Virus record (IMG/VR): IMGVR_UViG_3300027798_000023 | Length of the DNA stretch: 64,000 nt | Reading direction: 5' to 3' (one strand) | DNA from: an uncultured virus (IMG/VR IMGVR_UViG_3300027798_000023) | Lineage: Duplodnaviria; Heunggongvirae; Uroviricota; Caudoviricetes | Shown: one piece after another, positions 1-64,000 of the stretch | Numbering within the stretch: the stretch's first letter is position 1 | How the letters are laid out: every line of letters starts with the position of its first letter | Made by a program: the position numbers and the translations under genes | Notes under the pieces: generated by a model | The model's input: only the letters and a program-made list of their open reading frames with translations | Databases searched by the model: none | Told to the model about the DNA's origin: nothing

Positions 1-135
1 GACGGGAAAACATCGCGCAACCGCAAATGGGGAAATCGTGTAGGGGCTCACGATTTCGATCAATGCGAGAAGATGGTGAGCGTATCAAAATCTATGGCTA
101 ACAGCCAAGCTGACCGACCGAACGGTTCGGTCTAG
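1..135 (+). CDS. 3' end of a small phage protein (truncated by window edge)
   Basis: Frame 1 open from base 1 to TAG at 133-135 (DGKTSRNRKW...RPNGSV*). Confidence 0.45.
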   Translation, partial: DGKTSRNRKWGNRVGAHDFDQCEKMVSVSKSMANSQADRPNGSV

Positions 136-176
136 CGACCTGTTCGATTTAATTTAACCAACCAACCAACCGAACC

Positions 177-560
177 ATGAACATGGAACATTTACTAGCA
201 GCAACCAACAAAGTGGTTGAACTTAATAACCAACTAACCGCAGTCACCGAGCAGCGGGACGGATTGCACGAGTTGCACAACAAGAACGCAGCCAGATCCA
301 AAGAACTATTAGAGCTTTGTGGTACGCTACGAAAGCAGCGGGACAGACTGGCGGAGGCTTTGAAAAAAGCAGCACCCATTGTATCAAGATACCCGTCTGG
401 CTGGGATTTCAGCCATGATGAATTAGATGAAGCTGATGACGAAATAACCGAAGCACTCCAATCCCTAAACCAATCAAAACCAGAATCAAAAGACCCACAT
501 CGTTTTTGTCGAGGTGGCGGAGGTAACAACTTCCATTGCGGGTGCAAGTATGATGGCTAA
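177..560 (+). CDS. small coiled-coil phage protein, EQRD..LAEAL/TEALQSLNQ family
   Basis: ATG after (AACC)n leader; shares DNA blocks with ORFs at 580, 62913 and 63434. Confidence 0.75.
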   Translation: MNMEHLLAATNKVVELNNQLTAVTEQRDGLHELHNKNAARSKELLELCGTLRKQRDRLAEALKKAAPIVSRYPSGWDFSHDELDEADDEITEALQSLNQSKPESKDPHRFCRGGGGNNFHCGCKYDG

Positions 561-579
561 CAACCCAACCAACTGAACC

Positions 580-858
580 ATGAACAACAAGCCACACCTA
601 CGCCACCGATGGCATGACGGAGCTTTATTTATCGACACAGCCAAGAATATCCAATGGCGTTTGCAATGGTGCAAATGCGGTAAAGAAAGAGTTAAACCTA
701 AATCAAACCAACGGCGGGATATGCTGGCGGAGGCTATCCGAAAAAACAAATTCGATGATGTTAAACTATGGCAAGCACTCCAACCCCTAAACCAAGATCA
801 TACTGTTGATGCCAACGATATGATCGCAGCCGTGAAAGGAGATAACCATGAGTCCTGA
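580..858 (+). CDS. small phage protein, same mosaic family
   Basis: A/C-rich leader; RDMLAEA and QALQPLNQ blocks. Confidence 0.65.
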   Translation: MNNKPHLRHRWHDGALFIDTAKNIQWRLQWCKCGKERVKPKSNQRRDMLAEAIRKNKFDDVKLWQALQPLNQDHTVDANDMIAAVKGDNHES

Positions 859-1147
859 AGCACAACGAATCGCGATTGCAAAATCAGTAGGAATCCATTT
901 ACATGACGGTGACCACGCCCCATCGAATTACACGTTTATCAGCGATTTGCCTGACTATCTGAACGATCTTAACGCGATTCATAATGTTGAGAAAAAATTA
1001 AAAGGTATGCAGTGGCTAAACTATGTAGATGCTTTGCTTGATGCTTGCGGATGTGAGACACCTACGATTACAGCAACCGCAGCCCAACGCTCTGAAGCAT
1101 ACCTCCGAACCATTGGTAAGTGGAAAGGAGGGAGCGATGTGCGTTAA
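848..1147 (+). CDS. hypothetical phage protein (PDYxxDLNA motif family)
   Basis: Overlaps previous stop; LPDYLNDLNAIH...TATAAQRSEA motifs seen in small phage proteins. Confidence 0.7.
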   Translation: MSPEAQRIAIAKSVGIHLHDGDHAPSNYTFISDLPDYLNDLNAIHNVEKKLKGMQWLNYVDALLDACGCETPTITATAAQRSEAYLRTIGKWKGGSDVR

Positions 1148-1184
1148 AACATCCATATTAGATGTTTAAGAAAGCTGAACATTT

Positions 1185-1234
1185 ATGTAGGCGAACGCTG
1201 ACATTTTGCTAATGTAGGCGAACGCTGACATTTT
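1185..1234. repeat. 2 x 23-bp direct repeat ATGTAGGCGAACGCTGACATTTT, 27-bp period
   Basis: Identical copies at 1185-1207 and 1212-1234, intergenic. Confidence 0.9.
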
Positions 1235-1291
1235 AAGAAGGACAAATACAAACCAACAAGTCCTTATGAAACTGATAACAGAACCAAGTAA

Positions 1292-1474
1292 ATGAGCTAC
1301 AAAGGATCGAGACACCGAGTAATTAACTACGCCGTTTTTCAAAACACCATTGAAGAAATACGTAAAAACTCAGAGAATCTTACAGGTAAACCCTGTGACA
1401 AACACAAAGAGTTCAGCAAGTATTGTCTTAAATGTTGGGCGGAAACAGATAAACCCATTAAAGATGAGCAGTAA
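1292..1474 (+). CDS. small Cys/His-containing hypothetical protein
   Basis: CxxH...CxxC; tight packing with neighbours. Confidence 0.55.
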   Translation: MSYKGSRHRVINYAVFQNTIEEIRKNSENLTGKPCDKHKEFSKYCLKCWAETDKPIKDEQ

Positions 1475-1640
1475 ACCCACGCATGATCCGCACGTTCGGG
1501 CGTTAGCCAACGATCTGAACAAGGTCATAGACAGATACGCTTTAGAGTTTGACCTTACTCTTGCAGCGGTAATAGGGACATTAGAGTTAATCAAACTCGA
1601 TCTGTATACGTCTGAAACACAAGAGTATTATGATGAATAG
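1464..1640 (+). CDS. hypothetical protein (58 aa)
   Basis: ATG at 1464 overlapping the upstream ORF end; MSSKPTHDPH... Confidence 0.6.
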   Translation: MSSKPTHDPHVRALANDLNKVIDRYALEFDLTLAAVIGTLELIKLDLYTSETQEYYDE

Positions 1641-1893
1641 CACCCCACATTACTACGTAAAAAACGAGAATGGACTCTCGATCCGGATACGCACCTTGGA
1701 AAAAGCCAAGGAATACGCTGAAGAAATGGTTCTTTTTAACCCGCAACACAGGTACGAAATCCTTAAATGCGTAGGCGTAACTGGCAATGGGCAAGTAAAA
1801 ACTTCTTGGCTTTTTGGAAATGATGAGGTAGATGAATGCGACTCCTTTAAATTTGGAGTAGGAGAAGGCAGCTTCATTAACCGAAATAAATAA
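1630..1893 (+). CDS. hypothetical protein
   Basis: Overlapping start/stop in operon. Confidence 0.6.
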   Translation: MMNSTPHYYVKNENGLSIRIRTLEKAKEYAEEMVLFNPQHRYEILKCVGVTGNGQVKTSWLFGNDEVDECDSFKFGVGEGSFINRNK

Positions 1894-2115
1894 ATGAAAA
1901 AGTGCAGTATTGTCGAATGTAAATTCTTAGATCACGTAGAAGATGGCGACGAACCTATTGAGTTTATTGTGCATGGTCTTCTTGTCAAAAAGAAGAAAGA
2001 ATACATTGTTATTTCTTCTTGGAGTTACTCAGATAAAAAATTCCGTGACGATGGAAACGAGAAACTTTTTACCATAGTGAGGTCTGCCATAGTGCAGCTT
2101 CGTAAACTTAATTAA
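1894..2115 (+). CDS. hypothetical protein
   Basis: Abuts previous gene; VECKFLDH...VHGLL pattern of a small beta protein. Confidence 0.65.
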   Translation: MKKCSIVECKFLDHVEDGDEPIEFIVHGLLVKKKKEYIVISSWSYSDKKFRDDGNEKLFTIVRSAIVQLRKLN

Positions 2116-2124
2116 CTAACCTTA

Positions 2125-2850
2125 ATGGCTTGGGAAAAATCAATTTTCATGGCGGACTCTCACGGCGATCTGGTCTGCCCAAAAGCAATTAAAGTTTTTA
2201 AGGGTTTCATGGATACGTGGAAGCCGTCGATCAAAGTCCATTTAGGTGACGTCTGGGACTTCCGTTCTATCCGCCGAGCAGCAGGCCCAGAGGAACGTGC
2301 AGAGGGCATACGCTACGACTACAACTGTGGCATGGAGTTGCTTGACTGGTATCGCCCAAACTATTTGACGCTAGGCAACCACGATCACCGCCTATGGAGA
2401 GCAGGTAGCGAGACAAGCAATGGCGTGTTGGCAGACCTATGCGCCCAGAAAGCACAAGAGACTGAGGATGAGTTCCGCAAGATGAAAATACAGTGGGTTC
2501 ACTGGAAGGTTACTGAGCGGTTTAAGATCGGAAATTTGTCATTGATTCACGGTTTCCACTCATCAATGCACCCAGCTAAGGCGCATTGGGAGAAATATGG
2601 TTCTGTAATTTTTGGTCACGTACACGCACCGAACGATTATGAAGCTCGAAGCATAGATGGTGGAAGCGCACACGCAATCGGCACAATGGCACAGATCGAC
2701 AAGATGTCTTATGCTGATTCATATACGGCAAAGCTAGGATGGAGACAGGGATTCGCATACGGAATACATAATAACCGCACAGGGGCATTTAAAATATGGC
2801 AAATAACCAAAAACGGGAACGACTGGATCAGCCCTCACGGGATACTTTAA
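2125..2850 (+). CDS. calcineurin-like metallophosphoesterase
   Basis: Motifs DSHG, GDxWD, GNHD, HG, GHxH. Confidence 0.9.
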   Translation: MAWEKSIFMADSHGDLVCPKAIKVFKGFMDTWKPSIKVHLGDVWDFRSIRRAAGPEERAEGIRYDYNCGMELLDWYRPNYLTLGNHDHRLWRAGSETSNGVLADLCAQKAQETEDEFRKMKIQWVHWKVTERFKIGNLSLIHGFHSSMHPAKAHWEKYGSVIFGHVHAPNDYEARSIDGGSAHAIGTMAQIDKMSYADSYTAKLGWRQGFAYGIHNNRTGAFKIWQITKNGNDWISPHGIL

Positions 2851-3065
2851 GCGAACTAGATCAGGCATTGGCGGATCTGGCACTTGAAGGAAACCCCCAA
2901 GAGGGAGAGTTCACCATGGGCGAACTTCTTATCAAAGCTGAAAGAGAAGGCAAGAAAGTTAGTCGCACAAAAATGCAGGATCTAATCTCTAATATGATCT
3001 CATCTGGGAAGTGGAAATGCCGTAAAATACACAACAAGATTTATTACAAACGCATTGACAACTGA
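2796..3065 (+). CDS. small winged-helix-like protein
   Basis: Helix-helix-wing pattern (FTMGELL...SRTKMQDLI...GKWKCRKIHNKIYY). Confidence 0.55.
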   Translation: MANNQKRERLDQPSRDTLSELDQALADLALEGNPQEGEFTMGELLIKAEREGKKVSRTKMQDLISNMISSGKWKCRKIHNKIYYKRIDN

Positions 3066-3090
3066 GGGGTGAATCAACGAGGATATTGAT

Positions 3091-6000
3091 ATGCAAGACC
3101 CTACCCTCGCCGCTCAGTCGGGAGAGATGAACACGGAAGATCAGTTCTCTGGAAACATCGCTCAACAAATTCCAAGCATTACCCCAGCAGTTGAAGCTCC
3201 TGTTGAAGCACCTGTTGAAGCTCCTGTTGAAGCTCCTATTGAAGAGCCTGTTGAAGAAAAAAGAAACATACTCAAGTTCTCTGAATGGGTATCTCAAAAC
3301 ACAGGCGATGGGACGAGCGATATTGAGAAACAGTTTGCGGCTGATCCGTTATCCAAGTATCGCGGATACTCCGGCTATGTTCGTCAGTCACTTCTTGAAC
3401 GTGGCGAGTGGGATGATGAGGTCATCGCCAACGTGGATAAGAACATCGCAGGCATTGCGATTGACGCCAAAGACTATAGTCCCAAAGACCCGAACGCAGA
3501 GGTTACGGTTGACGACGTATTGGCTAAACCAAAAACGGATGAGCTTCCACTAGACTCTCTTCTTTCTTATGCGTCATCTTCGGAAAAGGATTTCGCAGGC
3601 GTGCGCACAAACAGCGTAGCCAAACTGATGGCTCTTAAACAAGACCCGAACCTTGCCACTGCAGAGTCACTAGCCGCAGCAGAACTTTCTGTTCGCGAAT
3701 GGGTCACACCTGAGATCATTGCTGAAGCTACCCAGAACGACATACGTGACGGACGTAAACTTGCAGCTGTTGTTCCCCCGCCGATTGAAGGTGGCGCGTC
3801 TGACGTAAAGATCAGCGATTCTCTTTTTAGCTATGTCCGCGAAGACGGGTCTATCGACGACGAGAACTTAGCCAAAGCCATCAAGATGAATGGCATTGAC
3901 CCTGAGCTTATTGCGCCTATCCGTCAAAAGCTGTCAACACCTGCAGGGTATAAAGTTCCGTATGCCCAGATTGAAAAGCAAGCTGAGTTTGTTTCAAGCC
4001 TTGACGCAGTTTCTCGCACCCGTGGTGCTGACGGAAGTTTCAGAGCGTACGACGCGCTTCAAAAGATTGCTAGTGCCACCAAGAACAACAACACGGCTTA
4101 CATTGATAGCTATGGCATGAACGAACTTGAAGAAAGTTTGAAAGGTCAGAAGTTCTGGGACGAGTCATCGCCTGAACAACGCCGCACTTTTGTTAATGAC
4201 TACGTCAAGGCGAACGACATGTCAGAGTTTGACATGGAAAAACCTGAGACAGCGTTGAAGACTCTGTCAACAGGTGAGGTAGTCGCGCCCATCACTCTCA
4301 TGCTTAACGATAAAGCATTTGATAAAGCCCTTAATTCTGGGGCTGTTCCCAAAGAGCAGCAAGAGCGCATGCGGAATGTGAGAGATGCTCAAGTTGAAGC
4401 CAACGCTGCCAACATCATCAAAGTCATTGCAAAGAACCCGCAAGGCGGGGCTGAGTTTGTCAACTACTTGGATCAGCAGCAAACCGCTGGCAAGTCCAAG
4501 AGCGAGATCGTTAAAAGCTGGATCAGCAGAGACGAGTTTAGCGCGGCAAAGACATTCGGCGTAGGGATCGCCGCATCTTTGAAGGACGCCGTCTTGCCGT
4601 TTGTGTACCTCGGCACGCCGGGATCTGGCATGGATAACTTCGCCATGAAAGAAATGGTTAAGTCGAACGAAGCCGATGCTAACCGTCGTGAATACGCTCA
4701 ACTTTTTAACCGCGACCTTGGCATGGGCTACGACCTTAGCCGCTTGGTAGCACCTGTTGTTGCTGACCTTGCCGCAGCACGCCTTACGGGCGGACTGTCG
4801 ATGGGGGCTACTTCCGTTGCACGTAAGACCGTAGGCACTGTTGTTAAAGCCACGATGCGTGAGTCGCTTGAGGCAGGCACAAAGACTGCGATGCAATCGT
4901 GGATCAAGTCGATGGCACGCAGTGGAGCAGAGTCCATTGGGACAAAACTCACTGCACGCAATACGGTTGACGAAGTTATCTCCTTGGCTGGACGCGACAT
5001 CGTAAACAAGATCGGCACAGGAACAGGCTACGTGGCTATGCAAGCCGTCGGGTTTAATCGTTCCGCGACTACGACATACGCAAGCCTAAGCACCACGCTT
5101 GCGTCAGAGAAAAACCCTGACGGGTCTGCCAAGTATACACCCGAAGAGGTGAAAGAGATTGCGATGAATCACTCGCTTATCTCAGGCGCGATTACGGCTG
5201 GCGTAATTGGAGGATTCCAGTTGATGGGAAAACCCGGACTTGAAAGACTTTTAGATAGAGGACTCACCAAACCACAGCTCAATAGGGTGTTTACACGTTT
5301 GACTAAAGACATGGGTTCGCTTGGCGGAGGCGTCGAAACCGCAGCAGCGCAAGGCATGCTGAAGTCGATGGTAAAAGAAACGATCATCCCGTTTACCAAG
5401 AGTGCGGCAGTTAAAGGTTTTGTCGAAGAGAGTCTTGAAGAATCATCAGAGTCTATCCTTCAGTCAATCAATACTGCGATAGCAACCGGAGAGCCTGTCA
5501 AAATTAAAGACATTATCCAAGGCGCGGCGTATGAAGGTCTCCTTGGAGGAGTCATGGGCGGAACAATTACCAGCATCGGTGCGGGAATGCAAAACCGCAG
5601 AGCGGTAAATGTAGCCTTGGAAGCTGACATCCGTCGTGAGAAGTTGCTTGAGATCGCTGGCAAACTTGACACCACGTCACCACAAACTGCAAAAGTAATA
5701 CGTAACTTTGCGGCAAACCAACGTAGTTTGTTCCCTCAACAAGCAGACCTTGAAGCCAGACTTAAAAAAGCTAAGGGCGAAGATAAAGCGCAGATCCAGT
5801 CTGAGATAGATCAACTAAAAACCAATGCAGCACAAGACCCAAAACAACGACTTGTCACTCCCGCCCAAGAAGGCGTACCTACGACTGAAGCAGCAGGAGG
5901 GACTGTCACGCCACCAAGCGAAGCAGGAATGGCTACAACTGGAACAGAAGTTCCTCCAACGGAAGCTGGAACGCCAGAGGGCGGAACCGCTGCCAAGCCT

Positions 6001-9000
6001 GCAAGAGCAGCAGATAAACCTACCAGACAATCTTTAGAACAAAATTTTGAGCAAGAGTTTGCTGGAGACCCAGACGTAATGGGCACAACGCCAGAACCCG
6101 TGAAGCACGCCGGACGTGCGCGTATGGCTGAGAGGATTCTTGTGTCCAAGGGTGTCGATCCAGCAGTTGCAAACCAAATTGCTGCAGAAATATCAACACA
6201 AGCAGGGGAAACATCTGCCACTGAACAGTTCAGAGAAAGAGTGTTTGAAGTGTTCCGCAATGAAGGTGGCGTATTTCCTGACGAATTGACCCTATTCTCT
6301 GAAGACGCTACTCTTTACGAAGCAGGCGGAGATACGAAATCCAAAGATACTGCGGCTGAAGCAGTAAAACAAAATGCAGAAAGGCGAGCCGAGGCAAGCG
6401 CAACTAACGCAACAGTAGCACAGAAGATTCGCAGCGCAAAAGCCGGAGTCCTTGCACCTACTACTGGAGTTGCTCCTGCTGCTACCTCTGCACCTACAGC
6501 TGCACCTGCTACTCAAGCTCAAACCCCTGCTAAACCAAGTTCAACGAAACCATTGACTGGGTATCAAGCTGGTTTTGAACTTGCTCGTATAGCTAGAGAA
6601 GCAGGAGTGGATTTAACACAGTTGTCTAGGGAGCAGTATGCCGACTATGCTGTTCAACATGGGATGAGAATTGACGATAATCAATTAAGACTTCGCCCAG
6701 AGCTTAGAACACAGGAGACAATGGATGAGAGTTTAAAAGCTAGAAAAGCTACTCAACCACAAAACGATTCAGATAAAAAGAGTGACGAAGCCTTCGCTAA
6801 ATTTGCAGCTAATACGCAGAATTTAGCATCAGGTAAAGGAGTGTCCCACAATGGACAAATAGCTACGGGCGTTGAAGTCAGAAGCGGAACAGCCACATCA
6901 AATAGCTGGTTGTTTTGGAAGATCAATAAAGGTGCGTCAGCTAATACACAAGAAGATACCCACAAGGCATACGTAGGTTTCAAGAATGTATACAGCTCAC
7001 TGACACCTAGTCGGATTACCGCTTTTATGAAGCAGCTTCAGTCAGCTGGGTATAACGGAGACATTAAAACTATCCAAGACTTAGCTACCCAAGCGTCCAT
7101 ATCAGATCAAGTGGTAATGCACGGAGCTAGTAAAGCGGACGCCAAGCTCGCTCTCGATGAAGCAATTAAATTCTTTGGCGATGAATTGTCCTTTACGGAT
7201 AGTGGAGTTGATTCAAAGGGTAAATCGCACAGTCAAATTATATCTGATAGCATACAAGACAGAATAAATAAATCTCAAACATCTGCACCTGCTGCTACCG
7301 CCGCACCTGCACCTACCGCCGCACCTGCACCTGCACCTGTTGCAGAAACCCCAGCCAAGCCCGAAGGTCGTAGTACTGCCTCGATGAGAGATACGATTCG
7401 TACCAAACTTGATGCGGCTGAAAGCGCAGCTACGCTTCCATACCTTACACCGGAGCAAGCTCAAGTGTTTACCGACAAAGCCGAGCGTCTTAGTCAGATG
7501 CTTCAACAAGCCGAGCAAGTTCTTCAAGAAGAAAGCAAAGTCGCAGAAGCTAAAGCACTTGACGATAAAGGTGGAGTTAATCCATCGGCAGACCCAGCTG
7601 ACGTAATCACCATTGCCGAAGCGAACGATGTTCCAATCTCCAATGTTCTGAAAGTCAACAGGGTAACGCCTCGTGAGCGTGCGCGTGAGATCCTTAAAGA
7701 CCTTGATATATCAAACAAGGCAGTTGAGACCACCATGAAGATCAGCTCCCCACCGCCGATCATCAGCATCATCCGTAAGAAAAAGAAAAACGGAGGTAAA
7801 CTTACCAACAAAGAGATTAAGATTTTAGAGGCGAACCAGCAATACAACGCGTATTTGCCAAAGAGCGCATTTGGTAACGACTACAACGGAAAAGTAGCAC
7901 GCGAATTGCACGACATGATTTTCACCCGATACGATGGCGGAGACGCAGCGGATGTCGTGGCAAGATCTGTGGAGGACACAATGACTGGCGACGAGTTGAT
8001 TCTCGCAATCATGTCTGAGCTTACAAACGTATCTCGTGGGGCTACCACAAGCGTAGATCCAGACAGCGATGTCCGTAACCCTAATCGCACCAACTGGACA
8101 GATGAAGAGATTGCCGAGCAGCAAGCACTCGTATCTGAGAAGCAGCGGTTGAGATTTGAACAGAGCAACACCTTTGACTTTGGACGTGACGAGATCGCAG
8201 TATCTGATTTGAAACTTGGTGACACGATCACCCTCGATGGCGAGACGCTTGAAGTATCCCTCATCGACGAAAACGGATCAGTCGTCCTTATTGGCGGTGA
8301 CAAGTTCGGAACTCAGGTTCTTTCTGCTACCGACTATGTTTACTCCGAACCTGCTCTTGAACAAGAAGTAGACGTGGAGATGGAAGAAGAAATGCCGGAA
8401 TGGCTTAAGCCTAAAGCGACTCCTGCACCTGCGCCTGCACCTGCACCTGCACCTGCACCTGCACCTGCACCTGCACCTGCACTTGCACCTGCACCTGCAC
8501 TTCAATCCGAGATTGACAGAAAGAACGCAGATTCCAGAGAGTTGTTTGCCGACGACGGAGGTTTTGCTTTGACTGGCGAAACAACCGTAGACGGAACAAA
8601 GATCGAGGCAGAACGCAAAGCCAAAGCAGAAGCTGAAGCAAAACAAGCTGCAGCCCAAAAGACTATGTCGTTCGACGACATCTTCTTTGAAATGCCTGCC
8701 GACTACCCACTTACTCGTGAGCAAGCTACCCTGCTGTCAACAGCTGTTGACATGCCTGCTGGACTTCTATCAGCCATGCGGTCAAACCCTTCAGTCGCTG
8801 ACTTAGTTCGTTTGTATCTTGAGAGCAAAGGACTAGCAGTTGAGAACACAAAACTCAGCTCACTTGCTTTGATCGCAGAGGGTGAGCTTCGCGCTGACAA
8901 TGTCCTTAACGCCCTCCGTGGAGATAAGAGCATCAAGTATCAACCAACTAAAACAACAGCGTCAAAAACTCTTAGAGAACTCAATAGTTTTGGTTTTGCT

Positions 9001-12000
9001 ATGGGGCTTACCAAGATGTTGAAGAACATCGTCGCTAGAGGTGGATCAGATTATTCTCAAGTTGCCAAAATGCTTCTTGATGTAAAAGCGGACTCTGTAG
9101 AAGTGCGTATTGTAGACCTTCCAAATACTAACGTAGCAGGGTTCTATGACCCGTCGTCTAAGATTGTCTACGTCAACATTGCCAAGGGTCAAGAAGGCCC
9201 ACGTGGTGCGGTTGACACCGTGCTTCACGAGCTTCTCCACGCAGTAACTGATACGTCATTGCAGAACCCCAACGCCGCACAAGCAAAAATCATTAAGAAG
9301 ATTGAGCGCGTTCGTCAGACGGTTATCAAACGTGCGAAACAGAAAGGCGTGTATTACGACGATCTTCAATACGCGTTAAGCAGCAACGACGAGTTCTTAA
9401 CCCACTTCTTCACATCTGACAAATTTAGATCTGTAGTTTCCAGATTGTCCCCACCAAGCGAACGCAACTTGTTGCAAGTCATCACCGACCTTATCGCTGA
9501 TTTGGTATCTGGACGCAGCCGCGCAGATCGTGACATCGAGTCACTTCGCAAAGGTCTTGTAAGTTTGATCCAAACACCACGGAACGGACTTGTGCCATCG
9601 GATACGGTTACTAGCTTACCGCCCACACCGATTGCAGCTACAAATAAACCGAAAGCTAAAACCACAGTTCCTAAAGGAGTTGAGCGAGCAGCAAAAGCAG
9701 CTGAAGAAGTTTTGACTTCCAAAGAGAAACAATCTTTTAGTAAGACCATAGGCGAAACCGCATGGTCAGACATGGCGGCACAACGCTTCGGTGAGATGAT
9801 GACCGACTGGGTAGCATCTGGCAAAAAACTTTCAGGCAATCTTGCAAAAATGTTCCAGAAAGTATGGGAGCATCTTAAAAAACAATCACGCAATATCGGT
9901 GTAATCATCAGCGTATCGACCATGCTGAACGTAGCACCGACAGTGACCGCCCCACAAATGGCAGGGGAGCTACCTAATGACGGTGCACCTACGATGGTAG
10001 CCGACACGTCAGTAATAAACTACGACAGTGTTCCGACTCCAGAAGACATGGAGATGAATCCTACAAGAGCTGCGGCTTACATCGACTTTGACATTAACGC
10101 AGATCCACTTCCCGTATACACGTTAGAGATCCCTACCACTGTTGCTGAAGCACCTAGTGTTCAAGAACCTGAAGCACCTGTCTTTGTTAAGAAGCCGGAC
10201 TTCAAAGGTATGTCTCTCAAAGATAACGCACAGAAAATGACGAACTGGATCGTGGCGAATAATGATAACGAATCATTACCATTTATCGTTGCCGATAAAA
10301 CGGACGGAGCTTTATACTTGTTTGATACAGAAGGTCAGCTTACTGGCAAAGTTGACGCTTTGTTTGGACGTAATGCCGGAGACTTTATTAAGACCGAAGG
10401 CGTGTCTTACAGAACTCCAGCGGGTAGGTTCGATGCTGAGAAGTATGCGTCTCAGGACTACGGTGATACTGTTCGGTTCCACCGCGTTGGGAACAATAAC
10501 TTCTTGATGCACAGAATACCAAGCAGTTCTAAAACTACATCACCAGCCCAACGTCGTGCTGCGTTAGCTTCAGAAACTGCAGAGGATAATCGCGTGACCA
10601 GTGGTTGCTTGAATCTTGATCCTAAGAAAGTTCCTGAAGTAGTCGAACACTTCAATAACGGTGGTGTCGTATACGTTCTGCCAGAGACTCCAGAAGGAGT
10701 ATCCACGTTCCAAGGATTCGCTGATGCGGGTGTTCGTTTCCAACCGTCCGTCGGTCTTAGAGACGTAGCACGCTTCAACCAGCTTATCTCTGATCTGCCG
10801 ATCAGACCAACACAGGCAGACATCGACTCATGGAAAGAAGCAAACCCTGAAGCATATACTGAGCTTCAGAACATGCGTGCTGAAACTGTTTTTAATACTG
10901 CTACGGAAATCCCAGAAGCGTACGTCGGAACTCCTAGAAACTTAATGGGATTCACAAAAGAAGGTCAGCCAAATAAAGGATATGAAACTACTAATTACTC
11001 AAAAGAGATTACAATCGCTGGTAGGTTTGATGACGGAAGGTATTTTATAGACGGCATGAAAGGGCTTAACACCCCGCACGCCATGCAAAGAGCAAGGTTA
11101 AACTGGGAGGGAGCAGACATACGCCTAGTATCAGAAACTCCAGCTACCGTATCAGCCGCCGAGCCTCTCAACCTCGATGACAATGGCGATTTGGTTACTC
11201 CCGATAAGTGGGCGGACGAGATGAGTATGGACATCCGGTTCCAGCCAGCGGTTGGAGCAATGAACGCCATTCCTCCGATACCTGAGTCAGAAGGTGGCTT
11301 GATGAATCCTTCAACTTGGGAATCTCTTACTCGTGAAGGGTACGATCCATCCGCATCAGAGAAGACACAAAGGTCATCAACAGCATCAACGTATAAACAA
11401 ATACTAGACCAGTATGCCACAAAAGGAATGGAAGTGCTGGACTTCTCTGCAGGGCTAGGTGCTGGCACAGAGGTAGGTAAAAGACTAGGGCAAGATGTAG
11501 GTTTCAACATGGTGGGGTATGAGCCATTCTCTAACCCCGACAAGCGTGTCGTGACCCCAGAGTATGAAGGCATGGAATCTCTAAATCAAATCCCTAACAA
11601 CAGTAAGGATCTGATAATCAATAACGCAGTCCTCAACGTAGTTCCTGAAGACACGGGCAGGCAGATATTGAAAGACATTTACTCCAAGCTGAAACCGAAT
11701 GGAGCGGCGTTCGTCAGCGTGATGGGGTGGAATAACATTAAAACAAGGCTTACTAACCCCAAGACCAAGATTGTCGGCCCAAGAGAAGTTCTCACTTCCA
11801 TTGGTACATTCCAGAAAGGATACACTCCTCAAACTCTGGCGAGACTTATCTATGAGGAGTTGCCTGACGCAGAAGTATCTAAAACAGGTTTCGGTGATAT
11901 AGGTTTTAAAATAACTAAACCTTCAGGCATCCGCTTCCAGCCAGCAGCACAAGATGGGCGAACAGTTCTTACAAAGGACGAACGTGCTAAAAAAATAGCA

Positions 12001-15000
12001 GAGTTCAAAAGTTTTCAAGAAAAAGCCGCCGCCATAGTTGGCGATGGAAACCTTACCAAAGCGGAAGCAGAAAAGTATGTAGGGGTAATGAGAAAAACAA
12101 ACGCCCTTTTATTTGATCTGGCTAAAGCTCCGACACTCGAAAAACTACCATCTGAAGAAAACAGAAAGAGCACATTACCTTTCGATGTTGTGCTCACCGC
12201 ATGGAACGATTTGTTTAGGAGCCGGAGTGTATATGAGCCAATCGTAGAGGCAGCTACGGGAACGTACTACAACGCAGATACCCCTGTTGACGATGTGATG
12301 AATGGTACAAACCCGCAAGTCTCTCCAGAGAGATTGTATAATACGTTCAATCAAACGCGTGAAGCGTTAAGATCCACGTTTGGTGATACAATAAAACTTT
12401 ATCGTGCCGGAGGAAAACAAAAAACTAAGACAACCAAAAACTGGGGAACTACACGAGAGTTTGTATCTCAATTCGGCAACAACATTATTGAGGAAGATAT
12501 TCTAATCGACAACATTATCGCCCTGAATGTCGGAGCTTTTGGAACTTACCATGAGATAATTGTAGGTGAGCCACCAACTAGAGGAATTAGGTTCCAACCA
12601 GCGTCTAAAATTAAATGGGATGTAAAAGGCATAGGCTCCGTTCCAAAACAAATAGACACAGACTACTTTGGCTTTGTTAGAAACATGACTCCTGAAAATT
12701 TCAGGAAACTTGTCCCAGCAGGAGTCAGTGGTGAAAACACTAAAGAGTATATTAAGGCACGAGTTGCAGCAGGTGACACCATCGCACCACCGTGGATTGA
12801 GCCTGATTGGGACGACAATAAAAAGCAATGGATTCTCGACCCAGCGTATCACGAAGGACGTAGTCGCTCAGATGCCGCCGCCGAACTAGCACCCAACAGC
12901 ATGATGCCAGTGTCTATTCTCCCTAGAGGAATGAGAGCAAGGAACATGACCGAGGAAATGCTGGTAGCACCTATCGTAAATGGTGACACGGGTGCAGAGG
13001 TTAAGTTCCAGCCATCCGACGATTACCTCTCAACAGATCCTGAAGAGATCGCTAAGTTCTTCGGTTCGTTCAGGACTCCGATGCAAATGTTAAAGGACAT
13101 GATCCCTGCTCGTAGAACCATCGAGAGTCTCGGCATCGACGCCGACACACTCATGGCTGAAGCAGAGCCTTTGGATTACAGGGCTCAAGAGAAATACATC
13201 GAAGCTGCCGTGAACCACGCTCTCGCTCGCAAAGCAGGAAATGCGACTCTTGAAGATCCTGAAGATTACACCAAGGCGTTCGAGCTTATCACCCGTGGTA
13301 GGTTTGAAGGTGTCCACATCAGACCGTTCCGTGCTAACAAGTCTGCCCAAGAGAAGCTAATTAAATATCTCGAAGCGGCTATTGATGCGATCTACGCCCG
13401 TGTCGGTGACAACGTCGCAACTCAGGTTCTCGCGAGCCGCATGAGAAATACCCTCGCCAGTGCTAAGGTTGGGTTCCACGACGACATCAACGTATCCCGT
13501 GGATATGAGCAAGGCGAGTTTATGCTTCAGCCTTCCGCTAATAACCAAGGCTTCTATTCCAAATTGGAAGAAGTCGTTAATTCCAAAATCCCTAACTCAG
13601 CTACCCCTCAGCAGATCATAAGCACGATCTCAAACCCATCCAATGGTGTTAAGACTGAAGAGATCAAATGGTCAGGCATTGGGCAAGCTGTCGAAAGCCT
13701 AGCCGTAAATGGCAAGGTGTCGAAGGACTCGCTGATTAACTACCTTCGCAATGAAGGTGATGTGACGTTTGAGGAAGTTACGTTAGGAAATAATTTATTC
13801 AACACCCCTGAAGAAGCTATTGAATACCTTGCTAAGAAAGAAGGAGTGACCACTGATTACATACGTGAGTCTTACGGCTTCATAAATGAAAGTGACTACA
13901 TAAATACAGCAGCATACGAAGCTGGAGCAAGTATTCCTAAGTATGCCCAATACCAACTTCCCGGCGGCAAGAACTACCGCGAGGTCGTGTTAGCGATGCC
14001 TGAGAAAGTGAAAGCAACAGGATTCCAAGTGTTCCGCAAAAAGACGGGGAACTGGCTGGCGACTTTCAGCACCAGAGATGCGGTAGACCGATACCTTGAA
14101 TCCATCATGGAAACGGAAGCTGATGGAAACATCGAAGTTCGTCAGGGTCTGGAACTGGCTGAAGACCGTGAGCGTTCAGTTAAATACACATCATCCCACT
14201 TCAAAGACATCCCGAACTACGTAGCCCATATGAGGCTTAACGAGCGCACGGATGCCGAAGGTAACGACGGTCTGTTCATCGAAGAGATCCAAAGCGACAG
14301 GCATCAAGAGGGACGGAAAAGCGGATACCAAACCGACATCCCGACCGATGAGCAGGTTCGTAAATTCTTCGGGTTAGCTCCTGAAGCCGACCCAGCCGAT
14401 TACAGGCAGGAGATGATGGATTCCAAGGATTACAAAAGGGGAGTAGTCGCAGACGCACCATTCCGCACCACATGGCCACTCGCTATGTTTAAACGCGCTC
14501 TGCGTGATGCAGTTGAATCCGGTAAAGATTGGATCGGATGGACTACAGGCGATACGCAGAATGATCGGTATAACCTATCTAACCATATCAAATCTCTCGA
14601 CTGGGTGACCAGTAAGAATGGTAACAGAGATGTCTTTATCGAACCTATAGGTCAAAACGGATTTACCTTTTTTGTTAAACCTGACGGAACAGTTATCAAT
14701 AGATCAGGTGAGTCCGCTGCTGGCATCGTCCCAGATGGTTCTCGCTTAGACGAGGTAATAGGGAAGGATGTCGCAGACCTTATATTGAGTAATGAATCAG
14801 GAGACTTAAAAGGTGAAGGTTTAAATATCGGCGGCTCCGGCATGAAAGGATTCTACGATACCATGCTTCCCAAAGAGATCGGCAAGTATGTCGAGAAGCT
14901 GGGAGGCGGTAAGGTTGAGAAGTCATCAATCTCCACTCCGGAATCGAGTAAACGCATCGACGACCTAACGGACGACGAGCTTTTACAAGAGCTTAAACGA

Positions 15001-18000
15001 GACAAAGATTCCGTACCCATCTGGAAAATCAACATCACGCCGGAGATGGCAACAGCGGTTGAAGCTGGACAAGTTCGATTCCAACCAACAGGTGCACCAA
15101 GACAAAATCTTCTGAATACCCCAAGCAGCAAAGCAGGTTACCTTGACTTGTATACTGACGACAATGGTGTTCGTGCAAGTGCTGACAAAGCCGAGAGTTC
15201 AAACTCATGGTTGCGCAAAGCCAATGAGATGTTCATTAAAACATTTGGTGCGCTTTCCGAGTCGGCGTCTAAATCGAAACTCAATCGAGATGCGCTATCA
15301 CGCACCACGGAGGAAACTATCGCCCGTCTGAGCAAGCGTCTGTCCGCAACTATTAGAGCTGAGGAAGTTGACACCCACCTTGTGCAGTTGGCATCCGGCA
15401 ATCCTGATCCGCTTATTTCTGAAGCGGTTGAGAAGGACATCATCCGTACGTATGAAGATGAAATAGCCAGTGCCACGGATCGTATTCAAGAGGAGTCTCT
15501 CTCCATCAAGGATCAGACCGAAGCCAAACAGTATATCAAAGACAACATGGCAATAGCTATTAGCGAAGCCGAACGCGCTCGTAAGATCCGCATTTGGAAA
15601 GAGCGCACGGAATCAGCTGATGCTCGTCGCAAACAACAGATGGACGCACTTGCTGAACTTGAGCGCACGTCTCCTGATACATACGAAGCTCTCATCGACA
15701 TGCGAGCATTCCTCAATGACTTGCAACAACGCGTGAAACGCTTGAACGTGGGTAACCCTGAGATTCAAGCGATCATTGACCAGTCGATGAGCGTCTATCT
15801 GGTTCGCTCTTACAGAGTCCACCAAGATCCTAAACAGGTCGATCTCATGCTCAACTCGCAAGATCCTGAGTATGCCGCACGTCGTGAAGCACTTATCAGT
15901 TTCTTTGACGCAAAAGCCAAGGACGACATTATGAAGGAGCTTGAGCGTGACCCTGATTTCTTGAAAGCATTCAAGGGTGAGTATGACTACAACAAGGTTA
16001 TTGCCAGCATGGAAGAGATTGCCAGTGAACGCTCTAGCGCACGCGCACTCCAGATGTTCAACGACTTTATGGTAGCCCACCAAAACGAGACTGGATTGTT
16101 CGGCGGCGGAAGCGACGTGACTAACGAGATCTCGCGCTACATGAAGAAAATGAACATGCCACAGCAGTTCCTTGACGCACTCATGGTCAACACTGACCCT
16201 GTGTTCAACATGGTAAACACTGGTATGTCGCTTGGTCGATTGATCGTGAACGCAAACATGCTTTCTGAAATCGCGGCATCCGGCATTGAGTCAGGCAGGT
16301 ATATCTCTGAAGCGGAGAAAGTATCAGGCATAGCCTACAAAGATGGGCATAACCTCTTACGTGAAACCTTTGCTTCGACAGGTAACGAAGAAGTCAAACA
16401 GGATGTCAGAGACAGACTCTTTACTCCACTGTATAGACAAGCTGAAGCGGCTTACACTCGTGGCGAGATTGCAAACAAACCATCTCGTGAAGAGATCGGT
16501 GCAAAACTCGATAAGGCTCTTAAAGAGTTTGGCGAAAGCAAAGAGTCACTGGCTGACTTACTTCCTGAGCTTGGGCTTAAAGCTGATCGACTTGCTACTG
16601 ACCTCTTCATCTCGTCAAGCAAACTGACAATGAAGATCAAGGACAAGATGATCCCGCTCAAGGGTCGTTATGCAAACTGGGTTCCGTTGGTCTCACCTAA
16701 CGAGGGTAACTCCGCGTATGCGCCACTTGGCGGGCTTTACGCATCCCCAGAACAAGCCGAAGCATTCCGTGCCACGTTCCACACTGGTAAAACAGCAGCA
16801 GAACACTTCGCACAGAAAGCACTTGGTGCAGTCAATAAGAAGCTCATTGGGGCGGCTGGTGTATCTCTTGGGGTTGCGACCCTCGGTAGCCCAGCATACT
16901 TTGTGCGTAACGTCTTCGGCGGCATGTTCTACGCTGGCATGAACGGAGTAAACTTCACTGATCCAAAACTGGTAGCAGCTGCGACTGACTTCATAAAAGC
17001 CACGATCATCAACACTGACCAAATCTCTCCTGAGTTCCAAGAGCTTATCGCGGGACGTATCGCGTTGGACGGCGCACAGATCGGATACCTCAAACAGCTC
17101 ATTGAGAGCATGGGTAAAGATCAGTCAGCGACGCTCGACAAGCTCAATGAGATTGCAGGTATTTCTGATGAGAAGCTCAACTCAGCGTTCAAGAAAGGTA
17201 AACGATACGGCAAGGCTGCACTTAACAAACTTCAAGCACTTGCTGAAGTAACCGAAGTGTATCCTGCGGTTATGGCATACCTCGACTTCAAAACCAAACT
17301 TGAAGAAGCTAACTTCGGCACAGAGCGTGAGATTCAACAAGAGGCAAGTCGCTTGACGAAACTCGTCATGCCATCCAAATCGGAAGCGTCAACCGCAGTG
17401 TCGGCGTTCACAGGCTCCGGACTTGGTGCGATGGTAGGTGCGTTCATCCGCTTCAAAGCAGAGGTGATTCGTAACACAGTTAATTCCGCTAAATTGGCGT
17501 ATCAATGGAGTAACTCCGACAACGAAGTTCTTCAAAAATACGGTCGTCGTAAGATGGCTGCGTTTGCCACTGTCGCGGGTCTCATCACAGTTGGCATGCC
17601 AATCATTGCACAACGGCTTATCCAAGGACTTGGGGACGACGAGGACGAAGCTATTCGTTCGTCTCTTCCTGACTACTTGCAGAACGCATCGTTGTATTAC
17701 TTTGTAGGCGAGGACGGCGTGCAGATATACAACATCTCATTCACCAACCCTTACTCGTTCGGACTTGACCCCATTTCACGTTCGCTCAACGCAATCATAT
17801 CCGGAGATCCAGAAGAGATTCCGAGTATCATAGCGCACTTCATAGCTGAAGATACGTTCGGTGAGAACATTGTAGCAGGGCGTGTAATTGACGCGAAGCG
17901 CAACATCAACACGTCAACTAACAGACCTATCTATTTCCAATCGGATAGCGGGGCTATGCAGGTGACTAAACAAGTTGGATACATTGGCGAAGCATACTTG

Positions 18001-18561
18001 CCACGGTTGTTCACCCAGATGAACAGATTCTACGATGCAACCAAACGTGATACCGAAGGTGCTGAGTTCTTCTACTCACCACTGGGTGTTGCTCTTGGCA
18101 CAATAGCTCCGTTTAAACCATTGGAGAAATCCTTCGACGACATCGAACGCGGATCGTTCAATGACATTCGCAGGAAGAAAAGCGAACTGTGGATGATTAC
18201 TTCACCTGTCATTTCGCCTGCTCCTCTTTCCGGAAAAGAAGCTGTCCAACTTCGCGAAAAACGTAGCGAGATGAACATGTCGATCAGCAAAGAGACCCTC
18301 AAGCGTGTTGAAGGATTTGCAAAACTTCGGGCTAACTCAGGTAAAGTTAGCGAGAAGAGCGCACTCCGCGACATTAAGAAAAGCGCGAAGTCAGCAGGTC
18401 TTTCCGAATCACGATTCAACGCACTGGTTGACCGGAAAACGGTTGAAAGGTTCGTCTTCCCTGAAGATGACATGCGTAAGATGAAGAAGATTGACCCTGA
18501 ACGCTACGCGGCGTTCAAGAAATCTGAGCGCAGTGAGCCTCGAAATATCCCGATCAAGTAA
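3091..18561 (+). CDS. giant polyvalent virion/ejection protein (5156 aa) with zincin peptidase, L,D-transpeptidase, SAM methyltransferase, ADP-ribosyltransferase-like and ParB-like domains
   Basis: 15.5-kb ORF; HELLH (9226-9240); MHR...SGC YkuD motif (10510-10608); VLDFSAGLG/VLNVV; LYRA..NWGT..HEIIV; HEGRSR; EEIQSD; helical hydrophobic N- and C-terminal regions. Confidence 0.9.
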   Translation: MQDPTLAAQSGEMNTEDQFSGNIAQQIPSITPAVEAPVEAPVEAPVEAPIEEPVEEKRNILKFSEWVSQNTGDGTSDIEKQFAADPLSKYRGYSGYVRQSLLERGEWDDEVIANVDKNIAGIAIDAKDYSPKDPNAEVTVDDVLAKPKTDELPLDSLLSYASSSEKDFAGVRTNSVAKLMALKQDPNLATAESLAAAELSVREWVTPEIIAEATQNDIRDGRKLAAVVPPPIEGGASDVKISDSLFSYVREDGSIDDENLAKAIKMNGIDPELIAPIRQKLSTPAGYKVPYAQIEKQAEFVSSLDAVSRTRGADGSFRAYDALQKIASATKNNNTAYIDSYGMNELEESLKGQKFWDESSPEQRRTFVNDYVKANDMSEFDMEKPETALKTLSTGEVVAPITLMLNDKAFDKALNSGAVPKEQQERMRNVRDAQVEANAANIIKVIAKNPQGGAEFVNYLDQQQTAGKSKSEIVKSWISRDEFSAAKTFGVGIAASLKDAVLPFVYLGTPGSGMDNFAMKEMVKSNEADANRREYAQLFNRDLGMGYDLSRLVAPVVADLAAARLTGGLSMGATSVARKTVGTVVKATMRESLEAGTKTAMQSWIKSMARSGAESIGTKLTARNTVDEVISLAGRDIVNKIGTGTGYVAMQAVGFNRSATTTYASLSTTLASEKNPDGSAKYTPEEVKEIAMNHSLISGAITAGVIGGFQLMGKPGLERLLDRGLTKPQLNRVFTRLTKDMGSLGGGVETAAAQGMLKSMVKETIIPFTKSAAVKGFVEESLEESSESILQSINTAIATGEPVKIKDIIQGAAYEGLLGGVMGGTITSIGAGMQNRRAVNVALEADIRREKLLEIAGKLDTTSPQTAKVIRNFAANQRSLFPQQADLEARLKKAKGEDKAQIQSEIDQLKTNAAQDPKQRLVTPAQEGVPTTEAAGGTVTPPSEAGMATTGTEVPPTEAGTPEGGTAAKPARAADKPTRQSLEQNFEQEFAGDPDVMGTTPEPVKHAGRARMAERILVSKGVDPAVANQIAAEISTQAGETSATEQFRERVFEVFRNEGGVFPDELTLFSEDATLYEAGGDTKSKDTAAEAVKQNAERRAEASATNATVAQKIRSAKAGVLAPTTGVAPAATSAPTAAPATQAQTPAKPSSTKPLTGYQAGFELARIAREAGVDLTQLSREQYADYAVQHGMRIDDNQLRLRPELRTQETMDESLKARKATQPQNDSDKKSDEAFAKFAANTQNLASGKGVSHNGQIATGVEVRSGTATSNSWLFWKINKGASANTQEDTHKAYVGFKNVYSSLTPSRITAFMKQLQSAGYNGDIKTIQDLATQASISDQVVMHGASKADAKLALDEAIKFFGDELSFTDSGVDSKGKSHSQIISDSIQDRINKSQTSAPAATAAPAPTAAPAPAPVAETPAKPEGRSTASMRDTIRTKLDAAESAATLPYLTPEQAQVFTDKAERLSQMLQQAEQVLQEESKVAEAKALDDKGGVNPSADPADVITIAEANDVPISNVLKVNRVTPRERAREILKDLDISNKAVETTMKISSPPPIISIIRKKKKNGGKLTNKEIKILEANQQYNAYLPKSAFGNDYNGKVARELHDMIFTRYDGGDAADVVARSVEDTMTGDELILAIMSELTNVSRGATTSVDPDSDVRNPNRTNWTDEEIAEQQALVSEKQRLRFEQSNTFDFGRDEIAVSDLKLGDTITLDGETLEVSLIDENGSVVLIGGDKFGTQVLSATDYVYSEPALEQEVDVEMEEEMPEWLKPKATPAPAPAPAPAPAPAPAPAPALAPAPALQSEIDRKNADSRELFADDGGFALTGETTVDGTKIEAERKAKAEAEAKQAAAQKTMSFDDIFFEMPADYPLTREQATLLSTAVDMPAGLLSAMRSNPSVADLVRLYLESKGLAVENTKLSSLALIAEGELRADNVLNALRGDKSIKYQPTKTTASKTLRELNSFGFAMGLTKMLKNIVARGGSDYSQVAKMLLDVKADSVEVRIVDLPNTNVAGFYDPSSKIVYVNIAKGQEGPRGAVDTVLHELLHAVTDTSLQNPNAAQAKIIKKIERVRQTVIKRAKQKGVYYDDLQYALSSNDEFLTHFFTSDKFRSVVSRLSPPSERNLLQVITDLIADLVSGRSRADRDIESLRKGLVSLIQTPRNGLVPSDTVTSLPPTPIAATNKPKAKTTVPKGVERAAKAAEEVLTSKEKQSFSKTIGETAWSDMAAQRFGEMMTDWVASGKKLSGNLAKMFQKVWEHLKKQSRNIGVIISVSTMLNVAPTVTAPQMAGELPNDGAPTMVADTSVINYDSVPTPEDMEMNPTRAAAYIDFDINADPLPVYTLEIPTTVAEAPSVQEPEAPVFVKKPDFKGMSLKDNAQKMTNWIVANNDNESLPFIVADKTDGALYLFDTEGQLTGKVDALFGRNAGDFIKTEGVSYRTPAGRFDAEKYASQDYGDTVRFHRVGNNNFLMHRIPSSSKTTSPAQRRAALASETAEDNRVTSGCLNLDPKKVPEVVEHFNNGGVVYVLPETPEGVSTFQGFADAGVRFQPSVGLRDVARFNQLISDLPIRPTQADIDSWKEANPEAYTELQNMRAETVFNTATEIPEAYVGTPRNLMGFTKEGQPNKGYETTNYSKEITIAGRFDDGRYFIDGMKGLNTPHAMQRARLNWEGADIRLVSETPATVSAAEPLNLDDNGDLVTPDKWADEMSMDIRFQPAVGAMNAIPPIPESEGGLMNPSTWESLTREGYDPSASEKTQRSSTASTYKQILDQYATKGMEVLDFSAGLGAGTEVGKRLGQDVGFNMVGYEPFSNPDKRVVTPEYEGMESLNQIPNNSKDLIINNAVLNVVPEDTGRQILKDIYSKLKPNGAAFVSVMGWNNIKTRLTNPKTKIVGPREVLTSIGTFQKGYTPQTLARLIYEELPDAEVSKTGFGDIGFKITKPSGIRFQPAAQDGRTVLTKDERAKKIAEFKSFQEKAAAIVGDGNLTKAEAEKYVGVMRKTNALLFDLAKAPTLEKLPSEENRKSTLPFDVVLTAWNDLFRSRSVYEPIVEAATGTYYNADTPVDDVMNGTNPQVSPERLYNTFNQTREALRSTFGDTIKLYRAGGKQKTKTTKNWGTTREFVSQFGNNIIEEDILIDNIIALNVGAFGTYHEIIVGEPPTRGIRFQPASKIKWDVKGIGSVPKQIDTDYFGFVRNMTPENFRKLVPAGVSGENTKEYIKARVAAGDTIAPPWIEPDWDDNKKQWILDPAYHEGRSRSDAAAELAPNSMMPVSILPRGMRARNMTEEMLVAPIVNGDTGAEVKFQPSDDYLSTDPEEIAKFFGSFRTPMQMLKDMIPARRTIESLGIDADTLMAEAEPLDYRAQEKYIEAAVNHALARKAGNATLEDPEDYTKAFELITRGRFEGVHIRPFRANKSAQEKLIKYLEAAIDAIYARVGDNVATQVLASRMRNTLASAKVGFHDDINVSRGYEQGEFMLQPSANNQGFYSKLEEVVNSKIPNSATPQQIISTISNPSNGVKTEEIKWSGIGQAVESLAVNGKVSKDSLINYLRNEGDVTFEEVTLGNNLFNTPEEAIEYLAKKEGVTTDYIRESYGFINESDYINTAAYEAGASIPKYAQYQLPGGKNYREVVLAMPEKVKATGFQVFRKKTGNWLATFSTRDAVDRYLESIMETEADGNIEVRQGLELAEDRERSVKYTSSHFKDIPNYVAHMRLNERTDAEGNDGLFIEEIQSDRHQEGRKSGYQTDIPTDEQVRKFFGLAPEADPADYRQEMMDSKDYKRGVVADAPFRTTWPLAMFKRALRDAVESGKDWIGWTTGDTQNDRYNLSNHIKSLDWVTSKNGNRDVFIEPIGQNGFTFFVKPDGTVINRSGESAAGIVPDGSRLDEVIGKDVADLILSNESGDLKGEGLNIGGSGMKGFYDTMLPKEIGKYVEKLGGGKVEKSSISTPESSKRIDDLTDDELLQELKRDKDSVPIWKINITPEMATAVEAGQVRFQPTGAPRQNLLNTPSSKAGYLDLYTDDNGVRASADKAESSNSWLRKANEMFIKTFGALSESASKSKLNRDALSRTTEETIARLSKRLSATIRAEEVDTHLVQLASGNPDPLISEAVEKDIIRTYEDEIASATDRIQEESLSIKDQTEAKQYIKDNMAIAISEAERARKIRIWKERTESADARRKQQMDALAELERTSPDTYEALIDMRAFLNDLQQRVKRLNVGNPEIQAIIDQSMSVYLVRSYRVHQDPKQVDLMLNSQDPEYAARREALISFFDAKAKDDIMKELERDPDFLKAFKGEYDYNKVIASMEEIASERSSARALQMFNDFMVAHQNETGLFGGGSDVTNEISRYMKKMNMPQQFLDALMVNTDPVFNMVNTGMSLGRLIVNANMLSEIAASGIESGRYISEAEKVSGIAYKDGHNLLRETFASTGNEEVKQDVRDRLFTPLYRQAEAAYTRGEIANKPSREEIGAKLDKALKEFGESKESLADLLPELGLKADRLATDLFISSSKLTMKIKDKMIPLKGRYANWVPLVSPNEGNSAYAPLGGLYASPEQAEAFRATFHTGKTAAEHFAQKALGAVNKKLIGAAGVSLGVATLGSPAYFVRNVFGGMFYAGMNGVNFTDPKLVAAATDFIKATIINTDQISPEFQELIAGRIALDGAQIGYLKQLIESMGKDQSATLDKLNEIAGISDEKLNSAFKKGKRYGKAALNKLQALAEVTEVYPAVMAYLDFKTKLEEANFGTEREIQQEASRLTKLVMPSKSEASTAVSAFTGSGLGAMVGAFIRFKAEVIRNTVNSAKLAYQWSNSDNEVLQKYGRRKMAAFATVAGLITVGMPIIAQRLIQGLGDDEDEAIRSSLPDYLQNASLYYFVGEDGVQIYNISFTNPYSFGLDPISRSLNAIISGDPEEIPSIIAHFIAEDTFGENIVAGRVIDAKRNINTSTNRPIYFQSDSGAMQVTKQVGYIGEAYLPRLFTQMNRFYDATKRDTEGAEFFYSPLGVALGTIAPFKPLEKSFDDIERGSFNDIRRKKSELWMITSPVISPAPLSGKEAVQLREKRSEMNMSISKETLKRVEGFAKLRANSGKVSEKSALRDIKKSAKSAGLSESRFNALVDRKTVERFVFPEDDMRKMKKIDPERYAAFKKSERSEPRNIPIK
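3190..3255 (+). repeat. coding tandem repeat (VEAP)n
   Basis: GTTGAAGC(T/A)CCT 12-bp units, about 5 copies. Confidence 0.85.
8422..8499 (+). repeat. coding hexamer repeat (CCTGCA)n = (PA)n linker
   Basis: About 13 copies with minor variants. Confidence 0.9.
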
Positions 18562-18680
18562 AAATAGTTCTTGCATAACTGCAATAATCCGTAGTAGGTT
18601 TCGTCCGAACGATGAAACCTACTACAGTAACCATTTGCCAACAAAAGACAGGTAAAGCCGATGCTCTTGCAGAAACGCTA

Positions 18681-18709
18681 TTGACACGTGCTTCGCGGCT
18701 ACTCACACT
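18681..18709 (+). promoter_or_regulatory. sigma70-like promoter for the replication operon
   Basis: TTGACA-17 bp-CACACT; ATG at 18723. Confidence 0.5.
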
Positions 18710-18722
18710 GTCTGCCCCTGAT

Positions 18723-18920
18723 ATGAACGATCCATCTGAAGAACTACGAACTCGCGCCATAGCCTACTTAGAAAAGACTGAAATCGCAGCGTCGAAACTT
18801 GCTACGATCACTGGCGTCGGATACTATAAAATTCACAGATGGTTGGGTGGGCGAGTTATCAAGCTCTCATACAACGACGCAGTAAGAATTGAGAAATACT
18901 TGTCGCAGGAGGGTGCATAA
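18723..18920 (+). CDS. small XRE/Cro-like HTH regulator
   Basis: ASKLATITGVGYYKIHRWLGG HTH; start chosen downstream of the promoter (longer start at 18612 possible). Confidence 0.75.
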   Translation: MNDPSEELRTRAIAYLEKTEIAASKLATITGVGYYKIHRWLGGRVIKLSYNDAVRIEKYLSQEGA

Positions 18921-18921
18921 T

Positions 18922-21477
18922 ATGGACTCATCTTATTACTTCGGCGGGAAAACTGCGTATGATGGTAAAGTCCATGTTCTTGCTGCAAAGGATTTTAAGT
19001 CGTTTGCTCAGTCGCAACTCTTTGTTCCTGTCCCCATCGACATGCTGCGCAAGGACTTCCTTGCCCACCCAGATAGAGACAAGTTAAAAGACGTGGCGTA
19101 TGTCACTCCGGCGGTCTATGCCCCAGATGAGACGCGACGTAGCACCGCTGGAGCGAAGGCGTTCAACCTTGTCATTATCGACTTGGACGGTGGCGAAGAC
19201 GCGAAGGACTTTTCCGAATCGCCAGAGGCTCTGCAAGACGCGCTTAACCCTTACAACTTTGTAGCTTGGAATACTGCCAAGCATACACCGGACGCGCCTC
19301 GTTTAAAGATCGCTGTTGACTGCTCAGAGTCAGACCCAAGTTTATACGGCAGAGCAGTAGACTACGTCGTCGAACGCCTTGGGTTGCCTAAAGACTTTAA
19401 AGGCTCATCAGAGTCGCATGTCATCAGCCAATTACATTACCGTCCTGTAGTGTTTAAAGGAGAGGATTTTACCTCAGTCATAGCGTCGCAGCTTAAAGGC
19501 AAACCGCTTGACCCAGCCTCGCTTGATCCGGCAGTTAAAGTTCCCGATGACGATGACGACGTTTTTGCGTATGTCCCAAAGGCAGGCGACCAAGCGATTG
19601 GCGACATTCTGAATCTGCCGTCACCAAACGTAACCCTAGACGATGTCCGTGAAGCATTGACGTACCTTGATCCGGACTCACAGTATCCGGTATGGGCAAG
19701 CATTGCTGCATGTATGCGTCACCAGTTTGTCGAAGAAAGTGAAGCTAGGGAAGCGTTTGAGGACTATAACGATTTCTCAGCCAGAGGGAAAAAGTATAGA
19801 GGGCGCGAAGTTACTCTTAGAAAATGGCGTAGTTTCTCTCCGTATCCAGAAGGTCGTCTTCCAATGACTATTCGTTCGCTCTTTAGGATGGCGATTGATG
19901 CAGGCTGGGAGCCTGTTAAGGTAAACACCCGCGTGGTCGAATCCTTCAGCGAGTGGTGCGAATCAGCTACCCAGCAAGATTTGATGAGCGAGGGAGTCAA
20001 GCGTATCGCTACCATGCCAGTGCGTAACTCGATTACTGAAGAGTTGATGGCGGACATGGTTGTCAAAGCATTGAAGCAAGCGGGTGCAAAAGTAAGTAAG
20101 ATGGCGGTTGTCAACGAAGTGAAGAGGGTGAGAACCTCCGAACGGATGGAGACAGCTAGGGTTGAAAGCCCTGCGTGGATGAAACCTTTTTGCTTTATCG
20201 GGCCTCAAGACAAATTTAGAAACAACATCACGGGAGTGGAATACACCGTCGATGCTTTTAACCACACTTTTTCGAGGCATCTAATTTCAGAAACTGAACC
20301 TACGGCAGATGGTCGTCCAGCTATGACACCTGCCAACTACGCACTCAATATCGCTGACACCAAGATTGTCGATGGGGTAATGTATGATCCTAGAGAGAAG
20401 GCAGCCAGCGGTTCTGCAGGACGTGAAAGCTATTTTGAGCGCGATGGCAGAACATACGTAAACGCATTCCTTGAAGCAAGTGTCCCAAAAGCAACACAAC
20501 GAGGATCAAAACGCGCTGGCAATCTGGTTAAGAAACTGCTGCGAGCCAACTTGGCGAACCCTGAGTATGAGCAAACAGTTTTAGACTTCCTTGCGTATTG
20601 CGTGCAAAGACCCGGCGAGAAGATCCGTTGGGCTATCTTCTTCCAAGGTGGGCAAGGCTGTGGCAAAGGAACCCTCATTGATACCGTAAAAGCGGCTATC
20701 GGACTTGCCAACTTCAAGGTGATTACTGGGTCTACACTTACAGGCACGTTTGATGACTACCGCGAAGGTGCGCACTTTATCTATTGCGATGAGTTGTTCA
20801 GTGCCGGAGCGAACCGTCACGAGGTAAACAACAAAGTCAAAGATGGTGTCACTAACGACGTCATCACCGTCAACAAGAAGTTCAAAGACACGGCAAACAT
20901 CCCGAACGTGTCGAACTACTTTATGACAAGTAACAAGCACGATGCTCTCATACTAGAGGACAGCGACCGCAGATACATGGTTCTCAAAAGCCGTTTGCAG
21001 ACCAGTCAGCAAGTAAGGGAGTTTAGTGACACCGGAATTATGGCGAGTATCCACGAGATGCTTGCTGACCCAGAAACCAGTGGAGCGTTCCGCCAGTTCT
21101 ACCTTGACCACAAGATCAGCGAGTCTTTCGATCCGAACGGACATGCACCTGTTACACGCTTCCGCGATGAGCTTGTAGACGCTGGCAAGAATCTCATGCT
21201 TATCCAGATCGAAGATCTAATTTCCGATCCTGAGTACCCGCTCATTGGCGAAGACGTAATTCACTACTCCGCACTGGAAACAGCCACTGCCGTCCTTGGC
21301 AAGAACAACGCTCGCCCAAGTCACTACCTCTACATGCTTGGCTACCAGAGCTACGAAAAGAATAAGAGGTTTGACATAGACGGCGAAAAGACGCGGATAT
21401 ACACCCACGTTGACCGTTTTGTTGATGGCATAGATGACGCAGTAGAGATACTTAAATCTAGGATGAATGACATCTAG
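18922..21477 (+). CDS. primase-helicase (primase domain, PriCT-2-like, C-terminal SF3/DUF5906-like NTPase)
   Basis: IIDLD and TAKHT primase-like motifs; ALTYLDPDSQYPVW PriCT-2 pattern; Walker A GGQGCGKGT; CDE; TSN; DRRY. Confidence 0.85.
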   Translation: MDSSYYFGGKTAYDGKVHVLAAKDFKSFAQSQLFVPVPIDMLRKDFLAHPDRDKLKDVAYVTPAVYAPDETRRSTAGAKAFNLVIIDLDGGEDAKDFSESPEALQDALNPYNFVAWNTAKHTPDAPRLKIAVDCSESDPSLYGRAVDYVVERLGLPKDFKGSSESHVISQLHYRPVVFKGEDFTSVIASQLKGKPLDPASLDPAVKVPDDDDDVFAYVPKAGDQAIGDILNLPSPNVTLDDVREALTYLDPDSQYPVWASIAACMRHQFVEESEAREAFEDYNDFSARGKKYRGREVTLRKWRSFSPYPEGRLPMTIRSLFRMAIDAGWEPVKVNTRVVESFSEWCESATQQDLMSEGVKRIATMPVRNSITEELMADMVVKALKQAGAKVSKMAVVNEVKRVRTSERMETARVESPAWMKPFCFIGPQDKFRNNITGVEYTVDAFNHTFSRHLISETEPTADGRPAMTPANYALNIADTKIVDGVMYDPREKAASGSAGRESYFERDGRTYVNAFLEASVPKATQRGSKRAGNLVKKLLRANLANPEYEQTVLDFLAYCVQRPGEKIRWAIFFQGGQGCGKGTLIDTVKAAIGLANFKVITGSTLTGTFDDYREGAHFIYCDELFSAGANRHEVNNKVKDGVTNDVITVNKKFKDTANIPNVSNYFMTSNKHDALILEDSDRRYMVLKSRLQTSQQVREFSDTGIMASIHEMLADPETSGAFRQFYLDHKISESFDPNGHAPVTRFRDELVDAGKNLMLIQIEDLISDPEYPLIGEDVIHYSALETATAVLGKNNARPSHYLYMLGYQSYEKNKRFDIDGEKTRIYTHVDRFVDGIDDAVEILKSRMNDI

Positions 21478-21517
21478 CCCTTATTCTATAAGCCTTAAAA
21501 AATAACTGAAGATTTAT

Positions 21518-21546
21518 TTGACAAATTATCACAAATTGTTTCTATT
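21518..21546 (+). promoter_or_regulatory. putative promoter
   Basis: TTGACA in AT-rich intergenic DNA, -10-like AT box about 17 bp downstream. Confidence 0.4.
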
Positions 21547-21567
21547 AACTACATCCAACACAAACAT

Positions 21568-22008
21568 ATGAATATCGAAACCGCCATTGCGCAATTAACC
21601 GAAGCCGTATCAGCCAATACCACAGCCCTAAAGATGCTCCTTGAAGCAAGTCTAACTCCACCGTTAAACGTGCTTGAGACGCCAGTTTCATCTATTGGTG
21701 AACAACCCGCCGCCGAACCCGTAAAGAAACGCGCCAAGAAGTCTCCCGCTAAAGAGATCGTCGAAGCCCCTACTACCCCAGTTGTTGAAGCTGAAGAGAC
21801 CGAAACTTCTGATGAAGTAAGTGTCCCTGAACTTCCGATTGACGAGCTTCGTGTTTCACTTAGGGAGCTTATCAAGACCAAGATGTTTGCTGACCCACTG
21901 GTGAAGCCAGTCTTTGAAGCCGCTCGTGCGAAGTTTAAAGTCAAGCTCGTAGGTGAACTCACCGATGAACAAGTCCCTGAGTTCTACAAGGAGGTTCTTA
22001 GCTGGTAA
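21568..22008 (+). CDS. conserved protein of APSE-type replication modules
   Basis: N-terminal coiled coil, Pro/Ala/Glu linker, C-terminal KFKVKLVGEL helical domain; position upstream of DUF2800. Confidence 0.7.
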   Translation: MNIETAIAQLTEAVSANTTALKMLLEASLTPPLNVLETPVSSIGEQPAAEPVKKRAKKSPAKEIVEAPTTPVVEAEETETSDEVSVPELPIDELRVSLRELIKTKMFADPLVKPVFEAARAKFKVKLVGELTDEQVPEFYKEVLSW

Positions 22009-22016
22009 ACTACCTT

Positions 22017-22080
22017 GCCGTTAGCTCGGCGTAAGCTGTGGGGGCTGCGTCTTACCCCGATTGACTGCCGTAAGCAGTCG
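22017..22080 (+). ncRNA. candidate structured intergenic RNA (three hairpins)
   Basis: GCCG/CGGC, GGGG/CCCC and GACTGC/GCAGTC stems with cross-complementary loops. Confidence 0.35.
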
Positions 22081-22111
22081 CTATTCTTCTAAATACCAAA
22101 TACCAAATACG

Positions 22112-22390
22112 ATGAAACCACTAATTGACACCGCATTGATTCGCCGTGCGATTGAAAAAAACAACATTACTTTTAACGGAAAACGCAGACTCATACCCAA
22201 CTCAGAAAAAGTCACCGCCGCAGCTCAAACACTATCAAAGCAAGAAAAGACTTTTATCTTTCTACCGTCGCATAAAGATTCTGAGTATCGAACTCTTGAA
22301 CCTGTAGATTTTTCAAGACGCACTTACGTAAAGAAGATTAGAAAAGGATGCAGTGGTTTTTTTCACCCTGACTTAATGAACGCAAGGTGA
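22112..22390 (+). CDS. hypothetical protein
   Basis: ATG after (AAATACC)n leader. Confidence 0.55.
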   Translation: MKPLIDTALIRRAIEKNNITFNGKRRLIPNSEKVTAAAQTLSKQEKTFIFLPSHKDSEYRTLEPVDFSRRTYVKKIRKGCSGFFHPDLMNAR

Positions 22391-22444
22391 GATTCTTACA
22401 CAATAGTTGCCTTAAATACCATTTACCTGCAAATAGCTATCAGT

Positions 22445-22666
22445 ATGCCCGAATCAGAAGATTTAACTAGGTATTCCTCGCCGCCGGACATGAGCGTGTT
22501 TGACCCTGACAAAGCAGGGTACGATAACAAGCCTTACATCTATGGTATGGAATCTCGCAAAAACGGCATCGACAAAGATTTTAATCCTTACCTCGCAGCA
22601 TCTAATCACCGCTTGTGGGATATGGGTTGGGAATACGAAGACGCAAAACAGAAACTACAACAATGA
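22445..22666 (+). CDS. hypothetical protein (NPY..W..GW motif)
   Basis: ATGA overlap with next gene. Confidence 0.6.
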   Translation: MPESEDLTRYSSPPDMSVFDPDKAGYDNKPYIYGMESRKNGIDKDFNPYLAASNHRLWDMGWEYEDAKQKLQQ

Positions 22667-24207
22667 ATTATACCCCACAAATAAACGATATTATTACCCG
22701 CGAAGGGATGCCGCCAATTACTATTATTCGTCTGACCAAAGCGTCAGCAGAATACAATTTCAGAGGTAGCGACTCCGGCACTCAGCCACGTAAGTTCTTT
22801 GATGATCTGCTGGAGAAGACTCTTGCCATGTCGGGCACTGCCGTTATTCGTGATGGTGTCCAGATTTACCCTTCTGTTGAAACTAAGGTATCGGGTAGCC
22901 ACAACGCACACGCTCGCCTTGCGCCGTCTTCAAGTAAGACTTGGACAAACTGCACCGCAGCTCCGGCATACGTTGAGGCTAACAGACACCGCGTTCCAGC
23001 AGACAGTTCATCTGTCTACTCCAATGAGGGGACTGAAGCACACGACTACGCTGCAGACATTTTGCTTGGCAAAAAGAAACTCAAGGACATTCCTGAAGAC
23101 TTTCAAGAAGCTGTTGGTATCTATGTTGACCACTGTCTCGCTATCGCTAATGGCGTGAAGTATGAAGTGGAAGTTCAAGTTCCATTGTTTTACCAAAACG
23201 ATCAAACAGGCACTTGCGACTTTGCTATTGTGACTGATGAGCGAGTTACCGTCCGCGACTATAAACACGGCGCAGGTGTGCTTGTAACCTCAGAAGAGAA
23301 TACACAACTTGCGATCTACGCCTATTCCATGATTGAGTATCTCTCTGACGTGTATGAGTTCAATGACGATACGATCATCGACATCAAGGTCGTGCAGCCG
23401 CGTCACCGGATGGCGGACGAAGACGAAGCATGGATTCTCCCACTTTGGGAGTTCCGCAAGTTTTGTGCAACGATTGAAGAGAAAGCAAAGATTGCGACTG
23501 CGGCGGTTGAAGACGTACGTAATAGCGTCACCGAAGGCGCAGACGTCGACCCCAAAGATGTTCTTGTTTCGTCGAAAGACTCAGGTGTTGAGTTTCTACC
23601 GCAGGACGGCGACGAAGGCAGCTGCCGTTGGTGCAAAGCCAAAGGGTTCTGTGGCGCACGTCATTCTGACACCACAGGTGATTACAATACTTCTGCTCTT
23701 CTGGCTGTCATGCCGGACATGACCAAGGAAGGGGTTGCTGCTATGGACTTTGAAGTAGTTACTGACAGCCCCATCGTACCTAAAGACGGACAAACGCTGC
23801 GCCTTGACTACCTTGTAGCGGTGTTCAAGAACAAGAAAAAGATCGAGAAGTTCCTAAACGACGTCCAAGACTACCTTGAAACCTTAGCAGTAAGCACTGA
23901 GCTTGAAGGAGTAAAATGGGTTGAAGGTCGTCAAGGTAACAGATCTTGGTCAAACGAAGACGAAGCTGAGGTTTTTTGTAAGAACCAGAAGCTGAAACTT
24001 GAGGAACGCTGCACGATCAAATTGAAAACACCAGCGCAGATTGAAGCATTGCTCAAAGAGAACCTCAAGACCGCAAGGACGAAGAACCGATTTGAACAAC
24101 TGGTAAAACGCAGCGAAGGAAGACCTGTTCTTGTTCCTGCCGAAGACAAACGTCCTGCGCTCGCAGCACCTAAAGATGTCATGCCTGACATGACTTTGGA
24201 GGATTAA
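22663..24207 (+). CDS. DUF2800 family Cas4-like PD-(D/E)xK exonuclease
   Basis: HARLAPSS..W..C, EGTEAH, GTCD, DYKHG, QLAIYA, QPR, CRWCKAK..C. Confidence 0.9.
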   Translation: MNYTPQINDIITREGMPPITIIRLTKASAEYNFRGSDSGTQPRKFFDDLLEKTLAMSGTAVIRDGVQIYPSVETKVSGSHNAHARLAPSSSKTWTNCTAAPAYVEANRHRVPADSSSVYSNEGTEAHDYAADILLGKKKLKDIPEDFQEAVGIYVDHCLAIANGVKYEVEVQVPLFYQNDQTGTCDFAIVTDERVTVRDYKHGAGVLVTSEENTQLAIYAYSMIEYLSDVYEFNDDTIIDIKVVQPRHRMADEDEAWILPLWEFRKFCATIEEKAKIATAAVEDVRNSVTEGADVDPKDVLVSSKDSGVEFLPQDGDEGSCRWCKAKGFCGARHSDTTGDYNTSALLAVMPDMTKEGVAAMDFEVVTDSPIVPKDGQTLRLDYLVAVFKNKKKIEKFLNDVQDYLETLAVSTELEGVKWVEGRQGNRSWSNEDEAEVFCKNQKLKLEERCTIKLKTPAQIEALLKENLKTARTKNRFEQLVKRSEGRPVLVPAEDKRPALAAPKDVMPDMTLED

Positions 24208-24223
24208 ACAATTTCACTACAGA

Positions 24224-24289
24224 CTCCCACGCCTACAGGAGCAGCAAACAAAAGGGGCATTTTAAATACAAAATACGTAAATACACATT
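24224..24289 (+). promoter_or_regulatory. candidate H-type pseudoknot plus A-rich leader of the SSB gene
   Basis: CTCC/GGAG stem; loop GCCT can pair with downstream GGGC; unstructured A-rich tract to ATG. Confidence 0.45.
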
Positions 24290-24838
24290 ATGTCAAATAC
24301 ACTAAAAGAAGGTCAGTTACTCATCAAAGGCTCACGACTTGGTTACCCTAAGTTGTTCACCCCAGAAGGTATCAAAGGTGATCCATCGTCGAAGCCACGC
24401 TATGGTTGCGCGATCTATCTCCCTAAGTCTGACACCAAGACCAAAGCGAAAGTTGACGCAGAGATCGAACGTCTCAGCAAGATCAATTTCAAAGGAGCAG
24501 TTCCTAAATCCAAAGACTTGTTTATCAAGGACGGAGCTGACGAAGGAATGGACGATTACTGGATCATCAGCGCAAACCGCGCCGAGTCTCAGAAGCGTCC
24601 ACAAGTCGTAGACAAAGACGGACGTACTCCGTTGGACAGCCAAGACACCAAGCCTTACGCTGGGTGTGATTGCAACTTCCTCATCTCTATCTACGTTCCT
24701 AAGAATTGGAAGAAGATCTGTGCTAACCTTGAGATCGTGCAGTTCATTGGCGACAATGAGCCGTTTGGTGCAAGTGGCGTTAAGGCAGCTGACGTCATGC
24801 CTGACCTCAGCGATGAGGATGAAGACGAAGACATCTAA
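24290..24838 (+). CDS. DUF2815 family ssDNA-binding protein
   Basis: RLGYPKLF, KDG, RPQVVD, YAGC, L..VQF..D.EPFG, acidic tail; lies between DUF2800 and PolA. Confidence 0.9.
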   Translation: MSNTLKEGQLLIKGSRLGYPKLFTPEGIKGDPSSKPRYGCAIYLPKSDTKTKAKVDAEIERLSKINFKGAVPKSKDLFIKDGADEGMDDYWIISANRAESQKRPQVVDKDGRTPLDSQDTKPYAGCDCNFLISIYVPKNWKKICANLEIVQFIGDNEPFGASGVKAADVMPDLSDEDEDEDI

Positions 24839-24866
24839 GTAGTGGGAGCTTAACCGCTCAGACTCA

Positions 24867-24899
24867 CCCGCAGTTCTCGAAAGAGGGCTGCGGGTTTTT
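24867..24899 (+). terminator. intrinsic terminator after SSB
   Basis: CCCGCAGTTCTC-GAAA-GAGGGCTGCGGG-TTTTT. Confidence 0.85.
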
Positions 24900-24908
24900 G
24901 GGTAAACA

Positions 24909-26987
24909 ATGAGTCATTTCCACCTTGATTACGAAACATCTTCAGCCTGCGACATAACGCATGGCGCATATCGCTACGCATCAGATCCGTCTACGCGTAT
25001 CCTTATGTTTGCGATTGCCTACAACGACGATGAGCCTGTATTGTGGAATTACTTAGAGCCAAATAGCCACGAGTCAAGATCAGCCAAAGCCCTCTTGGAT
25101 AGAGCCATTAGCTCCGGCAGCGAGATACATGCGTACAACGCAGGATTTGAGGCGGCTATTTCCATGTATCGGTTGAAGCTAGACGTAGGTCTTCTACCTC
25201 CTAAACTTGAGCAGTGGCGGTGTGTGCAGGCTCTGGCTCGTGTAGCGTCTATACCAGTATCTCTTGGTAAAGCTGCAGCGTTCCTAAGAGTTCAAGACAA
25301 AGACGCAAGCGGCAAATCGCTTATCAATGTGTTCTCTGATACTTCTCGTCAGCTTATGCTTCGTAAAGGCAAAGAGTCGTTCAGGGTCACCAACCCGCTT
25401 GAGTTGAATCCTGTTCCTTGGGATTACACGTTGACCCTCCAAGGAGGGCAAATAACTCTCAAAGACGCGTGGGAGCGATTCAAGTCTTACTGCCGTCAGG
25501 ACGTCGTGGTCGAGCGGCTTATTGCCGAGAAACTTAACAAGCTAACACTTACGGGTTCTGAGCTTGAAGGTTTCCAGTTTACTCTAAACATGAACACGCT
25601 GGGTGCGCCAATCAATCTTGATGCCGTAAACCACGCTGCTGATCTTATCAAAGAACACCAAGTGCATCTTGAAAAGGAGTTCTTTGACCTTACAGGATTT
25701 AGACCCAGCCAGCGTGCTAAGGCTTTGGCTTGGCTGCAAGCTGAGGGATACCCAGCCAAGGATCTCAAAGCATCAACCGTAAAACAACTGGCTGACAGCA
25801 GCATGTTGTCGGACGTTGGCAAGCACGCATTGCGTCTGCAGTCCGATCTTAGTTTCGCAGCTATCAAGAAAGTAGCAGCGATGAAGAACACCGTATGTCC
25901 TGACAACACCCTTAAAGGGATGTTCACGTGGTGCGGTGCTTCGGCTACAGGGCGTTGGACATCCCACGGGGTACAGCTACAGAACGCTCGTCGATCAACG
26001 ATCAAGAACCCCGACTTGGCGTATCGCTTCATCCGCGAAAAGGCTGACCTTGAGCTTTTGGACATATGCTTTGGCAATCCTTACGAGGCGATTGCGTCGT
26101 GTATCCGCAACTTCATCCAGCCGCATAAGGGTAAGATGTATGCCGTGGACTATAGCAACATCGAAAGTCGTGTTGCCGCATGGCTTGCAGGGCAGGAAGA
26201 GCTGCTTAACGTATATCGTGAAGGCAGAGACGCGTATAAAGAACTTGCCAGCGTGGTATTCAACGTGCCTCTGAGCGAAGTTACCAAGGAGCAACGCTTT
26301 GTGGGCAAGGTGGGAAACCTGTCATTGGTGTTTCAGACTGGAGCTAAGACGTTCCACAAGACGTGCGAGATGTGGGGAAACCCCATACCTAAAGATGTCG
26401 CGTGCGACACCGTTCGTAAGTTCAGAGAAGTAAACTACATGTTCCCAATTACATGGAGGAACTACGAGAACGCTATGGTGAGCGCGATCCAAAATCCCGG
26501 CACTTGGTTTAACGCGTCACCCCACGTGTCTTTTGCATCCTCCAAAAAAGCACCGTTTCATCGTCTGGTAATGCGCCTGCCAAGTGGTCGTCAGCTGATC
26601 TACCCCATGCCAAAGGTCGAACGCGCCGTCAAACGGCACACGGATTACGAGACTGGGGAGACCCGCGAGTGGGATACCAACGACATTACCTATTACGGGC
26701 AGTCTGCAGGGAAAGCGGTTTGGGGACGCGTCAATTTCTACGCTGGCATGGCTTACCAAAACTCTGTGCAGGGGACGGCTCGCGACATTATGCAGAACGG
26801 ATGCGTGATCGCATCGAAACGTGGCTACGATATTTTCTCAATTATCCACGACGAGGTTCTCTCCCATGAACACCCTCTTGGGGCTGATGGGCTTTCTGCT
26901 GCCCTGTGCACACACCCTGATTGGCTTCCTACAGATTTTCCGCTCGCCGCCACAGGTGGAGTATGCGATTACTACACGAAAGACTGA
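24909..26987 (+). CDS. polA: family A DNA polymerase (APSE-like) with 3'-5' exonuclease
   Basis: Exo DYET, YNAGFE, YC.QD; TGRW; motif A DYSNIE; motif B R...K...L...F; motif C HDE. Confidence 0.95.
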   Translation: MSHFHLDYETSSACDITHGAYRYASDPSTRILMFAIAYNDDEPVLWNYLEPNSHESRSAKALLDRAISSGSEIHAYNAGFEAAISMYRLKLDVGLLPPKLEQWRCVQALARVASIPVSLGKAAAFLRVQDKDASGKSLINVFSDTSRQLMLRKGKESFRVTNPLELNPVPWDYTLTLQGGQITLKDAWERFKSYCRQDVVVERLIAEKLNKLTLTGSELEGFQFTLNMNTLGAPINLDAVNHAADLIKEHQVHLEKEFFDLTGFRPSQRAKALAWLQAEGYPAKDLKASTVKQLADSSMLSDVGKHALRLQSDLSFAAIKKVAAMKNTVCPDNTLKGMFTWCGASATGRWTSHGVQLQNARRSTIKNPDLAYRFIREKADLELLDICFGNPYEAIASCIRNFIQPHKGKMYAVDYSNIESRVAAWLAGQEELLNVYREGRDAYKELASVVFNVPLSEVTKEQRFVGKVGNLSLVFQTGAKTFHKTCEMWGNPIPKDVACDTVRKFREVNYMFPITWRNYENAMVSAIQNPGTWFNASPHVSFASSKKAPFHRLVMRLPSGRQLIYPMPKVERAVKRHTDYETGETREWDTNDITYYGQSAGKAVWGRVNFYAGMAYQNSVQGTARDIMQNGCVIASKRGYDIFSIIHDEVLSHEHPLGADGLSAALCTHPDWLPTDFPLAATGGVCDYYTKD

Positions 26988-26990
26988 ACC

Positions 26991-27278
26991 ATGAAGATAT
27001 TCCCAGACCAACCAGATGTATCTCGTAACGATACTATTCGTATTTTACCCTACATAAAAAACCGCAGTGTTCTACGTAAGTGGATCAAAACCAAACCCGA
27101 CATTGACGACCTTAAACGCGCAGTGATGATTGAAGTGTTTCGTTCGTCAAACACAAACAAAGCCCCATTGTCCGCTTTGGGGCGCGGCGTGTGGGTTGAC
27201 TTAGTTGTAGCCATCCAACGAATGGAGCGTTCGGAGATCAGCAATAACATTATGGAGATTCTAAACGTCAATGACTGA
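26991..27278 (+). CDS. hypothetical protein
   Basis: In operon between polA and VRR-NUC. Confidence 0.65.
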   Translation: MKIFPDQPDVSRNDTIRILPYIKNRSVLRKWIKTKPDIDDLKRAVMIEVFRSSNTNKAPLSALGRGVWVDLVVAIQRMERSEISNNIMEILNVND

Positions 27279-27546
27279 AGCTCAGATTGAGAAAAAAGTA
27301 TGCGATTACGCTGCCAAGAATTACGGGTGGAAGAATATGAAACTATCCGGAAGCCACGATAGAGGCAAACCTGACAGGATGTTTATGCGCAAGGGGATTA
27401 CAGTTTTTGTAGAGTTTAAATCCGAAGGTAAAATGCCAAGCGTGTTGCAAAACAAATGGCTTGGAGATCTACGTGAGCTTGGTTTTAGGTGCACGTGGGT
27501 TGACAACGTGGCTGATGGTAAACGCTTTTTTGATTCAATGAAATGA
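27271..27546 (+). CDS. VRR-NUC domain nuclease
   Basis: MTEAQIE, G.PDR, FVEFK..G..P..LQ. Confidence 0.9.
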   Translation: MTEAQIEKKVCDYAAKNYGWKNMKLSGSHDRGKPDRMFMRKGITVFVEFKSEGKMPSVLQNKWLGDLRELGFRCTWVDNVADGKRFFDSMK

Positions 27547-28892
27547 GTGAGATTTTTAAACCGTTCGATTACCAAAAGACAATGCTCAACTTTGGGGTTG
27601 GCAAAGACCGCTGTCTTTATTTTTGCTCACCCAGTATGGGTAAGACTGCAGTTACCCTGCAGCTTCTTAGCGATAGCATCCTCGACGGGAAGTCACGTGG
27701 TGCGCTTATCGTAGCCCCGATCCGCGTAGGGCTGATTACATGGCCTAACCAAGTTCGTAAATGGGATCACTCTGCGTGGATGCGGTGCGTCAATTTGCGG
27801 ACTAAGGAAGGCATACAGGCTTGGCGCGATGGCACAGCCGACATATACCTCATTAACCCTGAGATGATGCAGAAGTTGCTCCCAGAGTTAATGAAACAAA
27901 AAAGTATCCCAGTTGACACTTTGGTGGTTGACGAAATTTCACTTGCCAAGAATCACAGCAGCAAGCGGTTCAAAGCACTTCGCCAATACATCGACCGTTT
28001 CCCTTACCGCATAGGTCTTACGGGAACTCCCGTGCCGAACAACTACATGGACTTGTTTGCTCAAGTTCGTCTTATCGACGACGGAGAAAGACTGGGACGC
28101 AGCTTTACTAAGTTCCGTGACAGCCATTTTGTCAGTGATTACATGGGCTACAAATGGACAATCCGAGACGGAGCTAAGGAGCTTATTGACAGCAGATTGT
28201 CCGACATCGGTCTTGTCATGTTAAGCGATGACTATCTCGATGTCCCTACCTGCTCTACCGAAGACGTGGACATTACGCTTACTTCCGAGGCGAGGTCGCA
28301 ATACAAAACCTTGGAGAAAGAACTTCTGTTGCAGCTCAAAGACTCAGACGTAGTGGCGTTAAACGCAGCTACACTTACCATGAAGCTACTTCAAGTCACC
28401 AGTGGGGCGGTCTACGGCGAAGACCGAGTCGTCAACGAGCTTCACTCATGCAAGATGGACGCTCTTAAAAAGCTGCGTAAGAAGCACGGCAAAGAACCAA
28501 TGCTGGTCTTGACTGCATTCAAGCATGAACAGGAGCGTATCCTGCGCGAAATTAAGGGCAGCAAGATGTTCCACGAAAAAGACATCGAAGAGTGGAGAGC
28601 CGGACGTATCCACACGTGGGTAGCCCAGCCTGCGTCGTTATCGCACGGGATTGACGGTCTTCAGGACGGCGGTAGGATCGCAGTTTGGATGAGCCTGACA
28701 TGGAGTAACGAGGCTTACCAGCAGACCAACGCTCGCCTTGTCAGAACAGGGCAGTCGTTTGAGACAATCATCTACCGCCTGATTGCCAAAGACACCATCG
28801 ACGAAGCCGTTGCCGAGGCACTACGTGACAAGTCAAACATCCAAAACGGATTATTTAACGCACTCAAAGCCCTTCAAGCACTACGGCATTAG
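27543..28892 (+). CDS. SNF2-like SF2 helicase
   Basis: SMGKT, VVDE, LTGTP, HGIDGLQ, Q.NARL.R.GQ. Confidence 0.92.
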   Translation: MSEIFKPFDYQKTMLNFGVGKDRCLYFCSPSMGKTAVTLQLLSDSILDGKSRGALIVAPIRVGLITWPNQVRKWDHSAWMRCVNLRTKEGIQAWRDGTADIYLINPEMMQKLLPELMKQKSIPVDTLVVDEISLAKNHSSKRFKALRQYIDRFPYRIGLTGTPVPNNYMDLFAQVRLIDDGERLGRSFTKFRDSHFVSDYMGYKWTIRDGAKELIDSRLSDIGLVMLSDDYLDVPTCSTEDVDITLTSEARSQYKTLEKELLLQLKDSDVVALNAATLTMKLLQVTSGAVYGEDRVVNELHSCKMDALKKLRKKHGKEPMLVLTAFKHEQERILREIKGSKMFHEKDIEEWRAGRIHTWVAQPASLSHGIDGLQDGGRIAVWMSLTWSNEAYQQTNARLVRTGQSFETIIYRLIAKDTIDEAVAEALRDKSNIQNGLFNALKALQALRH

Positions 28893-29452
28893 CTTGTCTT
28901 TTGGTAGTGCATGGCGTCGCGACCCCAGAAAGCACCTGCTGCTAACCAACCGTGTTTTGCAAACACCTCCATGACACTGAACGGCATGTTGGCACTTACA
29001 GGCCATACCTGCTTATTGCGGTTCGTGTTTGGCATCAGGTCAATAGCCGCGCCACGAGCATGCAAGGATGGCAACGAGCCGCCACGCATTAAGCGATCAT
29101 TGTAGCATCCGGCATATTCGGCTAGTGCATCTTGTCCTTCTTTGAATTTGGACAAGGCGACAAGCACCATCAACAGCGAGTCGGCTACCTCCTGATTGCA
29201 TCTGACCGTATTGACGGGCTTACCGTCATACTTGACGCCCAATCCTGCGACCTTAAGGTTCACGAGGTTAGACTCATCACCCGCAGCACCGTAGGCTTTA
29301 GTCAAACTAGCTTGATCTGCGGAAGGAGACGTGTGACCAGCGGACAACTTTTTAAGATACTTCTGACACGCAGCAATGGACTTAGGACCCCAAAACCCGT
29401 CAGGTGTAACTCCTACCTTGGACTGGATGTCTTTTATTTGGGCTTGTGTCAT
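28889..29452 (-). CDS. endolysin, M15 family peptidase with N-terminal peptidoglycan-binding motif
   Basis: DGFWGPKS; GCYNDR..RGG...SLHARGAAIDL; DAMHYQ. Confidence 0.88.
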   Translation of the reverse strand: MTQAQIKDIQSKVGVTPDGFWGPKSIAACQKYLKKLSAGHTSPSADQASLTKAYGAAGDESNLVNLKVAGLGVKYDGKPVNTVRCNQEVADSLLMVLVALSKFKEGQDALAEYAGCYNDRLMRGGSLPSLHARGAAIDLMPNTNRNKQVWPVSANMPFSVMEVFAKHGWLAAGAFWGRDAMHYQKTS

Positions 29453-29850
29453 ACTTCGTGGGAAAACTTCTTTTTGTAACTCTTCCATCCGCCGAGGCGG
29501 ACTGCACGATATACTGTTTCCCTAGTTATCCAATTAACTCCGGCATTGAACATCGCTTCCTTGAAAATCAAATCAGCTTTTTTGCGGTCTGCGACAGGAA
29601 AAATCTCGCTTGAATCCTTGGAGTATAACCAGTCATGCACTAAACTGCTGGAGAAGTAGTTTGACCAAGGGTCTAGCAAAGACCAGAACACCTTTGGCAC
29701 ACTGGCCCCATCGCTGTAAAACTTTGCAGGGATAGTGATCGTCCCTACCGAAGAGTGATAGCGGAAGTTAGCGGTCAACTGAAAGATGCGACAATCGCCC
29801 CGCATTCCTGCGTCTTTAAACTGCGCTACATCCGGAAAGTAATCAGTCAC
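29449..29850 (-). CDS. DUF1353 family protein
   Basis: IP..F.SDGASVP, VHDWLY, AD.IF.EAM, Y.AVRLGG. Confidence 0.88.
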   Translation of the reverse strand: MTDYFPDVAQFKDAGMRGDCRIFQLTANFRYHSSVGTITIPAKFYSDGASVPKVFWSLLDPWSNYFSSSLVHDWLYSKDSSEIFPVADRKKADLIFKEAMFNAGVNWITRETVYRAVRLGGWKSYKKKFSHEV

Positions 29851-30038
29851 TTTTTCTTATTTTTAAGATCTTTCCAAAGTTTGATTATCATCAGAACTGA
29901 TACCAGCATACCAGCGGAAAAAGATCCGAGCTGCATCAGTGCTGTAAGATCCTGAACGACTGTAGCAGAATACGAAAGTGTCGCGCCTGCAATTCCAGTT
30001 GCTCCATTTAAAAGTGTTTGTGCAGGCGAGTCGTGCAT
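29847..30038 (-). CDS. putative holin
   Basis: 63 aa, two hydrophobic segments, basic C-terminus, in lysis cluster. Confidence 0.65.
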   Translation of the reverse strand: MHDSPAQTLLNGATGIAGATLSYSATVVQDLTALMQLGSFSAGMLVSVLMIIKLWKDLKNKKK

Positions 30039-30043
30039 ATTTT

Positions 30044-30334
30044 TTACAGGATTGAGGCTTTAATGGAATCAAGAAGCGCACAGTTATCTTCGCCAAGAGC
30101 AGCGTTGATTGCGGCTGCACTTACGGCAGCTACAGCAGGACGTGCTGGACGAGCTGGGATCTTGCGACCATCTGGAAGAGTCTGCTCTGGTGTCGCTTCG
30201 ACAGCGGCAATAGCAGGGATGCCTTCAGTGCGAATAGCATCGACTCGTTTAGCGGTATTCAGGATCTCGTTTACAAGACGCGCTGCGACTTGATTAGCGA
30301 TGACGGATTCGGTTGGAGTAATTTCTTTTAGCAT
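30044..30334 (-). CDS. hypothetical protein (possible tail-fibre chaperone)
   Basis: Directly downstream of the fibre gene. Confidence 0.6.
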   Translation of the reverse strand: MLKEITPTESVIANQVAARLVNEILNTAKRVDAIRTEGIPAIAAVEATPEQTLPDGRKIPARPARPAVAAVSAAAINAALGEDNCALLDSIKASIL

Positions 30335-30358
30335 ATAGTTAGTTGGTTAAGTGAGAAT

Positions 30359-32431
30359 TTATGAGAGATAAGCAATAACTTTCCAGTCTGTGCCATTAAA
30401 GCAAGCAAGAACTTTTTCAGTGCCTCCGTTGGTAACAACTGCTCCGAGGCTCACTGGACTATCAGCATCGTTGACGTAGCACATGGTTCCCTCGACAGGG
30501 GATGCTGGGAGGGATGCGTATGCTGTTGGGGTGAAGGATGCACCGTAGATGAGAGATGGTGGTCCAGTTTCTGCTTTGTTGCTAATGTAGTCGGCAGCCA
30601 TTCCATCTCCATACAGGAAATATGCTTCAAAGTTATATGACCCAAGATCTATGTTTGCTCCAGTTGTAAGCCCGTAAGGGAAGCTGGCTGCACCCGTGCC
30701 TGCTGCGTCTGTATATGCCACGCCATGAAACCCACCGCTGCCTGCGTAAACATCTGCAAAATCAGCAATTCCACCAGTTAATTTGCCAGTGGCGTTTGAC
30801 CAATCCAGCATGACTGTCGTGCCGTCAGATGCGAAGAGTTGGCGATTTGCCCAGTTTAGTGAATCAACCCCCGAACTATCAATGAGTTTGCGTAAGTTCC
30901 ACTCAAGTGACGCATACGTAGATGTAGTTGAATCAAACAAGCGTCTATCGTTGGGATCGATGGCGAAGTTACCACTGTAATCAGAGATGCCTGTGCCGCC
31001 AGCACCCATTCTTAGAACGGGAATGTCTACGAAACTCGCCGCGTCACCCCAGCTTAACAATGCTGTTGAGCCGTCATATCCAATGAGTTGGCGGGTGCCC
31101 CAGTTAAGTGCTGGGATAAATGATGAACCATTATAACCCTGTAACTCTGCTAACTGCCAAGCTACTCGCTTGTCTGTATAGCCACCACCCAAATAACCAC
31201 TAGACCAATCTATTTCTACAGACCCAGAGTTAGTGTATATTGTCTGGTTGTATAAATCTATCCTCAATAGACCTGTGGTCTGATCGTATAAGTCATCCAC
31301 ATACAATCCGTAATTCGCAACGAGTTCTGCGTTCATGTTGATCGCGTCAACATTGCCCATTGTAATACTGGAACTACCCACACCTCCAGTTGCCTCGATG
31401 TATGCACCTGTTCCGATTGTTGCCCAATAAATGCTTTCTCCGTCAGCCATCGTTAAACCAGCAGGGAAATGAGCAGCATCGCCATTAGAGAAATATCCAG
31501 CACTTGCATAATCGTTAAATCCTCCAGCTTCAGAAACAACTCCGTAGCTTGTGCCAGAGTAGCCTTGAACACCTACTCCAGACGAAGAAGCCCCATAAAC
31601 ACCATTTCCGTTGCTAGTATTGTTTCCGTATATAGCTGGGTTGTATCCAACAGCCGTAGCTTGTATAGATATTGCGTCTCCTGCGACTGTCGTTACGTCA
31701 AGTCCCATGCCCGTTCCAATGTTGTCAATCTTTGCGGCTGCTAAACTGCCAGCGGCATATATTTCCGCCCCTGTTCCGATAGCGCTGGACATAAAAGCAG
31801 CTGTTCCGCCGTAACTACCCATGCTTGCCCCTTTGCCTAATCCAGTATTGTAAAACCATGCGCCTTCGCCGCCGTTAGCTTCTGCATAAATCATTGGCTG
31901 TGCACCAGTATTGATAATGCGCAAAGCAGGGTAGAGGTCGCCAGTTGTTGGATCGTCTCCTGCTGTCGCAGAGGTTGATGTAAGATCAATACCGCTGTAT
32001 TGGTTAAGGAATGCTGATGTGAATATTTCCCACACAGCAGCACCAGTTGTTGCATCTGTGCAAAGATAGACTGTTCCGTCATCAAGGATGCGGCGTGATC
32101 CAACCATGTATCCTTTGGTTTCGTCGTCAGATGTGTCAGGAATATCGGTGAATCCAAATTGCTCAACACGAATCGTAAAGCCGTCCTGACCCATGACGTA
32201 GAGTCGTCCTGCTTCCCACTTGAACTCATAATCAAGTGAGCAGACCATAGCGATACCACCTGCGCCGCCGTTGCCAGCGTCAGTAAGACCCTCTCTGAGT
32301 CTTGAGGCATTCGCAAAGTTAATGTCTGCACCAGAGTCCATCGTGCCTCCAGCAAGTGGGAGGAAAACATCGGCTGGATCTGTTTCAGCCAAGAAAGCGT
32401 CCATCTGGGAAGATAAAATAAGGTCAGGCAT
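30359..32431 (-). CDS. tail fibre / receptor-binding protein
   Basis: Gly/Ser-rich beta repeats (GVYG.S..G; L.W..R.L.D); C-terminal ASLPASPVEG...FNGTDW module. Confidence 0.8.
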   Translation of the reverse strand: MPDLILSSQMDAFLAETDPADVFLPLAGGTMDSGADINFANASRLREGLTDAGNGGAGGIAMVCSLDYEFKWEAGRLYVMGQDGFTIRVEQFGFTDIPDTSDDETKGYMVGSRRILDDGTVYLCTDATTGAAVWEIFTSAFLNQYSGIDLTSTSATAGDDPTTGDLYPALRIINTGAQPMIYAEANGGEGAWFYNTGLGKGASMGSYGGTAAFMSSAIGTGAEIYAAGSLAAAKIDNIGTGMGLDVTTVAGDAISIQATAVGYNPAIYGNNTSNGNGVYGASSSGVGVQGYSGTSYGVVSEAGGFNDYASAGYFSNGDAAHFPAGLTMADGESIYWATIGTGAYIEATGGVGSSSITMGNVDAINMNAELVANYGLYVDDLYDQTTGLLRIDLYNQTIYTNSGSVEIDWSSGYLGGGYTDKRVAWQLAELQGYNGSSFIPALNWGTRQLIGYDGSTALLSWGDAASFVDIPVLRMGAGGTGISDYSGNFAIDPNDRRLFDSTTSTYASLEWNLRKLIDSSGVDSLNWANRQLFASDGTTVMLDWSNATGKLTGGIADFADVYAGSGGFHGVAYTDAAGTGAASFPYGLTTGANIDLGSYNFEAYFLYGDGMAADYISNKAETGPPSLIYGASFTPTAYASLPASPVEGTMCYVNDADSPVSLGAVVTNGGTEKVLACFNGTDWKVIAYLS

Positions 32432-32433
32432 AA

Positions 32434-32574
32434 TTAGTATCGTTTGTAAGTTGATGTCTCGTCGGGTCTAAGGTAAGATGAAGTTCCGTCTGGGCGTTTA
32501 AATACGAAGATACCATGCGGAGTGGCTTCCACTCTGCAGTTTGATAATGATAACGATAGGCCGAAAAACAACAT
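32434..32574 (-). CDS. 46-aa virion-associated protein missed by the ORF track
   Basis: Manual translation MLFFGLSLSLSNCRVEATPHGIFVFKRPDGTSSYLRPDETSTYKRY; fills the gap; internal RPDxTS repeat. Confidence 0.7.
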   Translation of the reverse strand: MLFFGLSLSLSNCRVEATPHGIFVFKRPDGTSSYLRPDETSTYKRY

Positions 32575-32595
32575 AACACAATGACTTTAATGGAT

Positions 32596-32886
32596 TTACA
32601 CTCTTGAAGCAGCAATAGACACGCGAACAACTCCGGTAGCAAGGCTAATTGAAGTGAACCGTCCAAACAAAGTGAACCCCGCTGGATAGGTTTGAGCTGC
32701 TGCTACGGAAGATCCGGAACCGCCAAGGACTGAAGCCGCAGTATCTCCTGAATCAACCAAGGTAGTGAAGGTTGTTTCTTCAAGGCATTGGATAGCTACA
32801 AACTCGCCAGTAATGGTGTCGGATGCTGGAACAAGCGTGACTGTTCCTGCTTCGGAAAAAAGTTGTTTGGAAGTGTGGTTTAACAT
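32596..32886 (-). CDS. small beta-rich virion protein
   Basis: AIQCLEETTFTTL...YPAGFTLFGRFTSISLATG pattern; structural operon. Confidence 0.7.
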   Translation of the reverse strand: MLNHTSKQLFSEAGTVTLVPASDTITGEFVAIQCLEETTFTTLVDSGDTAASVLGGSGSSVAAAQTYPAGFTLFGRFTSISLATGVVRVSIAASRV

Positions 32887-32898
32887 ATTGGTGGGGTT

Positions 32899-33882
32899 TT
32901 AGTAGTTGCTGTGAATTGCATAACCTGAACTGTTGACAAGATCAAGGTCTAATCTCGGTATTGCTGCACCACGAGATGCGTCTTTTTCGTCTTGGAGCAT
33001 CTGTTTGCATACGCTCCAATGATAATTCGCACGTTCAACGTCGGCATTATCTTCGGCAAGTTTACCCAAAAGTGCGTGTTTCCAAGCTGAAAGATTGCCA
33101 AGGTATACGATGTCTGCTGAGTCAGAGGCGTTAAGCCAAGAGCGTTTAACCAAGACGTGGACGTAGGTCGTGTCACGTGCGCCACCAACCCTGAACCTCC
33201 GATAACGAACCAGATCAGACCCTTTCAGGATCTCTGCAATCGTGGTATCTGAGTCATCGACATCCGTTCTTACTTGAACAGGCAGGGTAAGATCTACGCC
33301 CCTGATCTCGTCAAAGAACATCACAGGCTCTGAAAACACTACTGTGAGGTTTGTAGCCCCCGTAACCGTGCCAGTCAATCTAAGACCCGTTTCCGTAGTG
33401 GCGCGGATGACAATGTCTCCATCACCGAGGTCTTCTGAGGTCAATGGGGTGTTGTCATCTTTTGCTAAATACAGAGTAGTGATCGCCGTCACCTCATCAA
33501 AAGTATCAACATTTTGGATGCTCGTAAGCTCTCGCTTGCAAGCCGCGTAGTTCATGTCAATAAGCCCACACATGTCAGGCAGATAGTTGACGTTCCCTAG
33601 AGTTGACATGTCATGGAACGATGCAAACACCTTTTGCGGTCTATCATTGATGTTCGCAAAAAGAACCGATTCGGTGTCGCGATCAAGCGAGATATACCCG
33701 TCAGCACCAAGGTAAACCTGTTCAGTGACAAGGTCTCGCCACATACCCAAAGCGTAAACACGTGGGCCAACTTCATTCATTGCGTTGACGAAATCTGCGC
33801 CGGGTTCAATGTAATTGCCCGAATTTGACGTCCCCGCAGTGGCGAGCGCAAGCTGTAATTGACCTAGTGTAGTGGCAGGCAT
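32899..33882 (-). CDS. putative head-tail adaptor / tail tubular protein
   Basis: Helical N- and C-termini flanking a beta core; first gene of the tail operon. Confidence 0.55.
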   Translation of the reverse strand: MPATTLGQLQLALATAGTSNSGNYIEPGADFVNAMNEVGPRVYALGMWRDLVTEQVYLGADGYISLDRDTESVLFANINDRPQKVFASFHDMSTLGNVNYLPDMCGLIDMNYAACKRELTSIQNVDTFDEVTAITTLYLAKDDNTPLTSEDLGDGDIVIRATTETGLRLTGTVTGATNLTVVFSEPVMFFDEIRGVDLTLPVQVRTDVDDSDTTIAEILKGSDLVRYRRFRVGGARDTTYVHVLVKRSWLNASDSADIVYLGNLSAWKHALLGKLAEDNADVERANYHWSVCKQMLQDEKDASRGAAIPRLDLDLVNSSGYAIHSNY

Positions 33883-33966
33883 ACGCAATACTATTACTAA
33901 ACTTGCGCACTAATCAAGCCTAAATAAAATAAATGTCCTTAGATGCCTATCCAAGCAATTAAAATT

Positions 33967-34248
33967 TTACCATTTATTTTTTGGGCAATGGGATGACCTC
34001 AGTCTAGCTTTGAATTTCATATAGCAACCGCAGGATGAACATTTGCTTTTCTCGTTATCAAACTGATCGCATCCGTGGCAGATGCCTAGTCTTTCTTGCA
34101 CGTCTTCAGTAGAAATAGAAGACTCTCTTTTCGCAAGAGCTTTAGACTCAGATAACACTGCTTTAACTAAACCGTGAGCCTTAGTAAGCATTGTAGCTGG
34201 AGCAAGAAATCCAGCGTCTCTCTGTTGTTTCCATTCGGCATTAGTCAT
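33967..34248 (-). CDS. DUF6171-like Cys-rich protein
   Basis: RL.IC..C..F...C..CGC...K......CP..KW. Confidence 0.75.
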   Translation of the reverse strand: MTNAEWKQQRDAGFLAPATMLTKAHGLVKAVLSESKALAKRESSISTEDVQERLGICHGCDQFDNEKSKCSSCGCYMKFKARLRSSHCPKNKW

Positions 34249-35003
34249 GGTAGGATAAAGTAAAAGACTTGTGAATCATCGGGGACTGGATCTGCGTCGG
34301 GACACATATCCCCACTCAATGAATCATTATAGCGGATCGCGCCCAGCGGATCGAATAGCTTAAATTCAAAAAAATCATCTGACACACAGTTGGTTCGTGT
34401 AAACACCAGTTCATTAGTGCCTGCTAGTTCTAAAAATGCCTCATCAACGTGGAAGCATATGTTTGTAAAATCTTCCCCGTCATAATTTCCAATAACGTTT
34501 CCATTTATAGTAATGTCCCAACTATTATCTAATACTCCATTTGAATTATCTGCACAAAATATCCATCCACAGGAACCCCAATTTAATACTTCAGCTTCTA
34601 CAATAATTATCGGATCTTCGTAATAAAGGGTAAGTCCCACAGGATCACACTTAACCGTATGGTTTTCGTAGTTAGCTAAAGAGATCGGCGGGTTGGGGTC
34701 ATCTAATACCGTAGTTAAAAATACTCCTTGATACCAAAGTTCCCAAACTAATGTTACAGTATTCCATTTAAGCTCTATAAGATAATTAAAATTATCAGGA
34801 TCGTATTGCCCTGAGTAGTAACCACCAAGATGTGGAGGGACAGGATTGAGCGAGCCAGTCATCGTTATTTGTTGGCTGCCGATTGCATAGTCATTAAACC
34901 TAATACAAATATATGGTTCATTAGGGCATTCTCCGCAGCAAAGACACGATGGAAGTCCTCCTATCGTAATGATTTCTCCTGTAGGTGTAACTCGTATTTC
35001 CAT
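34245..35003 (-). CDS. Cys/Trp-rich putative tail-tip or adhesin protein
   Basis: N-terminal CLCCGEC; acidic beta-rich; visibly AT-richer DNA. Confidence 0.6.
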   Translation of the reverse strand: MEIRVTPTGEIITIGGLPSCLCCGECPNEPYICIRFNDYAIGSQQITMTGSLNPVPPHLGGYYSGQYDPDNFNYLIELKWNTVTLVWELWYQGVFLTTVLDDPNPPISLANYENHTVKCDPVGLTLYYEDPIIIVEAEVLNWGSCGWIFCADNSNGVLDNSWDITINGNVIGNYDGEDFTNICFHVDEAFLELAGTNELVFTRTNCVSDDFFEFKLFDPLGAIRYNDSLSGDMCPDADPVPDDSQVFYFILP

Positions 35004-35951
35004 TTATGGAGTGCTTTCGCATTCGTAAGTTGCTGTCCAAGAAGGAACGGTTCCATCGTGCGTTAAGACGTGTAATCCTGAAGTTGGTGCTGGCAACTTA
35101 ACCCAAGACCCAGTTTCAGCAGTTCCATCGTAATAAAGAATATCTCCCTGAACTCCTGTAGGTAGACCGATTAAAGCATAATCATCCCCATCTCCACCGT
35201 TCTCCATTGTCAATCCTCTTAGCCCTTTGAGAACTCTTAGCCTAAATGTGCCGTCTTCTTGAAGACTTTCCTTCATTACAGTCGCTTCATCTGTGCTGTA
35301 AAAAGTTGTGTTCTCTACTCTGCGTGGAGTGTGATGTTCGATAATGCCTGTGCGGTGCATCACTACTGCAAGAATCGGATCTTCGTCTTCCCCAGCAATG
35401 TTAATAATCTCGCATATCTTCCACACTCGGTTGCCTGCGGCTCCAGTAGCATCCTCTCCGCCAATCAGTTTAGCAGCAGAGTTTAATTCATCTGGCCATT
35501 CTTCTCCGTGGTCAAAGGTAGGATCTTCTAAATCGCCAGAAGCATTTTCGACCGCAATCACCCAACACTTTGTTCCCTCATCAATATCAATCTTAGAGCT
35601 GGTAGTCGGCATGTTGCCTACTGGAGTGCTTGTCATAGTAGCCGCTTCAGTTAGCCCATATGAATGAACATAGCCTTGCACCATGTGCAGCTTTGTCGTA
35701 ACTGTTCTACTAATATAATTGCCCTCTCCGTCGTAAACCGGAGTCCCAATTTCAGTAATAATTGGAAAGAATGGAGGATACTTAGGTTGGCCAAATGGCG
35801 TATCTTGTTCTAAATCCGGTTCCTCTACATTGACGTCAATATAGAATGGTTTTGGGGTAAACCATTGGACTTTTGGAAGAGTCAACTCTGGAATACTGTT
35901 TTCAAGATTTGGATTATTTGTGGGTGCTGGTGGTTGTATTGTCTCGCTCAT
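35004..35951 (-). CDS. putative tail protein
   Basis: GDILYYDG...W..L.AP..G..VL fibre-type motif. Confidence 0.6.
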   Translation of the reverse strand: MSETIQPPAPTNNPNLENSIPELTLPKVQWFTPKPFYIDVNVEEPDLEQDTPFGQPKYPPFFPIITEIGTPVYDGEGNYISRTVTTKLHMVQGYVHSYGLTEAATMTSTPVGNMPTTSSKIDIDEGTKCWVIAVENASGDLEDPTFDHGEEWPDELNSAAKLIGGEDATGAAGNRVWKICEIINIAGEDEDPILAVVMHRTGIIEHHTPRRVENTTFYSTDEATVMKESLQEDGTFRLRVLKGLRGLTMENGGDGDDYALIGLPTGVQGDILYYDGTAETGSWVKLPAPTSGLHVLTHDGTVPSWTATYECESTP

Positions 35952-35952
35952 A

Positions 35953-37902
35953 TTAACTAGGTTTGTTAATCACCCACTCGGTTACAAGATACCCGCCCAT
36001 GTACGGTTTGCTTTCAGACCATTCAATAGTATCAGGCCAATCAGTGAAATTTGTTGCTTCAAATGACTCTGTTTCAGAATACGGCTCCCACACTGGATCG
36101 TTTGTTCCAGTTGAAACAAAAAAGTCTACTACAGGATGTAAACACGGCGGCAGATCAACAGTGAAATACATGCACTGAAATCTAAGTCCTTTGGGGATCA
36201 TTTGCTGAGGAGACGTAGGGGTGTAAGGATCTTTTTGCCAGTATTGAGTTACGGCTACTTCTTGAGGTCCAGTAAACGCTGATCTAAATTTAATTACTGG
36301 AACAGACAAAATAGTTCCGTTCCTTTTTTCATACGTTTTAATGTAAAGATCTTCTAACACCGGAGGCCATTCATAATTAACGATGTCAGTCCATGTTCTT
36401 GTCTCTGGGCTTGCGACACGTTTTGTGGTTTTAATGGCATAGTCGGTATTGTACGGCTCAAATACTTCGACTGTCCCGTCTTCTCCGACTTCAGTTTCTA
36501 TGGCATCACCAAATGGGACAACCTCTTGGTATTCTAAATACCCAATGCCTGTGCGTTGGTCAAAAGAAGTTGAAGGCAGAGGGACAGGCTCAAGTCCATT
36601 GTCAAACGTAGTTGTTTTTGTTTGATGTATCGTGCCTTTACTTGTCCTTTGAACTGCTTCGTCTAAACCAAATGCTGGAAGCGCAGGTGCTGTTACGTTT
36701 ATTTCTATTTCCGTAACCGTTGTAGGTTTGCCACCGCCTTCAAAAAATTTATCTGGTGGGAGTCTATTTGAAACATTCTGCGTCTCGTCTTCCAAGGACA
36801 ACGCTTGTTTGGTAGCCTTAACCGCCAAGCATCCTTCGATCACTCCGTACTCCGTTGTTTCACCTTCTGCCGTCAACGCTTGACGTGTGTCTGGAACTTC
36901 GTCATCGCTTACAAGCTCATTCTGCGTAGGGTAAGCATACCCATCGTCTGGCAGGTAATTTAGTTCATTGACGACTCGTAAGCCTGCAGCATTACGAGAG
37001 ATGGTAGTATACCTCATGTACTTACCCCATTTAAGGATTTTCACCATCGTTCCGATTTCGACATCAGGTAGCGGACTATAAGGTCCCACTGTGTTGTTTG
37101 CCGTGGTTTCGGTTTCTGATGTTTCGTCAGCAGGGCAATAGAATTTTTTAGGACCGCGTCTGTCTAACTCCCACTCCCAAATATCTTCAAGGTTAATCCA
37201 TTGACGTTGGGTTACTTCCCACCAGTTTTCTGAAAGTTGTTTTGCGACATTACCAAAACCGTTTTCATCAAGATCCCAGTAATTATCATCAGGATCATCA
37301 ACTAAACTTTCGATAGTTGATCCACCAAGAGCCTCACCTCGATAAAACAATTCATTGGTTATTTGCTGTGCAGTCCCCGTTTCTCGATTGATTTCGATGT
37401 CGATTAAAACAACTTTTTTTACGTAAACACGTTTTTCAAAAATGTATATAGAAGACAGTTCTGCTTCTGGAGATTCAACTGCGGTTCTTGATGCTAAGAC
37501 GTAATCTCCAGAGAACATACCTTCCGGAGTGTCTTCCATGCTTTCGCCCTGTTCTGGAGAATCGGGAGTGAACGTGTCCCGCATAATCATGTAATTCCTA
37601 GTTACAGCATCGTATTTGTTTCCACCGATGTCTGCTTCGGAATACGTCCAGTTATACAGGTCTTGGGTGTTCCTATCAGCAGCGTAAAAATACTCAAACA
37701 CATCTTGTGCGTCTGGTTCTTCGCGCTCTTTAACAAGAACAAGTTTATGGTCTGGCCATCTAGTCGAGTTTGGGTGGGCTGTCCCATACGCCGGATGGTT
37801 ACGGGTTTGAGCTACCACGCGTTCAGAAAACAATACATCCCCAATCAATGGGGTTGGATACATTAACTTTGATTGTCTTATTGCTGAAGGTCGTGATGCC
37901 AT
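35953..37902 (-). CDS. putative tail structural protein (649 aa)
   Basis: Acidic, beta-rich; YGTAHP...WPDHKLV N-terminus; structural cluster. Confidence 0.6.
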   Translation of the reverse strand: MASRPSAIRQSKLMYPTPLIGDVLFSERVVAQTRNHPAYGTAHPNSTRWPDHKLVLVKEREEPDAQDVFEYFYAADRNTQDLYNWTYSEADIGGNKYDAVTRNYMIMRDTFTPDSPEQGESMEDTPEGMFSGDYVLASRTAVESPEAELSSIYIFEKRVYVKKVVLIDIEINRETGTAQQITNELFYRGEALGGSTIESLVDDPDDNYWDLDENGFGNVAKQLSENWWEVTQRQWINLEDIWEWELDRRGPKKFYCPADETSETETTANNTVGPYSPLPDVEIGTMVKILKWGKYMRYTTISRNAAGLRVVNELNYLPDDGYAYPTQNELVSDDEVPDTRQALTAEGETTEYGVIEGCLAVKATKQALSLEDETQNVSNRLPPDKFFEGGGKPTTVTEIEINVTAPALPAFGLDEAVQRTSKGTIHQTKTTTFDNGLEPVPLPSTSFDQRTGIGYLEYQEVVPFGDAIETEVGEDGTVEVFEPYNTDYAIKTTKRVASPETRTWTDIVNYEWPPVLEDLYIKTYEKRNGTILSVPVIKFRSAFTGPQEVAVTQYWQKDPYTPTSPQQMIPKGLRFQCMYFTVDLPPCLHPVVDFFVSTGTNDPVWEPYSETESFEATNFTDWPDTIEWSESKPYMGGYLVTEWVINKPS

Positions 37903-37908
37903 GATGAA

Positions 37909-38022
37909 TTAAGGGTAATTTAAAATAACCGCAAAGACAACACCTAAAGCAATTACCACCGACAAGATCAACACCATCGGTTCGGTTGGTTCTTTTGGGT
38001 TGTATGGGTAAGTATGCTTCAT
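37909..38022 (-). CDS. 37-aa single-TM protein missed by the ORF track
   Basis: MKHTYPYNPKEPTEPMVLILSVVIALGVVFAVILNYP. Confidence 0.55.
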   Translation of the reverse strand: MKHTYPYNPKEPTEPMVLILSVVIALGVVFAVILNYP

Positions 38023-38032
38023 TGCTTAAACG

Positions 38033-38755
38033 CTAATATGTCACCATAAGTGCGCCTGTGGATGTTCTGTAGATATTCCCTGATGTAAGCCCACCGGAAA
38101 TCGCTGCGGCATTATTGGCGTAGACTGGCGGCAAAGTTGCAAATAGACCTTCAGGCGTACGCCGCCCTTGCATATTGACTACAATCACCCCCGTGTTGGT
38201 TTGGACACGAGAAACAACACCTAGTGATTGTAATTCACCAGTCGTTGGTTTAGTCCCAGTGATAGCACCTACTCCAACAAAAAGCTCTTGATGGATCGAA
38301 TATCCATTCGTGTTTGCTGATGTTAGCTCTCCAACGATTATGGCATCGCCATCGCCATTTTGTGCCAATGTTTGCGCAAGTAACCCAACTGCTGGCATTT
38401 TGTTAGTGTCGGTATGGTCGGCTGCTGCCACCTCGACGCGGTCGGTATTGCCGACATTGCCTATGATGTAAACTGGTGTTCCACGGACAAGCTGCCCGCC
38501 AGAAGTATTGCGAACATGAATATACAGACTACCTGCTATATTGCCGTGGATGTGAGGTAACGTCGATGTACCTGTAGCAGAAATAGTTGTAAACGCTCCC
38601 GAATTAGGCGTGCCGTCTCCGATTGCCGGAGGATTAGCAAAATCTTCTTCGGCAGCTGGGCCAAGCCCAGAAACGTCGGTAATTGAAATATCCAAAGCGT
38701 CTTTAACCGCTTGAGCGTTGGCGGGTATTTCAAGAGGAAGTGGGTTGTTGGCCAT
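38033..38755 (-). CDS. capsid fibre / cement-like protein
   Basis: G.PVYI......V..AD....MPAVGL module; C-terminal YANNAAAISGGL..G.IYRT. Confidence 0.65.
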   Translation of the reverse strand: MANNPLPLEIPANAQAVKDALDISITDVSGLGPAAEEDFANPPAIGDGTPNSGAFTTISATGTSTLPHIHGNIAGSLYIHVRNTSGGQLVRGTPVYIIGNVGNTDRVEVAAADHTDTNKMPAVGLLAQTLAQNGDGDAIIVGELTSANTNGYSIHQELFVGVGAITGTKPTTGELQSLGVVSRVQTNTGVIVVNMQGRRTPEGLFATLPPVYANNAAAISGGLTSGNIYRTSTGALMVTY

Positions 38756-38763
38756 TGAATAAT

Positions 38764-38925
38764 TTAGTTAAGAGTAATGAAATCTCCATTAAGGGTAATG
38801 AAGTCGCCGTTAAGAGTAATAGTCCCGCTTGGGAATGCGAGAGTCAATATCTGCCTGTAAAGCCGCGCAATAGGCCGTCTAAACCGTATGTATTGAATTT
38901 GGATTTTTCTATAAGGACGGCTCAT
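38764..38925 (-). CDS. 53-aa protein with (ITLNGDF)n tail, missed by the ORF track
   Basis: MSRPYRKIQIQYIRFRRPIARLYRQILTLAFPSGTITLNGDFITLNGDFITLN. Confidence 0.65.
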   Translation of the reverse strand: MSRPYRKIQIQYIRFRRPIARLYRQILTLAFPSGTITLNGDFITLNGDFITLN

Positions 38926-38948
38926 GTTTTGAAAATAACGACTTATTT

Positions 38949-38992
38949 AAAAAAAAGCAAGCCCCTCGTTAATGAAATTCAACGAGGGGCTT
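38949..38992 (-). terminator. intrinsic terminator after the capsid operon
   Basis: 12-bp stem AAGCCCCTCGTT/AACGAGGGGCTT followed by a U-tract on the minus strand. Confidence 0.85.
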
Positions 38993-39010
38993 ACATGTTT
39001 TGGGTTTTGA

Positions 39011-39226
39011 TTAGCCTGCGGATACGGTCAAAACACCGGAGTTAAGCCAAAGCGCACCAGCGGATGCTGGGTTAGATGTGGGAAGATTCCCTACAGCTTT
39101 TTGTAGAAGGACTCCTACAGCGATGGTTTTTGGGGTTTTGGCGTCTCCTTTTGAGATAACCAGTTTGTCGTTCGTGTTGTTGACCGTTGTGGTGGTCTGG
39201 ATAATTTTGAGATCTTCAAGTTGCAT
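39011..39226 (-). CDS. small capsid decoration/fibre protein
   Basis: Immediately after MCP; LPTSNPASAGALWLNSGVLTVSAG. Confidence 0.7.
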   Translation of the reverse strand: MQLEDLKIIQTTTTVNNTNDKLVISKGDAKTPKTIAVGVLLQKAVGNLPTSNPASAGALWLNSGVLTVSAG

Positions 39227-39256
39227 AGTGATATTCCTTTACTTTGGTTAAGGTTG

Positions 39257-39285
39257 AACGGGCGCAGGGGTTTCCTACGCCCGTT
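39257..39285. terminator. hairpin between MCP and decoration gene (attenuator or terminator)
   Basis: AACGGGCG...CGCCCGTT stem. Confidence 0.55.
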
Positions 39286-39290
39286 TTTAA

Positions 39291-40625
39291 TTATGCCGCT
39301 GGAACAACAGAAGTGCGTTTGAAAACGATAGCCGTTCCGAAACGAGTTTTGATGCGTTTTGAAGCAGCTGCCAAGACACCACGGAAGAATCCGATGGTTC
39401 CGTCTGGGTTAGTAGCCTCATTGGCAATGTTCTTCCATTTGAACTCACCAGTGTAGGACACGGGGTCGAACTTAACTGGACCTGCACCGCTAAGTGGGGA
39501 CGGAATCAAGCACTCCATCACGTCAGCGTGAAGGACATACGCGATTTCGTAATCAGCGGTATCGTAGGAATTGTTGGTGGTAAGGATGCCGTTGGTCATC
39601 GTCTCAGGATAAACGCGGGTCATTGCACCAGAGGTGATCGTTCCACGAGGGGAAAGATCATCGCACAGGTGGTAGTAACCACGGAACGAGCTATCAACAC
39701 CAAGAGGTTTGATGAGTTCGCTGACTTTACCTGCGTTCTTACGGATGTCTTCGCGGTAGCCGTCTTCTTGTTTAAGGAAGAGAGATGCTTGCGAGGAGAT
39801 GACAAGTCCGAATACTGCGGTTCCGTCTTCCATGCCGTATGCGTTGGTCTTGCCACCTTCGCGAAGGAGACGGAGACGAACACGGTCGAGGACTGCGTTG
39901 GAGATGTGGGCAGTTGGGGTGTAGTCAACATCCGATCCGCTTGAGACGAAGTCGTTGTTGAAGTCCACGTTCCAAGAGTTGACACCTTCAAAGAGCGTTC
40001 CTGCGGATACGTCGATGACTTGGAGGATTGGGGTTCCGGATGCAAGGCAAGGAACGAGGTTGGCGCAAGAAGCGTCATACTCGTCACGGTTACGCTCTTC
40101 CCAGCTGCGGCGGACTGCTTCTTTCATCAGCTCGACGATTGCGGTAAGTTGTTGCAAACCTTCAACCGAGTGGCGGAGATCCTCAACGTCGATACGTGGG
40201 GACTCAATCACTGCACGTTGCAGGTTGAACTGTTTGATGGAGCGTTGGAAGTGGAGGTATGCCTTTGCGTCCTGTGGTCCGAGGTTGGTTTCAGCAGCAC
40301 CCGTGAAGCTCTGTCCAAGGGAATTGGTGAACGCGTCGGAACCAAGAGCTACGCCGAGGTTAGTCCAAGGGAGACCGAGGGTCGATTGATCCGCACCGGA
40401 GTTAGAACCGGAGTTCGGAAGAACGCGGTCATAGATCAGGGTGGATTGTTTGTAGCCCATTCCGCCTTGGAATACGCCTTTGCGAATAAGGTCATACCAC
40501 GGGCCTGTGTGAAGGGCGTGTTTGTGGATGTCCTTGCCGATACGACCTGCCTCTTGAGTGAGCCAAGTGTCGATGTTTACTGTGCCGTCACCGCCTTGGG
40601 TGAACAGATGTGCTGTGGTACTCAT
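39291..40625 (-). CDS. major capsid protein
   Basis: 444 aa after portal and scaffold; long structured leader; followed by hairpin and decoration gene. Confidence 0.8.
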   Translation of the reverse strand: MSTTAHLFTQGGDGTVNIDTWLTQEAGRIGKDIHKHALHTGPWYDLIRKGVFQGGMGYKQSTLIYDRVLPNSGSNSGADQSTLGLPWTNLGVALGSDAFTNSLGQSFTGAAETNLGPQDAKAYLHFQRSIKQFNLQRAVIESPRIDVEDLRHSVEGLQQLTAIVELMKEAVRRSWEERNRDEYDASCANLVPCLASGTPILQVIDVSAGTLFEGVNSWNVDFNNDFVSSGSDVDYTPTAHISNAVLDRVRLRLLREGGKTNAYGMEDGTAVFGLVISSQASLFLKQEDGYREDIRKNAGKVSELIKPLGVDSSFRGYYHLCDDLSPRGTITSGAMTRVYPETMTNGILTTNNSYDTADYEIAYVLHADVMECLIPSPLSGAGPVKFDPVSYTGEFKWKNIANEATNPDGTIGFFRGVLAAASKRIKTRFGTAIVFKRTSVVPAA

Positions 40626-40800
40626 ATTATTGGTATGTTATTGGGGTTGGATTGGAGGTTGAGTTGTGCCTAATAGGCTTTCTACTCACCGAAGAGCAAA
40701 CGGTGAATTTGTGCTAGGCTAGAACCTAGACGTTGCGCTCTTTGTTTCCGATCCGACTATACATACGCTACAATGCCACGAGGGAGGCTGGGGTCGGGTC
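40626..40800 (-). ncRNA. structured 5' leader of the major capsid gene
   Basis: Several stems plus loop pseudoknot AAGAGC/GCUCUU; A/C-rich unstructured tract before ATG. Confidence 0.5.
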
Positions 40801-40908
40801 GTTGATTGATTTGAAATAATCATAAACGCTGATTCATTGCAACACTAAAATGTATTTATTTTCGCGACAAACAAATCACGAAATAAATATCGCATGTTAG
40901 TTGATTAC

Positions 40909-40985
40909 AAAAAAACCCCTGTCCAGCAAAAACTGGACAGGGGAACATGACAATGAATAAACAAAACTCCCACTCAGGAGGTGGG
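40909..40985 (-). ncRNA. candidate small RNA 1 (about 75 nt)
   Basis: Own TTGACA-17-TAAGTA promoter (41016-40988), 5' hairpin, U-rich seed, 11-bp terminator with U7. Confidence 0.6.
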
Positions 40986-41017
40986 CATACTTACAACACG
41001 CAAGTATCGCTGTCAAT

Positions 41018-41051
41018 AAAAACCCTCGATATTTTTTAGGTATCGAGGGTT
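41018..41051 (-). terminator. intrinsic terminator after scaffold gene
   Basis: CCCTCGATA/TATCGAGGG stem plus U-tract on minus strand. Confidence 0.8.
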
Positions 41052-41088
41052 AGTTTACAGGTAGCGAATCTGCGGTGTCCCCCAGCGT

Positions 41089-42291
41089 TTAGCTGAAGGC
41101 TTTTCTATAGCGATCAAGAAGACCATCGTCATCATCGCCGCTATCTGGGCTTCCCATATCTCTTCCGATACGTGGGGTTTGCTTACGGTATTTGGCAAGG
41201 TCGTCACTGAGATCTTCAACTTGACGCATCAATGACGCGTTTGATTTGATGATCTTAGGCAGAAGTTGCGCTGCGATTTGACTGTATGCTTTGTTTGGTA
41301 CGTCCAACGAGTCAAAGTTTGTCTCACGGACATTCGATACTAGATCGTCAAAATTGACTCCTTCGATTGTTTTGATGAACGGTAGTTTGGTCGTAATGTG
41401 TTTTGCCACTTTATCTACAGTCGATTTACGTTCTTCGGCTGAACGCAATACTTGCTCTTGCATGCTACGTTCTTTAGTGGCTTCAAGTTCTGCCAATGCT
41501 TTATCTGCATTTGAAAGCAGTTCAGCTTTCCTTGCTTTAAGCGGCTGGAGTTCTTTTGCCAGTGCTCGAATCTCGACGTGGTCTTCGGGATCAATATCGA
41601 GACCGCTCGTGATATTCTTAAATGCTTTACGCCGATCTGTTTCGTTTTCGATTTCAATGGCATCTGCAAGTTCATCGCGGTCAATACCATATCGGTCGGC
41701 AATCTCGTCGGAACGCTCGATAATACTAATAAGAGGTTTTTGAATCGCTTCCTTGTATGCTTCGCTTTCCTGCAAATTCGTTACAGTAATCTTAGCTTCG
41801 TAAGTTTTGATTTTTTCCTCAAGCTCGCTGGCTCTTGCTGCTGCTGCTTCAATTTCTTGCAGCTTGGCTTCAAGTTGCGAACGCGCTTGACGCTCAGATT
41901 CAAGATCCGTTTTAAGACCACTGGTCTCTTTGCGCATCTCAGCAAACCTACGATGTTGAGGAGATCCTTTATCGTATGGATTCTCTTTATCGCTTTCTTC
42001 GTCGCGTTCTTCAGGCTCTTCGTCTTCCTCATCAATGGGAAGTTTAAGCTCTGTATCGTCTTCGATAGCTTCATTAAGCTCGTGAAGCGGATCTTTATCC
42101 TCGCTTTTTTCGCTTTGTGATGACGTATCCTCAGATTCGGACTCGGACATACTGCCCTCGTTCGCTGGCATACTTCCTTGTGGTGCTTCTTCGGTTCGGA
42201 GAAACGCTTGAAAACTATCAACAAATGATTGATCGTTTTGTGGTTCGGCTGATTCTTGTTCTGACATATCTTCTGTATCTTCGGGTTTCAT
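41089..42291 (-). CDS. capsid scaffolding protein
   Basis: Acidic disordered N-terminus, long coiled coil, between portal and MCP. Confidence 0.75.
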   Translation of the reverse strand: MKPEDTEDMSEQESAEPQNDQSFVDSFQAFLRTEEAPQGSMPANEGSMSESESEDTSSQSEKSEDKDPLHELNEAIEDDTELKLPIDEEDEEPEERDEESDKENPYDKGSPQHRRFAEMRKETSGLKTDLESERQARSQLEAKLQEIEAAAARASELEEKIKTYEAKITVTNLQESEAYKEAIQKPLISIIERSDEIADRYGIDRDELADAIEIENETDRRKAFKNITSGLDIDPEDHVEIRALAKELQPLKARKAELLSNADKALAELEATKERSMQEQVLRSAEERKSTVDKVAKHITTKLPFIKTIEGVNFDDLVSNVRETNFDSLDVPNKAYSQIAAQLLPKIIKSNASLMRQVEDLSDDLAKYRKQTPRIGRDMGSPDSGDDDDGLLDRYRKAFS

Positions 42292-42605
42292 TGGTTAGTG
42301 AGATGATCCCAACCTTCTGTAGTTGGGATTTGTTCATGGATCTTGGTGAGGTTTTGCAGACGCTCGTATACGCTTGATGTTGACGCATGATACGCTGCTT
42401 TACGGATTACAATGAGATCGGGTAAAGAATCCAGTTGCTCAGGTCGCAAACGGTCTTGCTCTTGAAGAAAGTTCATTGCTGAAATAAACGCAGGCTCACG
42501 AAGAATGTTTTTCAACGTCTCTCGTGTTACTGGGTTTGTGATAAACCGTGTTAGTGGTTCTGGTGCAAGTGCGTGACGTGGTAGTGTTTCAGGTTGTTCT
42601 GACAT
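42288..42605 (-). CDS. small protein between portal and scaffold
   Basis: Operon position, ATGA overlap. Confidence 0.7.
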   Translation of the reverse strand: MSEQPETLPRHALAPEPLTRFITNPVTRETLKNILREPAFISAMNFLQEQDRLRPEQLDSLPDLIVIRKAAYHASTSSVYERLQNLTKIHEQIPTTEGWDHLTNQ

Positions 42606-42625
42606 GGTTATATGGTTTGGGTGAA

Positions 42626-44890
42626 TTAAAATGAAGGCATCGAAAGACTTTTCTGAGCCATCATTGCGCCCTTGGCATCGTTCAAAGCAAGAGCCTGTTG
42701 GGACTTAGCTTGAAGTTCGGATAGCTTGAGATTACCAATCTGAATAACCAGATCACGTTTGAACTGAGCCGTCTCTAGTTTGATCTGCTCAATCTGACGT
42801 TTTGTGTCTTCCTGACTAGCTGCGTCTTGCGGTGCGCCTTCAGGGGCTGCTGCTCCTTCGCGTTGCTGCGATCTAATCGAACGCTCAAAGTTGTCAACAA
42901 TCTGCGTAAGGTTGTTAAGCCCTTCTTTAACCATGCCGTAGACAGACCGCTGTGTTGGGTCTTTGGCAAGCGGATCAGCGTGTAGCGACAAATGGCTAAG
43001 CATTTCACGAAGACCCGGCAGGGATTGAATCGGATCAATCTCACCGCGTTCGATGCCTTCGATAGTCTGTTGTAATGGAGCAATGTGAATCTGGGCGTGA
43101 GTAGCGTGCAGCTCTTGCGGATTAACACCAATCGGATTGCCTTGCATAAGCAGAATGTTTTCCATCTCTGCCACTTTGGCTTCGACGTTGACCCTGTTAT
43201 CTTCAGGTTCAGCTGCGTAATAGCTGGCGTTTTGATAGCCAACCGTGTCTGCAACAACTTGATGGATCAGACGTTTTTGACCAATTTCATCAAGGTTTGG
43301 CAGAAGCTGGATAAGACGTCCAAGACCAACGGTTCTGAACGATGGGTTGCCCGCACCGATTGCACGCGTGGCGTAAGTGCTGTCGTGGTCGATTGCCTTA
43401 ATAGCTTCTTTCGGCACTTGGCGTTTTTCAACACGACGATAGAACTCAGCTATCAATGGATCGGATGACCTGTCGCCTTCAATAATGCGACGAACCATTT
43501 CGCGGACCAAACGATCCCATGATGCGTAAAAGAGATCGACACTTGCTGAGTCTCCGCCTGCAGCTTCTTCCATCTGGGCTTCTGACTGAAGTCTGTTTTG
43601 GTATACGTCACTCTTACTTCCGCCGCCTACGGCAAAGTGGCTTCCGCTTTCTGCCATGCGGTCTTTGACCTCGCTAAGAACAGGCATCGAGGATGTAGCC
43701 AAGTTGGGGAACGCTTTTTCGACTACCTCAACGCCCGGCGACAGGATCATAAACGGACCAAAAGACTGCATTGCAAGATCGTCCAATGCCTTTTGGCTAT
43801 TGGGTTGGATCATCAATGAGCCTGAAAGCATTGCCGAGTCAGAGAGCATACACATCAGCCTGTTGTGAAGCTGAACAAGCGGATAGAGAATATGACCCAA
43901 ACCACGGATACCGTGGAATGTGCCGTTGCCTATGCCGTAGCAAAAGAACACAAACGCTTCGTTGACCGTCTTGTATCTCGATGGCTGGGAGCAAAGGATC
44001 TTGCCGTCGCCGTCTTTCTCAAGCATGTAAAAAGAAAGAGTGCCGTCAAACTCGCGAACGATTGCACGAAGGATACGAACGTATTGATACTTGCGGTTGA
44101 ACACCGAGTCGTTGTTTTTAATCTCCCTTTGCATCGACTCATACTCACCTGTCTCGCCAGTTGACGCCCTATCGGTAGCTCGATTGATCGCTTTCTTGAC
44201 AGCTTCTACATCCCATCCGAGATCTGCTGCTTTTTCAGGGTCTTCGATCATGTCATACAATTCAGTGACTGGCATGTCCTGTTTGGAAATAGCAATTTGA
44301 ATTTTTTCTTCGGACGCAGGGGTCTGCCGTGGGATCATAAAATCACCAAAACCAGCGACCTCGTATCTCCAATCTTGAGTGTCTGGGAAATAGCCAATGC
44401 CCACACCGTGTGTCACAAACTTATCAACAAGCTGCATAAAATGACTGGCAAAAGATGGCCACTTGCGAATTGTGCGAGTAAGCTCCTCAGCGATAATCCG
44501 GTTATGGTTAAAGCGTTCAGCTTCTTCACCGTATTCGGTCTCAATAGACATCAAGGTTTTAACTGAAAAAATAATATCGTTAAACCCATTCGCAATCTTT
44601 GAAATAATCTTAGACCCTTGCAAGAAGTTGGCGTTTGCTCTTGACGATTGCTTCTGAATACGAAGTGCGCCGGGGCTATAGGGTGGTTCGCCATCCTTCA
44701 TGCCTTGAACCCGAACACGAGCAGTCGCGCTGGCTTCGTCGTCCTCAATCATCTTGTTGTAGATACCACGTATCGTACCTGCTGACGCAGCACGGTTCTT
44801 TGGTGCTTTGCCTTTTTCGTCAAGAAGAGCAAGCTCTGATCCAATTTGGTCGATCTCGTCAAGACCTGCGGGTTTTTTAATGTCGGACAT
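42626..44890 (-). CDS. portal protein
   Basis: 754 aa; size, helical pattern and position in the head module. Confidence 0.75.
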   Translation of the reverse strand: MSDIKKPAGLDEIDQIGSELALLDEKGKAPKNRAASAGTIRGIYNKMIEDDEASATARVRVQGMKDGEPPYSPGALRIQKQSSRANANFLQGSKIISKIANGFNDIIFSVKTLMSIETEYGEEAERFNHNRIIAEELTRTIRKWPSFASHFMQLVDKFVTHGVGIGYFPDTQDWRYEVAGFGDFMIPRQTPASEEKIQIAISKQDMPVTELYDMIEDPEKAADLGWDVEAVKKAINRATDRASTGETGEYESMQREIKNNDSVFNRKYQYVRILRAIVREFDGTLSFYMLEKDGDGKILCSQPSRYKTVNEAFVFFCYGIGNGTFHGIRGLGHILYPLVQLHNRLMCMLSDSAMLSGSLMIQPNSQKALDDLAMQSFGPFMILSPGVEVVEKAFPNLATSSMPVLSEVKDRMAESGSHFAVGGGSKSDVYQNRLQSEAQMEEAAGGDSASVDLFYASWDRLVREMVRRIIEGDRSSDPLIAEFYRRVEKRQVPKEAIKAIDHDSTYATRAIGAGNPSFRTVGLGRLIQLLPNLDEIGQKRLIHQVVADTVGYQNASYYAAEPEDNRVNVEAKVAEMENILLMQGNPIGVNPQELHATHAQIHIAPLQQTIEGIERGEIDPIQSLPGLREMLSHLSLHADPLAKDPTQRSVYGMVKEGLNNLTQIVDNFERSIRSQQREGAAAPEGAPQDAASQEDTKRQIEQIKLETAQFKRDLVIQIGNLKLSELQAKSQQALALNDAKGAMMAQKSLSMPSF

Positions 44891-44915
44891 GGAGGTAGTT
44901 GGTGGGTGGTTTTAG

Positions 44916-45668
44916 TTAGCCTTCGATCTGCATATTAACGGCTTCTTTGTCGAGGTCAATCGTTCTTGCTTTCTTTGGCTTTGAGTTTGCTTCAATCATT
45001 TTGGTCGGATTAAAGCCAAGGACATTGACATCCACACCTAAGCGTTGGACTCCTTCTTTGACCTTGAGGTTCATATTAAGGGCTTCTCTGGCTATATCAA
45101 TGACAAGTTTTATATCACGCCAGTTATCGAGCATTGGAGGGTCAGTGAACGCCTCTTTGAGCTGTTTAAGCGCAATAGCTGCGGACAGACTGGCAGTAAC
45201 TTCTTGAATCGTTTCTGCTTTTTGAGCGGTTTGCTCGATGTATTTAAGTTGCCTATCAACGCAAGCAAGAACGCCGCCGAATGCTGCAAGTTCTTCTGGC
45301 GAATGTGACTTTGGTGCTGGGGTGGTAAGCTCATACCCCACGTCAATAAACGTAAGCTGAACATCAGTGAGTTCACGGTAGGATTTTGGGGTGTTAAGTC
45401 GGGTATTGATTTCCCCACCTGACTTGTCGCGAACCGCATTTTTGCCGACATTCAAGCAATTATTGACCGATTCGTCGAGTTCGGCATCCGTCATGGTGCG
45501 TCGGCTTTTAACCCCTCCAACTGATACCCATGCGGTAATAGTTGCGGGTTTTATCTTTAAAAGCTCCGATAAATCAGGGATTCCTATGCCTTCGTTTGCC
45601 ACTGCATCAAGCACCGCTTTGATTATCTCTGGCGGATAGGCTGAACTTGAAGATCTTTTTGCTGGCAT
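44916..45668 (-). CDS. N-terminal HTH protein, possible terminase small subunit
   Basis: YPPEII...IPDLSELLKIKPATITAWV HTH; adjacent to TerL and portal. Confidence 0.55.
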   Translation of the reverse strand: MPAKRSSSSAYPPEIIKAVLDAVANEGIGIPDLSELLKIKPATITAWVSVGGVKSRRTMTDAELDESVNNCLNVGKNAVRDKSGGEINTRLNTPKSYRELTDVQLTFIDVGYELTTPAPKSHSPEELAAFGGVLACVDRQLKYIEQTAQKAETIQEVTASLSAAIALKQLKEAFTDPPMLDNWRDIKLVIDIAREALNMNLKVKEGVQRLGVDVNVLGFNPTKMIEANSKPKKARTIDLDKEAVNMQIEG

Positions 45669-45749
45669 CTGCGAATGAATGTGCATACATTACGCCAAGA
45701 CTGCAAGACAAAAAACGTAAATTTGTTTTAGGTCTAACTTACGTGTATT

Positions 45750-47594
45750 ATGCGAACCCCTATATCCACCAAATACGAACCCAAAGAAATCGACGGTGGA
45801 GGACAGCGCGTTGCTGGCGTTGACCTCCCTCCATGCTCAAAAGAGACTGCGTTGCTGTGGGGTTTCCGTTGGTCAGATGATCCTGATGCCAAGGAGTATT
45901 ATTTTTGGAGGGTCGCTGACATCTGGTGGAACTCCAACGGTCGTCTAAAGATGGCTAAACACCATTGGTCTGAGCTTCTTGTACGCGAATGCTGTCGCAA
46001 CAAATACCTTGCAATCGGTGGTGCAGCATCTTCGGGTAAGAGTTATGTGCTTGCCGCGTGGGCTTTGATGAGCTGGATGTGCGACCCTGCAAACACAAAA
46101 GTTCTTTTGACATCTACTCACCTTGCGGGTGCGCGTGACCGTATTTGGGGTGCTGTGTTGCAGCTTATCGACGACATCCCTGAGCCGCCTTGTCGGATTG
46201 TTGACTCTATAGGTCTGATCGCATATTTCGATGCGGCCAAACAGAAGTCGTATTCAACTTACGGACTCAAACTTGTGTCGGCTGACAAGAAACAAGGCAA
46301 GCGTAAGATCGGTAAGATGATCGGTGGTAAAGCCCCAAGGGTTATTTTGGTAGCTGACGAGCTTGGTGAGATCTCTGAGTCGGTGCAGGAAGCCGCGTCG
46401 TCCAACCTTGCAACTAACCCCCACTTCCAAATGGTGGGTCTATCCAACCCCGCGAGTAAATACGACCCGTTTGGTATCTTCTGCACGCCCAAAGGCGGGT
46501 GGGACGTTGTGGACATCATTAACGACATGGGGTGGGAGCTTCAGATCGGCGGTCGCTACGTCAGGCTCGACGCTTTGGACTCACCTAACTTCTGTTTGAG
46601 TGACGACGAAGGTGAGGGGTATCCCTATCTTCCATCGCAACGGACGATTGACGAGGCTCTTGACTCGCTTGGTGCTACTCACGAGGAGGCTGCCAAATCA
46701 TCTGGTTTCCTACGGATGTTTCGAGCGGTCTTTAACGACTCTGACAGCGGTGAAACGGTGTACTCGGTCTCTGAGATCACCAAGGCTGGGGCAGTTACCC
46801 TGCGCGAATTGACATCTACGGATACTCTTGCAGGTCTTGACCCCTCGTTCTCGTCCAATGGTGATGCCACGGTTCTCAAATTTGGTTACTTAGGCTACGA
46901 TACGCTGGGTCAACATTGTTTGAAGTTCGGTGAATCCGTCAGAATCTACGAAGACGTGACAAACAAGGTCGAACCACGCAACGTACAGATCGCCAAAAAG
47001 GTAATTGAAGAGTGTAAGAAGCGAGGGGTTAAGCCCGATAACCTGTCGGTGGACGCCACGGGTGCAGGTGGCCCGTTCTGCGACATTCTGCAGCTGATGT
47101 GGGAGAGCAACAATTTCCTGCGTGTGCAGTTTGGTGGTGCTGCCTCTGAGAAAAAAATCAAGAACGACTCCAAAGTGGTATGCAAAGACCGTTACCACAA
47201 TCGTGCAACAGAGCTGTTCTTCATCGGCAAACAGTTTCTCCTTGGCAAGCAGCTTATCGGACTGTCGTCGGACATGGTCAAGCAAATGACTTCGCGTATG
47301 TTCAAGACCCATAAGGGGGCGAAAGGACTACGTCTCCAAGTCGAACCTAAAGACGAGTATAAAGCCCGTATGGGTGAGTCTCCCGACGAAACGGACGCTT
47401 CGTTTATCCTAATCGAAAACGCACGTGAACGCCACTTTTTCATTCCGCAAGACCCTATTGCCGCAGACAAACTGGACAAGGTAGCCAATGACCCGTGGTC
47501 TCCTATCTCTTTGAGGTCGCTGAACAAAAGTAGCAGATCGTCAATTAACGACCTTGATGCTTCTGCTCTAGGGCATGAGCCTCACCTTGCTTAA
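45750..47594 (+). CDS. terL: terminase large subunit
   Basis: Walker A GAASSGKS, Walker B ILVADE, LSNP, RNase H-like GLDPSF..GD, VDATG, SPDETD. Confidence 0.9.
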   Translation: MRTPISTKYEPKEIDGGGQRVAGVDLPPCSKETALLWGFRWSDDPDAKEYYFWRVADIWWNSNGRLKMAKHHWSELLVRECCRNKYLAIGGAASSGKSYVLAAWALMSWMCDPANTKVLLTSTHLAGARDRIWGAVLQLIDDIPEPPCRIVDSIGLIAYFDAAKQKSYSTYGLKLVSADKKQGKRKIGKMIGGKAPRVILVADELGEISESVQEAASSNLATNPHFQMVGLSNPASKYDPFGIFCTPKGGWDVVDIINDMGWELQIGGRYVRLDALDSPNFCLSDDEGEGYPYLPSQRTIDEALDSLGATHEEAAKSSGFLRMFRAVFNDSDSGETVYSVSEITKAGAVTLRELTSTDTLAGLDPSFSSNGDATVLKFGYLGYDTLGQHCLKFGESVRIYEDVTNKVEPRNVQIAKKVIEECKKRGVKPDNLSVDATGAGGPFCDILQLMWESNNFLRVQFGGAASEKKIKNDSKVVCKDRYHNRATELFFIGKQFLLGKQLIGLSSDMVKQMTSRMFKTHKGAKGLRLQVEPKDEYKARMGESPDETDASFILIENARERHFFIPQDPIAADKLDKVANDPWSPISLRSLNKSSRSSINDLDASALGHEPHLA

Positions 47595-47595
47595 T

Positions 47596-47672
47596 GTCAA
47601 ACGGCTCTGGAGAATTAACCCCAGAGCCGCCGAACCATGATACACGGCGAGCTACTACTCTCACCGCAGAAC
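47596..47672 (-). ncRNA. candidate small RNA 2 (about 75 nt)
   Basis: TTGACA-16-TACTAT promoter (47706-47679), 5' hairpin, seed, 3' hairpin; G-U pairs form only on the minus strand. Confidence 0.55.
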
Positions 47673-47767
47673 ATCGACATAGTATACTATGCCAATGAGC
47701 TGTCAATTACTTAACGTGGTTATGTGCCTTTGCGCCAGTGTTTGACTCAGGATGTATGTGTGATTTG

Positions 47768-48805
47768 CTATTGCCCAACTATGTTGGCTCCTTTTATTTC
47801 AGCGTCTGACTTCTTGTTGTTTTCTTCTTCAAGTTTACGAATTGCAACTTCCGCACGAGATTCTTGGATCATCTTAAATCTGTCTGCATCAGACAATGCG
47901 TCGTAGGCTTTAAGCCCTTCCGCGCCTTTTGCCATTTGGACAAGTAGTCTTCCGTTTGCGTTTGACTCCGGAGTGAGATACTTACCTTTATTCGGATCAG
48001 TGTCATCCACTCCAAGGTCTTCTTCCTCTTTGGCATCCATGAAGCGGTACTCGGACTTAACAAATGAAAGTGCTAAGTCACGGTCTTGCTTCTCTGCAGC
48101 TTTACGTTCTTCCAAATTGTCGGAGTTCTTCTTCTCTTCGATCTTTTTCTTTTCCATGAAGAACCCAACCGCTGTCGGATCTCCGGAGGTTACAATGTCG
48201 TAGTCGTCTTGCGTTTTAACGTAATTCATCGCAGTCCCAATCTCGGTCTTCTGAGCGTATGTTAGCGGCTCAGGACGTTTTGGAAGCTGGTCACGTGCCG
48301 CGTCGATCATCTTTTTAATATCTGGGTTAGCCGATACTACTGCGTTGTTGTTGATCTCAAGCTGGTCAATCTGTCTCAACCTAGCTTCTGGTGTTAGCTT
48401 ATCATCAAACATTGTTTGTTTGATCGAACTAGCAAGACCGCTCTGGTATCCAGCTGCTTTTTTAGCTTGTTCATTTTTGAATCTAGCTTCTTCAATAGCA
48501 AGTTCAGACGTTTTTGCCTGAAGGCTTTTAACTAGCGATGTTTCTTTTTCAGCTTGAAGTGTTGCTCGTTGTTTTCTGACTTCTTCCAACGTGGAAACAA
48601 GACCACGTTCAAGCTGCATCCTCATCTCATTAGACACGTTTCTGTCTTGATCTAAATCTTTAAAGAATTTCTGAGAGATTGCTTGAATCTCTTTGTCAGG
48701 ATTAAACTCTTGAACCGGATCTGGTTCAGGCGCGGGTGCAGGCTCAGGAGTAAACAGTCCTGCGCTACCATAATCTTCCATTACGTTGTATTTGTCTTGA
48801 GCCAT
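47768..48805 (-). CDS. helical putative internal virion/ejection protein
   Basis: 345 aa charged coiled coil. Confidence 0.6.
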   Translation of the reverse strand: MAQDKYNVMEDYGSAGLFTPEPAPAPEPDPVQEFNPDKEIQAISQKFFKDLDQDRNVSNEMRMQLERGLVSTLEEVRKQRATLQAEKETSLVKSLQAKTSELAIEEARFKNEQAKKAAGYQSGLASSIKQTMFDDKLTPEARLRQIDQLEINNNAVVSANPDIKKMIDAARDQLPKRPEPLTYAQKTEIGTAMNYVKTQDDYDIVTSGDPTAVGFFMEKKKIEEKKNSDNLEERKAAEKQDRDLALSFVKSEYRFMDAKEEEDLGVDDTDPNKGKYLTPESNANGRLLVQMAKGAEGLKAYDALSDADRFKMIQESRAEVAIRKLEEENNKKSDAEIKGANIVGQ

Positions 48806-48810
48806 ATGAA

Positions 48811-50250
48811 TTATCTCATTGCGTTTCTGCCTATCTCACGAGCACTTTCTCGATCCATCCGCATACTCATTTGTTGTTGAGGAGATTGTTGTTCAGTCCT
48901 GCGTTTCAGTTCCTCTTCCTCACGAGTTTTTTCTTTAGCTACTTGAGCATTCATTTGCTCTTGCGCTTTAGCTACTGCTTGGTCTTGCAAACCTTTTTCT
49001 TTTTCAGCGGCTTGACGTGTGTCCATTTGCTGAATCCGCGATTTCACATCCGATGCTTCTTGAGAGGTTTTTTGAAGACGCTCTTGCGCGGCTATGGTCG
49101 AAGAGTCTAACGGTGCAGCTTGGTCAGGCGTTGGTTTTAACTTCTGAGCTACATTGTATACCCCTTCTCCTATTACCGCTGGTGCGGTTAATGGGTTAAT
49201 CAATCCAAGTGTTCGTGCAGCTATGCCTCCAACCTGACCTGATCCTTCATTGCGAATCGCAGACATCTGCTCTCGATTTGCTATGTTCTGTTGAGCTTGG
49301 GCTATCTTCGCGCCACTTGCTTTTTGAGTATCAGCTAGTTCCTGTTTATTGATCTCTTGCTGCTTCCCTAGTTCTCCAAGTTTGATTGAACCCTCGATCT
49401 CCGCTATGCCAGCTTCTTTCCTGATGTTTGCTGTTCTAGCTGCATCAGCTGCGATCCGTTCGTCCTGACTCTTATTTAAGGCCAAGCGGTCCGCTTCCTT
49501 CTTTTCTCTTTCCATGCGGATGTCGGCTTGTTCCGGCATCTCAGTCTCGCGTGCTGCTTTCTCAAAATCGTTAAGGTAGCTGCCTGCCGTGCCCAGCTGT
49601 TGGTCGCCAAACACTTTATTTGTCTCCGCGTCCATTCCCCCCATTGGGCGAGTGCCACCCATTGGACGAGTGCCACCCATCGCTGGCTGTTGCATGCCAC
49701 CAGTCGCTGGCTTCTGAGCATTACCCATTGACGCTGACTCGGTATCGCCCATCGCTGGACGACGCTCTTTGGCAAGACGCGCTTGCGCAATGTCGTAGCC
49801 TTTGTCGTCTACTCCTAGCTTGGCAGCACGCTGGCGCAGTTCAGCAGCGTCGCCACCTTTCTTCATATCTTCAAAGAGTGCACGACGTTGAGCGATATTC
49901 TGTGCTCTGCTACCAAACGCTCCGGACAAGTTTAACTGCTCGCGTTTATCTGTTTCATTCTTTGCAAAGTTACGTGGCTGACCTACGTTATCATCGGTAC
50001 GAGGCTGACCTACGTTAGCACGCGCTACATCTGTAGCGGCTCTTTGAGCTGCCAAAAGTTTCTCGTAATCTTTTTTCTCCTGTTCAGGGTTGCGTATGTT
50101 GGACTTATCGCCGGGTTTACGCATGCCTTTATGGCCGGGTCGTGCCATCTCACGTGCGTATTCCTTGTCGAGTCTAGCCTGCTTCTTTCCGCCTCTCGGC
50201 GTACGGTAGTTACGCGAAGGGTCCTGATCGTATGAATCTGAAATAGCCAT
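48811..50250 (-). CDS. low-complexity putative internal virion protein
   Basis: 479 aa Q/A/E/K-rich; MGGTRP and NVGQPR repeats; one hydrophobic segment. Confidence 0.6.
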   Translation of the reverse strand: MAISDSYDQDPSRNYRTPRGGKKQARLDKEYAREMARPGHKGMRKPGDKSNIRNPEQEKKDYEKLLAAQRAATDVARANVGQPRTDDNVGQPRNFAKNETDKREQLNLSGAFGSRAQNIAQRRALFEDMKKGGDAAELRQRAAKLGVDDKGYDIAQARLAKERRPAMGDTESASMGNAQKPATGGMQQPAMGGTRPMGGTRPMGGMDAETNKVFGDQQLGTAGSYLNDFEKAARETEMPEQADIRMEREKKEADRLALNKSQDERIAADAARTANIRKEAGIAEIEGSIKLGELGKQQEINKQELADTQKASGAKIAQAQQNIANREQMSAIRNEGSGQVGGIAARTLGLINPLTAPAVIGEGVYNVAQKLKPTPDQAAPLDSSTIAAQERLQKTSQEASDVKSRIQQMDTRQAAEKEKGLQDQAVAKAQEQMNAQVAKEKTREEEELKRRTEQQSPQQQMSMRMDRESAREIGRNAMR

Positions 50251-50293
50251 GACGCGAGATTGGACTCTCTGTCAGCCTATGTCAACCTTCTTC

Positions 50294-50728
50294 TTAGGCA
50301 GTTTCTTCATCCGCTGGAACGGCCTGTTCGGCTGCGGACTCCGCTGCTGCGGCTTGACGTGCTTCGCCAAGTGCCATCATGTCCTCGATGTAACAACCCA
50401 CGACGGCGGACATGCCCTCAAGATGACTGATTACCGAGCCTGCAACTACAAGAGGGTCAACCATCTTCAGCATGCCCCACTTGACAATCACCTCTTTAAA
50501 GTCGGAGACCATCTCGTCGATGTCGTTCTCGCTTTTTATGCGTGCTTGGTGACGAACCTCAAGACCGAACTCCGCAGCAAGTTTACGGTTAAGCTCAAGC
50601 TCCGGAAGTTCTGTGTCGTGCATTGCAATATCGTTCATTTGACCGATCTCTTCGTTCGAGATCTCTGGGAGGAACATATTGCGAGCTGCGGCAAAACGTG
50701 ACACAAGGGGATGTAGTGATGTAATCAT
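50294..50728 (-). CDS. hypothetical protein
   Basis: Own upstream TTGACA promoter. Confidence 0.65.
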   Translation of the reverse strand: MITSLHPLVSRFAAARNMFLPEISNEEIGQMNDIAMHDTELPELELNRKLAAEFGLEVRHQARIKSENDIDEMVSDFKEVIVKWGMLKMVDPLVVAGSVISHLEGMSAVVGCYIEDMMALGEARQAAAAESAAEQAVPADEETA

Positions 50729-50737
50729 GGTGCAGGT

Positions 50738-50820
50738 GTCTTAACTACGTAGCACCCGCGTGTCAATACCCCAATTTGCTTATTTCTTGGTTTGACACTC
50801 TATGGTTTGCGTTGTATGAC
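50738..50820. promoter_or_regulatory. divergent promoter pair
   Basis: Minus TTGACA-17-TAAGAC; plus TTGACA-17-TATGAC. Confidence 0.55.
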
Positions 50821-50829
50821 TCCACCACC

Positions 50830-51243
50830 ATGAGCATTAAGCCAAAAGCATTAAGCGTCATCGAACGCATTAAACAACAGAACGGCGTATCCGAGACCGA
50901 GGTCAGAGATGAAAAGTTTGAGAAGGCACAGGCTGCCTTTGAAGACGACAGCGCACCTCCGGCTGAAGAAGCAGCCATCCTCAAGAAATATGGTTTCAAC
51001 TCGATGGACGACATCATCAAGCTGCCCGACGTTCAACCCGAACTTGTAGTAACCCCGATCCCTAATGTTGAGCCTGCAGCTGAGTTAGTCAGCATTGGTT
51101 CGGCGTGGTCTGAATGGTTGAGAAGCAAACAGGCTATGGACATCACCAACCCGCACACGATCAACCTGCAACGGCTTCACGCTGTTCTGCCTGATCGTAT
51201 TGAAGCTGCGTTTAGAGCTGGCTTTGCTGCTGGGCGCGGTTAA
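50830..51243 (+). CDS. hypothetical protein
   Basis: ATG just after the plus-strand promoter. Confidence 0.65.
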   Translation: MSIKPKALSVIERIKQQNGVSETEVRDEKFEKAQAAFEDDSAPPAEEAAILKKYGFNSMDDIIKLPDVQPELVVTPIPNVEPAAELVSIGSAWSEWLRSKQAMDITNPHTINLQRLHAVLPDRIEAAFRAGFAAGRG

Positions 51244-51255
51244 GCGTCCGGTGCT

Positions 51256-51471
51256 TCATGCCTTGCTGCCGATCTTATTGAACACCCTACGCAGGATGTA
51301 ACTGCGAACTATTGAGATCAGTGTGAACCACAGTCCGATGATAAAGTTCTGGTGCATTGGGATGTGGATGTCAAAGAACGGGAAGATGGCTACTTGACTT
51401 CCCACTGCCACGAGGTATCCGATCAGGACATTGACGAGGCTTTCGATTGCGCTGTGTTTGCGTGACTGCAT
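51256..51471 (-). CDS. small two-TM phage membrane protein
   Basis: MQSRKHSAIES..NV.IG...S.VRSY..RR.FN, a widespread phage family. Confidence 0.8.
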   Translation of the reverse strand: MQSRKHSAIESLVNVLIGYLVAVGSQVAIFPFFDIHIPMHQNFIIGLWFTLISIVRSYILRRVFNKIGSKA

Positions 51472-51472
51472 G

Positions 51473-51811
51473 CTACTTGATTACCTCCGGTTTAACGACT
51501 TCACGATCTAATACCTCGTTGGCATCCGCGTCCATGATGATGCAAGCACTGGCTGCAACGTGAGCGATGTGCGGTTTACCACTCTCAGGGTCTAACCACT
51601 CGCCACGGTGTATCGCTGCAATGTGTCGCTTCATGGCACTTACGTAAGTCGCCATCTCGACTCCTGTAATCCTCCAGTTCCAAGCTCCGTATTTATCTGC
51701 GCCTGACTTCAACACCTGACAGATTAACTCCTCAGCGACAGGCGGCATAAGAACAAGCTGCGGCTTCACTGATCCGGCGATCTTCTTAACATCCGAAAGC
51801 TCTTCGTTCAT
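51473..51811 (-). CDS. dATP/dGTP diphosphohydrolase domain protein (DUF5664-like)
   Basis: K....L.P, GA.KYG.WNWR, A..RH, GE..DPESG.PH.AH. Confidence 0.85.
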   Translation of the reverse strand: MNEELSDVKKIAGSVKPQLVLMPPVAEELICQVLKSGADKYGAWNWRITGVEMATYVSAMKRHIAAIHRGEWLDPESGKPHIAHVAASACIIMDADANEVLDREVVKPEVIK

Positions 51812-52032
51812 GCGCCCTCCTTATCTAGCTTTTCAACTATGGCTTGGCAGATGATGTCCTTGAGCTTGCGCTTCTCGTGCTTGGCATAAGATACCAAACG
51901 GTCGTGCAAAGGTAGACCCAAGTCAACTGAGGTTCGTCCCTTACCAGTGGTGTGCTGGTCAAACGGTTTAGATGCAAATGTATTGCCTATCTTGTAACGG
52001 TTCTTATCGTCCGTCAGGTAAGTATCATTCAT
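51808..52032 (-). CDS. ribbon-helix-helix DNA-binding protein
   Basis: RTSVDLGLPLHDRLVSYAKHEKRKLKDIICQAIVEKL. Confidence 0.75.
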   Translation of the reverse strand: MNDTYLTDDKNRYKIGNTFASKPFDQHTTGKGRTSVDLGLPLHDRLVSYAKHEKRKLKDIICQAIVEKLDKEGA

Positions 52033-52145
52033 GGTGCTATTGTTGTATTTTAAAACTAACTTAAAATCAATTTGTTTTTTACGTTATTTTCTACTCCTAT
52101 TTAAATGCTTCATGGTATTAACGCTTTGGTAATGTTTGGGGATGA

Positions 52146-52241
52146 TTTGGGTCTTTGGGTCTTTGGGTCTTTGGGTCTTTGGGTCTTTGGGTCTTTGGGT
52201 CTTTGGGTCTTTGGGTCTTTGGGTCTTTGGGTCTTTGGGTC
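52146..52241. repeat. 12 x 8-bp tandem repeat TTTGGGTC
   Basis: Perfect copies, non-coding. Confidence 0.97.
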
Positions 52242-52485
52242 TTTATGGAAAATGGCGAAAATTTTTTGTATGGGGGCATATATGTATCTACATCGCCCAC
52301 AAAAACCGACCACCCCGTAGCAGCGTCTCCGGCGTTTGTGCGGGTCATGTGCGCCGCTTGGCTGGGGGTTTCCGGTTTTGCCTAGGTTTTGAACAGTAAA
52401 AGGTGCGCCGTCTGCAGGTTTCAGCGATTGATCCGGCTTCTCGAATGTCCGCAATCCCTTATTGCATAAAGGTTTGAGGGTCTCA

Positions 52486-52513
52486 ACTTGTTACAATATG
52501 CATAATGTCAAAT
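52486..52513 (+). other. dif-like (XerC/XerD) recombination site
   Basis: ACTTGTTACAA-TATGCA-TAATGTCAAAT, 11-6-11; right arm has 2 mismatches to TTATGTTAAAT. Confidence 0.65.
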
Positions 52514-52609
52514 CCGCTTAGTCTAGGTTAAGAAACTTAGGCAAGGCTAAGTTTTGAATCATTAGTAAGTTGAGCGGTTTACTAAGGATTGAGGTGGCAA
52601 TCTCTCTTG

Positions 52610-52814
52610 AGGTGCTCCGGCTTAGGTGCTCCGGCTTAGGTGCTCCGGCTTAGGTGCTCCGGCTTAGGTGCTCCGGCTTAGGTGCTCCGGCTTAGGTGCT
52701 CCGGCTTAGGTGCTCCGGTGCTGGAGGTGCTCCGGTGCTGGAGGTGCTCCGGTGCTGGAGGTGCTCCGGTGCTGGAGGTGCTCCGGCTTAGGTGCTCCGG
52801 CTTAGGTGCTCCGG
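52610..52814. repeat. compound tandem array, 14 copies of core AGGTGCTCCGG
   Basis: 7 x 14-bp (core+CTT), 4 x 17-bp (core+TGCTGG), 2 x 14-bp, final bare core. Confidence 0.97.
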
Positions 52815-53474
52815 TCAGATCATGGCGTCGAGTAATGCTTCCAACTTTCCAACCCGCTTTTCAAGTTCAGCAATCACGCCGGACAATTCCCGCCAACTCA
52901 TCCGCTTTTCCAAGGTCTCGCACCTATCCGGAAATTGCACGTTGAGTTTCTCCCGCAGGCTAACCACTTGCGCCGAGTTTTCACGCATGGCGCAAACCAA
53001 ATTCCGAAAAAGCCCCGCTTGCGCCTTGCCAACGTCGCCTTGCCATTTCAGCCACCGCGCCGCTTGCGTATCAGTCAAAGCCCCAGTAAAGCCGGAGGCA
53101 AAATAAACAAGCGCATCTTCCCGCGTATCCAAAGGAAGAGGCGCGACAAAGACAGCACGAGGTGCACAAAAATCGCTTGCTACGTAAACCGAGACCTCTC
53201 CCAAGTTTTTAAACTCCAAGACCTCGCAAGAAATCCTGCGCTGTAATCCGGCAAAGGTGATACGATCCTCTCCATTGACCCTTGCACGCATGCCAAGCCA
53301 ATGCCAAGCCCCCGCCGCGTTTTGGAATACCACCGGAACGCGCCCACTTGTGACCTCTGCAGAATCACGCCATACCACAAGCGACGCGGTGAGACTTGCG
53401 GTCTCACTCAATACCCCGTTGCTAAAGACCAACTTTTCTTTTCTCGTCTCCCTGCCATTGAAATTTGAATGCAT
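52815..53474 (-). CDS. hypothetical protein (219 aa), divergent from the early operon
   Basis: Long ORF with upstream TTGACA at 53503-53508; stop abuts the repeat array. Confidence 0.6.
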   Translation of the reverse strand: MHSNFNGRETRKEKLVFSNGVLSETASLTASLVVWRDSAEVTSGRVPVVFQNAAGAWHWLGMRARVNGEDRITFAGLQRRISCEVLEFKNLGEVSVYVASDFCAPRAVFVAPLPLDTREDALVYFASGFTGALTDTQAARWLKWQGDVGKAQAGLFRNLVCAMRENSAQVVSLREKLNVQFPDRCETLEKRMSWRELSGVIAELEKRVGKLEALLDAMI

Positions 53475-53700
53475 GCCAAACGCTCCGCTTTTCTTTTCTT
53501 TCTGTCAATTTATTATATGTCACCCGTAGAAATAAAAAAAGAAAACAAAGTTAAAATAAACTTGTTTTTGTTTTTTAATTTATAGTGAAACCCCCGCCTT
53601 TCCCCCTCAATCAGAAAAAAAAATGCACCTTGCAACCCTTTATTCCTTAAGGGTTTGCGGCTTTAAACTAATTTTTTCGCATTTATTTAATAAAAAGGTG

Positions 53701-53729
53701 TTGACCGGCATTATTTCATGCTGTAAAAC
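53701..53729 (+). promoter_or_regulatory. early promoter with AT-rich upstream region
   Basis: TTGACC-17-TAAAAC with TG extension; A/T tracts at 53490-53700. Confidence 0.55.
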
Positions 53730-53740
53730 CTCTTCAGCGT

Positions 53741-53926
53741 ATGAATAAAGCAACTAACAAAACAGCAGTGAAAAAAGCAGTAAGAAAACCCATAACAATC
53801 TGGAAAGTGTCCGGCTATGAAGGCAGACTTGAACATTATTTCGGACACAAAAAAGAAGCAGAACGCTTTGTAAAAACCCACGATTTGAAAGAAGCGACTA
53901 TCGCTCCATTTCTCAGCGAATACTAA
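53741..53926 (+). CDS. first early gene, hypothetical
   Basis: ATG 11 bp after the -10 box. Confidence 0.65.
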   Translation: MNKATNKTAVKKAVRKPITIWKVSGYEGRLEHYFGHKKEAERFVKTHDLKEATIAPFLSEY

Positions 53927-53985
53927 ATAATACTTCGAGGTTCAATCCCTCCAACTTCAACCCCACAACCCCACAACCCCAGACC

Positions 53986-54195
53986 ATGAAAACACTTCTC
54001 GAAAACCTCGCCAACCACAACGTCCTTATTCTGTCATCCCATGCCAACGTCCAAGGGAATTTAATCGCCCCAACTTTGCCCGCCCAACCTTGGAGCGTTC
54101 AACTTGGTACGCCGTCGTCAAATGCCGTTATCTGGTTTCAGCCCGAAGACGTCGCCAAAATTGAAAAAGATTCGATTATCAGCTTGAATTTCTAA
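53986..54195 (+). CDS. early hypothetical protein
   Basis: Leader repeat before ATG. Confidence 0.7.
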   Translation: MKTLLENLANHNVLILSSHANVQGNLIAPTLPAQPWSVQLGTPSSNAVIWFQPEDVAKIEKDSIISLNF

Positions 54196-54214
54196 CACCC
54201 CACAACCCCAGACC

Positions 54215-54610
54215 ATGAAAACAAAACGCCAACCCACAGCCGCACAGCGCGAAGCCGCCAAAGCACGCCGCGCCACTATGTCAACCCTAGCCGCTAGGGT
54301 CTCCGCCATGTCCGACGCCGAACGCGCCGCACTTGTCCCGCTTGGCATTGCCACGATCCAAGGGCGCACCCTCAGCATGCACAATTCCGCGTTAATCATT
54401 ATGCAACGCTCGACGGCGTCAATCGTTGGAGGTTTTGCCCAATGGCGCGAAGCCGGACGCGCGGTGCGTAAAGGTGAGAAAGCTCTTTCTTGCTGGTATC
54501 CATGCCAGACCAAGACCACCGACGCCGCAACCGGAAACCCGGAAACCCGCCCAGGCTTTCGCCTTGGTAGCGTGTTCGACATTTCCCAGACCGACGCAAT
54601 CCCGCTTTAA
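54215..54610 (+). CDS. ArdC-like N-terminal ssDNA-binding domain protein
   Basis: S..N..L...Q....VGGFAQW...GR.VRKGEKA...VFDISQT. Confidence 0.85.
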   Translation: MKTKRQPTAAQREAAKARRATMSTLAARVSAMSDAERAALVPLGIATIQGRTLSMHNSALIIMQRSTASIVGGFAQWREAGRAVRKGEKALSCWYPCQTKTTDAATGNPETRPGFRLGSVFDISQTDAIPL

Positions 54611-54632
54611 TCTCACCCCACAACCCCAGACC

Positions 54633-54878
54633 ATGACAACCACCTCACAACCCTGCAGCCGCGTATCCGTGCGCGAAATCATTTCAACGCCCAATTGGAC
54701 AGGCTTAACGCTTGCCCAGCTTGTGGACGCCGGACGCATTGACCCTACCGACGCGCCAACAATCACCCAATGGGTGAAAGCCACGCTTGGAGACCCTCGC
54801 ACCCTCGACGAGTTGCACAACCAACGCGCACTTGCCCAAGAAGTCATTTCAACCCTCACCCCACAACCCCACGCATGA
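54633..54878 (+). CDS. early hypothetical protein
   Basis: Leader repeat before ATG 54633. Confidence 0.65.
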   Translation: MTTTSQPCSRVSVREIISTPNWTGLTLAQLVDAGRIDPTDAPTITQWVKATLGDPRTLDELHNQRALAQEVISTLTPQPHA

Positions 54879-55051
54879 GACCCTATAACGAATATCTTGA
54901 AGCCGTCACCGCTTACATCCGGAAACACGGCGAAACCAACGAGACCATAGACCGCCTCGAAACCATGCTTCCCCCCGCTTGGTTTGCCGAGCTTGTCACC
55001 GAAGCCACCGAAGCCCTTAACCTCGAAACCCTCAGCACCTCCAACCCATGA
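54875..55051 (+). CDS. early hypothetical protein
   Basis: ATGA overlap; leader motif inside the previous gene end. Confidence 0.65.
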   Translation: MRPYNEYLEAVTAYIRKHGETNETIDRLETMLPPAWFAELVTEATEALNLETLSTSNP

Positions 55052-55167
55052 GAATCATTAAACCAATCCTTGGAACAATCGCCGCAATCGCGCTTATCGT
55101 CGCGCCTGCGTATTATGAAAACAAAATCGTGCCCATCATTGAGGCATTCATCCGCGCCCATTTCTAA
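55048..55167 (+). CDS. 39-aa membrane peptide
   Basis: MRIIKPILGTIAAIALIVAPAYYENKIVPIIEAFIRAHF; ATGA overlap. Confidence 0.55.
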   Translation: MRIIKPILGTIAAIALIVAPAYYENKIVPIIEAFIRAHF

Positions 55168-55198
55168 CCAACACCCCAACACCCCAACACCCCAAACC

Positions 55199-55456
55199 AT
55201 GAACAGCAAGACCCATTACACCGTCACCGTTGGAAATATCGGGACAGTTTACGAAGGAACATCCGGCAGAAAAGCCGCAGAGTGTTTTGACGAATACCGC
55301 GCCCAATCGCAAGACAACTACGGACGCGCCGCAGGTGAACCCGTCACGATATGGAAAGACGGCGAACCTTGGAGAGAACACGCCGGAGCAGATTTAGAAA
55401 CTTATGATTTTTATGGAGTAAATACCACCAACTCATTCAACACCTCGAAACCATAA
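55199..55456 (+). CDS. early hypothetical protein (VGNIGTVY..GRA.GE.V family)
   Basis: Leader repeat before ATG. Confidence 0.7.
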   Translation: MNSKTHYTVTVGNIGTVYEGTSGRKAAECFDEYRAQSQDNYGRAAGEPVTIWKDGEPWREHAGADLETYDFYGVNTTNSFNTSKP

Positions 55457-55493
55457 CCAACCAACACCCCACAACACCCCAACACCCCAAACC

Positions 55494-55706
55494 ATGACAA
55501 CCAAACAACCAAAGCCGTTTCAACAATCCGATAGCGAAACCAGCAAAAACGCAATCATTGCAAACTTTATCGCATGGAAAACCCACGGAGATTCCGGAGC
55601 GCGTGACAGATTCCGGTCTGCTTTGATGGGACGACTTGTAAAACGATTTGGAACGCGTCGAATCCGCCGCTTTTCCGACATCGTCGCCAAACTCTCCACC
55701 AAATAA
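55494..55706 (+). CDS. early basic hypothetical protein
   Basis: Leader repeat before ATG. Confidence 0.6.
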   Translation: MTTKQPKPFQQSDSETSKNAIIANFIAWKTHGDSGARDRFRSALMGRLVKRFGTRRIRRFSDIVAKLSTK

Positions 55707-55761
55707 CCAACACCCCAACACCCCAACACCCCAACACCCCAACACCCCAACACCCCAAACC

Positions 55762-56226
55762 ATGACAACCAAACCAACACCAAAGAAACTGACCAAAGCC
55801 GCCGCTCTCATCGCCGCGTCCGTAGACTATAAAAAATATGCACGCTCTGAAAAATACGCATGCGAACCGCTACGCATTGCCGAACGCTTAACGGAGTTTT
55901 GCAAAGCCACCGCCGAGGGGCGCATGTTTTGCATCATCCACAGCGTTTCCAGTTCCGGCATGACTCGCAACATGTCTTTTTATGAAACCGCCAAACTAAA
56001 CCACCCAATGATTGACGGGCGGAAATACTGCCAGCTAAATTTTTGGAGCTTATTTAAAGCCCTCGGATACCGTGAAGCAAAAGGTGACGGCTTCGCAATC
56101 GGCGGATGCGGGATGGATATGGTTTTCGCTACCCATTACAACATCATCCACAGCGCGGCGCGTTTTGGCATTATCACTAAAGAGCAATGCGCCAAGCTCT
56201 CACAAATGACCCCGCCTCATTTCTAA
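55762..56226 (+). CDS. early hypothetical protein (VSSSGM.R / GCGMDM.F family)
   Basis: Leader repeat; conserved-looking motifs. Confidence 0.75.
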   Translation: MTTKPTPKKLTKAAALIAASVDYKKYARSEKYACEPLRIAERLTEFCKATAEGRMFCIIHSVSSSGMTRNMSFYETAKLNHPMIDGRKYCQLNFWSLFKALGYREAKGDGFAIGGCGMDMVFATHYNIIHSAARFGIITKEQCAKLSQMTPPHF

Positions 56227-56238
56227 CCCACCCACAAA

Positions 56239-56295
56239 CCGCCTGACGAGTTCCCAGCTTACGGAACGAAACGCCGCACGGCGTCGCGGATAAGC
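56239..56295 (+). ncRNA. type I hammerhead ribozyme
   Basis: CCGC-CUGACGA-GUUCC[CAGCUUAC]GGAAC-GAAA-CGCC[GCAC]GGCG-UC-GCGG-AUAAGC; complete core; predicted cleavage after C56285. Confidence 0.93.
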
Positions 56296-56310
56296 AAACC
56301 ACCCGCAAAC

Positions 56311-56679
56311 ATGACAACCAACACCCCACAACCCCAGACCATGACAACCACCCCAACACCGGAGACCTTAGAAGAACTCTACAACCACCCCGACTTTCAA
56401 CCCTTCGGGAGCACCTCAGACGACTGGCTAAACGACGGCGAACGCATGGAGCGTTGCCAAGAAGCCGCCGAGCATGGCGCGGATGGGTCAACCCATTATG
56501 AAGTCATCCAAGACTGGCGGGATTTTCTCTCCAACCTATTCAGAGACCTGCGACGCCATGCCGAGACCGACGAGGAAGAGGCGAACATTGAACAACTTGA
56601 AAGCCAAATCTCCGGAGAGATTGACGCCTGCGAAGCCCACCACGAACAAGCCGGAACTTTACACGCAAGCCGTGCATAG
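56311..56679 (+). CDS. early acidic hypothetical protein
   Basis: Two in-frame starts (56311, 56341) from a duplicated leader. Confidence 0.7.
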   Translation: MTTNTPQPQTMTTTPTPETLEELYNHPDFQPFGSTSDDWLNDGERMERCQEAAEHGADGSTHYEVIQDWRDFLSNLFRDLRRHAETDEEEANIEQLESQISGEIDACEAHHEQAGTLHASRA

Positions 56680-56708
56680 ACCAACCAACCACCCCACAAC
56701 CCGCAAAC

Positions 56709-57176
56709 ATGACAACCACCCCACAACCCCAGACCATGACAACCACCCCACAACCCGCAAACATGACAACCACCCGCGCCCGCACCGTGCCCGTGCTATC
56801 TTATGAAAACCCTACCGCCGGAAGCGTGAAAGCCACCCGCAAGGAACTTCACAGGCTAGGCGTCACAGATGCCGAGATTGACGCCGGAGAGAAGCGTTTT
56901 GACATAGAAACACGCGGCGCATGGGGCGTATGCAGCAAACTACGCGCAGTTGTTAAAACCGGAGAGTTTGGAGAATATAGCCGCATGCTTTGGAGTCAAT
57001 TCTATTCAATGCGAACCATGAGCAAGCCAAACCAAACCGGAACTTGCATCGAGGGATACGTCAGTATCAGAGGGAAAAAATCCACCTGCTTCACCTCGTC
57101 CCAGTTGTTTGAATTACCCTGCGGCAAACTCGTAGACGTCGCGGTGATATTCTCACGTTCAAAGATCAAACGATAA
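56709..57176 (+). CDS. early hypothetical protein
   Basis: Three in-frame starts from a triplicated 27-bp leader unit. Confidence 0.7.
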   Translation: MTTTPQPQTMTTTPQPANMTTTRARTVPVLSYENPTAGSVKATRKELHRLGVTDAEIDAGEKRFDIETRGAWGVCSKLRAVVKTGEFGEYSRMLWSQFYSMRTMSKPNQTGTCIEGYVSIRGKKSTCFTSSQLFELPCGKLVDVAVIFSRSKIKR

Positions 57177-57226
57177 ACCAACCAACCAACCAACCAACCA
57201 ACCAACCAACCAACCACCCCAAAAAC

Positions 57227-58000
57227 ATGTATTCCGAAACCTTAGAACTAACTCGCGGCTATGTCGCGACCATTGCCAACGACGACAGCCCCGAAAATCC
57301 TTTCGACGCGTGGGACTGCCAACCTCCGATTGCCGTCCTCAACTGGGAACGCTACCACGCAAAACTGGAGAACTACAAAGGCGACGAACTAACCTTGCAC
57401 AATCTCCTTTCATACATCCCGACCGAGAAATGGACAAGCCGCGCAGGAAAGCGCGAGATTCTTGCCGCCCTACCTTTCCCGATGGAGGAAATCCGCGAAG
57501 AAATGCGCTGGGGAACATACAGCCCTTGCTTTAAAGACGCCATTGACTCGCTAGTCTATTCCCTTGCGCCTTCCGACTGGTCTGAATGGATTGAATACTT
57601 CGACGCCATGCAAGCCCTTGCCGCCATTGCCGGAATCCCTTGCCACCTCACCCAATCCAATGGATACAGCCAAGGAGACAGCGCGTTGGTCTTTACTGCC
57701 GCCCTTCCCGAATGGGTTGAGAGCATGAAGATTGACGCCGAACGCGCCAAGGGGATTTGTGAATCCGCCGCCGACCTGTGGAGCGCGTGGGCGTGGGGCG
57801 ACGTTTACGGAGTTTCCGAAATCATTTCACCCGATGGCGAGGAGGTTGACGACGCATCTTGCTGGGGATTCTACGGAGACCACAAGACAAGCGGACTGAT
57901 GGAGCATTGCGAGAGCGCGATAAACCATCATATCAAATACCTAGCCAAGGAGGCACAGGAATCGCACGCCGCCGCCTGCATGGACATAGCCACCGTATAA
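57227..58000 (+). CDS. early hypothetical protein (W..GDVYG / SCWGFYG family)
   Basis: (AACC)n leader; motifs recurrent in phage early proteins. Confidence 0.75.
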   Translation: MYSETLELTRGYVATIANDDSPENPFDAWDCQPPIAVLNWERYHAKLENYKGDELTLHNLLSYIPTEKWTSRAGKREILAALPFPMEEIREEMRWGTYSPCFKDAIDSLVYSLAPSDWSEWIEYFDAMQALAAIAGIPCHLTQSNGYSQGDSALVFTAALPEWVESMKIDAERAKGICESAADLWSAWAWGDVYGVSEIISPDGEEVDDASCWGFYGDHKTSGLMEHCESAINHHIKYLAKEAQESHAAACMDIATV

Positions 58001-58030
58001 CGGACGCGCAATCCGCCCGCCATTGAATCA

Positions 58031-58059
58031 CCTCACCGGAAAGATCCGGTGGGGTTTTT
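58031..58059 (+). terminator. intrinsic terminator in early region
   Basis: CCTCACCGGA-AAGA-TCCGGTGGGG-TTTTT. Confidence 0.85.
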
Positions 58060-58096
58060 GGGGCAAAAGGCAACGCCTTGAAACTACCAACCAACC

Positions 58097-58288
58097 ATGA
58101 CAACCAACACCCCACAACCCGTAAGCCTCCAACATATAGCGTTACTCGAAAGCACCATTGATACCGTTGCTTGTGAACTGCTCGATCATTTAACTCCCGA
58201 AACTGCTTCTTTGTGGGCAGCATTCAGCGATGCGATGCAAGCAGACCTTAAAGCAAAATTCGGAGACGACGTATTTTTAAACTTCTAA
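58097..58288 (+). CDS. hypothetical protein
   Basis: MTTNTPQP leader-derived N-terminus. Confidence 0.6.
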   Translation: MTTNTPQPVSLQHIALLESTIDTVACELLDHLTPETASLWAAFSDAMQADLKAKFGDDVFLNF

Positions 58289-58292
58289 TACC

Positions 58293-59018
58293 ATGAAAAC
58301 CAACCGACCAACCATGACAACCAACACCCCACAACCCGCAAACATGACAACCATCGAAACATATTGCCCCGTATTCACCGGATTCTATAACACCATCTGG
58401 GATGAATCAGATAATGTTATGCAATACGAATTGGACGACGAAGAAAATTTCCGAGAGAACTACCCAGAGCTTGCCATTGTCCCGTGGGAGTTCATTACAG
58501 ACAACGCATTGGACACGGTAGACTACCAAGCCGGAAGCCAAAGCGTTGCCGAACACGTCGCGGGAAACTTCGCATCATTCATTAAAAAGACCTTACAGAA
58601 AAAGTATTCCGACATGGTAAGCGATTCCCGTTACCAGAAACTTGTATCGCCACGGGAATACAATTTCAGAAACGACGCGATTGACATTCAGATTGATATA
58701 AACCTTGACCTATTGAGGGAATACCTATCCGAGAATCACGATGAGTTTGAAGACTATCTTTCACGCACTTATACATCGCGGAGCGGGTTTGCCTCGCACT
58801 ACCCTAACGACGTCGAGAGTTGGCGCGAAGATACCGAGAACTTCACCGAGCTTGACGGGCACTACCTAGGCTCAATCCTGCAGTTCATCGCGGAGAATGA
58901 AGACAGCGACTGCGAGCTTTCATTCTACCATCATTGCAACACCTTTGAGGAATACATGAACGCCGCATACATCCAAGGCGACAAACTGCTGCAAAAATGG
59001 ACGGATGCAAACGAGTAA
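58293..59018 (+). CDS. acidic hypothetical protein (F.GFY / SPREYNF..D family)
   Basis: Three in-frame starts; very acidic. Confidence 0.75.
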   Translation: MKTNRPTMTTNTPQPANMTTIETYCPVFTGFYNTIWDESDNVMQYELDDEENFRENYPELAIVPWEFITDNALDTVDYQAGSQSVAEHVAGNFASFIKKTLQKKYSDMVSDSRYQKLVSPREYNFRNDAIDIQIDINLDLLREYLSENHDEFEDYLSRTYTSRSGFASHYPNDVESWREDTENFTELDGHYLGSILQFIAENEDSDCELSFYHHCNTFEEYMNAAYIQGDKLLQKWTDANE

Positions 59019-59070
59019 TCCGCCCGCCGACATACACCCTTACCTGTAACCAACAAACCAATAGAATAAC

Positions 59071-59337
59071 ATGACTATAAAAGAACTAATCAAACATTTG
59101 GAAACGTATAAGCCCGACGAGATCATTGCCTACGACCTATGGTCGGTCGATGACGTGATGGAGGAGGGCAACCACCATGATGACTATCCTGAAGTAACTC
59201 AGGAACAAGCAGAGGAAGTCCTGCTCCGCATGGGTCATAACAAGGACTGCAACGTCGGATTAAATTGGGACTACATGAACTACCACTTGGACAACGTCAT
59301 GTATGAAGCCGAACAGAAAGGAGGAAACGATGAGTGA
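59071..59337 (+). CDS. hypothetical protein
   Basis: MTIKELI..L; EQAEEVL...D...G.NWD. Confidence 0.7.
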   Translation: MTIKELIKHLETYKPDEIIAYDLWSVDDVMEEGNHHDDYPEVTQEQAEEVLLRMGHNKDCNVGLNWDYMNYHLDNVMYEAEQKGGNDE

Positions 59338-59551
59338 CTTACCCCTCATAGAGATTGACATCCGCTGGGACGATGGCGAGGAAGTTTACGGCTTACTTGT
59401 CAGTCAATACGATGGCATTGACGAGGACAACGACGACGCCATTTTCTTCTACGGATTATCGTGGCAGGAAGCCCAAGACTGCGTCAAAGCCAAGACAAGT
59501 CTGCTAGGCTCTGAGTTTACTATCCTTGCCGCCAGATTGATTGAACCATGA
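59330..59551 (+). CDS. hypothetical protein (DD.IFFYG motif)
   Basis: AAGGAGG before ATG 59330. Confidence 0.7.
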   Translation: MSDLPLIEIDIRWDDGEEVYGLLVSQYDGIDEDNDDAIFFYGLSWQEAQDCVKAKTSLLGSEFTILAARLIEP

Positions 59552-59760
59552 ACCCTGCAACCATGAGTATAAACGAAACAATCGAACGATTCCGTCAAAC
59601 CGCCCTGCGTAGTCTTGACGCTGTCAAACATTGCGACATGAAACCCCATGAGAAAGAAGTGGATACCCGCCTTCGCAACACCATCCCAGCCGACTGGTCG
59701 GTGCAGGATATGAGCATCATCATCAATACCGACAAACGTATCAATCACCCCAAACCATAA
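59548..59760 (+). CDS. hypothetical protein
   Basis: ATGA overlap. Confidence 0.55.
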   Translation: MNPATMSINETIERFRQTALRSLDAVKHCDMKPHEKEVDTRLRNTIPADWSVQDMSIIINTDKRINHPKP

Positions 59761-59773
59761 ACAAAAATACAAT

Positions 59774-59941
59774 ATGAACACCGATATGCAAACCAACCGA
59801 AACCAAGGGCAACCTATGAGTAAGAACAAACGCCGCCGGAAAATACTAAAGACCATCGTTTTTATTATCGACAATCTCAGCATCGGATTCTTGTGGGCAG
59901 CCGCATTGACCATGCTTGCCTACGCAATCCTAAGCCACTAA
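59774..59941 (+). CDS. small membrane protein
   Basis: Manual translation; basic stretch followed by a hydrophobic helix. Confidence 0.5.
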   Translation: MNTDMQTNRNQGQPMSKNKRRRKILKTIVFIIDNLSIGFLWAAALTMLAYAILSH

Positions 59942-59960
59942 CCAACCAACCAACATTACC

Positions 59961-60116
59961 ATGAAAAACTACGAGGCAATCGCCAAAACCAAGACAGGAG
60001 AGTCTGTCTCCATCGCCACTTGCGAAGCTCAATCCATCGAGGAAGCTCGTCGCATTTTGTCCACCTTCCTCTGGGCTACTGACTGCCAAGATGCGCAAGT
60101 CCGCGAGGTATCCTAA
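59961..60116 (+). CDS. 51-aa hypothetical protein
   Basis: (AACC)n leader; MKNYEAIAK...EA.SIEEAR. Confidence 0.6.
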   Translation: MKNYEAIAKTKTGESVSIATCEAQSIEEARRILSTFLWATDCQDAQVREVS

Positions 60117-60135
60117 TATCAAAACCAACATTACC

Positions 60136-60327
60136 ATGAAAATAAACGCACCACTTATTGTATTCGGGAGTGACCCGACCACCACCTATCCACTTCTTAT
60201 GGCAATCGCCCAGAGGCGCATAAGAGAGGAACGCAGGGCTGAACTTGTCCGCAAAGCAAAGGACGCGATAACCGCCCCTTGCAGACTTGCAAAGAATGTG
60301 ATTGCCAAGATCACTTTTTACCTGTAA
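60136..60327 (+). CDS. hypothetical protein
   Basis: Leader AACCAACATTACC-ATG identical to that at 59961. Confidence 0.55.
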   Translation: MKINAPLIVFGSDPTTTYPLLMAIAQRRIREERRAELVRKAKDAITAPCRLAKNVIAKITFYL

Positions 60328-60352
60328 ATAGGTATTGAACACCCGAACACCA

Positions 60353-60568
60353 ATGACTACTACCGAAACCGCCATCAAGCGAATAGCCGATGAGTTGCGT
60401 ATGCTGATAGCTACCGACAACGACGCACCCCGTCACATCGAGGAATACATACAAGACCTTTACCCTAATAACGCGTCCGTTAAAGACATGGAGGAACGCA
60501 TAGAAGAGTTAGAGGAAAAACTAGCCGACGCCCTTTGGGATATTGAACACCTCGCAGACAACACATGA
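60353..60568 (+). CDS. small coiled-coil protein
   Basis: A/C-rich leader. Confidence 0.6.
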   Translation: MTTTETAIKRIADELRMLIATDNDAPRHIEEYIQDLYPNNASVKDMEERIEELEEKLADALWDIEHLADNT

Positions 60569-60645
60569 AGACCCTATACGGCTACTTGATGCTGATAATC
60601 CCCGTATTCGTTTCAATTCTTTACATCTACTTATCCATCAGATGA
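60565..60645 (+). CDS. 26-aa hydrophobic peptide
   Basis: MKTLYGYLMLIIPVFVSILYIYLSIR; ATGA overlaps on both sides. Confidence 0.45.
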   Translation: MKTLYGYLMLIIPVFVSILYIYLSIR

Positions 60646-60986
60646 CTAAGATTGAGTTTGCGATTGAGATGCTTACAAAAATACGCATCTGGGAACAAGC
60701 CGAAGACAAGCGAGTGAGGGATGAAGGTAAAAGATTGAGAAATCGAAACGCCTTCATCCCCACCGAGCTTCAGATCCTGTTTACATTGGCGACAGTAGAC
60801 CCATCCGGCATCCACCCGAAGGACATAACCATCGGACGCCTTGGGTCATTCAGAACGACCAGAGAAACCCTACCCTTTGATCGCCTTGAGGAGCTTGGCT
60901 ACATACGCAAACAACGCTTTGGAAAAATATACAGATACTTCATTACCGATATGGGAATGAGATTCGTAAACACCGTAATAAGATGA
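60642..60986 (+). CDS. winged-helix (MarR-like) protein
   Basis: TELQILF.L...RLEELGYI.K......Y.IT..G. Confidence 0.65.
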   Translation: MTKIEFAIEMLTKIRIWEQAEDKRVRDEGKRLRNRNAFIPTELQILFTLATVDPSGIHPKDITIGRLGSFRTTRETLPFDRLEELGYIRKQRFGKIYRYFITDMGMRFVNTVIR

Positions 60987-61357
60987 TAGAACTATACAAA
61001 AACAACCGCAAAGACAGTGGACTATCCTTCCGCCGTGGAGAGTTCTCAGTCAGATACAAAGAGGATGGCAAACAAGTGTATGTCAGACTCAACACCACCG
61101 ACAGAAACCTCGCCAGAAGAATGCGAGATCAGATATATGTCGAGCTAATCAAAGAGGGTGCTACTACACCCGAACGAAACAAAGGTCGTCCGGTGATCTT
61201 ACCAAAAGGAATGACCGAGGAGATGCTTCCCGAATGGGTGTATTACCGGAAGCCTTGGCAGGCAAGGGTCAATAGCAAAATCATCGGCAACTACCATACC
61301 ATCGAGGAGGCTACATCCGCCCGTAACGAATACCTTAAAAACAAACCCATTAAATGA
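60983..61357 (+). CDS. AP2-like DNA-binding protein
   Basis: WQARV...IGNY.TIEEA..ARN; second beta3-alpha module at the N-terminus. Confidence 0.6.
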   Translation: MIELYKNNRKDSGLSFRRGEFSVRYKEDGKQVYVRLNTTDRNLARRMRDQIYVELIKEGATTPERNKGRPVILPKGMTEEMLPEWVYYRKPWQARVNSKIIGNYHTIEEATSARNEYLKNKPIK

Positions 61358-61986
61358 GAAACGTAAACTGCCCTAGAACAAAAGTGTTTGTGCGGTGCGA
61401 TGCCTTTGGCGGTTCAGCCGAATGCTATGAACCCGCGTGGCTTATATCCGTGCGAGCCATGCGCGGTCGTCCGTTTTGTTTTCAAGTATGGGTTGATAAA
61501 TACGCCGCTTGCTTCGACAAGATCCCACCGCATTGCATCTATTGGTTTGAACCAAGCGGCAAAGAAAAGCCATTGCCTCTTCATATCGTGCAGATGTGGG
61601 AGTGCCTATCTGGATCAATCGAGGTATGGCGGAAAGACCAACTCAGCAATGCCCCTGTGCTGATAAACCTTGGCAACGGGATGAAGCCAATGAACGGGCA
61701 CTACTGGTTTACTATTGACTTTATACCGGAAGGGCAGGCGCACGGCATCTTTGACGTTGGCGAGGCGGAGCTACTTGAAGAACACAAGGAAGGTAACGTA
61801 ATCAAGCTCTCTAACGGACAGATCGTTATTTATCCGAATAACAGGTTAAAGTGGTTACCGCCGTCACTTACAAATGACAACGCCGCCGCCATGATTCCGG
61901 ACTGGGAGGTTGCATCCAACAGCCAATGGGACAAATGGGGATGTGACTCCGGCGAAACCCTTGGAGATTCAAAGTGGGCATACTAA
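61354..61986 (+). CDS. conserved phage protein of unknown function
   Basis: 210 aa; Q.WEC.S, Y.FTID, EHK, NGQ...YPNNR. Confidence 0.75.
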   Translation: MRNVNCPRTKVFVRCDAFGGSAECYEPAWLISVRAMRGRPFCFQVWVDKYAACFDKIPPHCIYWFEPSGKEKPLPLHIVQMWECLSGSIEVWRKDQLSNAPVLINLGNGMKPMNGHYWFTIDFIPEGQAHGIFDVGEAELLEEHKEGNVIKLSNGQIVIYPNNRLKWLPPSLTNDNAAAMIPDWEVASNSQWDKWGCDSGETLGDSKWAY

Positions 61987-62010
61987 GCATACGATTAAAC
62001 ACAAAAAATA

Positions 62011-62304
62011 ATGAAAACCAATACACCTGAAACAGAACAACAAGATCAATACAACGACATCTTTGATGAAGATATGATTACAATGGATGGCTACGACGAC
62101 TGCATCGTCGGGGTAGTCGAACAGTTTGGTCGCCCGCCCATCGCTTGCTACGACAAAGATAAAGTTCTAGCAAAACTGGACAAGGACGGGATGACCTACG
62201 ACGAAGCACTTGAGTTCTGGGAGTTTAACCAGATCGGAGCTTGGCTTGGAGAAAGCACGCCATGCTTCTTAACCTTTATCAATTTAAACAACGACCATGA
62301 ATAA
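62011..62304 (+). CDS. conserved phage protein (DG.D.CI.G / EA.E..FN..GA..G..TP)
   Basis: Recognisable widespread small phage family. Confidence 0.75.
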   Translation: MKTNTPETEQQDQYNDIFDEDMITMDGYDDCIVGVVEQFGRPPIACYDKDKVLAKLDKDGMTYDEALEFWEFNQIGAWLGESTPCFLTFINLNNDHE

Positions 62305-62605
62305 ATTTTACCCCATTTGGATATGTTTACCTTGCGGAAATCGACACGGACACAAGCGATGTGGCGTAGCAACGTGGCATGAAAACACCTGCGACATCTG
62401 TGCAGAAGTAACTATGGTCACCGAGCCGAGGGACTTTGGTCACCTTAAAGATACTTGGCTGCAGGCATACGCTCAGCGAACAGCAATCAACGCTTACATA
62501 AACGATGTGCCAGCGAATGCAGAAACACCCACAGATAGTCCCAATTTAAATACGATAACACATGAACAAGAAAGAACGAATCGAAAAATGGACAGCCAAG
62601 ATTGA
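62297..62605 (+). CDS. Zn-finger-like protein
   Basis: C..CG...ATWH...C..C.....TEPRDFG. Confidence 0.7.
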   Translation: MNKFYPIWICLPCGNRHGHKRCGVATWHENTCDICAEVTMVTEPRDFGHLKDTWLQAYAQRTAINAYINDVPANAETPTDSPNLNTITHEQERTNRKMDSQD

Positions 62606-62909
62606 TAAGATCGTAGGCGCGTATAAGAAACTAAGCGCAGCTTGCGATGAATCGCACAAGGCTGGTTGCTTGGATGTAGACGGAAAACTATTCACGGCAA
62701 TATGGGTATCATTTGATACGCTTATGGATCACATCGACCAACAAGAATGGTTGGAGTGGTATATCTACGACAACGATTGCGGGGCAGAAAAGATGAGGGC
62801 AGGCTTTGGTGACGTGGTGAATCCGATTAAGAACAGCCGTGACCTAGCCAAGTTGATTGTAGAGGACGAGGATCAGGATGACCAACAAACCATATCACAT
62901 GACCGATAA
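62562..62909 (+). CDS. hypothetical protein (WL.WYIY.ND.G motif)
   Basis: Operon packing. Confidence 0.7.
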   Translation: MNKKERIEKWTAKIDKIVGAYKKLSAACDESHKAGCLDVDGKLFTAIWVSFDTLMDHIDQQEWLEWYIYDNDCGAEKMRAGFGDVVNPIKNSRDLAKLIVEDEDQDDQQTISHDR

Positions 62910-62912
62910 ATT

Positions 62913-63440
62913 ATGAACGAAAGACACATGAAAATCATGGTTCCATACGAGGAGCCTATGGACACCTGCCCAGATTGCAGCGACATCCCTTGTGATTGTG
63001 GGCTGCCTGCTGGGTATCAATCCGATATACGCTTTGCAGCAAACTTTGCACCGCATATTAAAGTTGTGGAAGCAAGTAAAGTTGCAGAGATAATTCAGCA
63101 GCGAGACGATTTGTTACGATACAACGAAGCATTTCGACAAGAAGCGTTGATCTGCGCTAATTGCGATGCGATCAGTAAAGAGGAATATGATCGAGCGATA
63201 GAGCAGCGGGACGGATTACGATCAGCAGTCGATTACGCAAGCGATCAACTAATCAGAATCACCGAGCAGTTGGACAGGCTGGTCGAGGCACTTGAACACA
63301 CCATGAAACACATGAGGCATAGTCTCAACTGCCCAGCTAGAATTTCAGAGGAACTCCATGCGTGTAATTGCCAAATGGAATGGGCGTATGATAACGCAAC
63401 CGAAGCACTCCAATCCCTAAACCAACCAACACAATGGTAA
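62913..63440 (+). CDS. mosaic coiled-coil protein, EQRD/TEALQSLNQ family
   Basis: Shares 28-bp and 17-bp identical blocks with ORF 177. Confidence 0.7.
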   Translation: MNERHMKIMVPYEEPMDTCPDCSDIPCDCGLPAGYQSDIRFAANFAPHIKVVEASKVAEIIQQRDDLLRYNEAFRQEALICANCDAISKEEYDRAIEQRDGLRSAVDYASDQLIRITEQLDRLVEALEHTMKHMRHSLNCPARISEELHACNCQMEWAYDNATEALQSLNQPTQW

Positions 63441-63691
63441 TACCAACAATGGAATCAGAACTAAGGACGACACTAATGCAGTTGTCAGAAACCAGACTAG
63501 AACTCGCGGCAATCACAGAGCAGCGGGACAGCCTTGCTGATCTCGTAAAGCAATTTATATACATCCTAGACATCACCGAAGAAAGCGATGGAGGAAGATT
63601 GTTCCATCCTACCAACATCACAAGTTGTAGGGCAGGCGATCTCCAGAAAATTGGAGAGCTTGTCGAAGCATTAAGAAGAGCGAGTAGATAA
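63434..63691 (+). CDS. small coiled-coil protein, EQRD family
   Basis: AITEQRDSLA block. Confidence 0.65.
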   Translation: MVIPTMESELRTTLMQLSETRLELAAITEQRDSLADLVKQFIYILDITEESDGGRLFHPTNITSCRAGDLQKIGELVEALRRASR

Positions 63692-63706
63692 CCAACCAAC
63701 CGAACA

Positions 63707-64000
63707 ATGAACGACACACCGACACCGAGGACTGATGCAGCACTTAGATACTGCAAAACACGCAACGAATCTGGTAGGGAGGATATGGCAGGATACAGCG
63801 TTTTAGGAATACAAAAGATTATCGTTGAGTCTAAAAATCTAGAATGCGAACTAACCGCAGCACGGGAGGATGCGCGGTGGCTGGAGTCGATCATGGTGAG
63901 GCTCTACAATCAAGGGTATCACGCTGGGCATGAAGACACCGTGGAAGCCTGCTTCACGCCGATCCATCACACGGACATGGACGCATACCATGCCGACGTA
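63707..64000 (+). CDS. TPRTDA-family small protein (truncated by window edge)
   Basis: MNDTPTPRTDAA...LECELTAARE; (AACC)n leader. Confidence 0.65.
   Translation, partial: MNDTPTPRTDAALRYCKTRNESGREDMAGYSVLGIQKIIVESKNLECELTAAREDARWLESIMVRLYNQGYHAGHEDTVEACFTPIHHTDMDAYHADV

What the first reader, a model, noticed from the sequence alone, without database searches (positions are those of the whole stretch)
8932..15087. Recurrent [VI][RK][FY]QP motif punctuates the effector domains of the 5156-aa protein
Seen: IKYQP (8932), VRFQP (10732), IRFQP (11233, 11929, 12586), VKFQP (13000), FMLQP (13519) and VRFQP (15073), at the junctions between peptidase/transpeptidase, unknown, methyltransferase, ART-like, ParB-like, unknown, EEIQSD and C-terminal modules. 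Codons differ between copies, so conservation is at the protein level. Established: large polyvalent phage proteins carry strings of effector domains together with peptidases. Inference: a cleavage signal for the internal HELLH zincin or a maturation protease (a phage polyprotein), and/or a junction for domain swapping.
Basis: partly seen in the sequence, partly recalled or inferred. Interest (0 to 1): 0.8.

Follow-up and report, generated by a model that had tools for sequence, protein, structure and literature searches.

The report
Junction peptide code in giant phage protein
A 5,156-residue phage protein strings gene-sized enzyme modules together with one short peptide (Ile/Val-Arg-Phe-Gln-Pro) that sits in the flexible joints, and relatives use their own versions of it, so it is most likely a "cut here" signal, though no cutting has been shown.

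Summary
The 5156-aa ORF (3091-18561, +) carries seven [VI][RK][FY]QP and one FMLQP at the stated coordinates, against 0.0075 expected. Codons differ between copies and no other real ORF in the window has the motif.

The motifs are true module boundaries:
- Homology breakpoints pile up on them.
- Modules match homologs motif-to-motif.
- Three modules have stand-alone homologs (140-250 aa) that end within 8 residues of the motif and lack it.
- In AlphaFold models, four of five tested motifs lie in low-confidence linkers and the fifth at a fold edge.

Among 111 giant homologs (polyvalent proteins in the sense of Iyer et al. 2017), many repeat their own "dialect" of an h-x-[FY] junction peptide, such as ALFSSP, LQFMPAE, ILYASDL or IRFQLSEDAF. 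One methyltransferase module is flanked by RFQP here and RFMP elsewhere.

The best reading is a lineage-specific processing signal of a virion-delivered polyprotein, and also the seam at which modules are swapped. Cleavage is not shown and the protease is not identified. The embedded HELLH zincin is only a candidate: zincin presence does not separate motif-rich from motif-poor homologs.

Earlier notes of this scan report the same phenomenon on other DNA. I found no description in print.

The parts
3091..18561 (+). Giant ORF, 5156 aa (P0001): a phage polyvalent protein
   Evidence: It has 111 giant homologs carrying ART-PolyVal, LPD, InPase, MutS_I and similar Pfam domains.
3091..8931 (+). N-terminal region, aa 1-1947. 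It has no junction motif. Low-complexity (PA)n and VEAP linkers and Gly/Ala-rich hydrophobic stretches. Function unknown; an ejection or structural role is presumed.
   Evidence: No Pfam or PHROG hit. Aa 60-1000 are conserved in about 14-16 homologs.
8932..8946 (+). Junction motif 1, IKYQP (aa 1948-1952). This is the weakest copy.
   Evidence: Homolog similarity ends or starts here, and other homologs have extra modules inserted at this point. P0010 has VSLQP.
8947..10731 (+). Module 1: zincin-like domain (aa about 1951-2180) followed by a YkuD-like region below Pfam's cut-off (aa about 2398-2529).
9226..9240 (+). HELLH, the zinc-binding motif of the embedded zincin (aa 2046-2050).
   Evidence: H96, E97, H100 and E151 of the aligned module are invariant in 14 sequences.
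10732..10746 (+). Junction motif 2, VRFQP (aa 2548).
   Evidence: Ten alignment starts lie within 15 aa.
10747..11232 (+). Module 2, aa 2553-2714, function unknown. It ends ...TPDKWAD.
   Evidence: Matches whole modules of P0005, P0016 and P0004 (1-207 of 207, and similar).
11233..11247 (+). Junction motif 3, IRFQP (aa 2715).
   Evidence: It aligns with RFMP in P0235.
11248..11928 (+). Module 3: SAM-dependent methyltransferase.
   Evidence: Methyltransf_23, E 1.1e-7. Stand-alone homologs of 211-214 aa.
11929..11943 (+). Junction motif 4, IRFQP (aa 2947).
   Evidence: It lies in a segment with pLDDT under 50 (model residues 1-30).
11944..12585 (+). It ends ...YHEIIVGEPPTRG.
   Evidence: Hundreds of relatives, among them stand-alone proteins of 197-251 aa that end at ...YHELIV(GEPP).
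12586..12600 (+). Junction motif 5, IRFQP (aa 3166).
   Evidence: The only internal low-confidence segment of the two-domain model, residues 242-247, is this motif.
12601..12999 (+). Module 5: ParB/sulfiredoxin-like fold.
   Evidence: Foldseek against sulfiredoxin: probability 0.96, E 0.12. Stand-alone homologs of 142-190 aa.
13000..13014 (+). Junction motif 6, VKFQP (aa 3304).
   Evidence: It lies at the C-terminal edge of the fold: the first residue is in a confident strand and the rest is in a block with mean pLDDT 54.
13015..13518 (+). Module 6, aa 3309-3476, function unknown.
   Evidence: Shared with P0010, P0006, P0005 and others.
13519..13533 (+). Junction motif 7, FMLQP (aa 3477), a degenerate copy.
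   Evidence: Eighty alignment starts lie within 15 aa. pLDDT is under 50.
13534..15072 (+). Module 7: the universal 'EEIQSD' module with a GNAT-like core. It ends ITPEMATAVEAGQ.
   Evidence: Present in about 100 of the 111 giants. AF2 mean pLDDT 77.5. Nearly all of the top 50 VIA matches are GNAT acetyltransferases, Z 7.2-9.1.
15073..15087 (+). Junction motif 8, VRFQP (aa 3995). This is the 'reference site' conserved across the family as GQ-x-x-[FY] plus the lineage's dialect.
   Evidence: Fifty-nine alignment ends lie within 15 aa. pLDDT is under 50.
15088..18558 (+). C-terminal module, aa 4000-5156, with no junction motif and with hydrophobic segments. An ejection or membrane role is presumed.
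   Evidence: Aligns from its first residue with the last modules of P0010, P0003, P0004 and P0005. No Pfam or PHROG hit.

Best explanation
The ORF is a phage polyvalent protein built as a cassette array. A motif-free N-terminal part of 1,947 residues and a motif-free C-terminal part of 1,157 residues (presumed virion/ejection parts) flank seven gene-sized modules. These are a zincin plus YkuD-like module, an unknown module, a methyltransferase, a second unknown module, a ParB/Srx-like module, a third unknown module and a GNAT-like module.

Each joint carries the peptide [VI]-[RK]-[FY]-Q-P-[SAT] in a short flexible linker. It is this lineage's version of a family-wide junction peptide: a hydrophobic residue, any residue, Phe or Tyr, then 2-6 lineage-specific residues.

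I take it to be a recognition site for one protease whose specificity drifts between lineages, so that all joints of one protein change together. The chain would be cut there into separate enzymes, most plausibly after delivery into the host cell or inside the head. The same seams are the points where modules are gained, lost and swapped.

Shown here: the motif, its protein-level conservation, its position at module ends and in linkers, and the dialects.

Inferred: that it is cut, when it is cut, and by what. The embedded HELLH zincin is the nearest candidate, at about 0.3 overall. If a thermolysin-type zincin does the cutting, the invariant aromatic would be the residue just after the cut (P1'). 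That rests on recalled knowledge of the specificity of such enzymes.
For: 1. Non-random, at the protein level, and private to this ORF.
- 7 matches against 0.0075 expected.
- Five different Arg codons, no shared nucleotide word above 11 nt, and random-level flanks.
- No copy in any other real ORF of the window.

2. At module ends.
- 186 of 323 alignment ends lie within 15 aa of a motif (11% expected); 38 of 133 against 9.1% without the universal module.
- Motif-to-motif matches of whole modules.
- The C-termini of 23 of 26 short stand-alone homologs project to within 8 residues of the motif's Phe.
- None of the 26 has the motif at an end.

3. Accessible.
- Motifs at aa 2947, 3166, 3477 and 3995 fall in segments with pLDDT under 50.
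- In the two-domain model the only internal such segment, residues 242-247, is the motif itself.
- The motif at aa 3304 is at a fold edge.

4. Dialects.
- In 93 of 112 giants with a recognisable reference site, the two residues after the aromatic at that site predict further h-x-[FY]-d1-d2 sites in the same protein at 0.367 per 1000 aa. The same patterns occur at 0.108 per 1000 aa in giants of another dialect.
- 30 of 93 have three or more extra sites.
- Examples: IRFQLSEDAF x4-5 (P0008), IRFQQG x6-7 (P0011), [AT]L[FY]ASDL x6 (P0044), ALFSSP x4-5 (P0031), LQFMPAE (P0022, P0038, P0048), VRFSK x5 (P0098).

5. The dialect belongs to the host protein, not to the module. The same methyltransferase module is flanked by RFQP here and by RFMP in P0233 and P0235.

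6. A candidate protease is on board. HELLH has invariant ligands. HExxH occurs in 83 of 112 giants against 5.8 expected. Zincin subfamilies go with dialect classes: AVDTVLHELLHAVT with IRFQx, and the HE[MV]QHA / HEVGHH module with F[ML]P.

7. Context.
- Iyer et al. 2017 predicted that zincin-like MPTases process such proteins (PMC5512222, passages read).
- A 2811-aa relative-in-kind, phi24B gp47, is found in virions (bioRxiv 10.64898/2026.04.10.717836, passages read).
- Prohead proteases of T4 and SPN3US cut head and ejection proteins at short consensus motifs (PMC5694885, passages read).
Against: - No cleavage product has been seen. Nothing here distinguishes a cut site from a conserved uncut joint.
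- Zincin presence does not track the motif: HExxH occurs in 27 of 30 motif-rich giants and in 25 of 31 giants with no extra site.
- P0042 (ALFAGNRTG joints) and P0009 and P0034 have no HExxH. P0045 has six extra loose matches (four strict), four of them with the full ASDL/ASDM ending, but shows only a degenerate EEVRH in the zincin-C position.
- The link between zincin subfamily and dialect is fully confounded with phylogeny.
- Iyer et al. state that N4 virion RNA polymerase, ArdC and TraC1 travel unprocessed although they carry an MPTase.
- The aromatic part of the motif (GQ-x-x-[FY]) is also kept at the end of stand-alone GNAT-like proteins that have only a 14-25-residue tail after it. At that site it may therefore belong to the module.
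- 31 of 93 giants show no extra dialect site. In 15 more distant giant ORFs from IMG/VR the excess is weak: 8 against 4.1 expected.
- Many proteins that carry module 4 have plain Pro/Ala-rich linkers after it.
- Pro directly after Gln would be an unusual residue after the cut (P1') if the cut were Q|P. This rests on recalled knowledge.
Confidence: 0.5

Rival explanations
1. The peptide is an uncut joint. It is a conserved linker element bound by something other than a protease, for example a packaging or ejection component or a chaperone that handles the chain module by module. Or it is a short element that keeps neighbouring modules from interfering with each other. The protein acts as one chain.
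For: - Iyer et al. report that N4 virion RNA polymerase, ArdC and TraC1 are delivered unprocessed.
- The linkers are short: about 15 residues between the last strand of module 4 and the first strand of module 5.
- The GQ-x-x-[FY] element persists in stand-alone proteins.
- Dialects fit any single co-evolving binding partner as well as a protease.
Against: - Stand-alone homologs of three modules work without the peptide: 0 of 26 carry it at an end.
- The peptide sits only between modules, never in the long N- and C-terminal parts.
- No candidate binding partner is known.
- A signal placed at every joint of gene-sized enzymes is the hallmark of polyprotein processing.
Confidence: 0.25
2. The peptide is chiefly a recombination seam. 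Modules move between related phages by exchange within the conserved junction, and the motif is kept because it allows in-frame cassette exchange. Any recognition at the protein level is secondary.
For: - Modules are gained, lost and reordered exactly at the motifs.
- The same methyltransferase module appears in proteins of two dialects.
Against: - The copies share at most 11 nt, use five different Arg codons, and have flanks at random identity of 0.29. This is poor substrate for homologous exchange and the signature of selection on the peptide.
- A moved module takes on the dialect of its new host protein, which needs selection after transfer.
Confidence: 0.12
3. It is a cleavage site read by a protease that is not part of this protein. 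This could be a separate phage maturation protease or a host protease that meets the chain after ejection. (This is a sub-case of the cleavage reading; its weight is part of the 0.5 given there.)
For: - Some motif-bearing giants have no HExxH (P0042, P0009, P0034).
- Zincin presence does not discriminate.
- T4- and SPN3US-type prohead proteases cut ejection proteins at short motifs.
Against: - No protease family was recognised in 46 other ORFs of the window apart from an M15 endolysin-type peptidase. Most structural ORFs have no hits at all and no whole genome is held, so this is weak.
- No other ORF of the window carries the motif, unlike the substrates of head proteases.
- Fast-changing dialects fit a slowly evolving host protease poorly.
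Confidence: 0.2

Closest known systems
Polyvalent proteins of phages and conjugative elements (Iyer, Burroughs, Anand, de Souza, Aravind 2017, J Bacteriol; PMC5512222; passages read)
   Same: - One polypeptide with many unrelated effector domains and an embedded zincin-like peptidase.
- Homologs carry the family's Pfam domains: ART-PolyVal, LPD1/5/23/38, InPase, MutS_I, RadC.
- Processing by the peptidase was predicted there.
   Different: That paper, as far as my term searches of its text go, names no junction or cleavage motif: 'linker', 'boundar', 'interdomain', 'spacer' and 'motif between' each occur 0 times, and 'junction' occurs only for Holliday junctions. Its supplements were not read.

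Here the joints carry a defined peptide with lineage dialects, which gives exact predicted cut sites.
Head and ejection proteins trimmed by prohead proteases at short consensus motifs (T4 gp21; SPN3US and phiKZ AXE/SXE; PMC5694885, passages read)
   Same: A short consensus peptide marks the sites where virion-internal proteins are cut. Cuts were mapped by mass spectrometry.
   Different: - There the motif occurs in many head proteins and mostly removes N-terminal propeptides.
- Here it is private to one protein, lies between whole enzymes, ends in an aromatic rather than Glu, and no prohead protease was recognised.
Polyproteins of RNA viruses with protease-specific junction sites (for example potyvirus NIa and picornavirus 3C; recalled, apart from search listings)
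   Same: The same short site sits at every junction. It is consistent within a virus and differs between viruses, with the protease embedded in the chain.
   Different: - This is a DNA phage, the candidate is a zincin rather than a chymotrypsin-like protease, and cleavage is not shown.
- The likeness of VRFQ to potyviral sites, which I recall and did not check, is taken as coincidence.
phi24B gp47, a 2811-aa polyvalent virion protein proposed as an ejection protein (bioRxiv 10.64898/2026.04.10.717836; passages read)
   Same: A giant polyvalent protein with LPD domains and a metallopeptidase, detected in virions by proteomics and absent from the cryo-EM density.
   Different: No junction motif or processing of gp47 is reported in the passages read. 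I did not compare its sequence with this protein.
Pre-toxin junction motifs of polymorphic toxins (VENN of CdiA, DPxGL of Rhs; recalled, no call)
   Same: A short conserved peptide marks the seam before a swappable module, and in some cases is also a processing site.
   Different: Those have one seam per protein before a C-terminal toxin. Here there are eight seams separating seven modules, with lineage dialects.

Membership tests
Polyvalent proteins (Iyer et al. 2017) | Two or more unrelated effector or enzymatic domains in one polypeptide of a phage or conjugative element | tested here: met
   - Domains: methyltransferase (Pfam E 1.1e-7), HELLH zincin, GNAT-like module, ParB/Srx-like fold.
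- Phage context: primase, exonuclease, gp2.5-like SSB, DNA polymerase, helicase and TerL.
Polyvalent proteins (Iyer et al. 2017) | Homology to proteins carrying the family's signature domains (ART-PolyVal, LPD, InPase and others) | tested here: met
   The 111 giant homologs have precomputed PF18760, PF18796, PF18799, PF18838, PF18857, PF18823, PF01624 and PF04002. LPD38 and ART-PolyVal were confirmed by my own scan of 13 of them.
Polyvalent proteins (Iyer et al. 2017) | Zincin-like MPTase domain (HExxH plus a downstream Glu) | tested here: inconclusive
   - The motif and an invariant downstream E151 are present.
- Pfam gives only Zn_peptidase_2 at E 0.053.
- PHROG 2206, 'virion RNA polymerase', matches at E 7.2e-8.
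- The fold was not modelled.
Polyvalent proteins (Iyer et al. 2017) | Delivered into the recipient cell with the DNA (packaged in the virion) | not testable with these tools
   Indirect evidence only: weak similarity of the zincin module to the PhiM1 ejection protein gp48 (8VB2_A, E 0.0031) and the phi24B gp47 precedent.
Protease-processed viral polyprotein | One consensus peptide at the junctions between functional units | tested here: met
   Eight junctions. Breakpoints and stand-alone homolog ends coincide with them.
Protease-processed viral polyprotein | Sites lie in exposed, flexible segments | tested here: met
   Four of five modelled motifs are in segments with pLDDT under 50 and one is at a fold edge. 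Three motifs (aa 1948, 2548, 2715) were not modelled.
Protease-processed viral polyprotein | A cognate protease whose specificity matches the sites | tested here: inconclusive
   A zincin is present, but its presence does not discriminate (27 of 30 against 25 of 31). The link between subfamily and dialect is confounded by phylogeny.
Protease-processed viral polyprotein | Cleavage products observed | not testable with these tools
   No proteomic data exist for this uncultured phage. I found no paper reporting such products.
Prohead-protease substrates (T4 gp21 / phiKZ gp175 type) | The same motif also occurs in other head proteins of the phage | tested here: not met
   No copy in any other ORF above 77 codons in the 64-kb window.
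Prohead-protease substrates (T4 gp21 / phiKZ gp175 type) | A prohead protease gene in the genome | tested here: inconclusive
   None was recognised by PHROGs or Pfam in the other ORFs. Most structural ORFs have no hit, and no whole genome is held.

The most novel reading that the evidence does not exclude
The junction peptides and an embedded protease form a co-evolving 'cleavage code'. A DNA phage would then use the polyprotein strategy of RNA viruses: it delivers one giant chain and cuts it at eight programmed sites into seven free enzymes plus two structural pieces inside the host. Each lineage would keep a private code so that swapped-in modules must be re-tagged.

A bolder corollary concerns the one residue that never varies across dialects, the aromatic or Leu. 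If the cut falls just before it, as thermolysin-type zincins prefer, every released enzyme would start with Phe, Tyr or Leu. These are the bacterial N-degron residues read by ClpS. Each effector would then carry a built-in timer. Both points of enzymology are recalled, not tested.
Probability: 0.3. Interest if true: 0.8.

Novelty: new variant of a known kind. Interest (0 to 1): 0.62.

Why it matters
Polyvalent proteins are common in phages and conjugative elements. Whether they act as one chain or are cut into separate effectors has been an open prediction since 2017.

A defined junction peptide gives exact residues to test by N-terminomics, peptide assays and point mutants.

It also gives a rule for parsing thousands of giant metagenomic ORFs into their functional units, many of which have no known family.

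If the code and a cognate protease co-evolve, the system would also be a natural set of orthogonal protease-and-site pairs.

Tried and rejected
- Docking of the zincin module (alignment A4, with Zn) to a 37-residue junction peptide (aa 2930-2966) with complex prediction: score 0.02, 'no answer'. This is no evidence either way.
- Foldseek of the universal module against the PDB: nothing at E 0.001 or better. The VIA wide search gave consistent but middling GNAT matches, Z 7.2-9.1. I take this as a lead, not as membership.
- VIA wide search of the two-domain model was swamped by helical-hairpin matches to residues 32-90 and says nothing about module 4. Pfam at E up to 5 gave only noise for modules 2, 4, 5 and 6. 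The 'ART-like' label therefore stays unsupported.
- A first alignment for a three-module model (A2) misaligned the methyltransferase homologs. I dropped that module from the fold, so the motif at aa 2715 was not modelled.
- The idea that the universal module is the protease: rejected, because its fold matches are acetyltransferases.
- The idea that upstream [ILV]TPE[EMQ] is part of the junction signal: it is seen at only about half of the joints and is a common helix-start pattern, so I dropped it.
- Phage collection search (tblastn of aa 1948-4094): 13 partial hits and no close cultured relative.
- The whole genome of the window is not held. No tRNA and no Rfam family in the window.
- Chance, low-complexity sequence or a DNA repeat as the origin of the motif: rejected.

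Full report
**What is there**

The window is phage DNA. PHROG scans identify a primase, an exonuclease, a gp2.5-like single-strand-binding protein, a DNA polymerase, a helicase, an endolysin-type peptidase and a large terminase. Most ORFs on the minus strand between 30 and 50 kb match nothing.

One ORF, 3091-18561 on the plus strand, encodes 5156 residues. Each is followed by Ser, Ala or Thr.

- The strict pattern occurs 7 times against a mean of 0.0075 in 2000 shuffles.
- Eight of the protein's ten Gln-Pro pairs are in the motif.
- A six-frame scan of all 64 kb finds no further copy in any ORF longer than 77 codons.
- At the DNA level the copies are not repeats. The five arginines use five different codons, and the flanks are at random identity (0.29 against 0.67 in the core). 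No two junctions share more than 11 consecutive bases.

**The motifs are module boundaries**

A search with residues 1900-4100 returned 111 proteins of 2,842-7,250 residues. Their precomputed Pfam domains (ART-PolyVal, LPD1/5/23/38, InPase, MutS_I, RadC and others) place the family among the polyvalent proteins of Iyer et al. 2017 (PMC5512222).

- *Alignment ends.* BLAST ends of these homologs on the query pile up on the motifs. Within aa 1850-4100, 186 of 323 ends lie within 15 residues of a motif, where 11% is expected. Without the two edges of the universal module it is 38 of 133 against 9.1%. The subjects are related, so these are not independent events.
- *Whole-module matches.* After cutting 13 proteins at their motifs, whole modules match whole modules. 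Query 2551-2717 equals residues 1-207 of a 207-residue module in P0005. The methyltransferase module equals 6-224 of a 224-residue module in P0002. The C-terminal module aligns from its first residue with the last module of P0010, which lacks the universal module altogether.
- *Stand-alone homologs.* An exhaustive profile-free search with residues 2501-3520 found 1025 relatives. The methyltransferase, module 4 and the ParB-like module each have stand-alone homologs of 140-250 residues. The C-termini of 23 of 26 short representatives project to within 8 residues of the motif's Phe, and 11 of 26 N-termini project to within 15 residues of the position after it. None of the 26 carries the motif at an end. 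For example, stand-alone proteins stop at ...YHELIVGEPPR, where the query continues ...YHEIIVGEPPTRG-IRFQP-ASKIKWDV. Stand-alone ParB-like proteins begin just before ...INWDV.

**The motifs are exposed**

| Model | Region | Alignment | Mean pLDDT | Segments with pLDDT under 50 | Motifs in them |
|---|---|---|---|---|---|
| Universal module | aa 3465-4010 | 54 sequences | 77.5 | tails 1-22 and 531-546 | FMLQP and VRFQP |
| Modules 4 and 5 | aa 2925-3325 | 35 sequences | 85.3 | 1-30, 242-247, 385-401 | IRFQP-2947 (residues 23-27); IRFQP-3166 (residues 242-246) |

In the second model, VKFQP-3304 (residues 380-384) starts in a confident strand and runs into a block with mean pLDDT 54. Three junctions (aa 1948, 2548, 2715) were not modelled.

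**Dialects**

The universal module ends in nearly all relatives with ...ITPEMRxxVxxGQ, then two residues, an aromatic and a variable tail: GQALFSSP, GQALFAAP, GQLQFMPAE, GQPLFS and, here, GQVRFQPT.

The tail at this reference site predicts what recurs elsewhere in the same protein:

| Protein | Repeated junction peptide |
|---|---|
| P0008 | IRFQLSEDAF |
| P0011 | IRFQQG |
| P0027 | [IS]R[YF]SQFG |
| P0031 | ALFSSP[ST]P |
| P0044 | [AT]L[FY]ASDL |
| P0042 | ALFAGNRTG / ILYAANRTG |
| P0022, P0038, P0048 | LQFMPAE |
| P0098 | VRFSK |

The strict test asks for a hydrophobic or small residue, any residue, F or Y, then the same two residues as at the reference site. Extra sites occur at 0.367 per 1000 residues in the protein's own sequence. 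They occur at 0.108 per 1000 in giants of another dialect. Of 93 giants with a reference site, 62 have at least one extra site, 41 at least two, 30 at least three, and 31 none.

The same methyltransferase module is flanked by RFQP in the query and by RFMP in P0233 and P0235. The dialect therefore belongs to the host chain, not to the module.

The phenomenon is not universal.
- In 15 more distant giant ORFs from IMG/VR the excess is only 8 against 4.1 expected.
- Many proteins that carry module 4 continue with plain Pro/Ala-rich linkers.

**What reads the peptide?**

A peptide kept by selection at every joint, and changing in step within a protein, points to a single reader. A protease is the simplest reader for joints between gene-sized enzymes.

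For the embedded zincin:
- HELLH at aa 2046-2050 has invariant ligand residues.
- HExxH occurs in 83 of 112 giants against 5.8 expected.
- Zincin subfamilies go with dialect classes.

Against singling it out:
- Those classes are also separate clades.
- HExxH is as frequent in giants without extra sites (25 of 31) as in those with three or more (27 of 30).
- P0042, P0009 and P0034 have none. P0045 has a degenerate EEVRH at the zincin-C position.
- Iyer et al. note that N4 virion RNA polymerase, ArdC and TraC1 are delivered uncut.

Other points:
- No other protease was recognised in the window, and no whole genome is held.
- GQ-x-x-[FY] is also kept in stand-alone GNAT-like proteins with a short tail after it. 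At that one site the aromatic may belong to the module, or the tail may be trimmed.

**Comparison with the known, and novelty**

The protein is a member of the polyvalent-protein class, whose processing by MPTases was predicted in 2017. My term searches of that paper found no mention of linkers, boundaries or junction motifs; its supplements were not read.

Five full-text searches returned no paper describing junction peptides or mapped cuts in such proteins.

The nearest experimental precedents:
- Prohead-protease motifs (AXE/SXE) in giant phages (PMC5694885).
- The virion location of phi24B gp47.

Earlier notes of this scan describe the same kind of junction peptide with dialects in other genomes, including a Phe-Met-Pro version. 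They are unchecked AI notes. They agree with what I found, and I saw the FMP dialect myself in the homologs.

I therefore class this as a new variant of a known kind.

**Verdict**

| Claim | Status |
|---|---|
| The observation | Confirmed |
| Module-boundary and swap-seam role | Shown by comparison |
| Exposure of the motifs | Shown by models for five of eight sites |
| Cleavage | Likely but unproven (about 0.5) |
| The zincin as the protease | Open (about 0.3) |

Noticed in passing
window 13534-15072 (+), aa 3482-3994: The one module shared by nearly all 111 giants has no Pfam family. Its signatures are SSHF, YVAHMR, EEIQSDRHQ, WIGWTTG and MKGFYD, and 25 columns are invariant in 54 sequences.

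Its AF2 model matches GNAT acetyltransferases almost exclusively in a whole-PDB fold scan (Z 7.2-9.1). The top matches are the tRNA-acetylating toxins AtaT and TacT, and the list includes the anti-CRISPR AcrVA5.

It also exists as a stand-alone gene of 530-770 aa on phage contigs of 20-66 kb.
   Followed up: partly
window 51473-51811 (-): A 112-aa ORF matches PF18909, the N-terminal domain of dATP/dGTP diphosphohydrolase (E 1.5e-24). I recall this family from phages that replace a base in their DNA.

None of the 46 other ORFs scanned gave an adenylosuccinate-synthetase-like (PurZ-type) hit.
   Followed up: no
window 54001-58000: Composition shifts sharply here: GC 0.53-0.54, GC skew -0.29 to -0.15, AT skew +0.25. 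Many short ORFs overlap on both strands. There is no tRNA and no Rfam family.
   Followed up: no
window 8941-9690 (+), aa 1951-2200: The zincin module has a weak sequence match to the tetrameric ejection protein gp48 of Pectobacterium phage PhiM1 (8VB2_A residues 383-523, E 0.0031; identity of the entry from PMC11440229). It also matches PHROG 2206, 'virion RNA polymerase' (E 7.2e-8). Both fit a virion-internal, ejected protein.
   Followed up: partly
P0326, P0338, P0347, P0371 and others (stand-alone ParB/Srx-like homologs); window about 12940-12999: Stand-alone homologs of module 5 end with [IL]T[PD]EM...PF[IV]PQ[RK]. This resembles the ITPEM...GQ-x-x-F end of the unrelated GNAT-like module. 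A shared C-terminal element on two different folds is unexplained.
   Followed up: no
window 3091-8931 (+), aa 1-1947: The long N-terminal part uses a different kind of joint: VEAP repeats near the start, runs of (PA)n near aa 1790 and Ala/Pro/Thr-rich stretches. It has no junction motif. This suggests that it stays in one piece.
   Followed up: no
P0069, P0096; locus L065: Some relatives carry the ITPxM...GQ-x-x-[FY] module end two or three times in one chain. In L065 the EEIQSD signature also occurs twice, so there the module itself is duplicated.
   Followed up: no
P0040, P0070: In the zincin module of the F-M/L-P dialect group, two members have HExxxH (HEGGGH, HEVAGH) where 14 others have HExxH. 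They may be inactive or have altered metal sites, yet P0040 keeps five strict (seven loose) extra junction sites.
   Followed up: partly

Follow-up and report, generated by a model that had tools for sequence, protein, structure and literature searches.

Two putative small-RNA units with seeds complementary to early start-codon contexts in an uncultured Caudoviricetes phage

Two minus-strand units beside late genes

We analysed a window of 64,000 nt from the uncultured virus IMGVR_UViG_3300027798_000023 (Caudoviricetes) and compared it with four related phages (L006, L007, G001 and G002). Two short units lie on its minus strand (Table 1), for each of which a first-pass annotation had proposed a TTGACA promoter, a 5' hairpin, an unpaired seed and a terminator hairpin. 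This anatomy is present in the sequence as described, with a weak -10 element in unit 1 and a weak U-tail in unit 2. Unit 1 directly follows the terminator of a gene for an acidic 400-aa protein (probable scaffold) and lies 283 nt upstream of a 444-aa (capsid-like) gene on the same strand. The large-terminase gene converges on unit 2, its stop codon lying 2 nt from the end of the unit, and the ORF upstream of unit 2 stops 64 nt before it. A conserved hairpin without a promoter is located 3' of the 444-aa gene.

Table 1. Positions of the two units and of their proposed targets in the window
Feature	Positions	Strand	Remarks
Unit 1, whole	41016-40909	-	promoter, hairpin, AU-rich linker, terminator
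Unit 1 -35, TTGACA	41011..41016	-	ATTGACAGC, as in unit 2
Unit 1 weak extended -10, TG-n-AAGTAT	40987..40995	-	18-nt spacer; read from sequence; failed consensus scan
Unit 1 5' hairpin, CCCAC-N7-GUGGG	40969..40985	-	hairpin scan, folding
Unit 1 AU-rich unpaired linker	40944..40968	-	25 nt; ends in seed UUGUCAUGUU (40953-40944)
Unit 1 intrinsic terminator	40909..40943	-	12-bp stem (40943-40916), 8 GC pairs, then U7
Terminator of acidic 400-aa (probable scaffold) gene	41022..41050	-	directly before unit-1 promoter
Unit 2, whole	47706-47596	-	promoter, 5' hairpin, linker, GC-rich 3' hairpin
Unit 2 -35, TTGACA	47701..47706	-	invariant in 5/5 homologues
Unit 2 -10, TACTAT	47679..47684	-	16-nt spacer; 10/12 consensus positions
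Unit 2 5' hairpin (GCGGUGAG / CUCGCCGU)	47644..47667	-	folding and helix 1 of alignment A4
Unit 2 single-stranded linker (seed) UCAUGGUU	47633..47640	-	complement of AACC-AUG-A; identical in 5/5 homologues
Unit 2 GC-rich 3' hairpin	47631-47602	-	tail GUUUGAC to 47596
Proposed targets, early-gene block	53951..58361	+	12 CA-rich leader/start modules (..CCCCAGACC-ATG-ACAACC.. / ..CCCGCAAAC-ATG-ACAACC..)
Best predicted unit-2 target, start of 127-aa ORF	166..183	+	CCGAACCAUGA, 11-nt perfect complement; -21.6 kcal/mol, best of 74

Both units fold better than all of their 200 shuffled versions (unit 1: -32.9 kcal/mol, z -5.45; unit 2: -39.4 kcal/mol, z -4.80), and the linker of unit 1 has a mean unpaired probability of 0.94. 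The distance from the -35 hexamer to TCATG is 66 nt in each. The promoter of unit 2 is the top promoter-like site in a consensus scan of 36-55 kb. As classes, neither promoter-like matches (14 found, 19.3 expected) nor terminator-like matches (25 found, 21.7 expected) are enriched in the scanned region, and σ70-like promoters occur on the early and late strands alike, so that late synthesis of the unit RNAs is not indicated. The 3' hairpin of unit 2 is not among the terminators listed by the 36-55 kb scan because its U-tail has only 3-4 U, which makes the 3' end of the RNA uncertain. Between the upstream ORF and unit 2 there is no terminator, so that this same hairpin must also form the end of the upstream mRNA. 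As regards sequence features of the Hfq type, unit 1 has U7 and an AU-rich linker, and the unit-2 tail GUUUGAC falls short of them. Searching the whole window on both strands with the Rfam 15 covariance models at gathering score gave no match, FopS (RF04319) included.

In two metatranscriptome runs from one study, contigs cover the 444-aa gene together with its leader and part of the 400-aa gene. None covers unit 1 or unit 2, a gap that is neutral because RNAs as short as about 80 nt would usually be lost from libraries of this type.

In phage λ a short transcript, 6S (PR'-6S-tR'), precedes the late genes, and the position of unit 1 upstream of the co-directional 444-aa gene would suit a promoter-proximal terminator gate of this kind, at which a strong promoter yields a short, abortive transcript as long as no phage antiterminator allows read-through to downstream late genes. 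The 444-aa gene, however, has a promoter-like site and a leader of its own that are conserved in all relatives, which lack unit 1, and the RNA contigs stop at 40786/40787, short of unit 1, although this is a weak hint only. Unlike the λ arrangement, unit 2 has no co-directional gene downstream in 3/5 phages, where it faces the end of a convergent gene. A gate is thus a quite improbable function.

Conservation of unit 2 and kinship of unit 1

Unit 2 is present in all five phages in which the region was available, the window included. They belong to a group that consists of a few uncultured freshwater phages. The protein encoded next to the unit (345 aa) has diverged to 27-34% identity among the five. 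In the five-sequence alignment TTGACA, the A and the last T of TAnnnT, and TCATGGTT are invariant, and the stems vary in a concerted manner: 94.2% of the cells in alignment A4 are paired as compared with 41-48% when partners are slid, and 11 of the 21 pairs are altered on both sides. Helix 1 contributes five such changes in eight pairs (84% of cells paired) and helix 2 six in 13 pairs (100%), the latter with G-U pairs that are possible only in the minus-sense RNA. When the alignment was shuffled, the observed values of four out of five measures were reached by 0/500 shuffles; for the remaining one, further pair types, 41/500 did so. A covariance model scores the five members at 91-106 bits, with no other match above 19.8 bits in 1,102,701 bases of the relatives' loci. 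In four of the phages the seed has a mean unpaired probability of 0.56-0.79, and in L006 it is predicted to be paired (0.01).

Judged from this alignment, unit 2 is a selected element, and it is well supported as a member of a new family of putative phage small RNAs, with a promoter, a 5' hairpin, a UCAUGGUU linker and a GC-rich 3' hairpin.

We also considered the conserved CAUG as part of a small protein-coding gene, read in sense from the AUG within the seed or in antisense from AACC-ATG-A, the typical start context of the phage. The ORFs at the seed show no conservation, with lengths of 7, 16, 40, 15 and 60 aa in sense and of 25, 2, 12, 28 and 25 aa in antisense and no similarity across the five phages, which contradicts a protein gene and leaves it a negligible chance.

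Judging by its layout, unit 2 would encode a conserved small RNA of about 75-85 nt at the 3' end of a late-strand operon, with its own σ70-type promoter and most likely the same terminal hairpin as the upstream mRNA. Small RNAs of the DapZ/MicL type, which are enterobacterial and Hfq-dependent, likewise have their own promoter at the end of an upstream coding region. The likeness extends to the position of the promoter, as in 4/5 phages the unit-2 -35 contains or directly abuts the stop codon that closes the upstream ORF, and to a 3' hairpin that would be common with the mRNA; the 3-4 U of unit 2 differ from the long U-tails found there.

A relation of unit 2 to the terminase gene was considered as well. 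λ OOP is a short promoter-to-terminator transcript ending opposite a convergent gene, and unit 2 might act in cis in a similar way, either by read-through of its weak hairpin into an RNA antisense to the large-terminase gene or by complementary 3' ends as in OOP/cII. In the window, L006 and G002 its end is within 2 nt of the stop codon of the terminase gene, and the U-tail is weak. As far as the hairpin tail, though, there is no overlap with terminase in the window, and unlike that of OOP the position relative to the convergent gene is not conserved: in L007 and G001 a further promoter and one or two genes lie between unit 2 and the terminase gene, yet the unit is equally conserved. The invariant linker and unit 1 would also be left unexplained, and we judge control in cis to be very unlikely.

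Conservation of the seeds in related genomes, on which the first-pass annotation had made its reading depend, was borne out for unit 2, found in all five phages with compensatory stems. It did not extend to unit 1, which is absent from the four relatives (4/4), where its site holds a single terminator, and is confined to the lineage of the window. Unit 1 nonetheless ranks second among the window's matches to the unit-2 covariance model, over the full length (24.3 bits, E ~9e-5). In this match the 5' hairpin of unit 1 does not fall on helix 1, its seed lacks one G, and it is missed under default filters. Five chance controls from a viral collection, in which TTGACA is correctly spaced from an exact copy of the seed, scored at most 9.5 bits. 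Unit 1 is possibly a lineage-specific second unit of the unit-2 design, perhaps a diverged copy.

Start contexts of early genes and their match to the seeds

Early genes of the window had been described as having stereotyped starts, and this was confirmed. A CA-rich leader of the form CACCCCACAACCCCAGACC-ATG-ACAACC occurs in 12 copies, and tandem repeats of 8 nt, 4 nt and 27 nt that end at an ATG are also present. The sequence AACCATGA is found 13 times on the plus strand and twice on the minus strand, against about 1.3 per strand estimated from base composition; apart from the unit's own complement, each of the plus-strand copies (12/12) opens an ORF of at least 45 aa. We ranked NNNN-ATG-N contexts in the two complete genomes, the window and G002, and AACCATGA came first in both (7/112 and 5/111 candidate ATGs, respectively). 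The unit-2 seed UCAUGGUU is the exact complement of this context, AACC-AUG-A. For unit 1, the complement of the seed occurs as the 10-mer AACAUGACAA at four early-gene starts and as the 8-mer CAUGACAA at 11.

The claim that the seeds match early starts beyond shuffled controls held for perfect pairing and failed for duplex energies. Perfect 8-nt matches to the unit-2 seed occur in 7/74 start regions of the window (shuffled mean 0.33; 3/2000 shuffles as high) and in 5/78 of G002 (4/2000), and matches to the unit-1 seed in 9/74 (8/2000). Internal coding windows contained none (0/66 for unit 2 of the window, 0/61 for G002, 0/66 for unit 1). The unit-2 matches of the window fall on the early/middle strand, in 7/42 genes as compared with 0/33 on the other (p = 0.016), a bias that is not significant in G002 (4/35 vs 1/42, p = 0.17). 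In the duplex-energy test, on the other hand, 35/74 start regions of the window reached -9 kcal/mol or lower with unit 2, close to the shuffled mean of 32.6 (81/200 shuffles as high), and there was no enrichment for unit 2 of G002 (54/200) or for unit 1 (11/200) either. Contiguous pairing between seed and target is only 8-11 nt long. A 12-nt perfect complement, as read by eye, spans the start of a G001 gene that lies some 400 nt downstream of unit 2.

The energies would fit a reading of the units as operon-boundary elements, whose hairpins end and stabilise the late mRNAs upstream of them and protect the convergent terminase gene, while the promoter hexamers and the seed have no function in trans and the seed match is a by-product of a genome rich in AACCATGA. 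The upstream mRNA that must end at the unit-2 hairpin, the plain terminator at the unit-1 site in relatives and the other conserved promoterless hairpin, after the 444-aa gene, fit as well. A pure terminator, however, leaves the invariant TTGACA and the correctly spaced TAnnnT unexplained, as well as the invariant unpaired 8-mer and the conserved 5' hairpin, all kept in five phages despite diverged stems and a diverged flanking protein. Moreover, AACCATGA is at chance level on the minus strand with its two copies, yet the unit bears the complement at an exposed position. We regard a mere boundary function as doubtful.

Another question is whose messages the seeds would address. The early genes of the window and G002 are mostly unrelated, and in the two AACCATGA-start genes with G002 orthologues aligned from residue 1 the context is kept in neither. 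A conserved host target would better explain a seed that is invariant while the phage targets vary. The units may thus be real small RNAs whose main target is not the phage early genes: the linker would pair with host mRNAs of the same start context (AACCAUGA) or bind a protein or RNA chaperone, and the phage match would reflect a start context general to host and phage. A search of a genome collection turned up no relative, and host targets accordingly gain no positive support. The distribution of unit 1 argues for phage targets, as the genome that has it also has a repeated, phage-specific start module in 11 copies: the motif that unit 1 would target, CATGACAA, stands at 11 early starts of the window vs a single copy in G002, which has no unit 1. 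On balance, host targets or a chaperone appear rather unlikely as the main partner.

A proposed multi-target brake on early genes

From the sequence we infer transcription of the two RNAs, their 3' ends, pairing in vivo, repression and timing as follows. The unit-2 RNA would expose the short linker UCAUGGUU between its 5' hairpin and its GC-rich 3' hairpin, and the partner of this linker is most likely AACC-AUG-A, the most frequent start context of early/middle genes, which lack Shine-Dalgarno sites. By such pairing the start codon would be masked, and translation would be initiated less often on several messages together. Such a multi-target shut-off of early genes is plausible, and we assign it a probability of roughly 0.4. 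The unit-1 seed UUGUCAUGUU would fit (A)AAC-AUG-ACAA, the second form of the start found in the repeated early leaders, and unit 1 may have co-evolved with them, being found only in the lineage in which the ..AAC-AUG-ACAA.. module is amplified. More tentatively, one or two tiny late-strand RNAs may form a general translational brake by which a virulent-type phage acts on its own early genes through the start context alone (AACC-AUG-A, AAC-AUG-ACAA, shared via the repeated CA-rich leader), with leader repeats and seeds evolving together. That the brake serves an early-to-late switch or the control of superinfection is purely speculative.

To our knowledge, only a few of the small RNAs described in lytic phages have been assigned a function. 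In T4, according to the available text of a review, no regulatory RNA acting in trans has had its function characterised (PMC3014915). T4 does have a protein with the same proposed logic of multi-target shut-off via a loosely shared start context: RegA (122 aa) is described there as a competitor of ribosomes for the start regions of about 30 mRNAs of the early and middle classes, over or just 5' of the AUG (PMC3014915). The effector proposed here differs in being an RNA and would be the counterpart of RegA in function.

Among bacterial RNAs, a close parallel is FopS/GibS of Bacteroides thetaiotaomicron (Rfam RF04319), for which the available part of the report describes start-codon-proximal repression as established in Bacteroides, which have no Shine-Dalgarno sites (PMC11697453). 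Like our units, FopS/GibS is a short RNA with its own promoter and a terminator hairpin, and its exposed seed pairs with several mRNAs, beside the start codon or across it, and blocks initiation (PMC11697453), a pairing that in the case of the units is a prediction. The units differ in that the seed is flanked by a hairpin on either side and not placed at a free 5' end, in the σ70-like promoter (TTGACA-N16/17-TAnnnT) instead of a Bacteroides-type one, and in being phage-borne with the phage's own early genes as proposed targets (PMC11697453).

Short non-coding RNAs are known from other phages, such as PreS of λ (10.1101/2024.10.31.621285, as far as its available text goes) and sRNA1/2 of PAK_P3 and RNA C/D of T4, some of which are abundant late (PMC4933390, PMC10914365, PMC3014915). 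The PAK_P3 RNAs have no start sites of their own in the accessible portions of the reports and are apparently processed pieces of 3' UTRs (PMC4933390, PMC10914365). Unlike the units, none of the PAK_P3 and T4 RNAs is reported in these portions to mirror the start-codon context of the phage's own genes (PMC4933390, PMC10914365, PMC3014915), and our literature search found no phage RNA reported to do so.

The unit-2 family is small and cleanly defined, with five members, compensatory changes and an invariant seed, which makes the mechanism directly testable with reporters. If confirmed, it would mean that an anti-start-codon RNA of 8-10 nt can serve to control whole classes of genes in phages whose hosts are not dependent on Shine-Dalgarno pairing, and would provide a compact, transferable translational off-switch.

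Layout of the genome and anatomy of the two units

The window comes from an uncultured phage, whose genome it covers almost completely. A DNA search of 50,697 deposited phage genomes gave no nucleotide match to the window or to either unit region, no Rfam match was found in the window, and no terminase relative was found in the bacterial/archaeal genome collection. Throughout the genome, start regions show strong G depletion and no Shine-Dalgarno motifs. The features discussed here are listed in the table.

Features of the window
Feature	Position	Strand	Remark
Small ORFan genes	53.7-63 kb and 0.2-3 kb	+	
Early genes with CA-rich repeats	53951-58361	+	
Early 131-aa ORF	54215-54610	+	ArdC N-terminal (anti-restriction) domain, E = 8.4e-9
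Single ORF, 5156 aa	3091-18561	+	
Primase, exonuclease, DNA polymerase, helicase genes		+	replication
Structural and lysis block	52.5 kb down to 28.9 kb	-	
Large terminase gene	45750-47594	+	inverted inside the structural/lysis block
Unit 1	41016-40909	-	putative small-RNA gene
Unit 2	47706-47596	-	putative small-RNA gene
Promoter-like site and leader of the 444-aa gene	40626-40842	-	
GC-rich hairpin after the 444-aa gene	39259-39285		
Third-best model match	39207-39292	+	rejected
Fourth-best model match	101-247	-	rejected
Promoter-like site before the 479-aa gene	50250-50290	-	
Repeat array	52610-52814		

Unit 1 sits between an acidic 400-aa gene and a 444-aa gene, the most conserved structural gene; judged from position, composition and conservation, without a family match, these are the probable scaffold and major capsid genes, and a search of the viral collection with the 400-aa protein found nothing. 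Unit 2 has a 345-aa gene on one side and, on the other, the end of the terminase gene, which converges on it. Both units are present with the anatomy described in the first-pass annotation, i.e. two hairpins separated by an exposed linker that carries the seed. In unit 2, TTGACA and TACTAT stand 16 nt apart; GUAUCAUGGUUC then links a 5' hairpin to a GC-rich one, and the unit fails a standard terminator scan because its tail is only GUUUGAC. In unit 1, TTGACA is followed by a weak extended -10 and a hairpin of 5 bp. The AU-rich linker of unit 1, 25 nt long, has UUGUCAUGUU at its end and leads into a textbook terminator with U7. The units have ATTGACAGC in common as well as a distance of 66 nt from the -35 element to TCATG, and in folding each beats all 200 shuffles.

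RNA contigs from two metatranscriptome runs of one study (X15, X18) cover the 444-aa gene and none lies over the units, the contigs being uninformative for an RNA of ~80 nt. They end at 40786/40787, the start of the conserved leader block of the 444-aa gene. This gene is preceded by a conserved promoter-like site, TTGCAA-N18-TATTTC, and a leader of ~160 nt with the blocks CCTCGYGGCATTGTAGCGYATGTA ... TTCACCG-N-CGGTGAGT ... CTCCAATC, kept in four phages and, by eye, in a fifth (L099). A promoter-proximal gate of the lambda type is thus very improbable, as the gene after unit 1 has this promoter-like site and leader of its own and unit 2 faces a convergent gene. Sigma-70-like promoters are found on both strands, so that late timing of the units is a proposal only.

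Further elements lie outside the two units. The GC-rich hairpin immediately downstream of the 444-aa gene, whose structure is kept in four phages and which carries an A-run on its upstream side in the window and in the related complete genome G002, is probably an mRNA 3' stabiliser or a partial terminator. TTGACA, a 17-nt spacer and CAATCT are followed after 6 nt by the ATG of a 479-aa gene, making a leaderless late mRNA possible. Directly after a 219-aa gene and adjoining the divergent early/late control region lies an array in which a 14-nt unit (AGGTGCTCCGGCTT on the + strand) is repeated 13.8 times and which contains a stretch of longer repeats (17 nt by eye; period 9 by the repeat finder). 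The array resembles iterons, which would make it an origin or a set of binding sites for a regulator.

Distribution of the units among related phages

Searches with the terminase and capsid proteins led to a small clade of relatives, comprising one identical fragment (L005), the relatives L006, L007, L008 and G001 (24 kb) with 74-84% terminase identity, and G002, whose 64,545-bp genome is complete and bears terminal repeats. A motif-plus-hairpin scan found unit 2 in all five phages with the region covered. Unit 1 is absent from all four relatives with its region.

In the alignment of the five unit-2 sequences TTGACA, the A and T of the -10 element and TCATGGTT are invariant, and both stems differ. 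The two-helix structure is retained, with 94.2% of cells pairing versus 41-48% when partners are slid, and 11 of 21 pairs have changed on both sides. None of 500 shuffles reached the observed values on four of five measures, the value for further pair types being reached by 41/500; several G-U pairs fit the minus-sense RNA only. Unit 2 is far better kept than the 345-aa protein next to it, which shows only 27-34% identity among these phages. In 4/5 phages the stop of an upstream ORF falls within the -35 hexamer or directly against it, so the upstream mRNA must share the unit-2 hairpin as its end; on this arrangement unit 2 is predicted to be both the end of an operon and a small transcription unit of its own. 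That it serves as a boundary or stability element, the 'seed' having no role in trans, is one of two close rivals to the main reading given below, though an unlikely one. Antisense control of the terminase gene is rated lower still, since the adjacency is not conserved: in L007 and G001 a further TTGACG promoter and 1-2 extra genes separate unit 2 from the terminase gene. A small protein gene at the seed is hardly credible and was rejected, since small ORFs are conserved there in neither the sense nor the antisense direction.

A covariance model built from the five unit-2 homologues yielded nothing above 19.8 bits besides the five in 1.1 Mb of relatives' loci and, with default filters, no member in ~80 loci of distant marine relatives (~44% terminase identity). 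The pattern TTGACA-N50-64-TCATGGTTMGSSG occurs at seven loci of the viral collection, two being the known G001 and G002; the remaining five score at most 9.5 bits with the model and were dismissed as chance matches.

With filters off, unit 1 is the second-best match to this model in the whole window (24.3 bits, E ~9e-5), outscoring the five chance matches, which have the promoter together with the exact seed (at most 9.5 bits). Unit 1 thus either derives from unit 2 by divergence or arrived at the same design by convergence, and we read it as specific to this lineage. Two weaker matches were rejected: the third-best is the hairpin after the 444-aa gene, its 'promoter' lying inside conserved coding sequence, and the fourth-best is merely the antisense of a target start. 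The identical fragment L005 contains unit 1 as well, and a strain ~98.5% identical (DNA runs X2/X3) has no difference at 40907-41157 among the rows listed, a weak hint that it keeps the unit. At the corresponding site G001, L007 and L099 have one terminator, and G002 has a promoter-gene-terminator insert. The clade has two insertion hot spots for such extra cassettes, one between the scaffold-like and capsid-like genes, seen in G002 (L086 1-700 / L003 1-760), and the other between unit 2 and the terminase gene, seen in L007 (11843-12310) and G001 (L085 11840-12535); unit 1 occupies the first in the window.

Seed complementarity to early-gene starts

The stereotyped early starts on which the first-pass annotation had built are real, a CA-rich leader/start module occurring 12 times. 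Repeats of 8 nt (CCAACACC), 4 nt (AACC) and 27 nt, arranged in tandem, run into or include the ATG. Early genes are preceded by, and open with, such repeats, the 8-nt unit reaching 6.5 copies and AACC (AACC)x10, and 3.3 in-frame copies of the 27-nt unit produce three successive ATGs at 56709, 56736 and 56763. Possibly, these repeats act as a repeat-based translation enhancer.

The complement of the invariant unit-2 linker, AACCATGA, is the commonest NNNN-ATG-N context both in the window (7/112 candidate ATGs) and in G002 (5/111). The window holds 13 copies on the + strand and 2 on the - strand, and, apart from the unit's own complement, every + strand copy (12 in all) is the start of an ORF of at least 45 aa. 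The unit-1 complement CATGACAA has 12 + strand copies in the window, 11 ORF starts and its own complement, and a single copy in G002, which is without unit 1. Perfect 8-nt matches in start regions lie far above those of shuffled seeds, occurring in 7/74 for unit 2 (3/2000 shuffles as high) and 9/74 for unit 1 (8/2000) in the window, and in 5/78 for unit 2 of G002 (4/2000); internal coding windows contain none. A plain duplex-energy comparison, however, gave no enrichment over shuffled seeds or internal windows. Matches fall on 7/42 genes of the early/middle strand versus 0/33 in the window (p = 0.016), and on 4/35 versus 1/42 in G002 (p = 0.17).

Within the window, three starts are predicted as the best single targets of unit 2, those at 177 (matched perfectly over 11 nt), 580 and 26991, and in G001 the gene just downstream of unit 2 has a 12-nt match, read by eye. 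Seed pairing is short (8-11 nt), and the L006 seed is predicted to be paired. The counterparts in G002 of the AACCATGA-start genes at 848 and 26991 have different contexts, and most early genes have no counterpart there. The seed never varies, so the five phages offer no seed-target covariation.

Taken together, the most likely reading, with a probability of roughly 40%, is that a small RNA, of which this phage would have two, covers the start codons of many early/middle messages: the exposed linker would pair with Shine-Dalgarno-less messages and thereby lower their translation. The other close rival, equally unlikely, is the same RNA with host or protein partners, the start context to expect in the host being AACCAUGA. 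A put-like antitermination RNA, an initiator-tRNA mimic and pairing to the 16S 3' end were dropped, having no sequence support.

Of the established mechanisms, the closest is that of the Bacteroides small RNAs FopS/GibS, which act in a system without Shine-Dalgarno sites by pairing beside start codons (PMC11697453). The units are not members of that family as they have no Rfam match, another promoter type and another architecture. Among phages the nearest functional analogue is the T4 RegA protein, by which about 30 early mRNAs are occluded at their start regions (PMC3014915). The excerpts of PMC3014915, PMC4933390 and PMC10914365 assign no function to the virulent-phage small RNAs T4 RNA C/D and PAK_P3 sRNA1/2, and the match reported for sRNA2 in those of PMC4933390 / PMC10914365 is to tRNA T-loops, not ribosome-binding sites. 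The multi-target translational shut-off of early genes originally proposed for the two units is consistent with the sequence statistics, and the reading that unit 2 defines a new conserved family of phage small RNAs is well supported.

Follow-up and report, generated by a model that had tools for sequence, protein, structure and literature searches.

The 64,000-nt stretch of DNA analysed here (the window) belongs to an uncultured freshwater phage, whose best DNA match lies in a freshwater metagenome. We found no DNA match to isolated phages, and no isolate has a DNA polymerase more than ~30% identical to that of this phage. Replication genes are present (primase/DUF5906, DUF2800, Enc34-type SSB, PolA and SNF2). 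The window also encodes an M15 peptidase and a 5156-aa ORF. Between 53741 and 63440, a dense array of small ORFs on the + strand holds an ArdC-N-like gene together with a complete type I hammerhead ribozyme, which occupies most of an 84-nt non-coding spacer (56227–56310) between two co-directional ORFs (Table 1). The ORF list starts the upstream gene at a TTG (55648), but the ATG at 55762 is likelier, given an A/C-rich leader and an ATG in the alignment to L039, a diverged relative of the window. Within the spacer there is no in-frame start codon for the downstream ORF. Searches of the flanking ORFs against Pfam and PHROGs at E ≤ 1 returned nothing meaningful, and no relatives of ORF 56311–56679 were found among viral contigs.

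The array is preceded by a divergent spacer that contains, by eye, TTGACC (53701–53706) and TAAAAC (53724–53729) separated by 17 nt, a pair absent from the list of a promoter scan. That scan of promoters and terminators, covering 52000–60500, gave counts at chance level, with none adjoining the ribozyme on the + strand and no terminator listed between the divergent spacer and the terminator-like hairpin at 58033–58059. These two features bracket a stretch of ~4.3 kb that is plausibly one transcription unit, and the array may reasonably be taken for a single ‘early’ transcript or operon.

Table 1 Features at and around the hammerhead site (positions in the window).
Feature	Position	Strand	Basis or remark
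Divergent AT-rich spacer, where the promoter of the + strand array likely lies	53475–53740	.	Putative
Upstream gene, conserved phage protein without assigned function (phrog_12365)	55762–56226	+	Stop codon 12 nt ahead of the ribozyme
Complete type I hammerhead	56239–56295	+	Letter-by-letter reading, descriptor, covariance models
Stem I 5′ strand CCGC (positions 2.x), directly 5′ of C3	56239–56242	+	Pairs with 56286–56289; present in the 57-mer MFE fold
Catalytic core strand CUGACGA (C3 U4 G5 A6 C7 G8 A9)	56243–56249	+	RF00163 and R2 consensus agree
Stem II, GUUCC (56250–56254) / GGAAC (56263–56267), closing pair G10.1–C11.1	56250–56267	+	Present in every MFE fold
Loop II, 8 nt, CAGCUUAC	56255–56262	+	Sequence read
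Core G12 A13 A14	56268–56270	+	Agrees with RF00163 and R2 consensus
Stem III, CGCC (56272–56275) / GGCG (56280–56283) plus A15.1–U16.1 (A56271–U56284), loop GCAC	56271–56284	+	
Cleavage triplet GUC	56283–56285	+	C17 is C56285
Predicted scissile bond, after C17	56285..56286	+	Position from the hammerhead consensus
Stem I 3′ strand GCGG (positions 1.x); would serve after cleavage as 5′ arm of the alternative hairpin	56286–56289	+	
3′ tail UAAGC, complement of loop II GCUUA (56257–56261), pseudoknot-type tertiary contact	56291–56295	+	
CCGC, repeat of the stem I 5′ strand	56303–56306	+	13 nt past GCGG, 4 nt ahead of the ATG
First downstream ORF, 122 aa, no family	56311–56679	+	Leader starts at the cut site
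Second downstream ORF, 155 aa, no family	56709–57176	+	In the segment missing from L039
Terminator-like hairpin UCACCGG-AAAGAU-CCGGUGG with a U run behind it, where the transcription unit plausibly ends	58033–58059	+	Putative, by reading; absent from the scan list

A reading of the sequence placed every element of the hammerhead at the base positions assigned to it in the first-pass annotation of this DNA. The core is canonical at every position, and every stem is intact. The order of the elements puts both RNA ends in stem I and closes stems II and III with loops. The conserved core comprises CUGACGA, GAA at 56268–56270, the A56271–U56284 pair and C56285, with H17 not a G; the GAAA at 56268–56271 thus includes the A that opens stem III with U56284. 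The helix-closing positions 10.1–11.1, 1.1–2.1 and 15.1–16.1 are paired, with covariation behind them as described below. Hammerhead cleavage leaves a 2′,3′-cyclic phosphate on the upstream product, which here would be at C56285, and a 5′-OH on the downstream product, which here would be at G56286. For the isolated 57-mer, the minimum free energy (MFE) fold is exactly the three-way junction (−17.9 kcal/mol, 58% of the ensemble). Folding 86 nt of context gave a different MFE structure (−18.5 kcal/mol, from an energy model without the pseudoknot), with GCGG bound to the downstream CCGC instead of the upstream strand, so that this hairpin could compete with the active fold before cleavage.

To assess significance, we used a descriptor of our own (stem I of at least 4 bp, stem II of at least 4 bp, stem III of at least 3 bp plus the A–U pair, canonical core), which matched once on both strands of the window and in none of 300 first-order Markov simulated windows. 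Two covariance models were built with the window excluded. The first, R1, made from nine hammerheads of the GCCA type in viral contigs L001 and L003–L005, scored the site at 36.4 bits (E 2.4e-7, 206,787 nt searched) as its sole match in the window. The second, R2, drew on a much larger set of 76 hammerheads from other viral contigs (100 of at least 129 loci were searched and the 76 matches at E ≤ 0.01 taken) and gave 60.7 bits (E 4.4e-13), again as a single match across the whole window. The window hammerhead is not a chance match, and the sequence, the descriptor, both models and the family comparison below agree with the earlier proposal of a complete type I hammerhead.

A check against the Rfam hammerhead models, suggested in the first-pass annotation, turned out negative at gathering thresholds: the RF00163 score of the site is 23.3 bits, where gathering requires 34; its E-value of 0.002 applies to a 351-nt search only, and in a search of the whole window RF00163 is absent at E ≤ 5. 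This sub-threshold score speaks to that model and not to the class-defining features of a hammerhead. Another catalogued hammerhead model, RAGATH-1 (RF03152, gathering score 56.3 bits), reaches only 19–21 bits for the related hammerheads in L001 and L003, which are of the GCCA type; under clan competition, the best hammerhead-clan match of the window is RF00163 and not RF03152. We detected no second hammerhead on either strand of the window with R1, R2, Rfam at E ≤ 5 or descriptors for types I, II and III (the type II and type III descriptors had no match at all), no other Rfam ribozyme at E ≤ 5, and no tRNA or tmRNA gene.

Several candidates were set aside in the course of these searches. A minus-strand match to CRISPR-DR33 (15.4 bits, E 1.8) is merely the stem III hairpin in reverse. 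The same hairpin lacks a U tract, and a terminator was therefore ruled out. Two contigs from the first pattern scan, L002 and L006, reached 19.5 bits with no convincing stem III and were kept out of the alignments.

The stem I and core pattern of the window occurs at at least 129 loci in IMG/VR, with 126 distinct sequences among the matches listed. From these contigs we defined a large phage family of type I hammerheads that share a (C)CGC/GCG(G) stem I, of which the window site is a member by sequence, as the score under R2, built without it, also indicates. We could parse 94 of the 126 distinct matches, the others having no 30-nt tail or failing the stem criteria. Among these 94, from the matches listed, stem I is 4 bp long in 34 and 5 bp in 48, while stems II and III vary; the 4-bp stem I, 5-bp stem II and 8-nt loop II of the window are each common in the family. 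One viral-contig hammerhead (L147) has a stem III identical to that of the window.

The stems of the family covary. In an alignment of 73 distinct family rows (A6), 99.6% of cells are standard pairs, and 9 of 13 pairs, including four of the five modelled in stem II, have changed on both sides, with 170 cells carrying such double changes. None of 500 shuffles reached the observed values, except for the count of pairs changed on both sides, which was reached once. A smaller alignment of 11 sequences behaved similarly (95.7% of cells paired, six pairs changed on both sides, 0/500 shuffles as high). A sister group with stem I GCCA/UGGC, found at 48 loci, shares the same architecture; aligned to this group, the window differs on both sides in three of four stem I pairs, and members of the window’s family score in the window’s range under the GCCA-type model R1. 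Closer to the window, contigs of ~92–95% relatives from three runs (X2, X7 and X10) span the site, and the changes to the motif among the differences listed are indels in loop II, which in a ~95% relative (run X2) is remodelled by indels at 56256–56259. Decayed hammerhead copies also exist in related contigs, at 2330–2386 of L005 and at 3740–3808 of L001, the latter with a U-U at 10.1/11.1.

The first-pass annotation had further proposed that loop II and the 3′ tail form a pseudoknot. GCUUA and UAAGC are indeed exact complements over 5 bp, and the family as a whole shows an excess of such pairing, both lines of evidence coming from sequence. In the 94 parsed members, we measured the longest Watson–Crick run that loop II can form with the 12 nt immediately past stem I: the mean run is 3.47, against 2.74 for permuted partners (maximum of 2.99 in 200 permutations), and runs of at least 4 bp occur in 44.7% of members against 18.6% after permutation. 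The pairing changes in concert, as in the family examples GGAUA/UAUCC and UUGGCU/AGCCAA. In relation to the family register, the window shares only the central G-C/C-G, and its pseudoknot extends the other way. We conclude that the hammerhead has a predicted pseudoknot as its tertiary contact. In the searched parts of a survey by Perreault et al. (PMC3088659), pseudoknots are found in all three hammerhead types and are required for fast cleavage at 0.5 mM Mg2+.

Within the ~30 nt past the cut in which we looked for a second copy, the window carries the stem I 5′ strand again. When the 3′ product (56286–56340) was folded, GCGG paired with this CCGC at the extreme 5′ end (−5.5 kcal/mol, z −3.75), and none of 200 shuffles folded as well. 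The copy is a family trait. Among the 93 parsed members, 81 start with GCGG after the cut, and 61 of these 81, among the matches listed, have a CCGC at positions 8–34 after the cut, against just 8–12 for three other orderings of the same letters. Hammerheads starting with UGGC have a GCCA copy instead (41/49, versus at most 12 for any other letter ordering), so that the copy changes together with stem I. In control regions 80 nt downstream and upstream, the 4-mer was present in 17/92 and 18/94, respectively.

The loop of the resulting hairpin is 4–5 nt in most members (4 nt in 22/63), which means that the hairpin overlaps the pseudoknot tail; loops of 12–13 nt occur in nine. In 23 members the loop is at least 8 nt, and in this class, to which the window belongs (13 nt), hairpin arm and pseudoknot tail are separate. 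Pseudoknot runs of at least 4 bp are found in 8 of these 23, a count reached by 1 of 500 permutations (permuted mean 3.3). Since the tail (56291–56295) and the hairpin arm (56303–56306) do not overlap, they are separately mutable, making the window a useful natural test case. Because the hairpin re-uses GCGG and pairs it with a second copy of its partner, it forms only at the expense of stem I. We read this as a post-cleavage exchange, in which the upstream fragment would be released and the new 5′-OH end capped.

The position of the ribozyme relative to genes is also shared. The predicted cut lies 25 nt before ATG 56311, as had been noted previously, and this distance is typical of the family: across the 140 family hammerheads whose flanks are long enough, the distance from the cut to the next ORF start on the same strand has a median of 30 nt, and an ORF start lies within 40 nt in 99/140 on the same strand versus 43/140 on the antisense strand.

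We subsequently compared the locus with its relatives. L039 (70% aa identity) has no ribozyme; its DNA homology to the window stops at 56240 and resumes at 57280, and in L039 a 33-nt A/C-rich spacer separates the upstream gene from a homologue of window ORF 57227–58000. This break indicates that the ribozyme and the two ORFs behind it form an insertion of ~1 kb, with the ribozyme at its left edge. Homologues of the upstream gene were found at 106 loci (19 viral, 80 metagenome and 7 genome), with some duplicates among them, and a hammerhead directly follows 3 of the 106: L038, which is the window’s own phage, L056 and L065, whose genes downstream of the hammerhead are mutually unrelated. In a further contig (L118), a hammerhead lies 1.6 kb downstream of the homologue. 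With a hammerhead after only 3 of 106 homologues, the ribozyme is not a conserved partner of the upstream gene, and by these sequence comparisons it is dispensable at the window’s locus. Among L001, L003, L004 and L005, hammerhead edges coincide with the start or end of several homology blocks, and one 63-nt homology island consists of the hammerhead alone. Mosaic junctions on hammerheads suggest a cassette-wise exchange of genes.

The reading that we consider probable is that of a genuine type I self-cleaving hammerhead, which cuts the message ahead of the next gene and leaves a hairpin at the new 5′ end. From the sequence, we infer that the ribozyme would be transcribed in a single + strand message running across the dense array of small phage genes, fold in vivo into the three-way junction with its UAAGC tail docked on loop II, and cut itself after C56285. 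The upstream message would then end 59 nt past its stop codon in a 2′,3′-cyclic phosphate, with the hairpins of stems II and III at its 3′ end. The downstream message would begin with a 5′-OH at G56286, 25 nt before the AUG, and would contain ORFs 56311–56679 and 56709–57176 and those following, up to the terminator-like site near 58.05 kb. The freed GCGG would re-pair with CCGC at 56303–56306 into a small 5′-terminal hairpin, releasing the upstream fragment and disfavouring re-ligation, and the hairpin together with the 5′-OH would shield the new end from 5′-end-dependent decay, with an effect on message stability or expression. The net result for the inserted gene pair would be a defined, context-independent 5′ end. 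The first-pass annotation had suggested that cleavage could stabilise or uncouple the downstream genes, and the family-wide 5′ hairpin would add a concrete mechanism for the stabilisation.

The main rival arises because the MFE fold of the 86-nt context already prefers the hairpin. The element could be a regulated switch, in which the downstream CCGC competes for GCGG before cleavage and only a fraction of transcripts is cut; the balance of hairpin and stem I, or a ribosome or protein near the AUG, would then set the ratio of coupled to uncoupled message or the translation of ORF 56311. Transcription makes the CCGC copy just 13 nt after GCGG, long before cleavage, the 3′ arm of the hairpin ends 4 nt ahead of the AUG, and the copy is kept family-wide, all of which would suit such a switch. 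The energy model behind the 86-nt fold, however, omits the 5-bp pseudoknot, which favours the active fold, and the overlap of hairpin and pseudoknot tail in most members fits a simple before/after exchange equally. With no ligand- or protein-binding feature seen, we regard a switch as unlikely. We consider it similarly improbable that the ~60-nt ribozyme is kept primarily as a cassette boundary or recombination linker for the travel and exchange of gene cassettes, with RNA cleavage secondary and the flanking CCGC...CCGC direct repeat a recombination footprint. The homology to L039 does stop two bases into the ribozyme, the blocks shared by L001, L003, L004 and L005 are bounded by hammerhead edges and include the hammerhead-only island, and three unrelated lineages have a hammerhead behind one and the same conserved gene, each with other genes downstream. 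Yet a pure DNA-level role would not keep the catalytic core or the covariation of the three stems and the pseudoknot, and the second copy sits at hairpin-like distances (the 4-nt loops in 22/63) and varies in step with stem I, as expected of an RNA partner. A part in cassette exchange is, moreover, compatible with RNA cleavage and does not exclude it.

That the motif is an inactive relic or a chance look-alike with no present function appears very improbable. The score under the Rfam gathering score, the lack of a ribozyme in the closest diverged relative (L039) and the decayed copies in L005 and L001 point in that direction; against them stand the canonical core and intact stems, the failure of all 300 simulations to yield such a motif, the R2 score of 60.7 bits and the retention of the motif in the ~92–95% relatives, bar loop II indels, among the differences listed. 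We give almost no credence to a two-ribozyme device for RNA circularisation or splicing, a possibility raised for clustered hammerheads in the searched parts of PMC3088659, which also state that such products could not be detected by the authors. The window has the single hammerhead on either strand by R1, R2, Rfam and the descriptors of all three types, and no other Rfam ribozyme at E ≤ 5.

The ribozyme itself is ordinary, hammerheads before phage genes having been known since 2011. The (C)CGC/GCG(G) family is of the kind described by Perreault et al. in that year, and the window site adds a member to this known kind. Beyond an ordinary ribozyme, the features of note are the family-wide 5′ hairpin and the position at a cassette edge. 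Tentatively, we propose as a real possibility that the hammerheads of this family are natural ‘ribozyme insulators’ travelling with gene cassettes, with ribozyme, pseudoknot tail and second stem I copy as one module. If this were true, stem I would be swapped for the 5′ hairpin after the cut, making the cut irreversible and capping the 5′-OH end, and a newly inserted gene (here ORFs 56311–57176) would be expressed with the same leader anywhere. The conserved second copy thereby offers a cheap and concrete hypothesis for the downstream message, namely product release and a capped 5′ end. The ribozyme on an insertion edge and the mosaic junctions on hammerheads suggest that these RNAs mark exchange units of small early genes. 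As the Rfam threshold misses the site while at least 129 IMG/VR loci match its pattern, phage annotation may under-count such ribozymes.

The closest known systems are the phage type I hammerheads (RF00163, clan CL00010) of Perreault et al. 2011, compared here through the searched parts of their report (PMC3088659). There, hammerheads of phages and prophages flank single genes, the flanked genes are not constant, and tandem examples cleave in vitro and in E. coli. Like these, the window hammerhead has a canonical core, three stems with an open stem I, and loop–loop contacts replaced by a pseudoknot in which loop II base-pairs with the 3′ tail; it likewise lies between co-directional phage genes, just before a gene and with variable neighbours, and its cassette-edge position fits the non-constant flanked genes of that survey. 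Some differences are also apparent. The window site falls under the RF00163 gathering cut-off and is thus missed by standard annotation, and it is a single copy in 64 kb, in contrast to the clustered hammerheads of the survey. It also carries the second CCGC copy; neither this copy nor the hairpin that it forms was found in the searched parts of PMC3088659, and a full-text literature search did not return the hairpin, which may still be published. The hammerhead of haloviruses HF1/HF2 (HHphage), as presented in the same parts of that report, lies 13 nt before an early gene, with a mapped 5′ end at most 3 nt from the cut site. Its core is atypical, with insertions (2a and 2b), and its host is archaeal, whereas the window’s core is fully canonical and its cut is predicted from sequence.

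In function, the nearest analogue of the window’s ribozyme and predicted hairpin is the engineered RiboJ insulator, a hammerhead combined with a 23-nt hairpin (PMC7536230, drawn on in part), for which uncleaved mRNA was modelled as decaying faster. Both arrangements place a hammerhead and then a hairpin before a gene, which would give the mRNA a standard 5′ end whatever lies upstream. RiboJ is synthetic and its hairpin was added separately, whereas the hairpin predicted in the window would be built from the stem I 3′ strand, used again, and the extra copy of the strand that it pairs with in stem I.

Comparison of the viral contigs carrying related hammerheads (L001, L003, L004 and L005) showed two to four ribozymes per contig within 1–2.5 kb, with hammerhead edges coinciding with the start or end points of inter-contig homology blocks. 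In L001, sequence that precedes one hammerhead of L003 appears to be fused to sequence that follows the next L003 hammerhead, which would mean that an intervening cassette of ~330 nt is missing from L001. A decayed hammerhead in L005 and a copy with a U-U at the closing pair of stem II in L001 adjoin intact hammerheads in these contigs.

Within the small-gene array surrounding the ribozyme (53927–60000, +), nearly all spacers consist of an A/C-only leader without a Shine-Dalgarno motif, and genes preceded by such a motif are rare over the entire 64-kb window. The leaders are often made up of short repeats, for example (CACCCCAA)n and (ACCA/CCAA)n, and many of the ORFs that follow open with ATGACAACC. 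Repeat number varies between close relatives, the differences listed including indels at 55713–55725 and a 32-nt skip at 55706–55739. The gene directly upstream of the ribozyme, listed as 55648–56226 with a TTG start at 55648, is more likely to begin at ATG 55762, because its alignment with L039, a relative lacking the ribozyme, shows a stop at 55704–06, followed by an A/C-repeat leader and then the conserved ATGACAAC.

Positions of additional ORFs, spacers and structured elements in the window and related contigs
Feature	Position	Strand	Remarks
Single ORF, 5156 aa	3091–18561	+	phage genome
Overlapping Rfam sRNA matches (rli38, anti-hemB, NsiR1)	40908–40987	-	between late-gene ORFs
ORF with dATP/dGTP diphosphohydrolase N-terminal domain	51473–51811	-	PF18909, E 1.5e-24
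Example A/C-only spacers	55707–55761, 56680–56708, 57177–57226, 59942–59960	+	small-gene array
Hairpin UCACCGG-AAAGAU-CCGGUGG, then GGUUUUU	58033–58059	+	immediately 3' of ORF 57227–58000
Decayed hammerhead	L005:2330–2386		stem I and core kept, stem III/GAAA region gone; 15.5 bits
Hammerhead copy with U-U at 10.1/11.1	L001:3740–3808

Further downstream in the array, a hairpin followed by a U-rich stretch looks like an intrinsic terminator by its sequence; it was absent from the output of the consensus terminator scan. The three overlapping sRNA matches scored 23–31 bits, all well under the gathering threshold, and their site is probably a hairpin or terminator. The diphosphohydrolase family represented in the window is familiar from phages with modified DNA bases.

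Homologues of the upstream gene (L118–L124) were found in metagenome-assembled genomes labelled Bacteroidota, Flavobacterium, Flavobacteriaceae and Ignavibacteriae, along with others labelled Actinomycetota, Gammaproteobacteria and Culicoidibacterales. These labels hint weakly at a Bacteroidota-like host, with which missing Shine-Dalgarno motifs would fit; the binning of phage contigs is unreliable.
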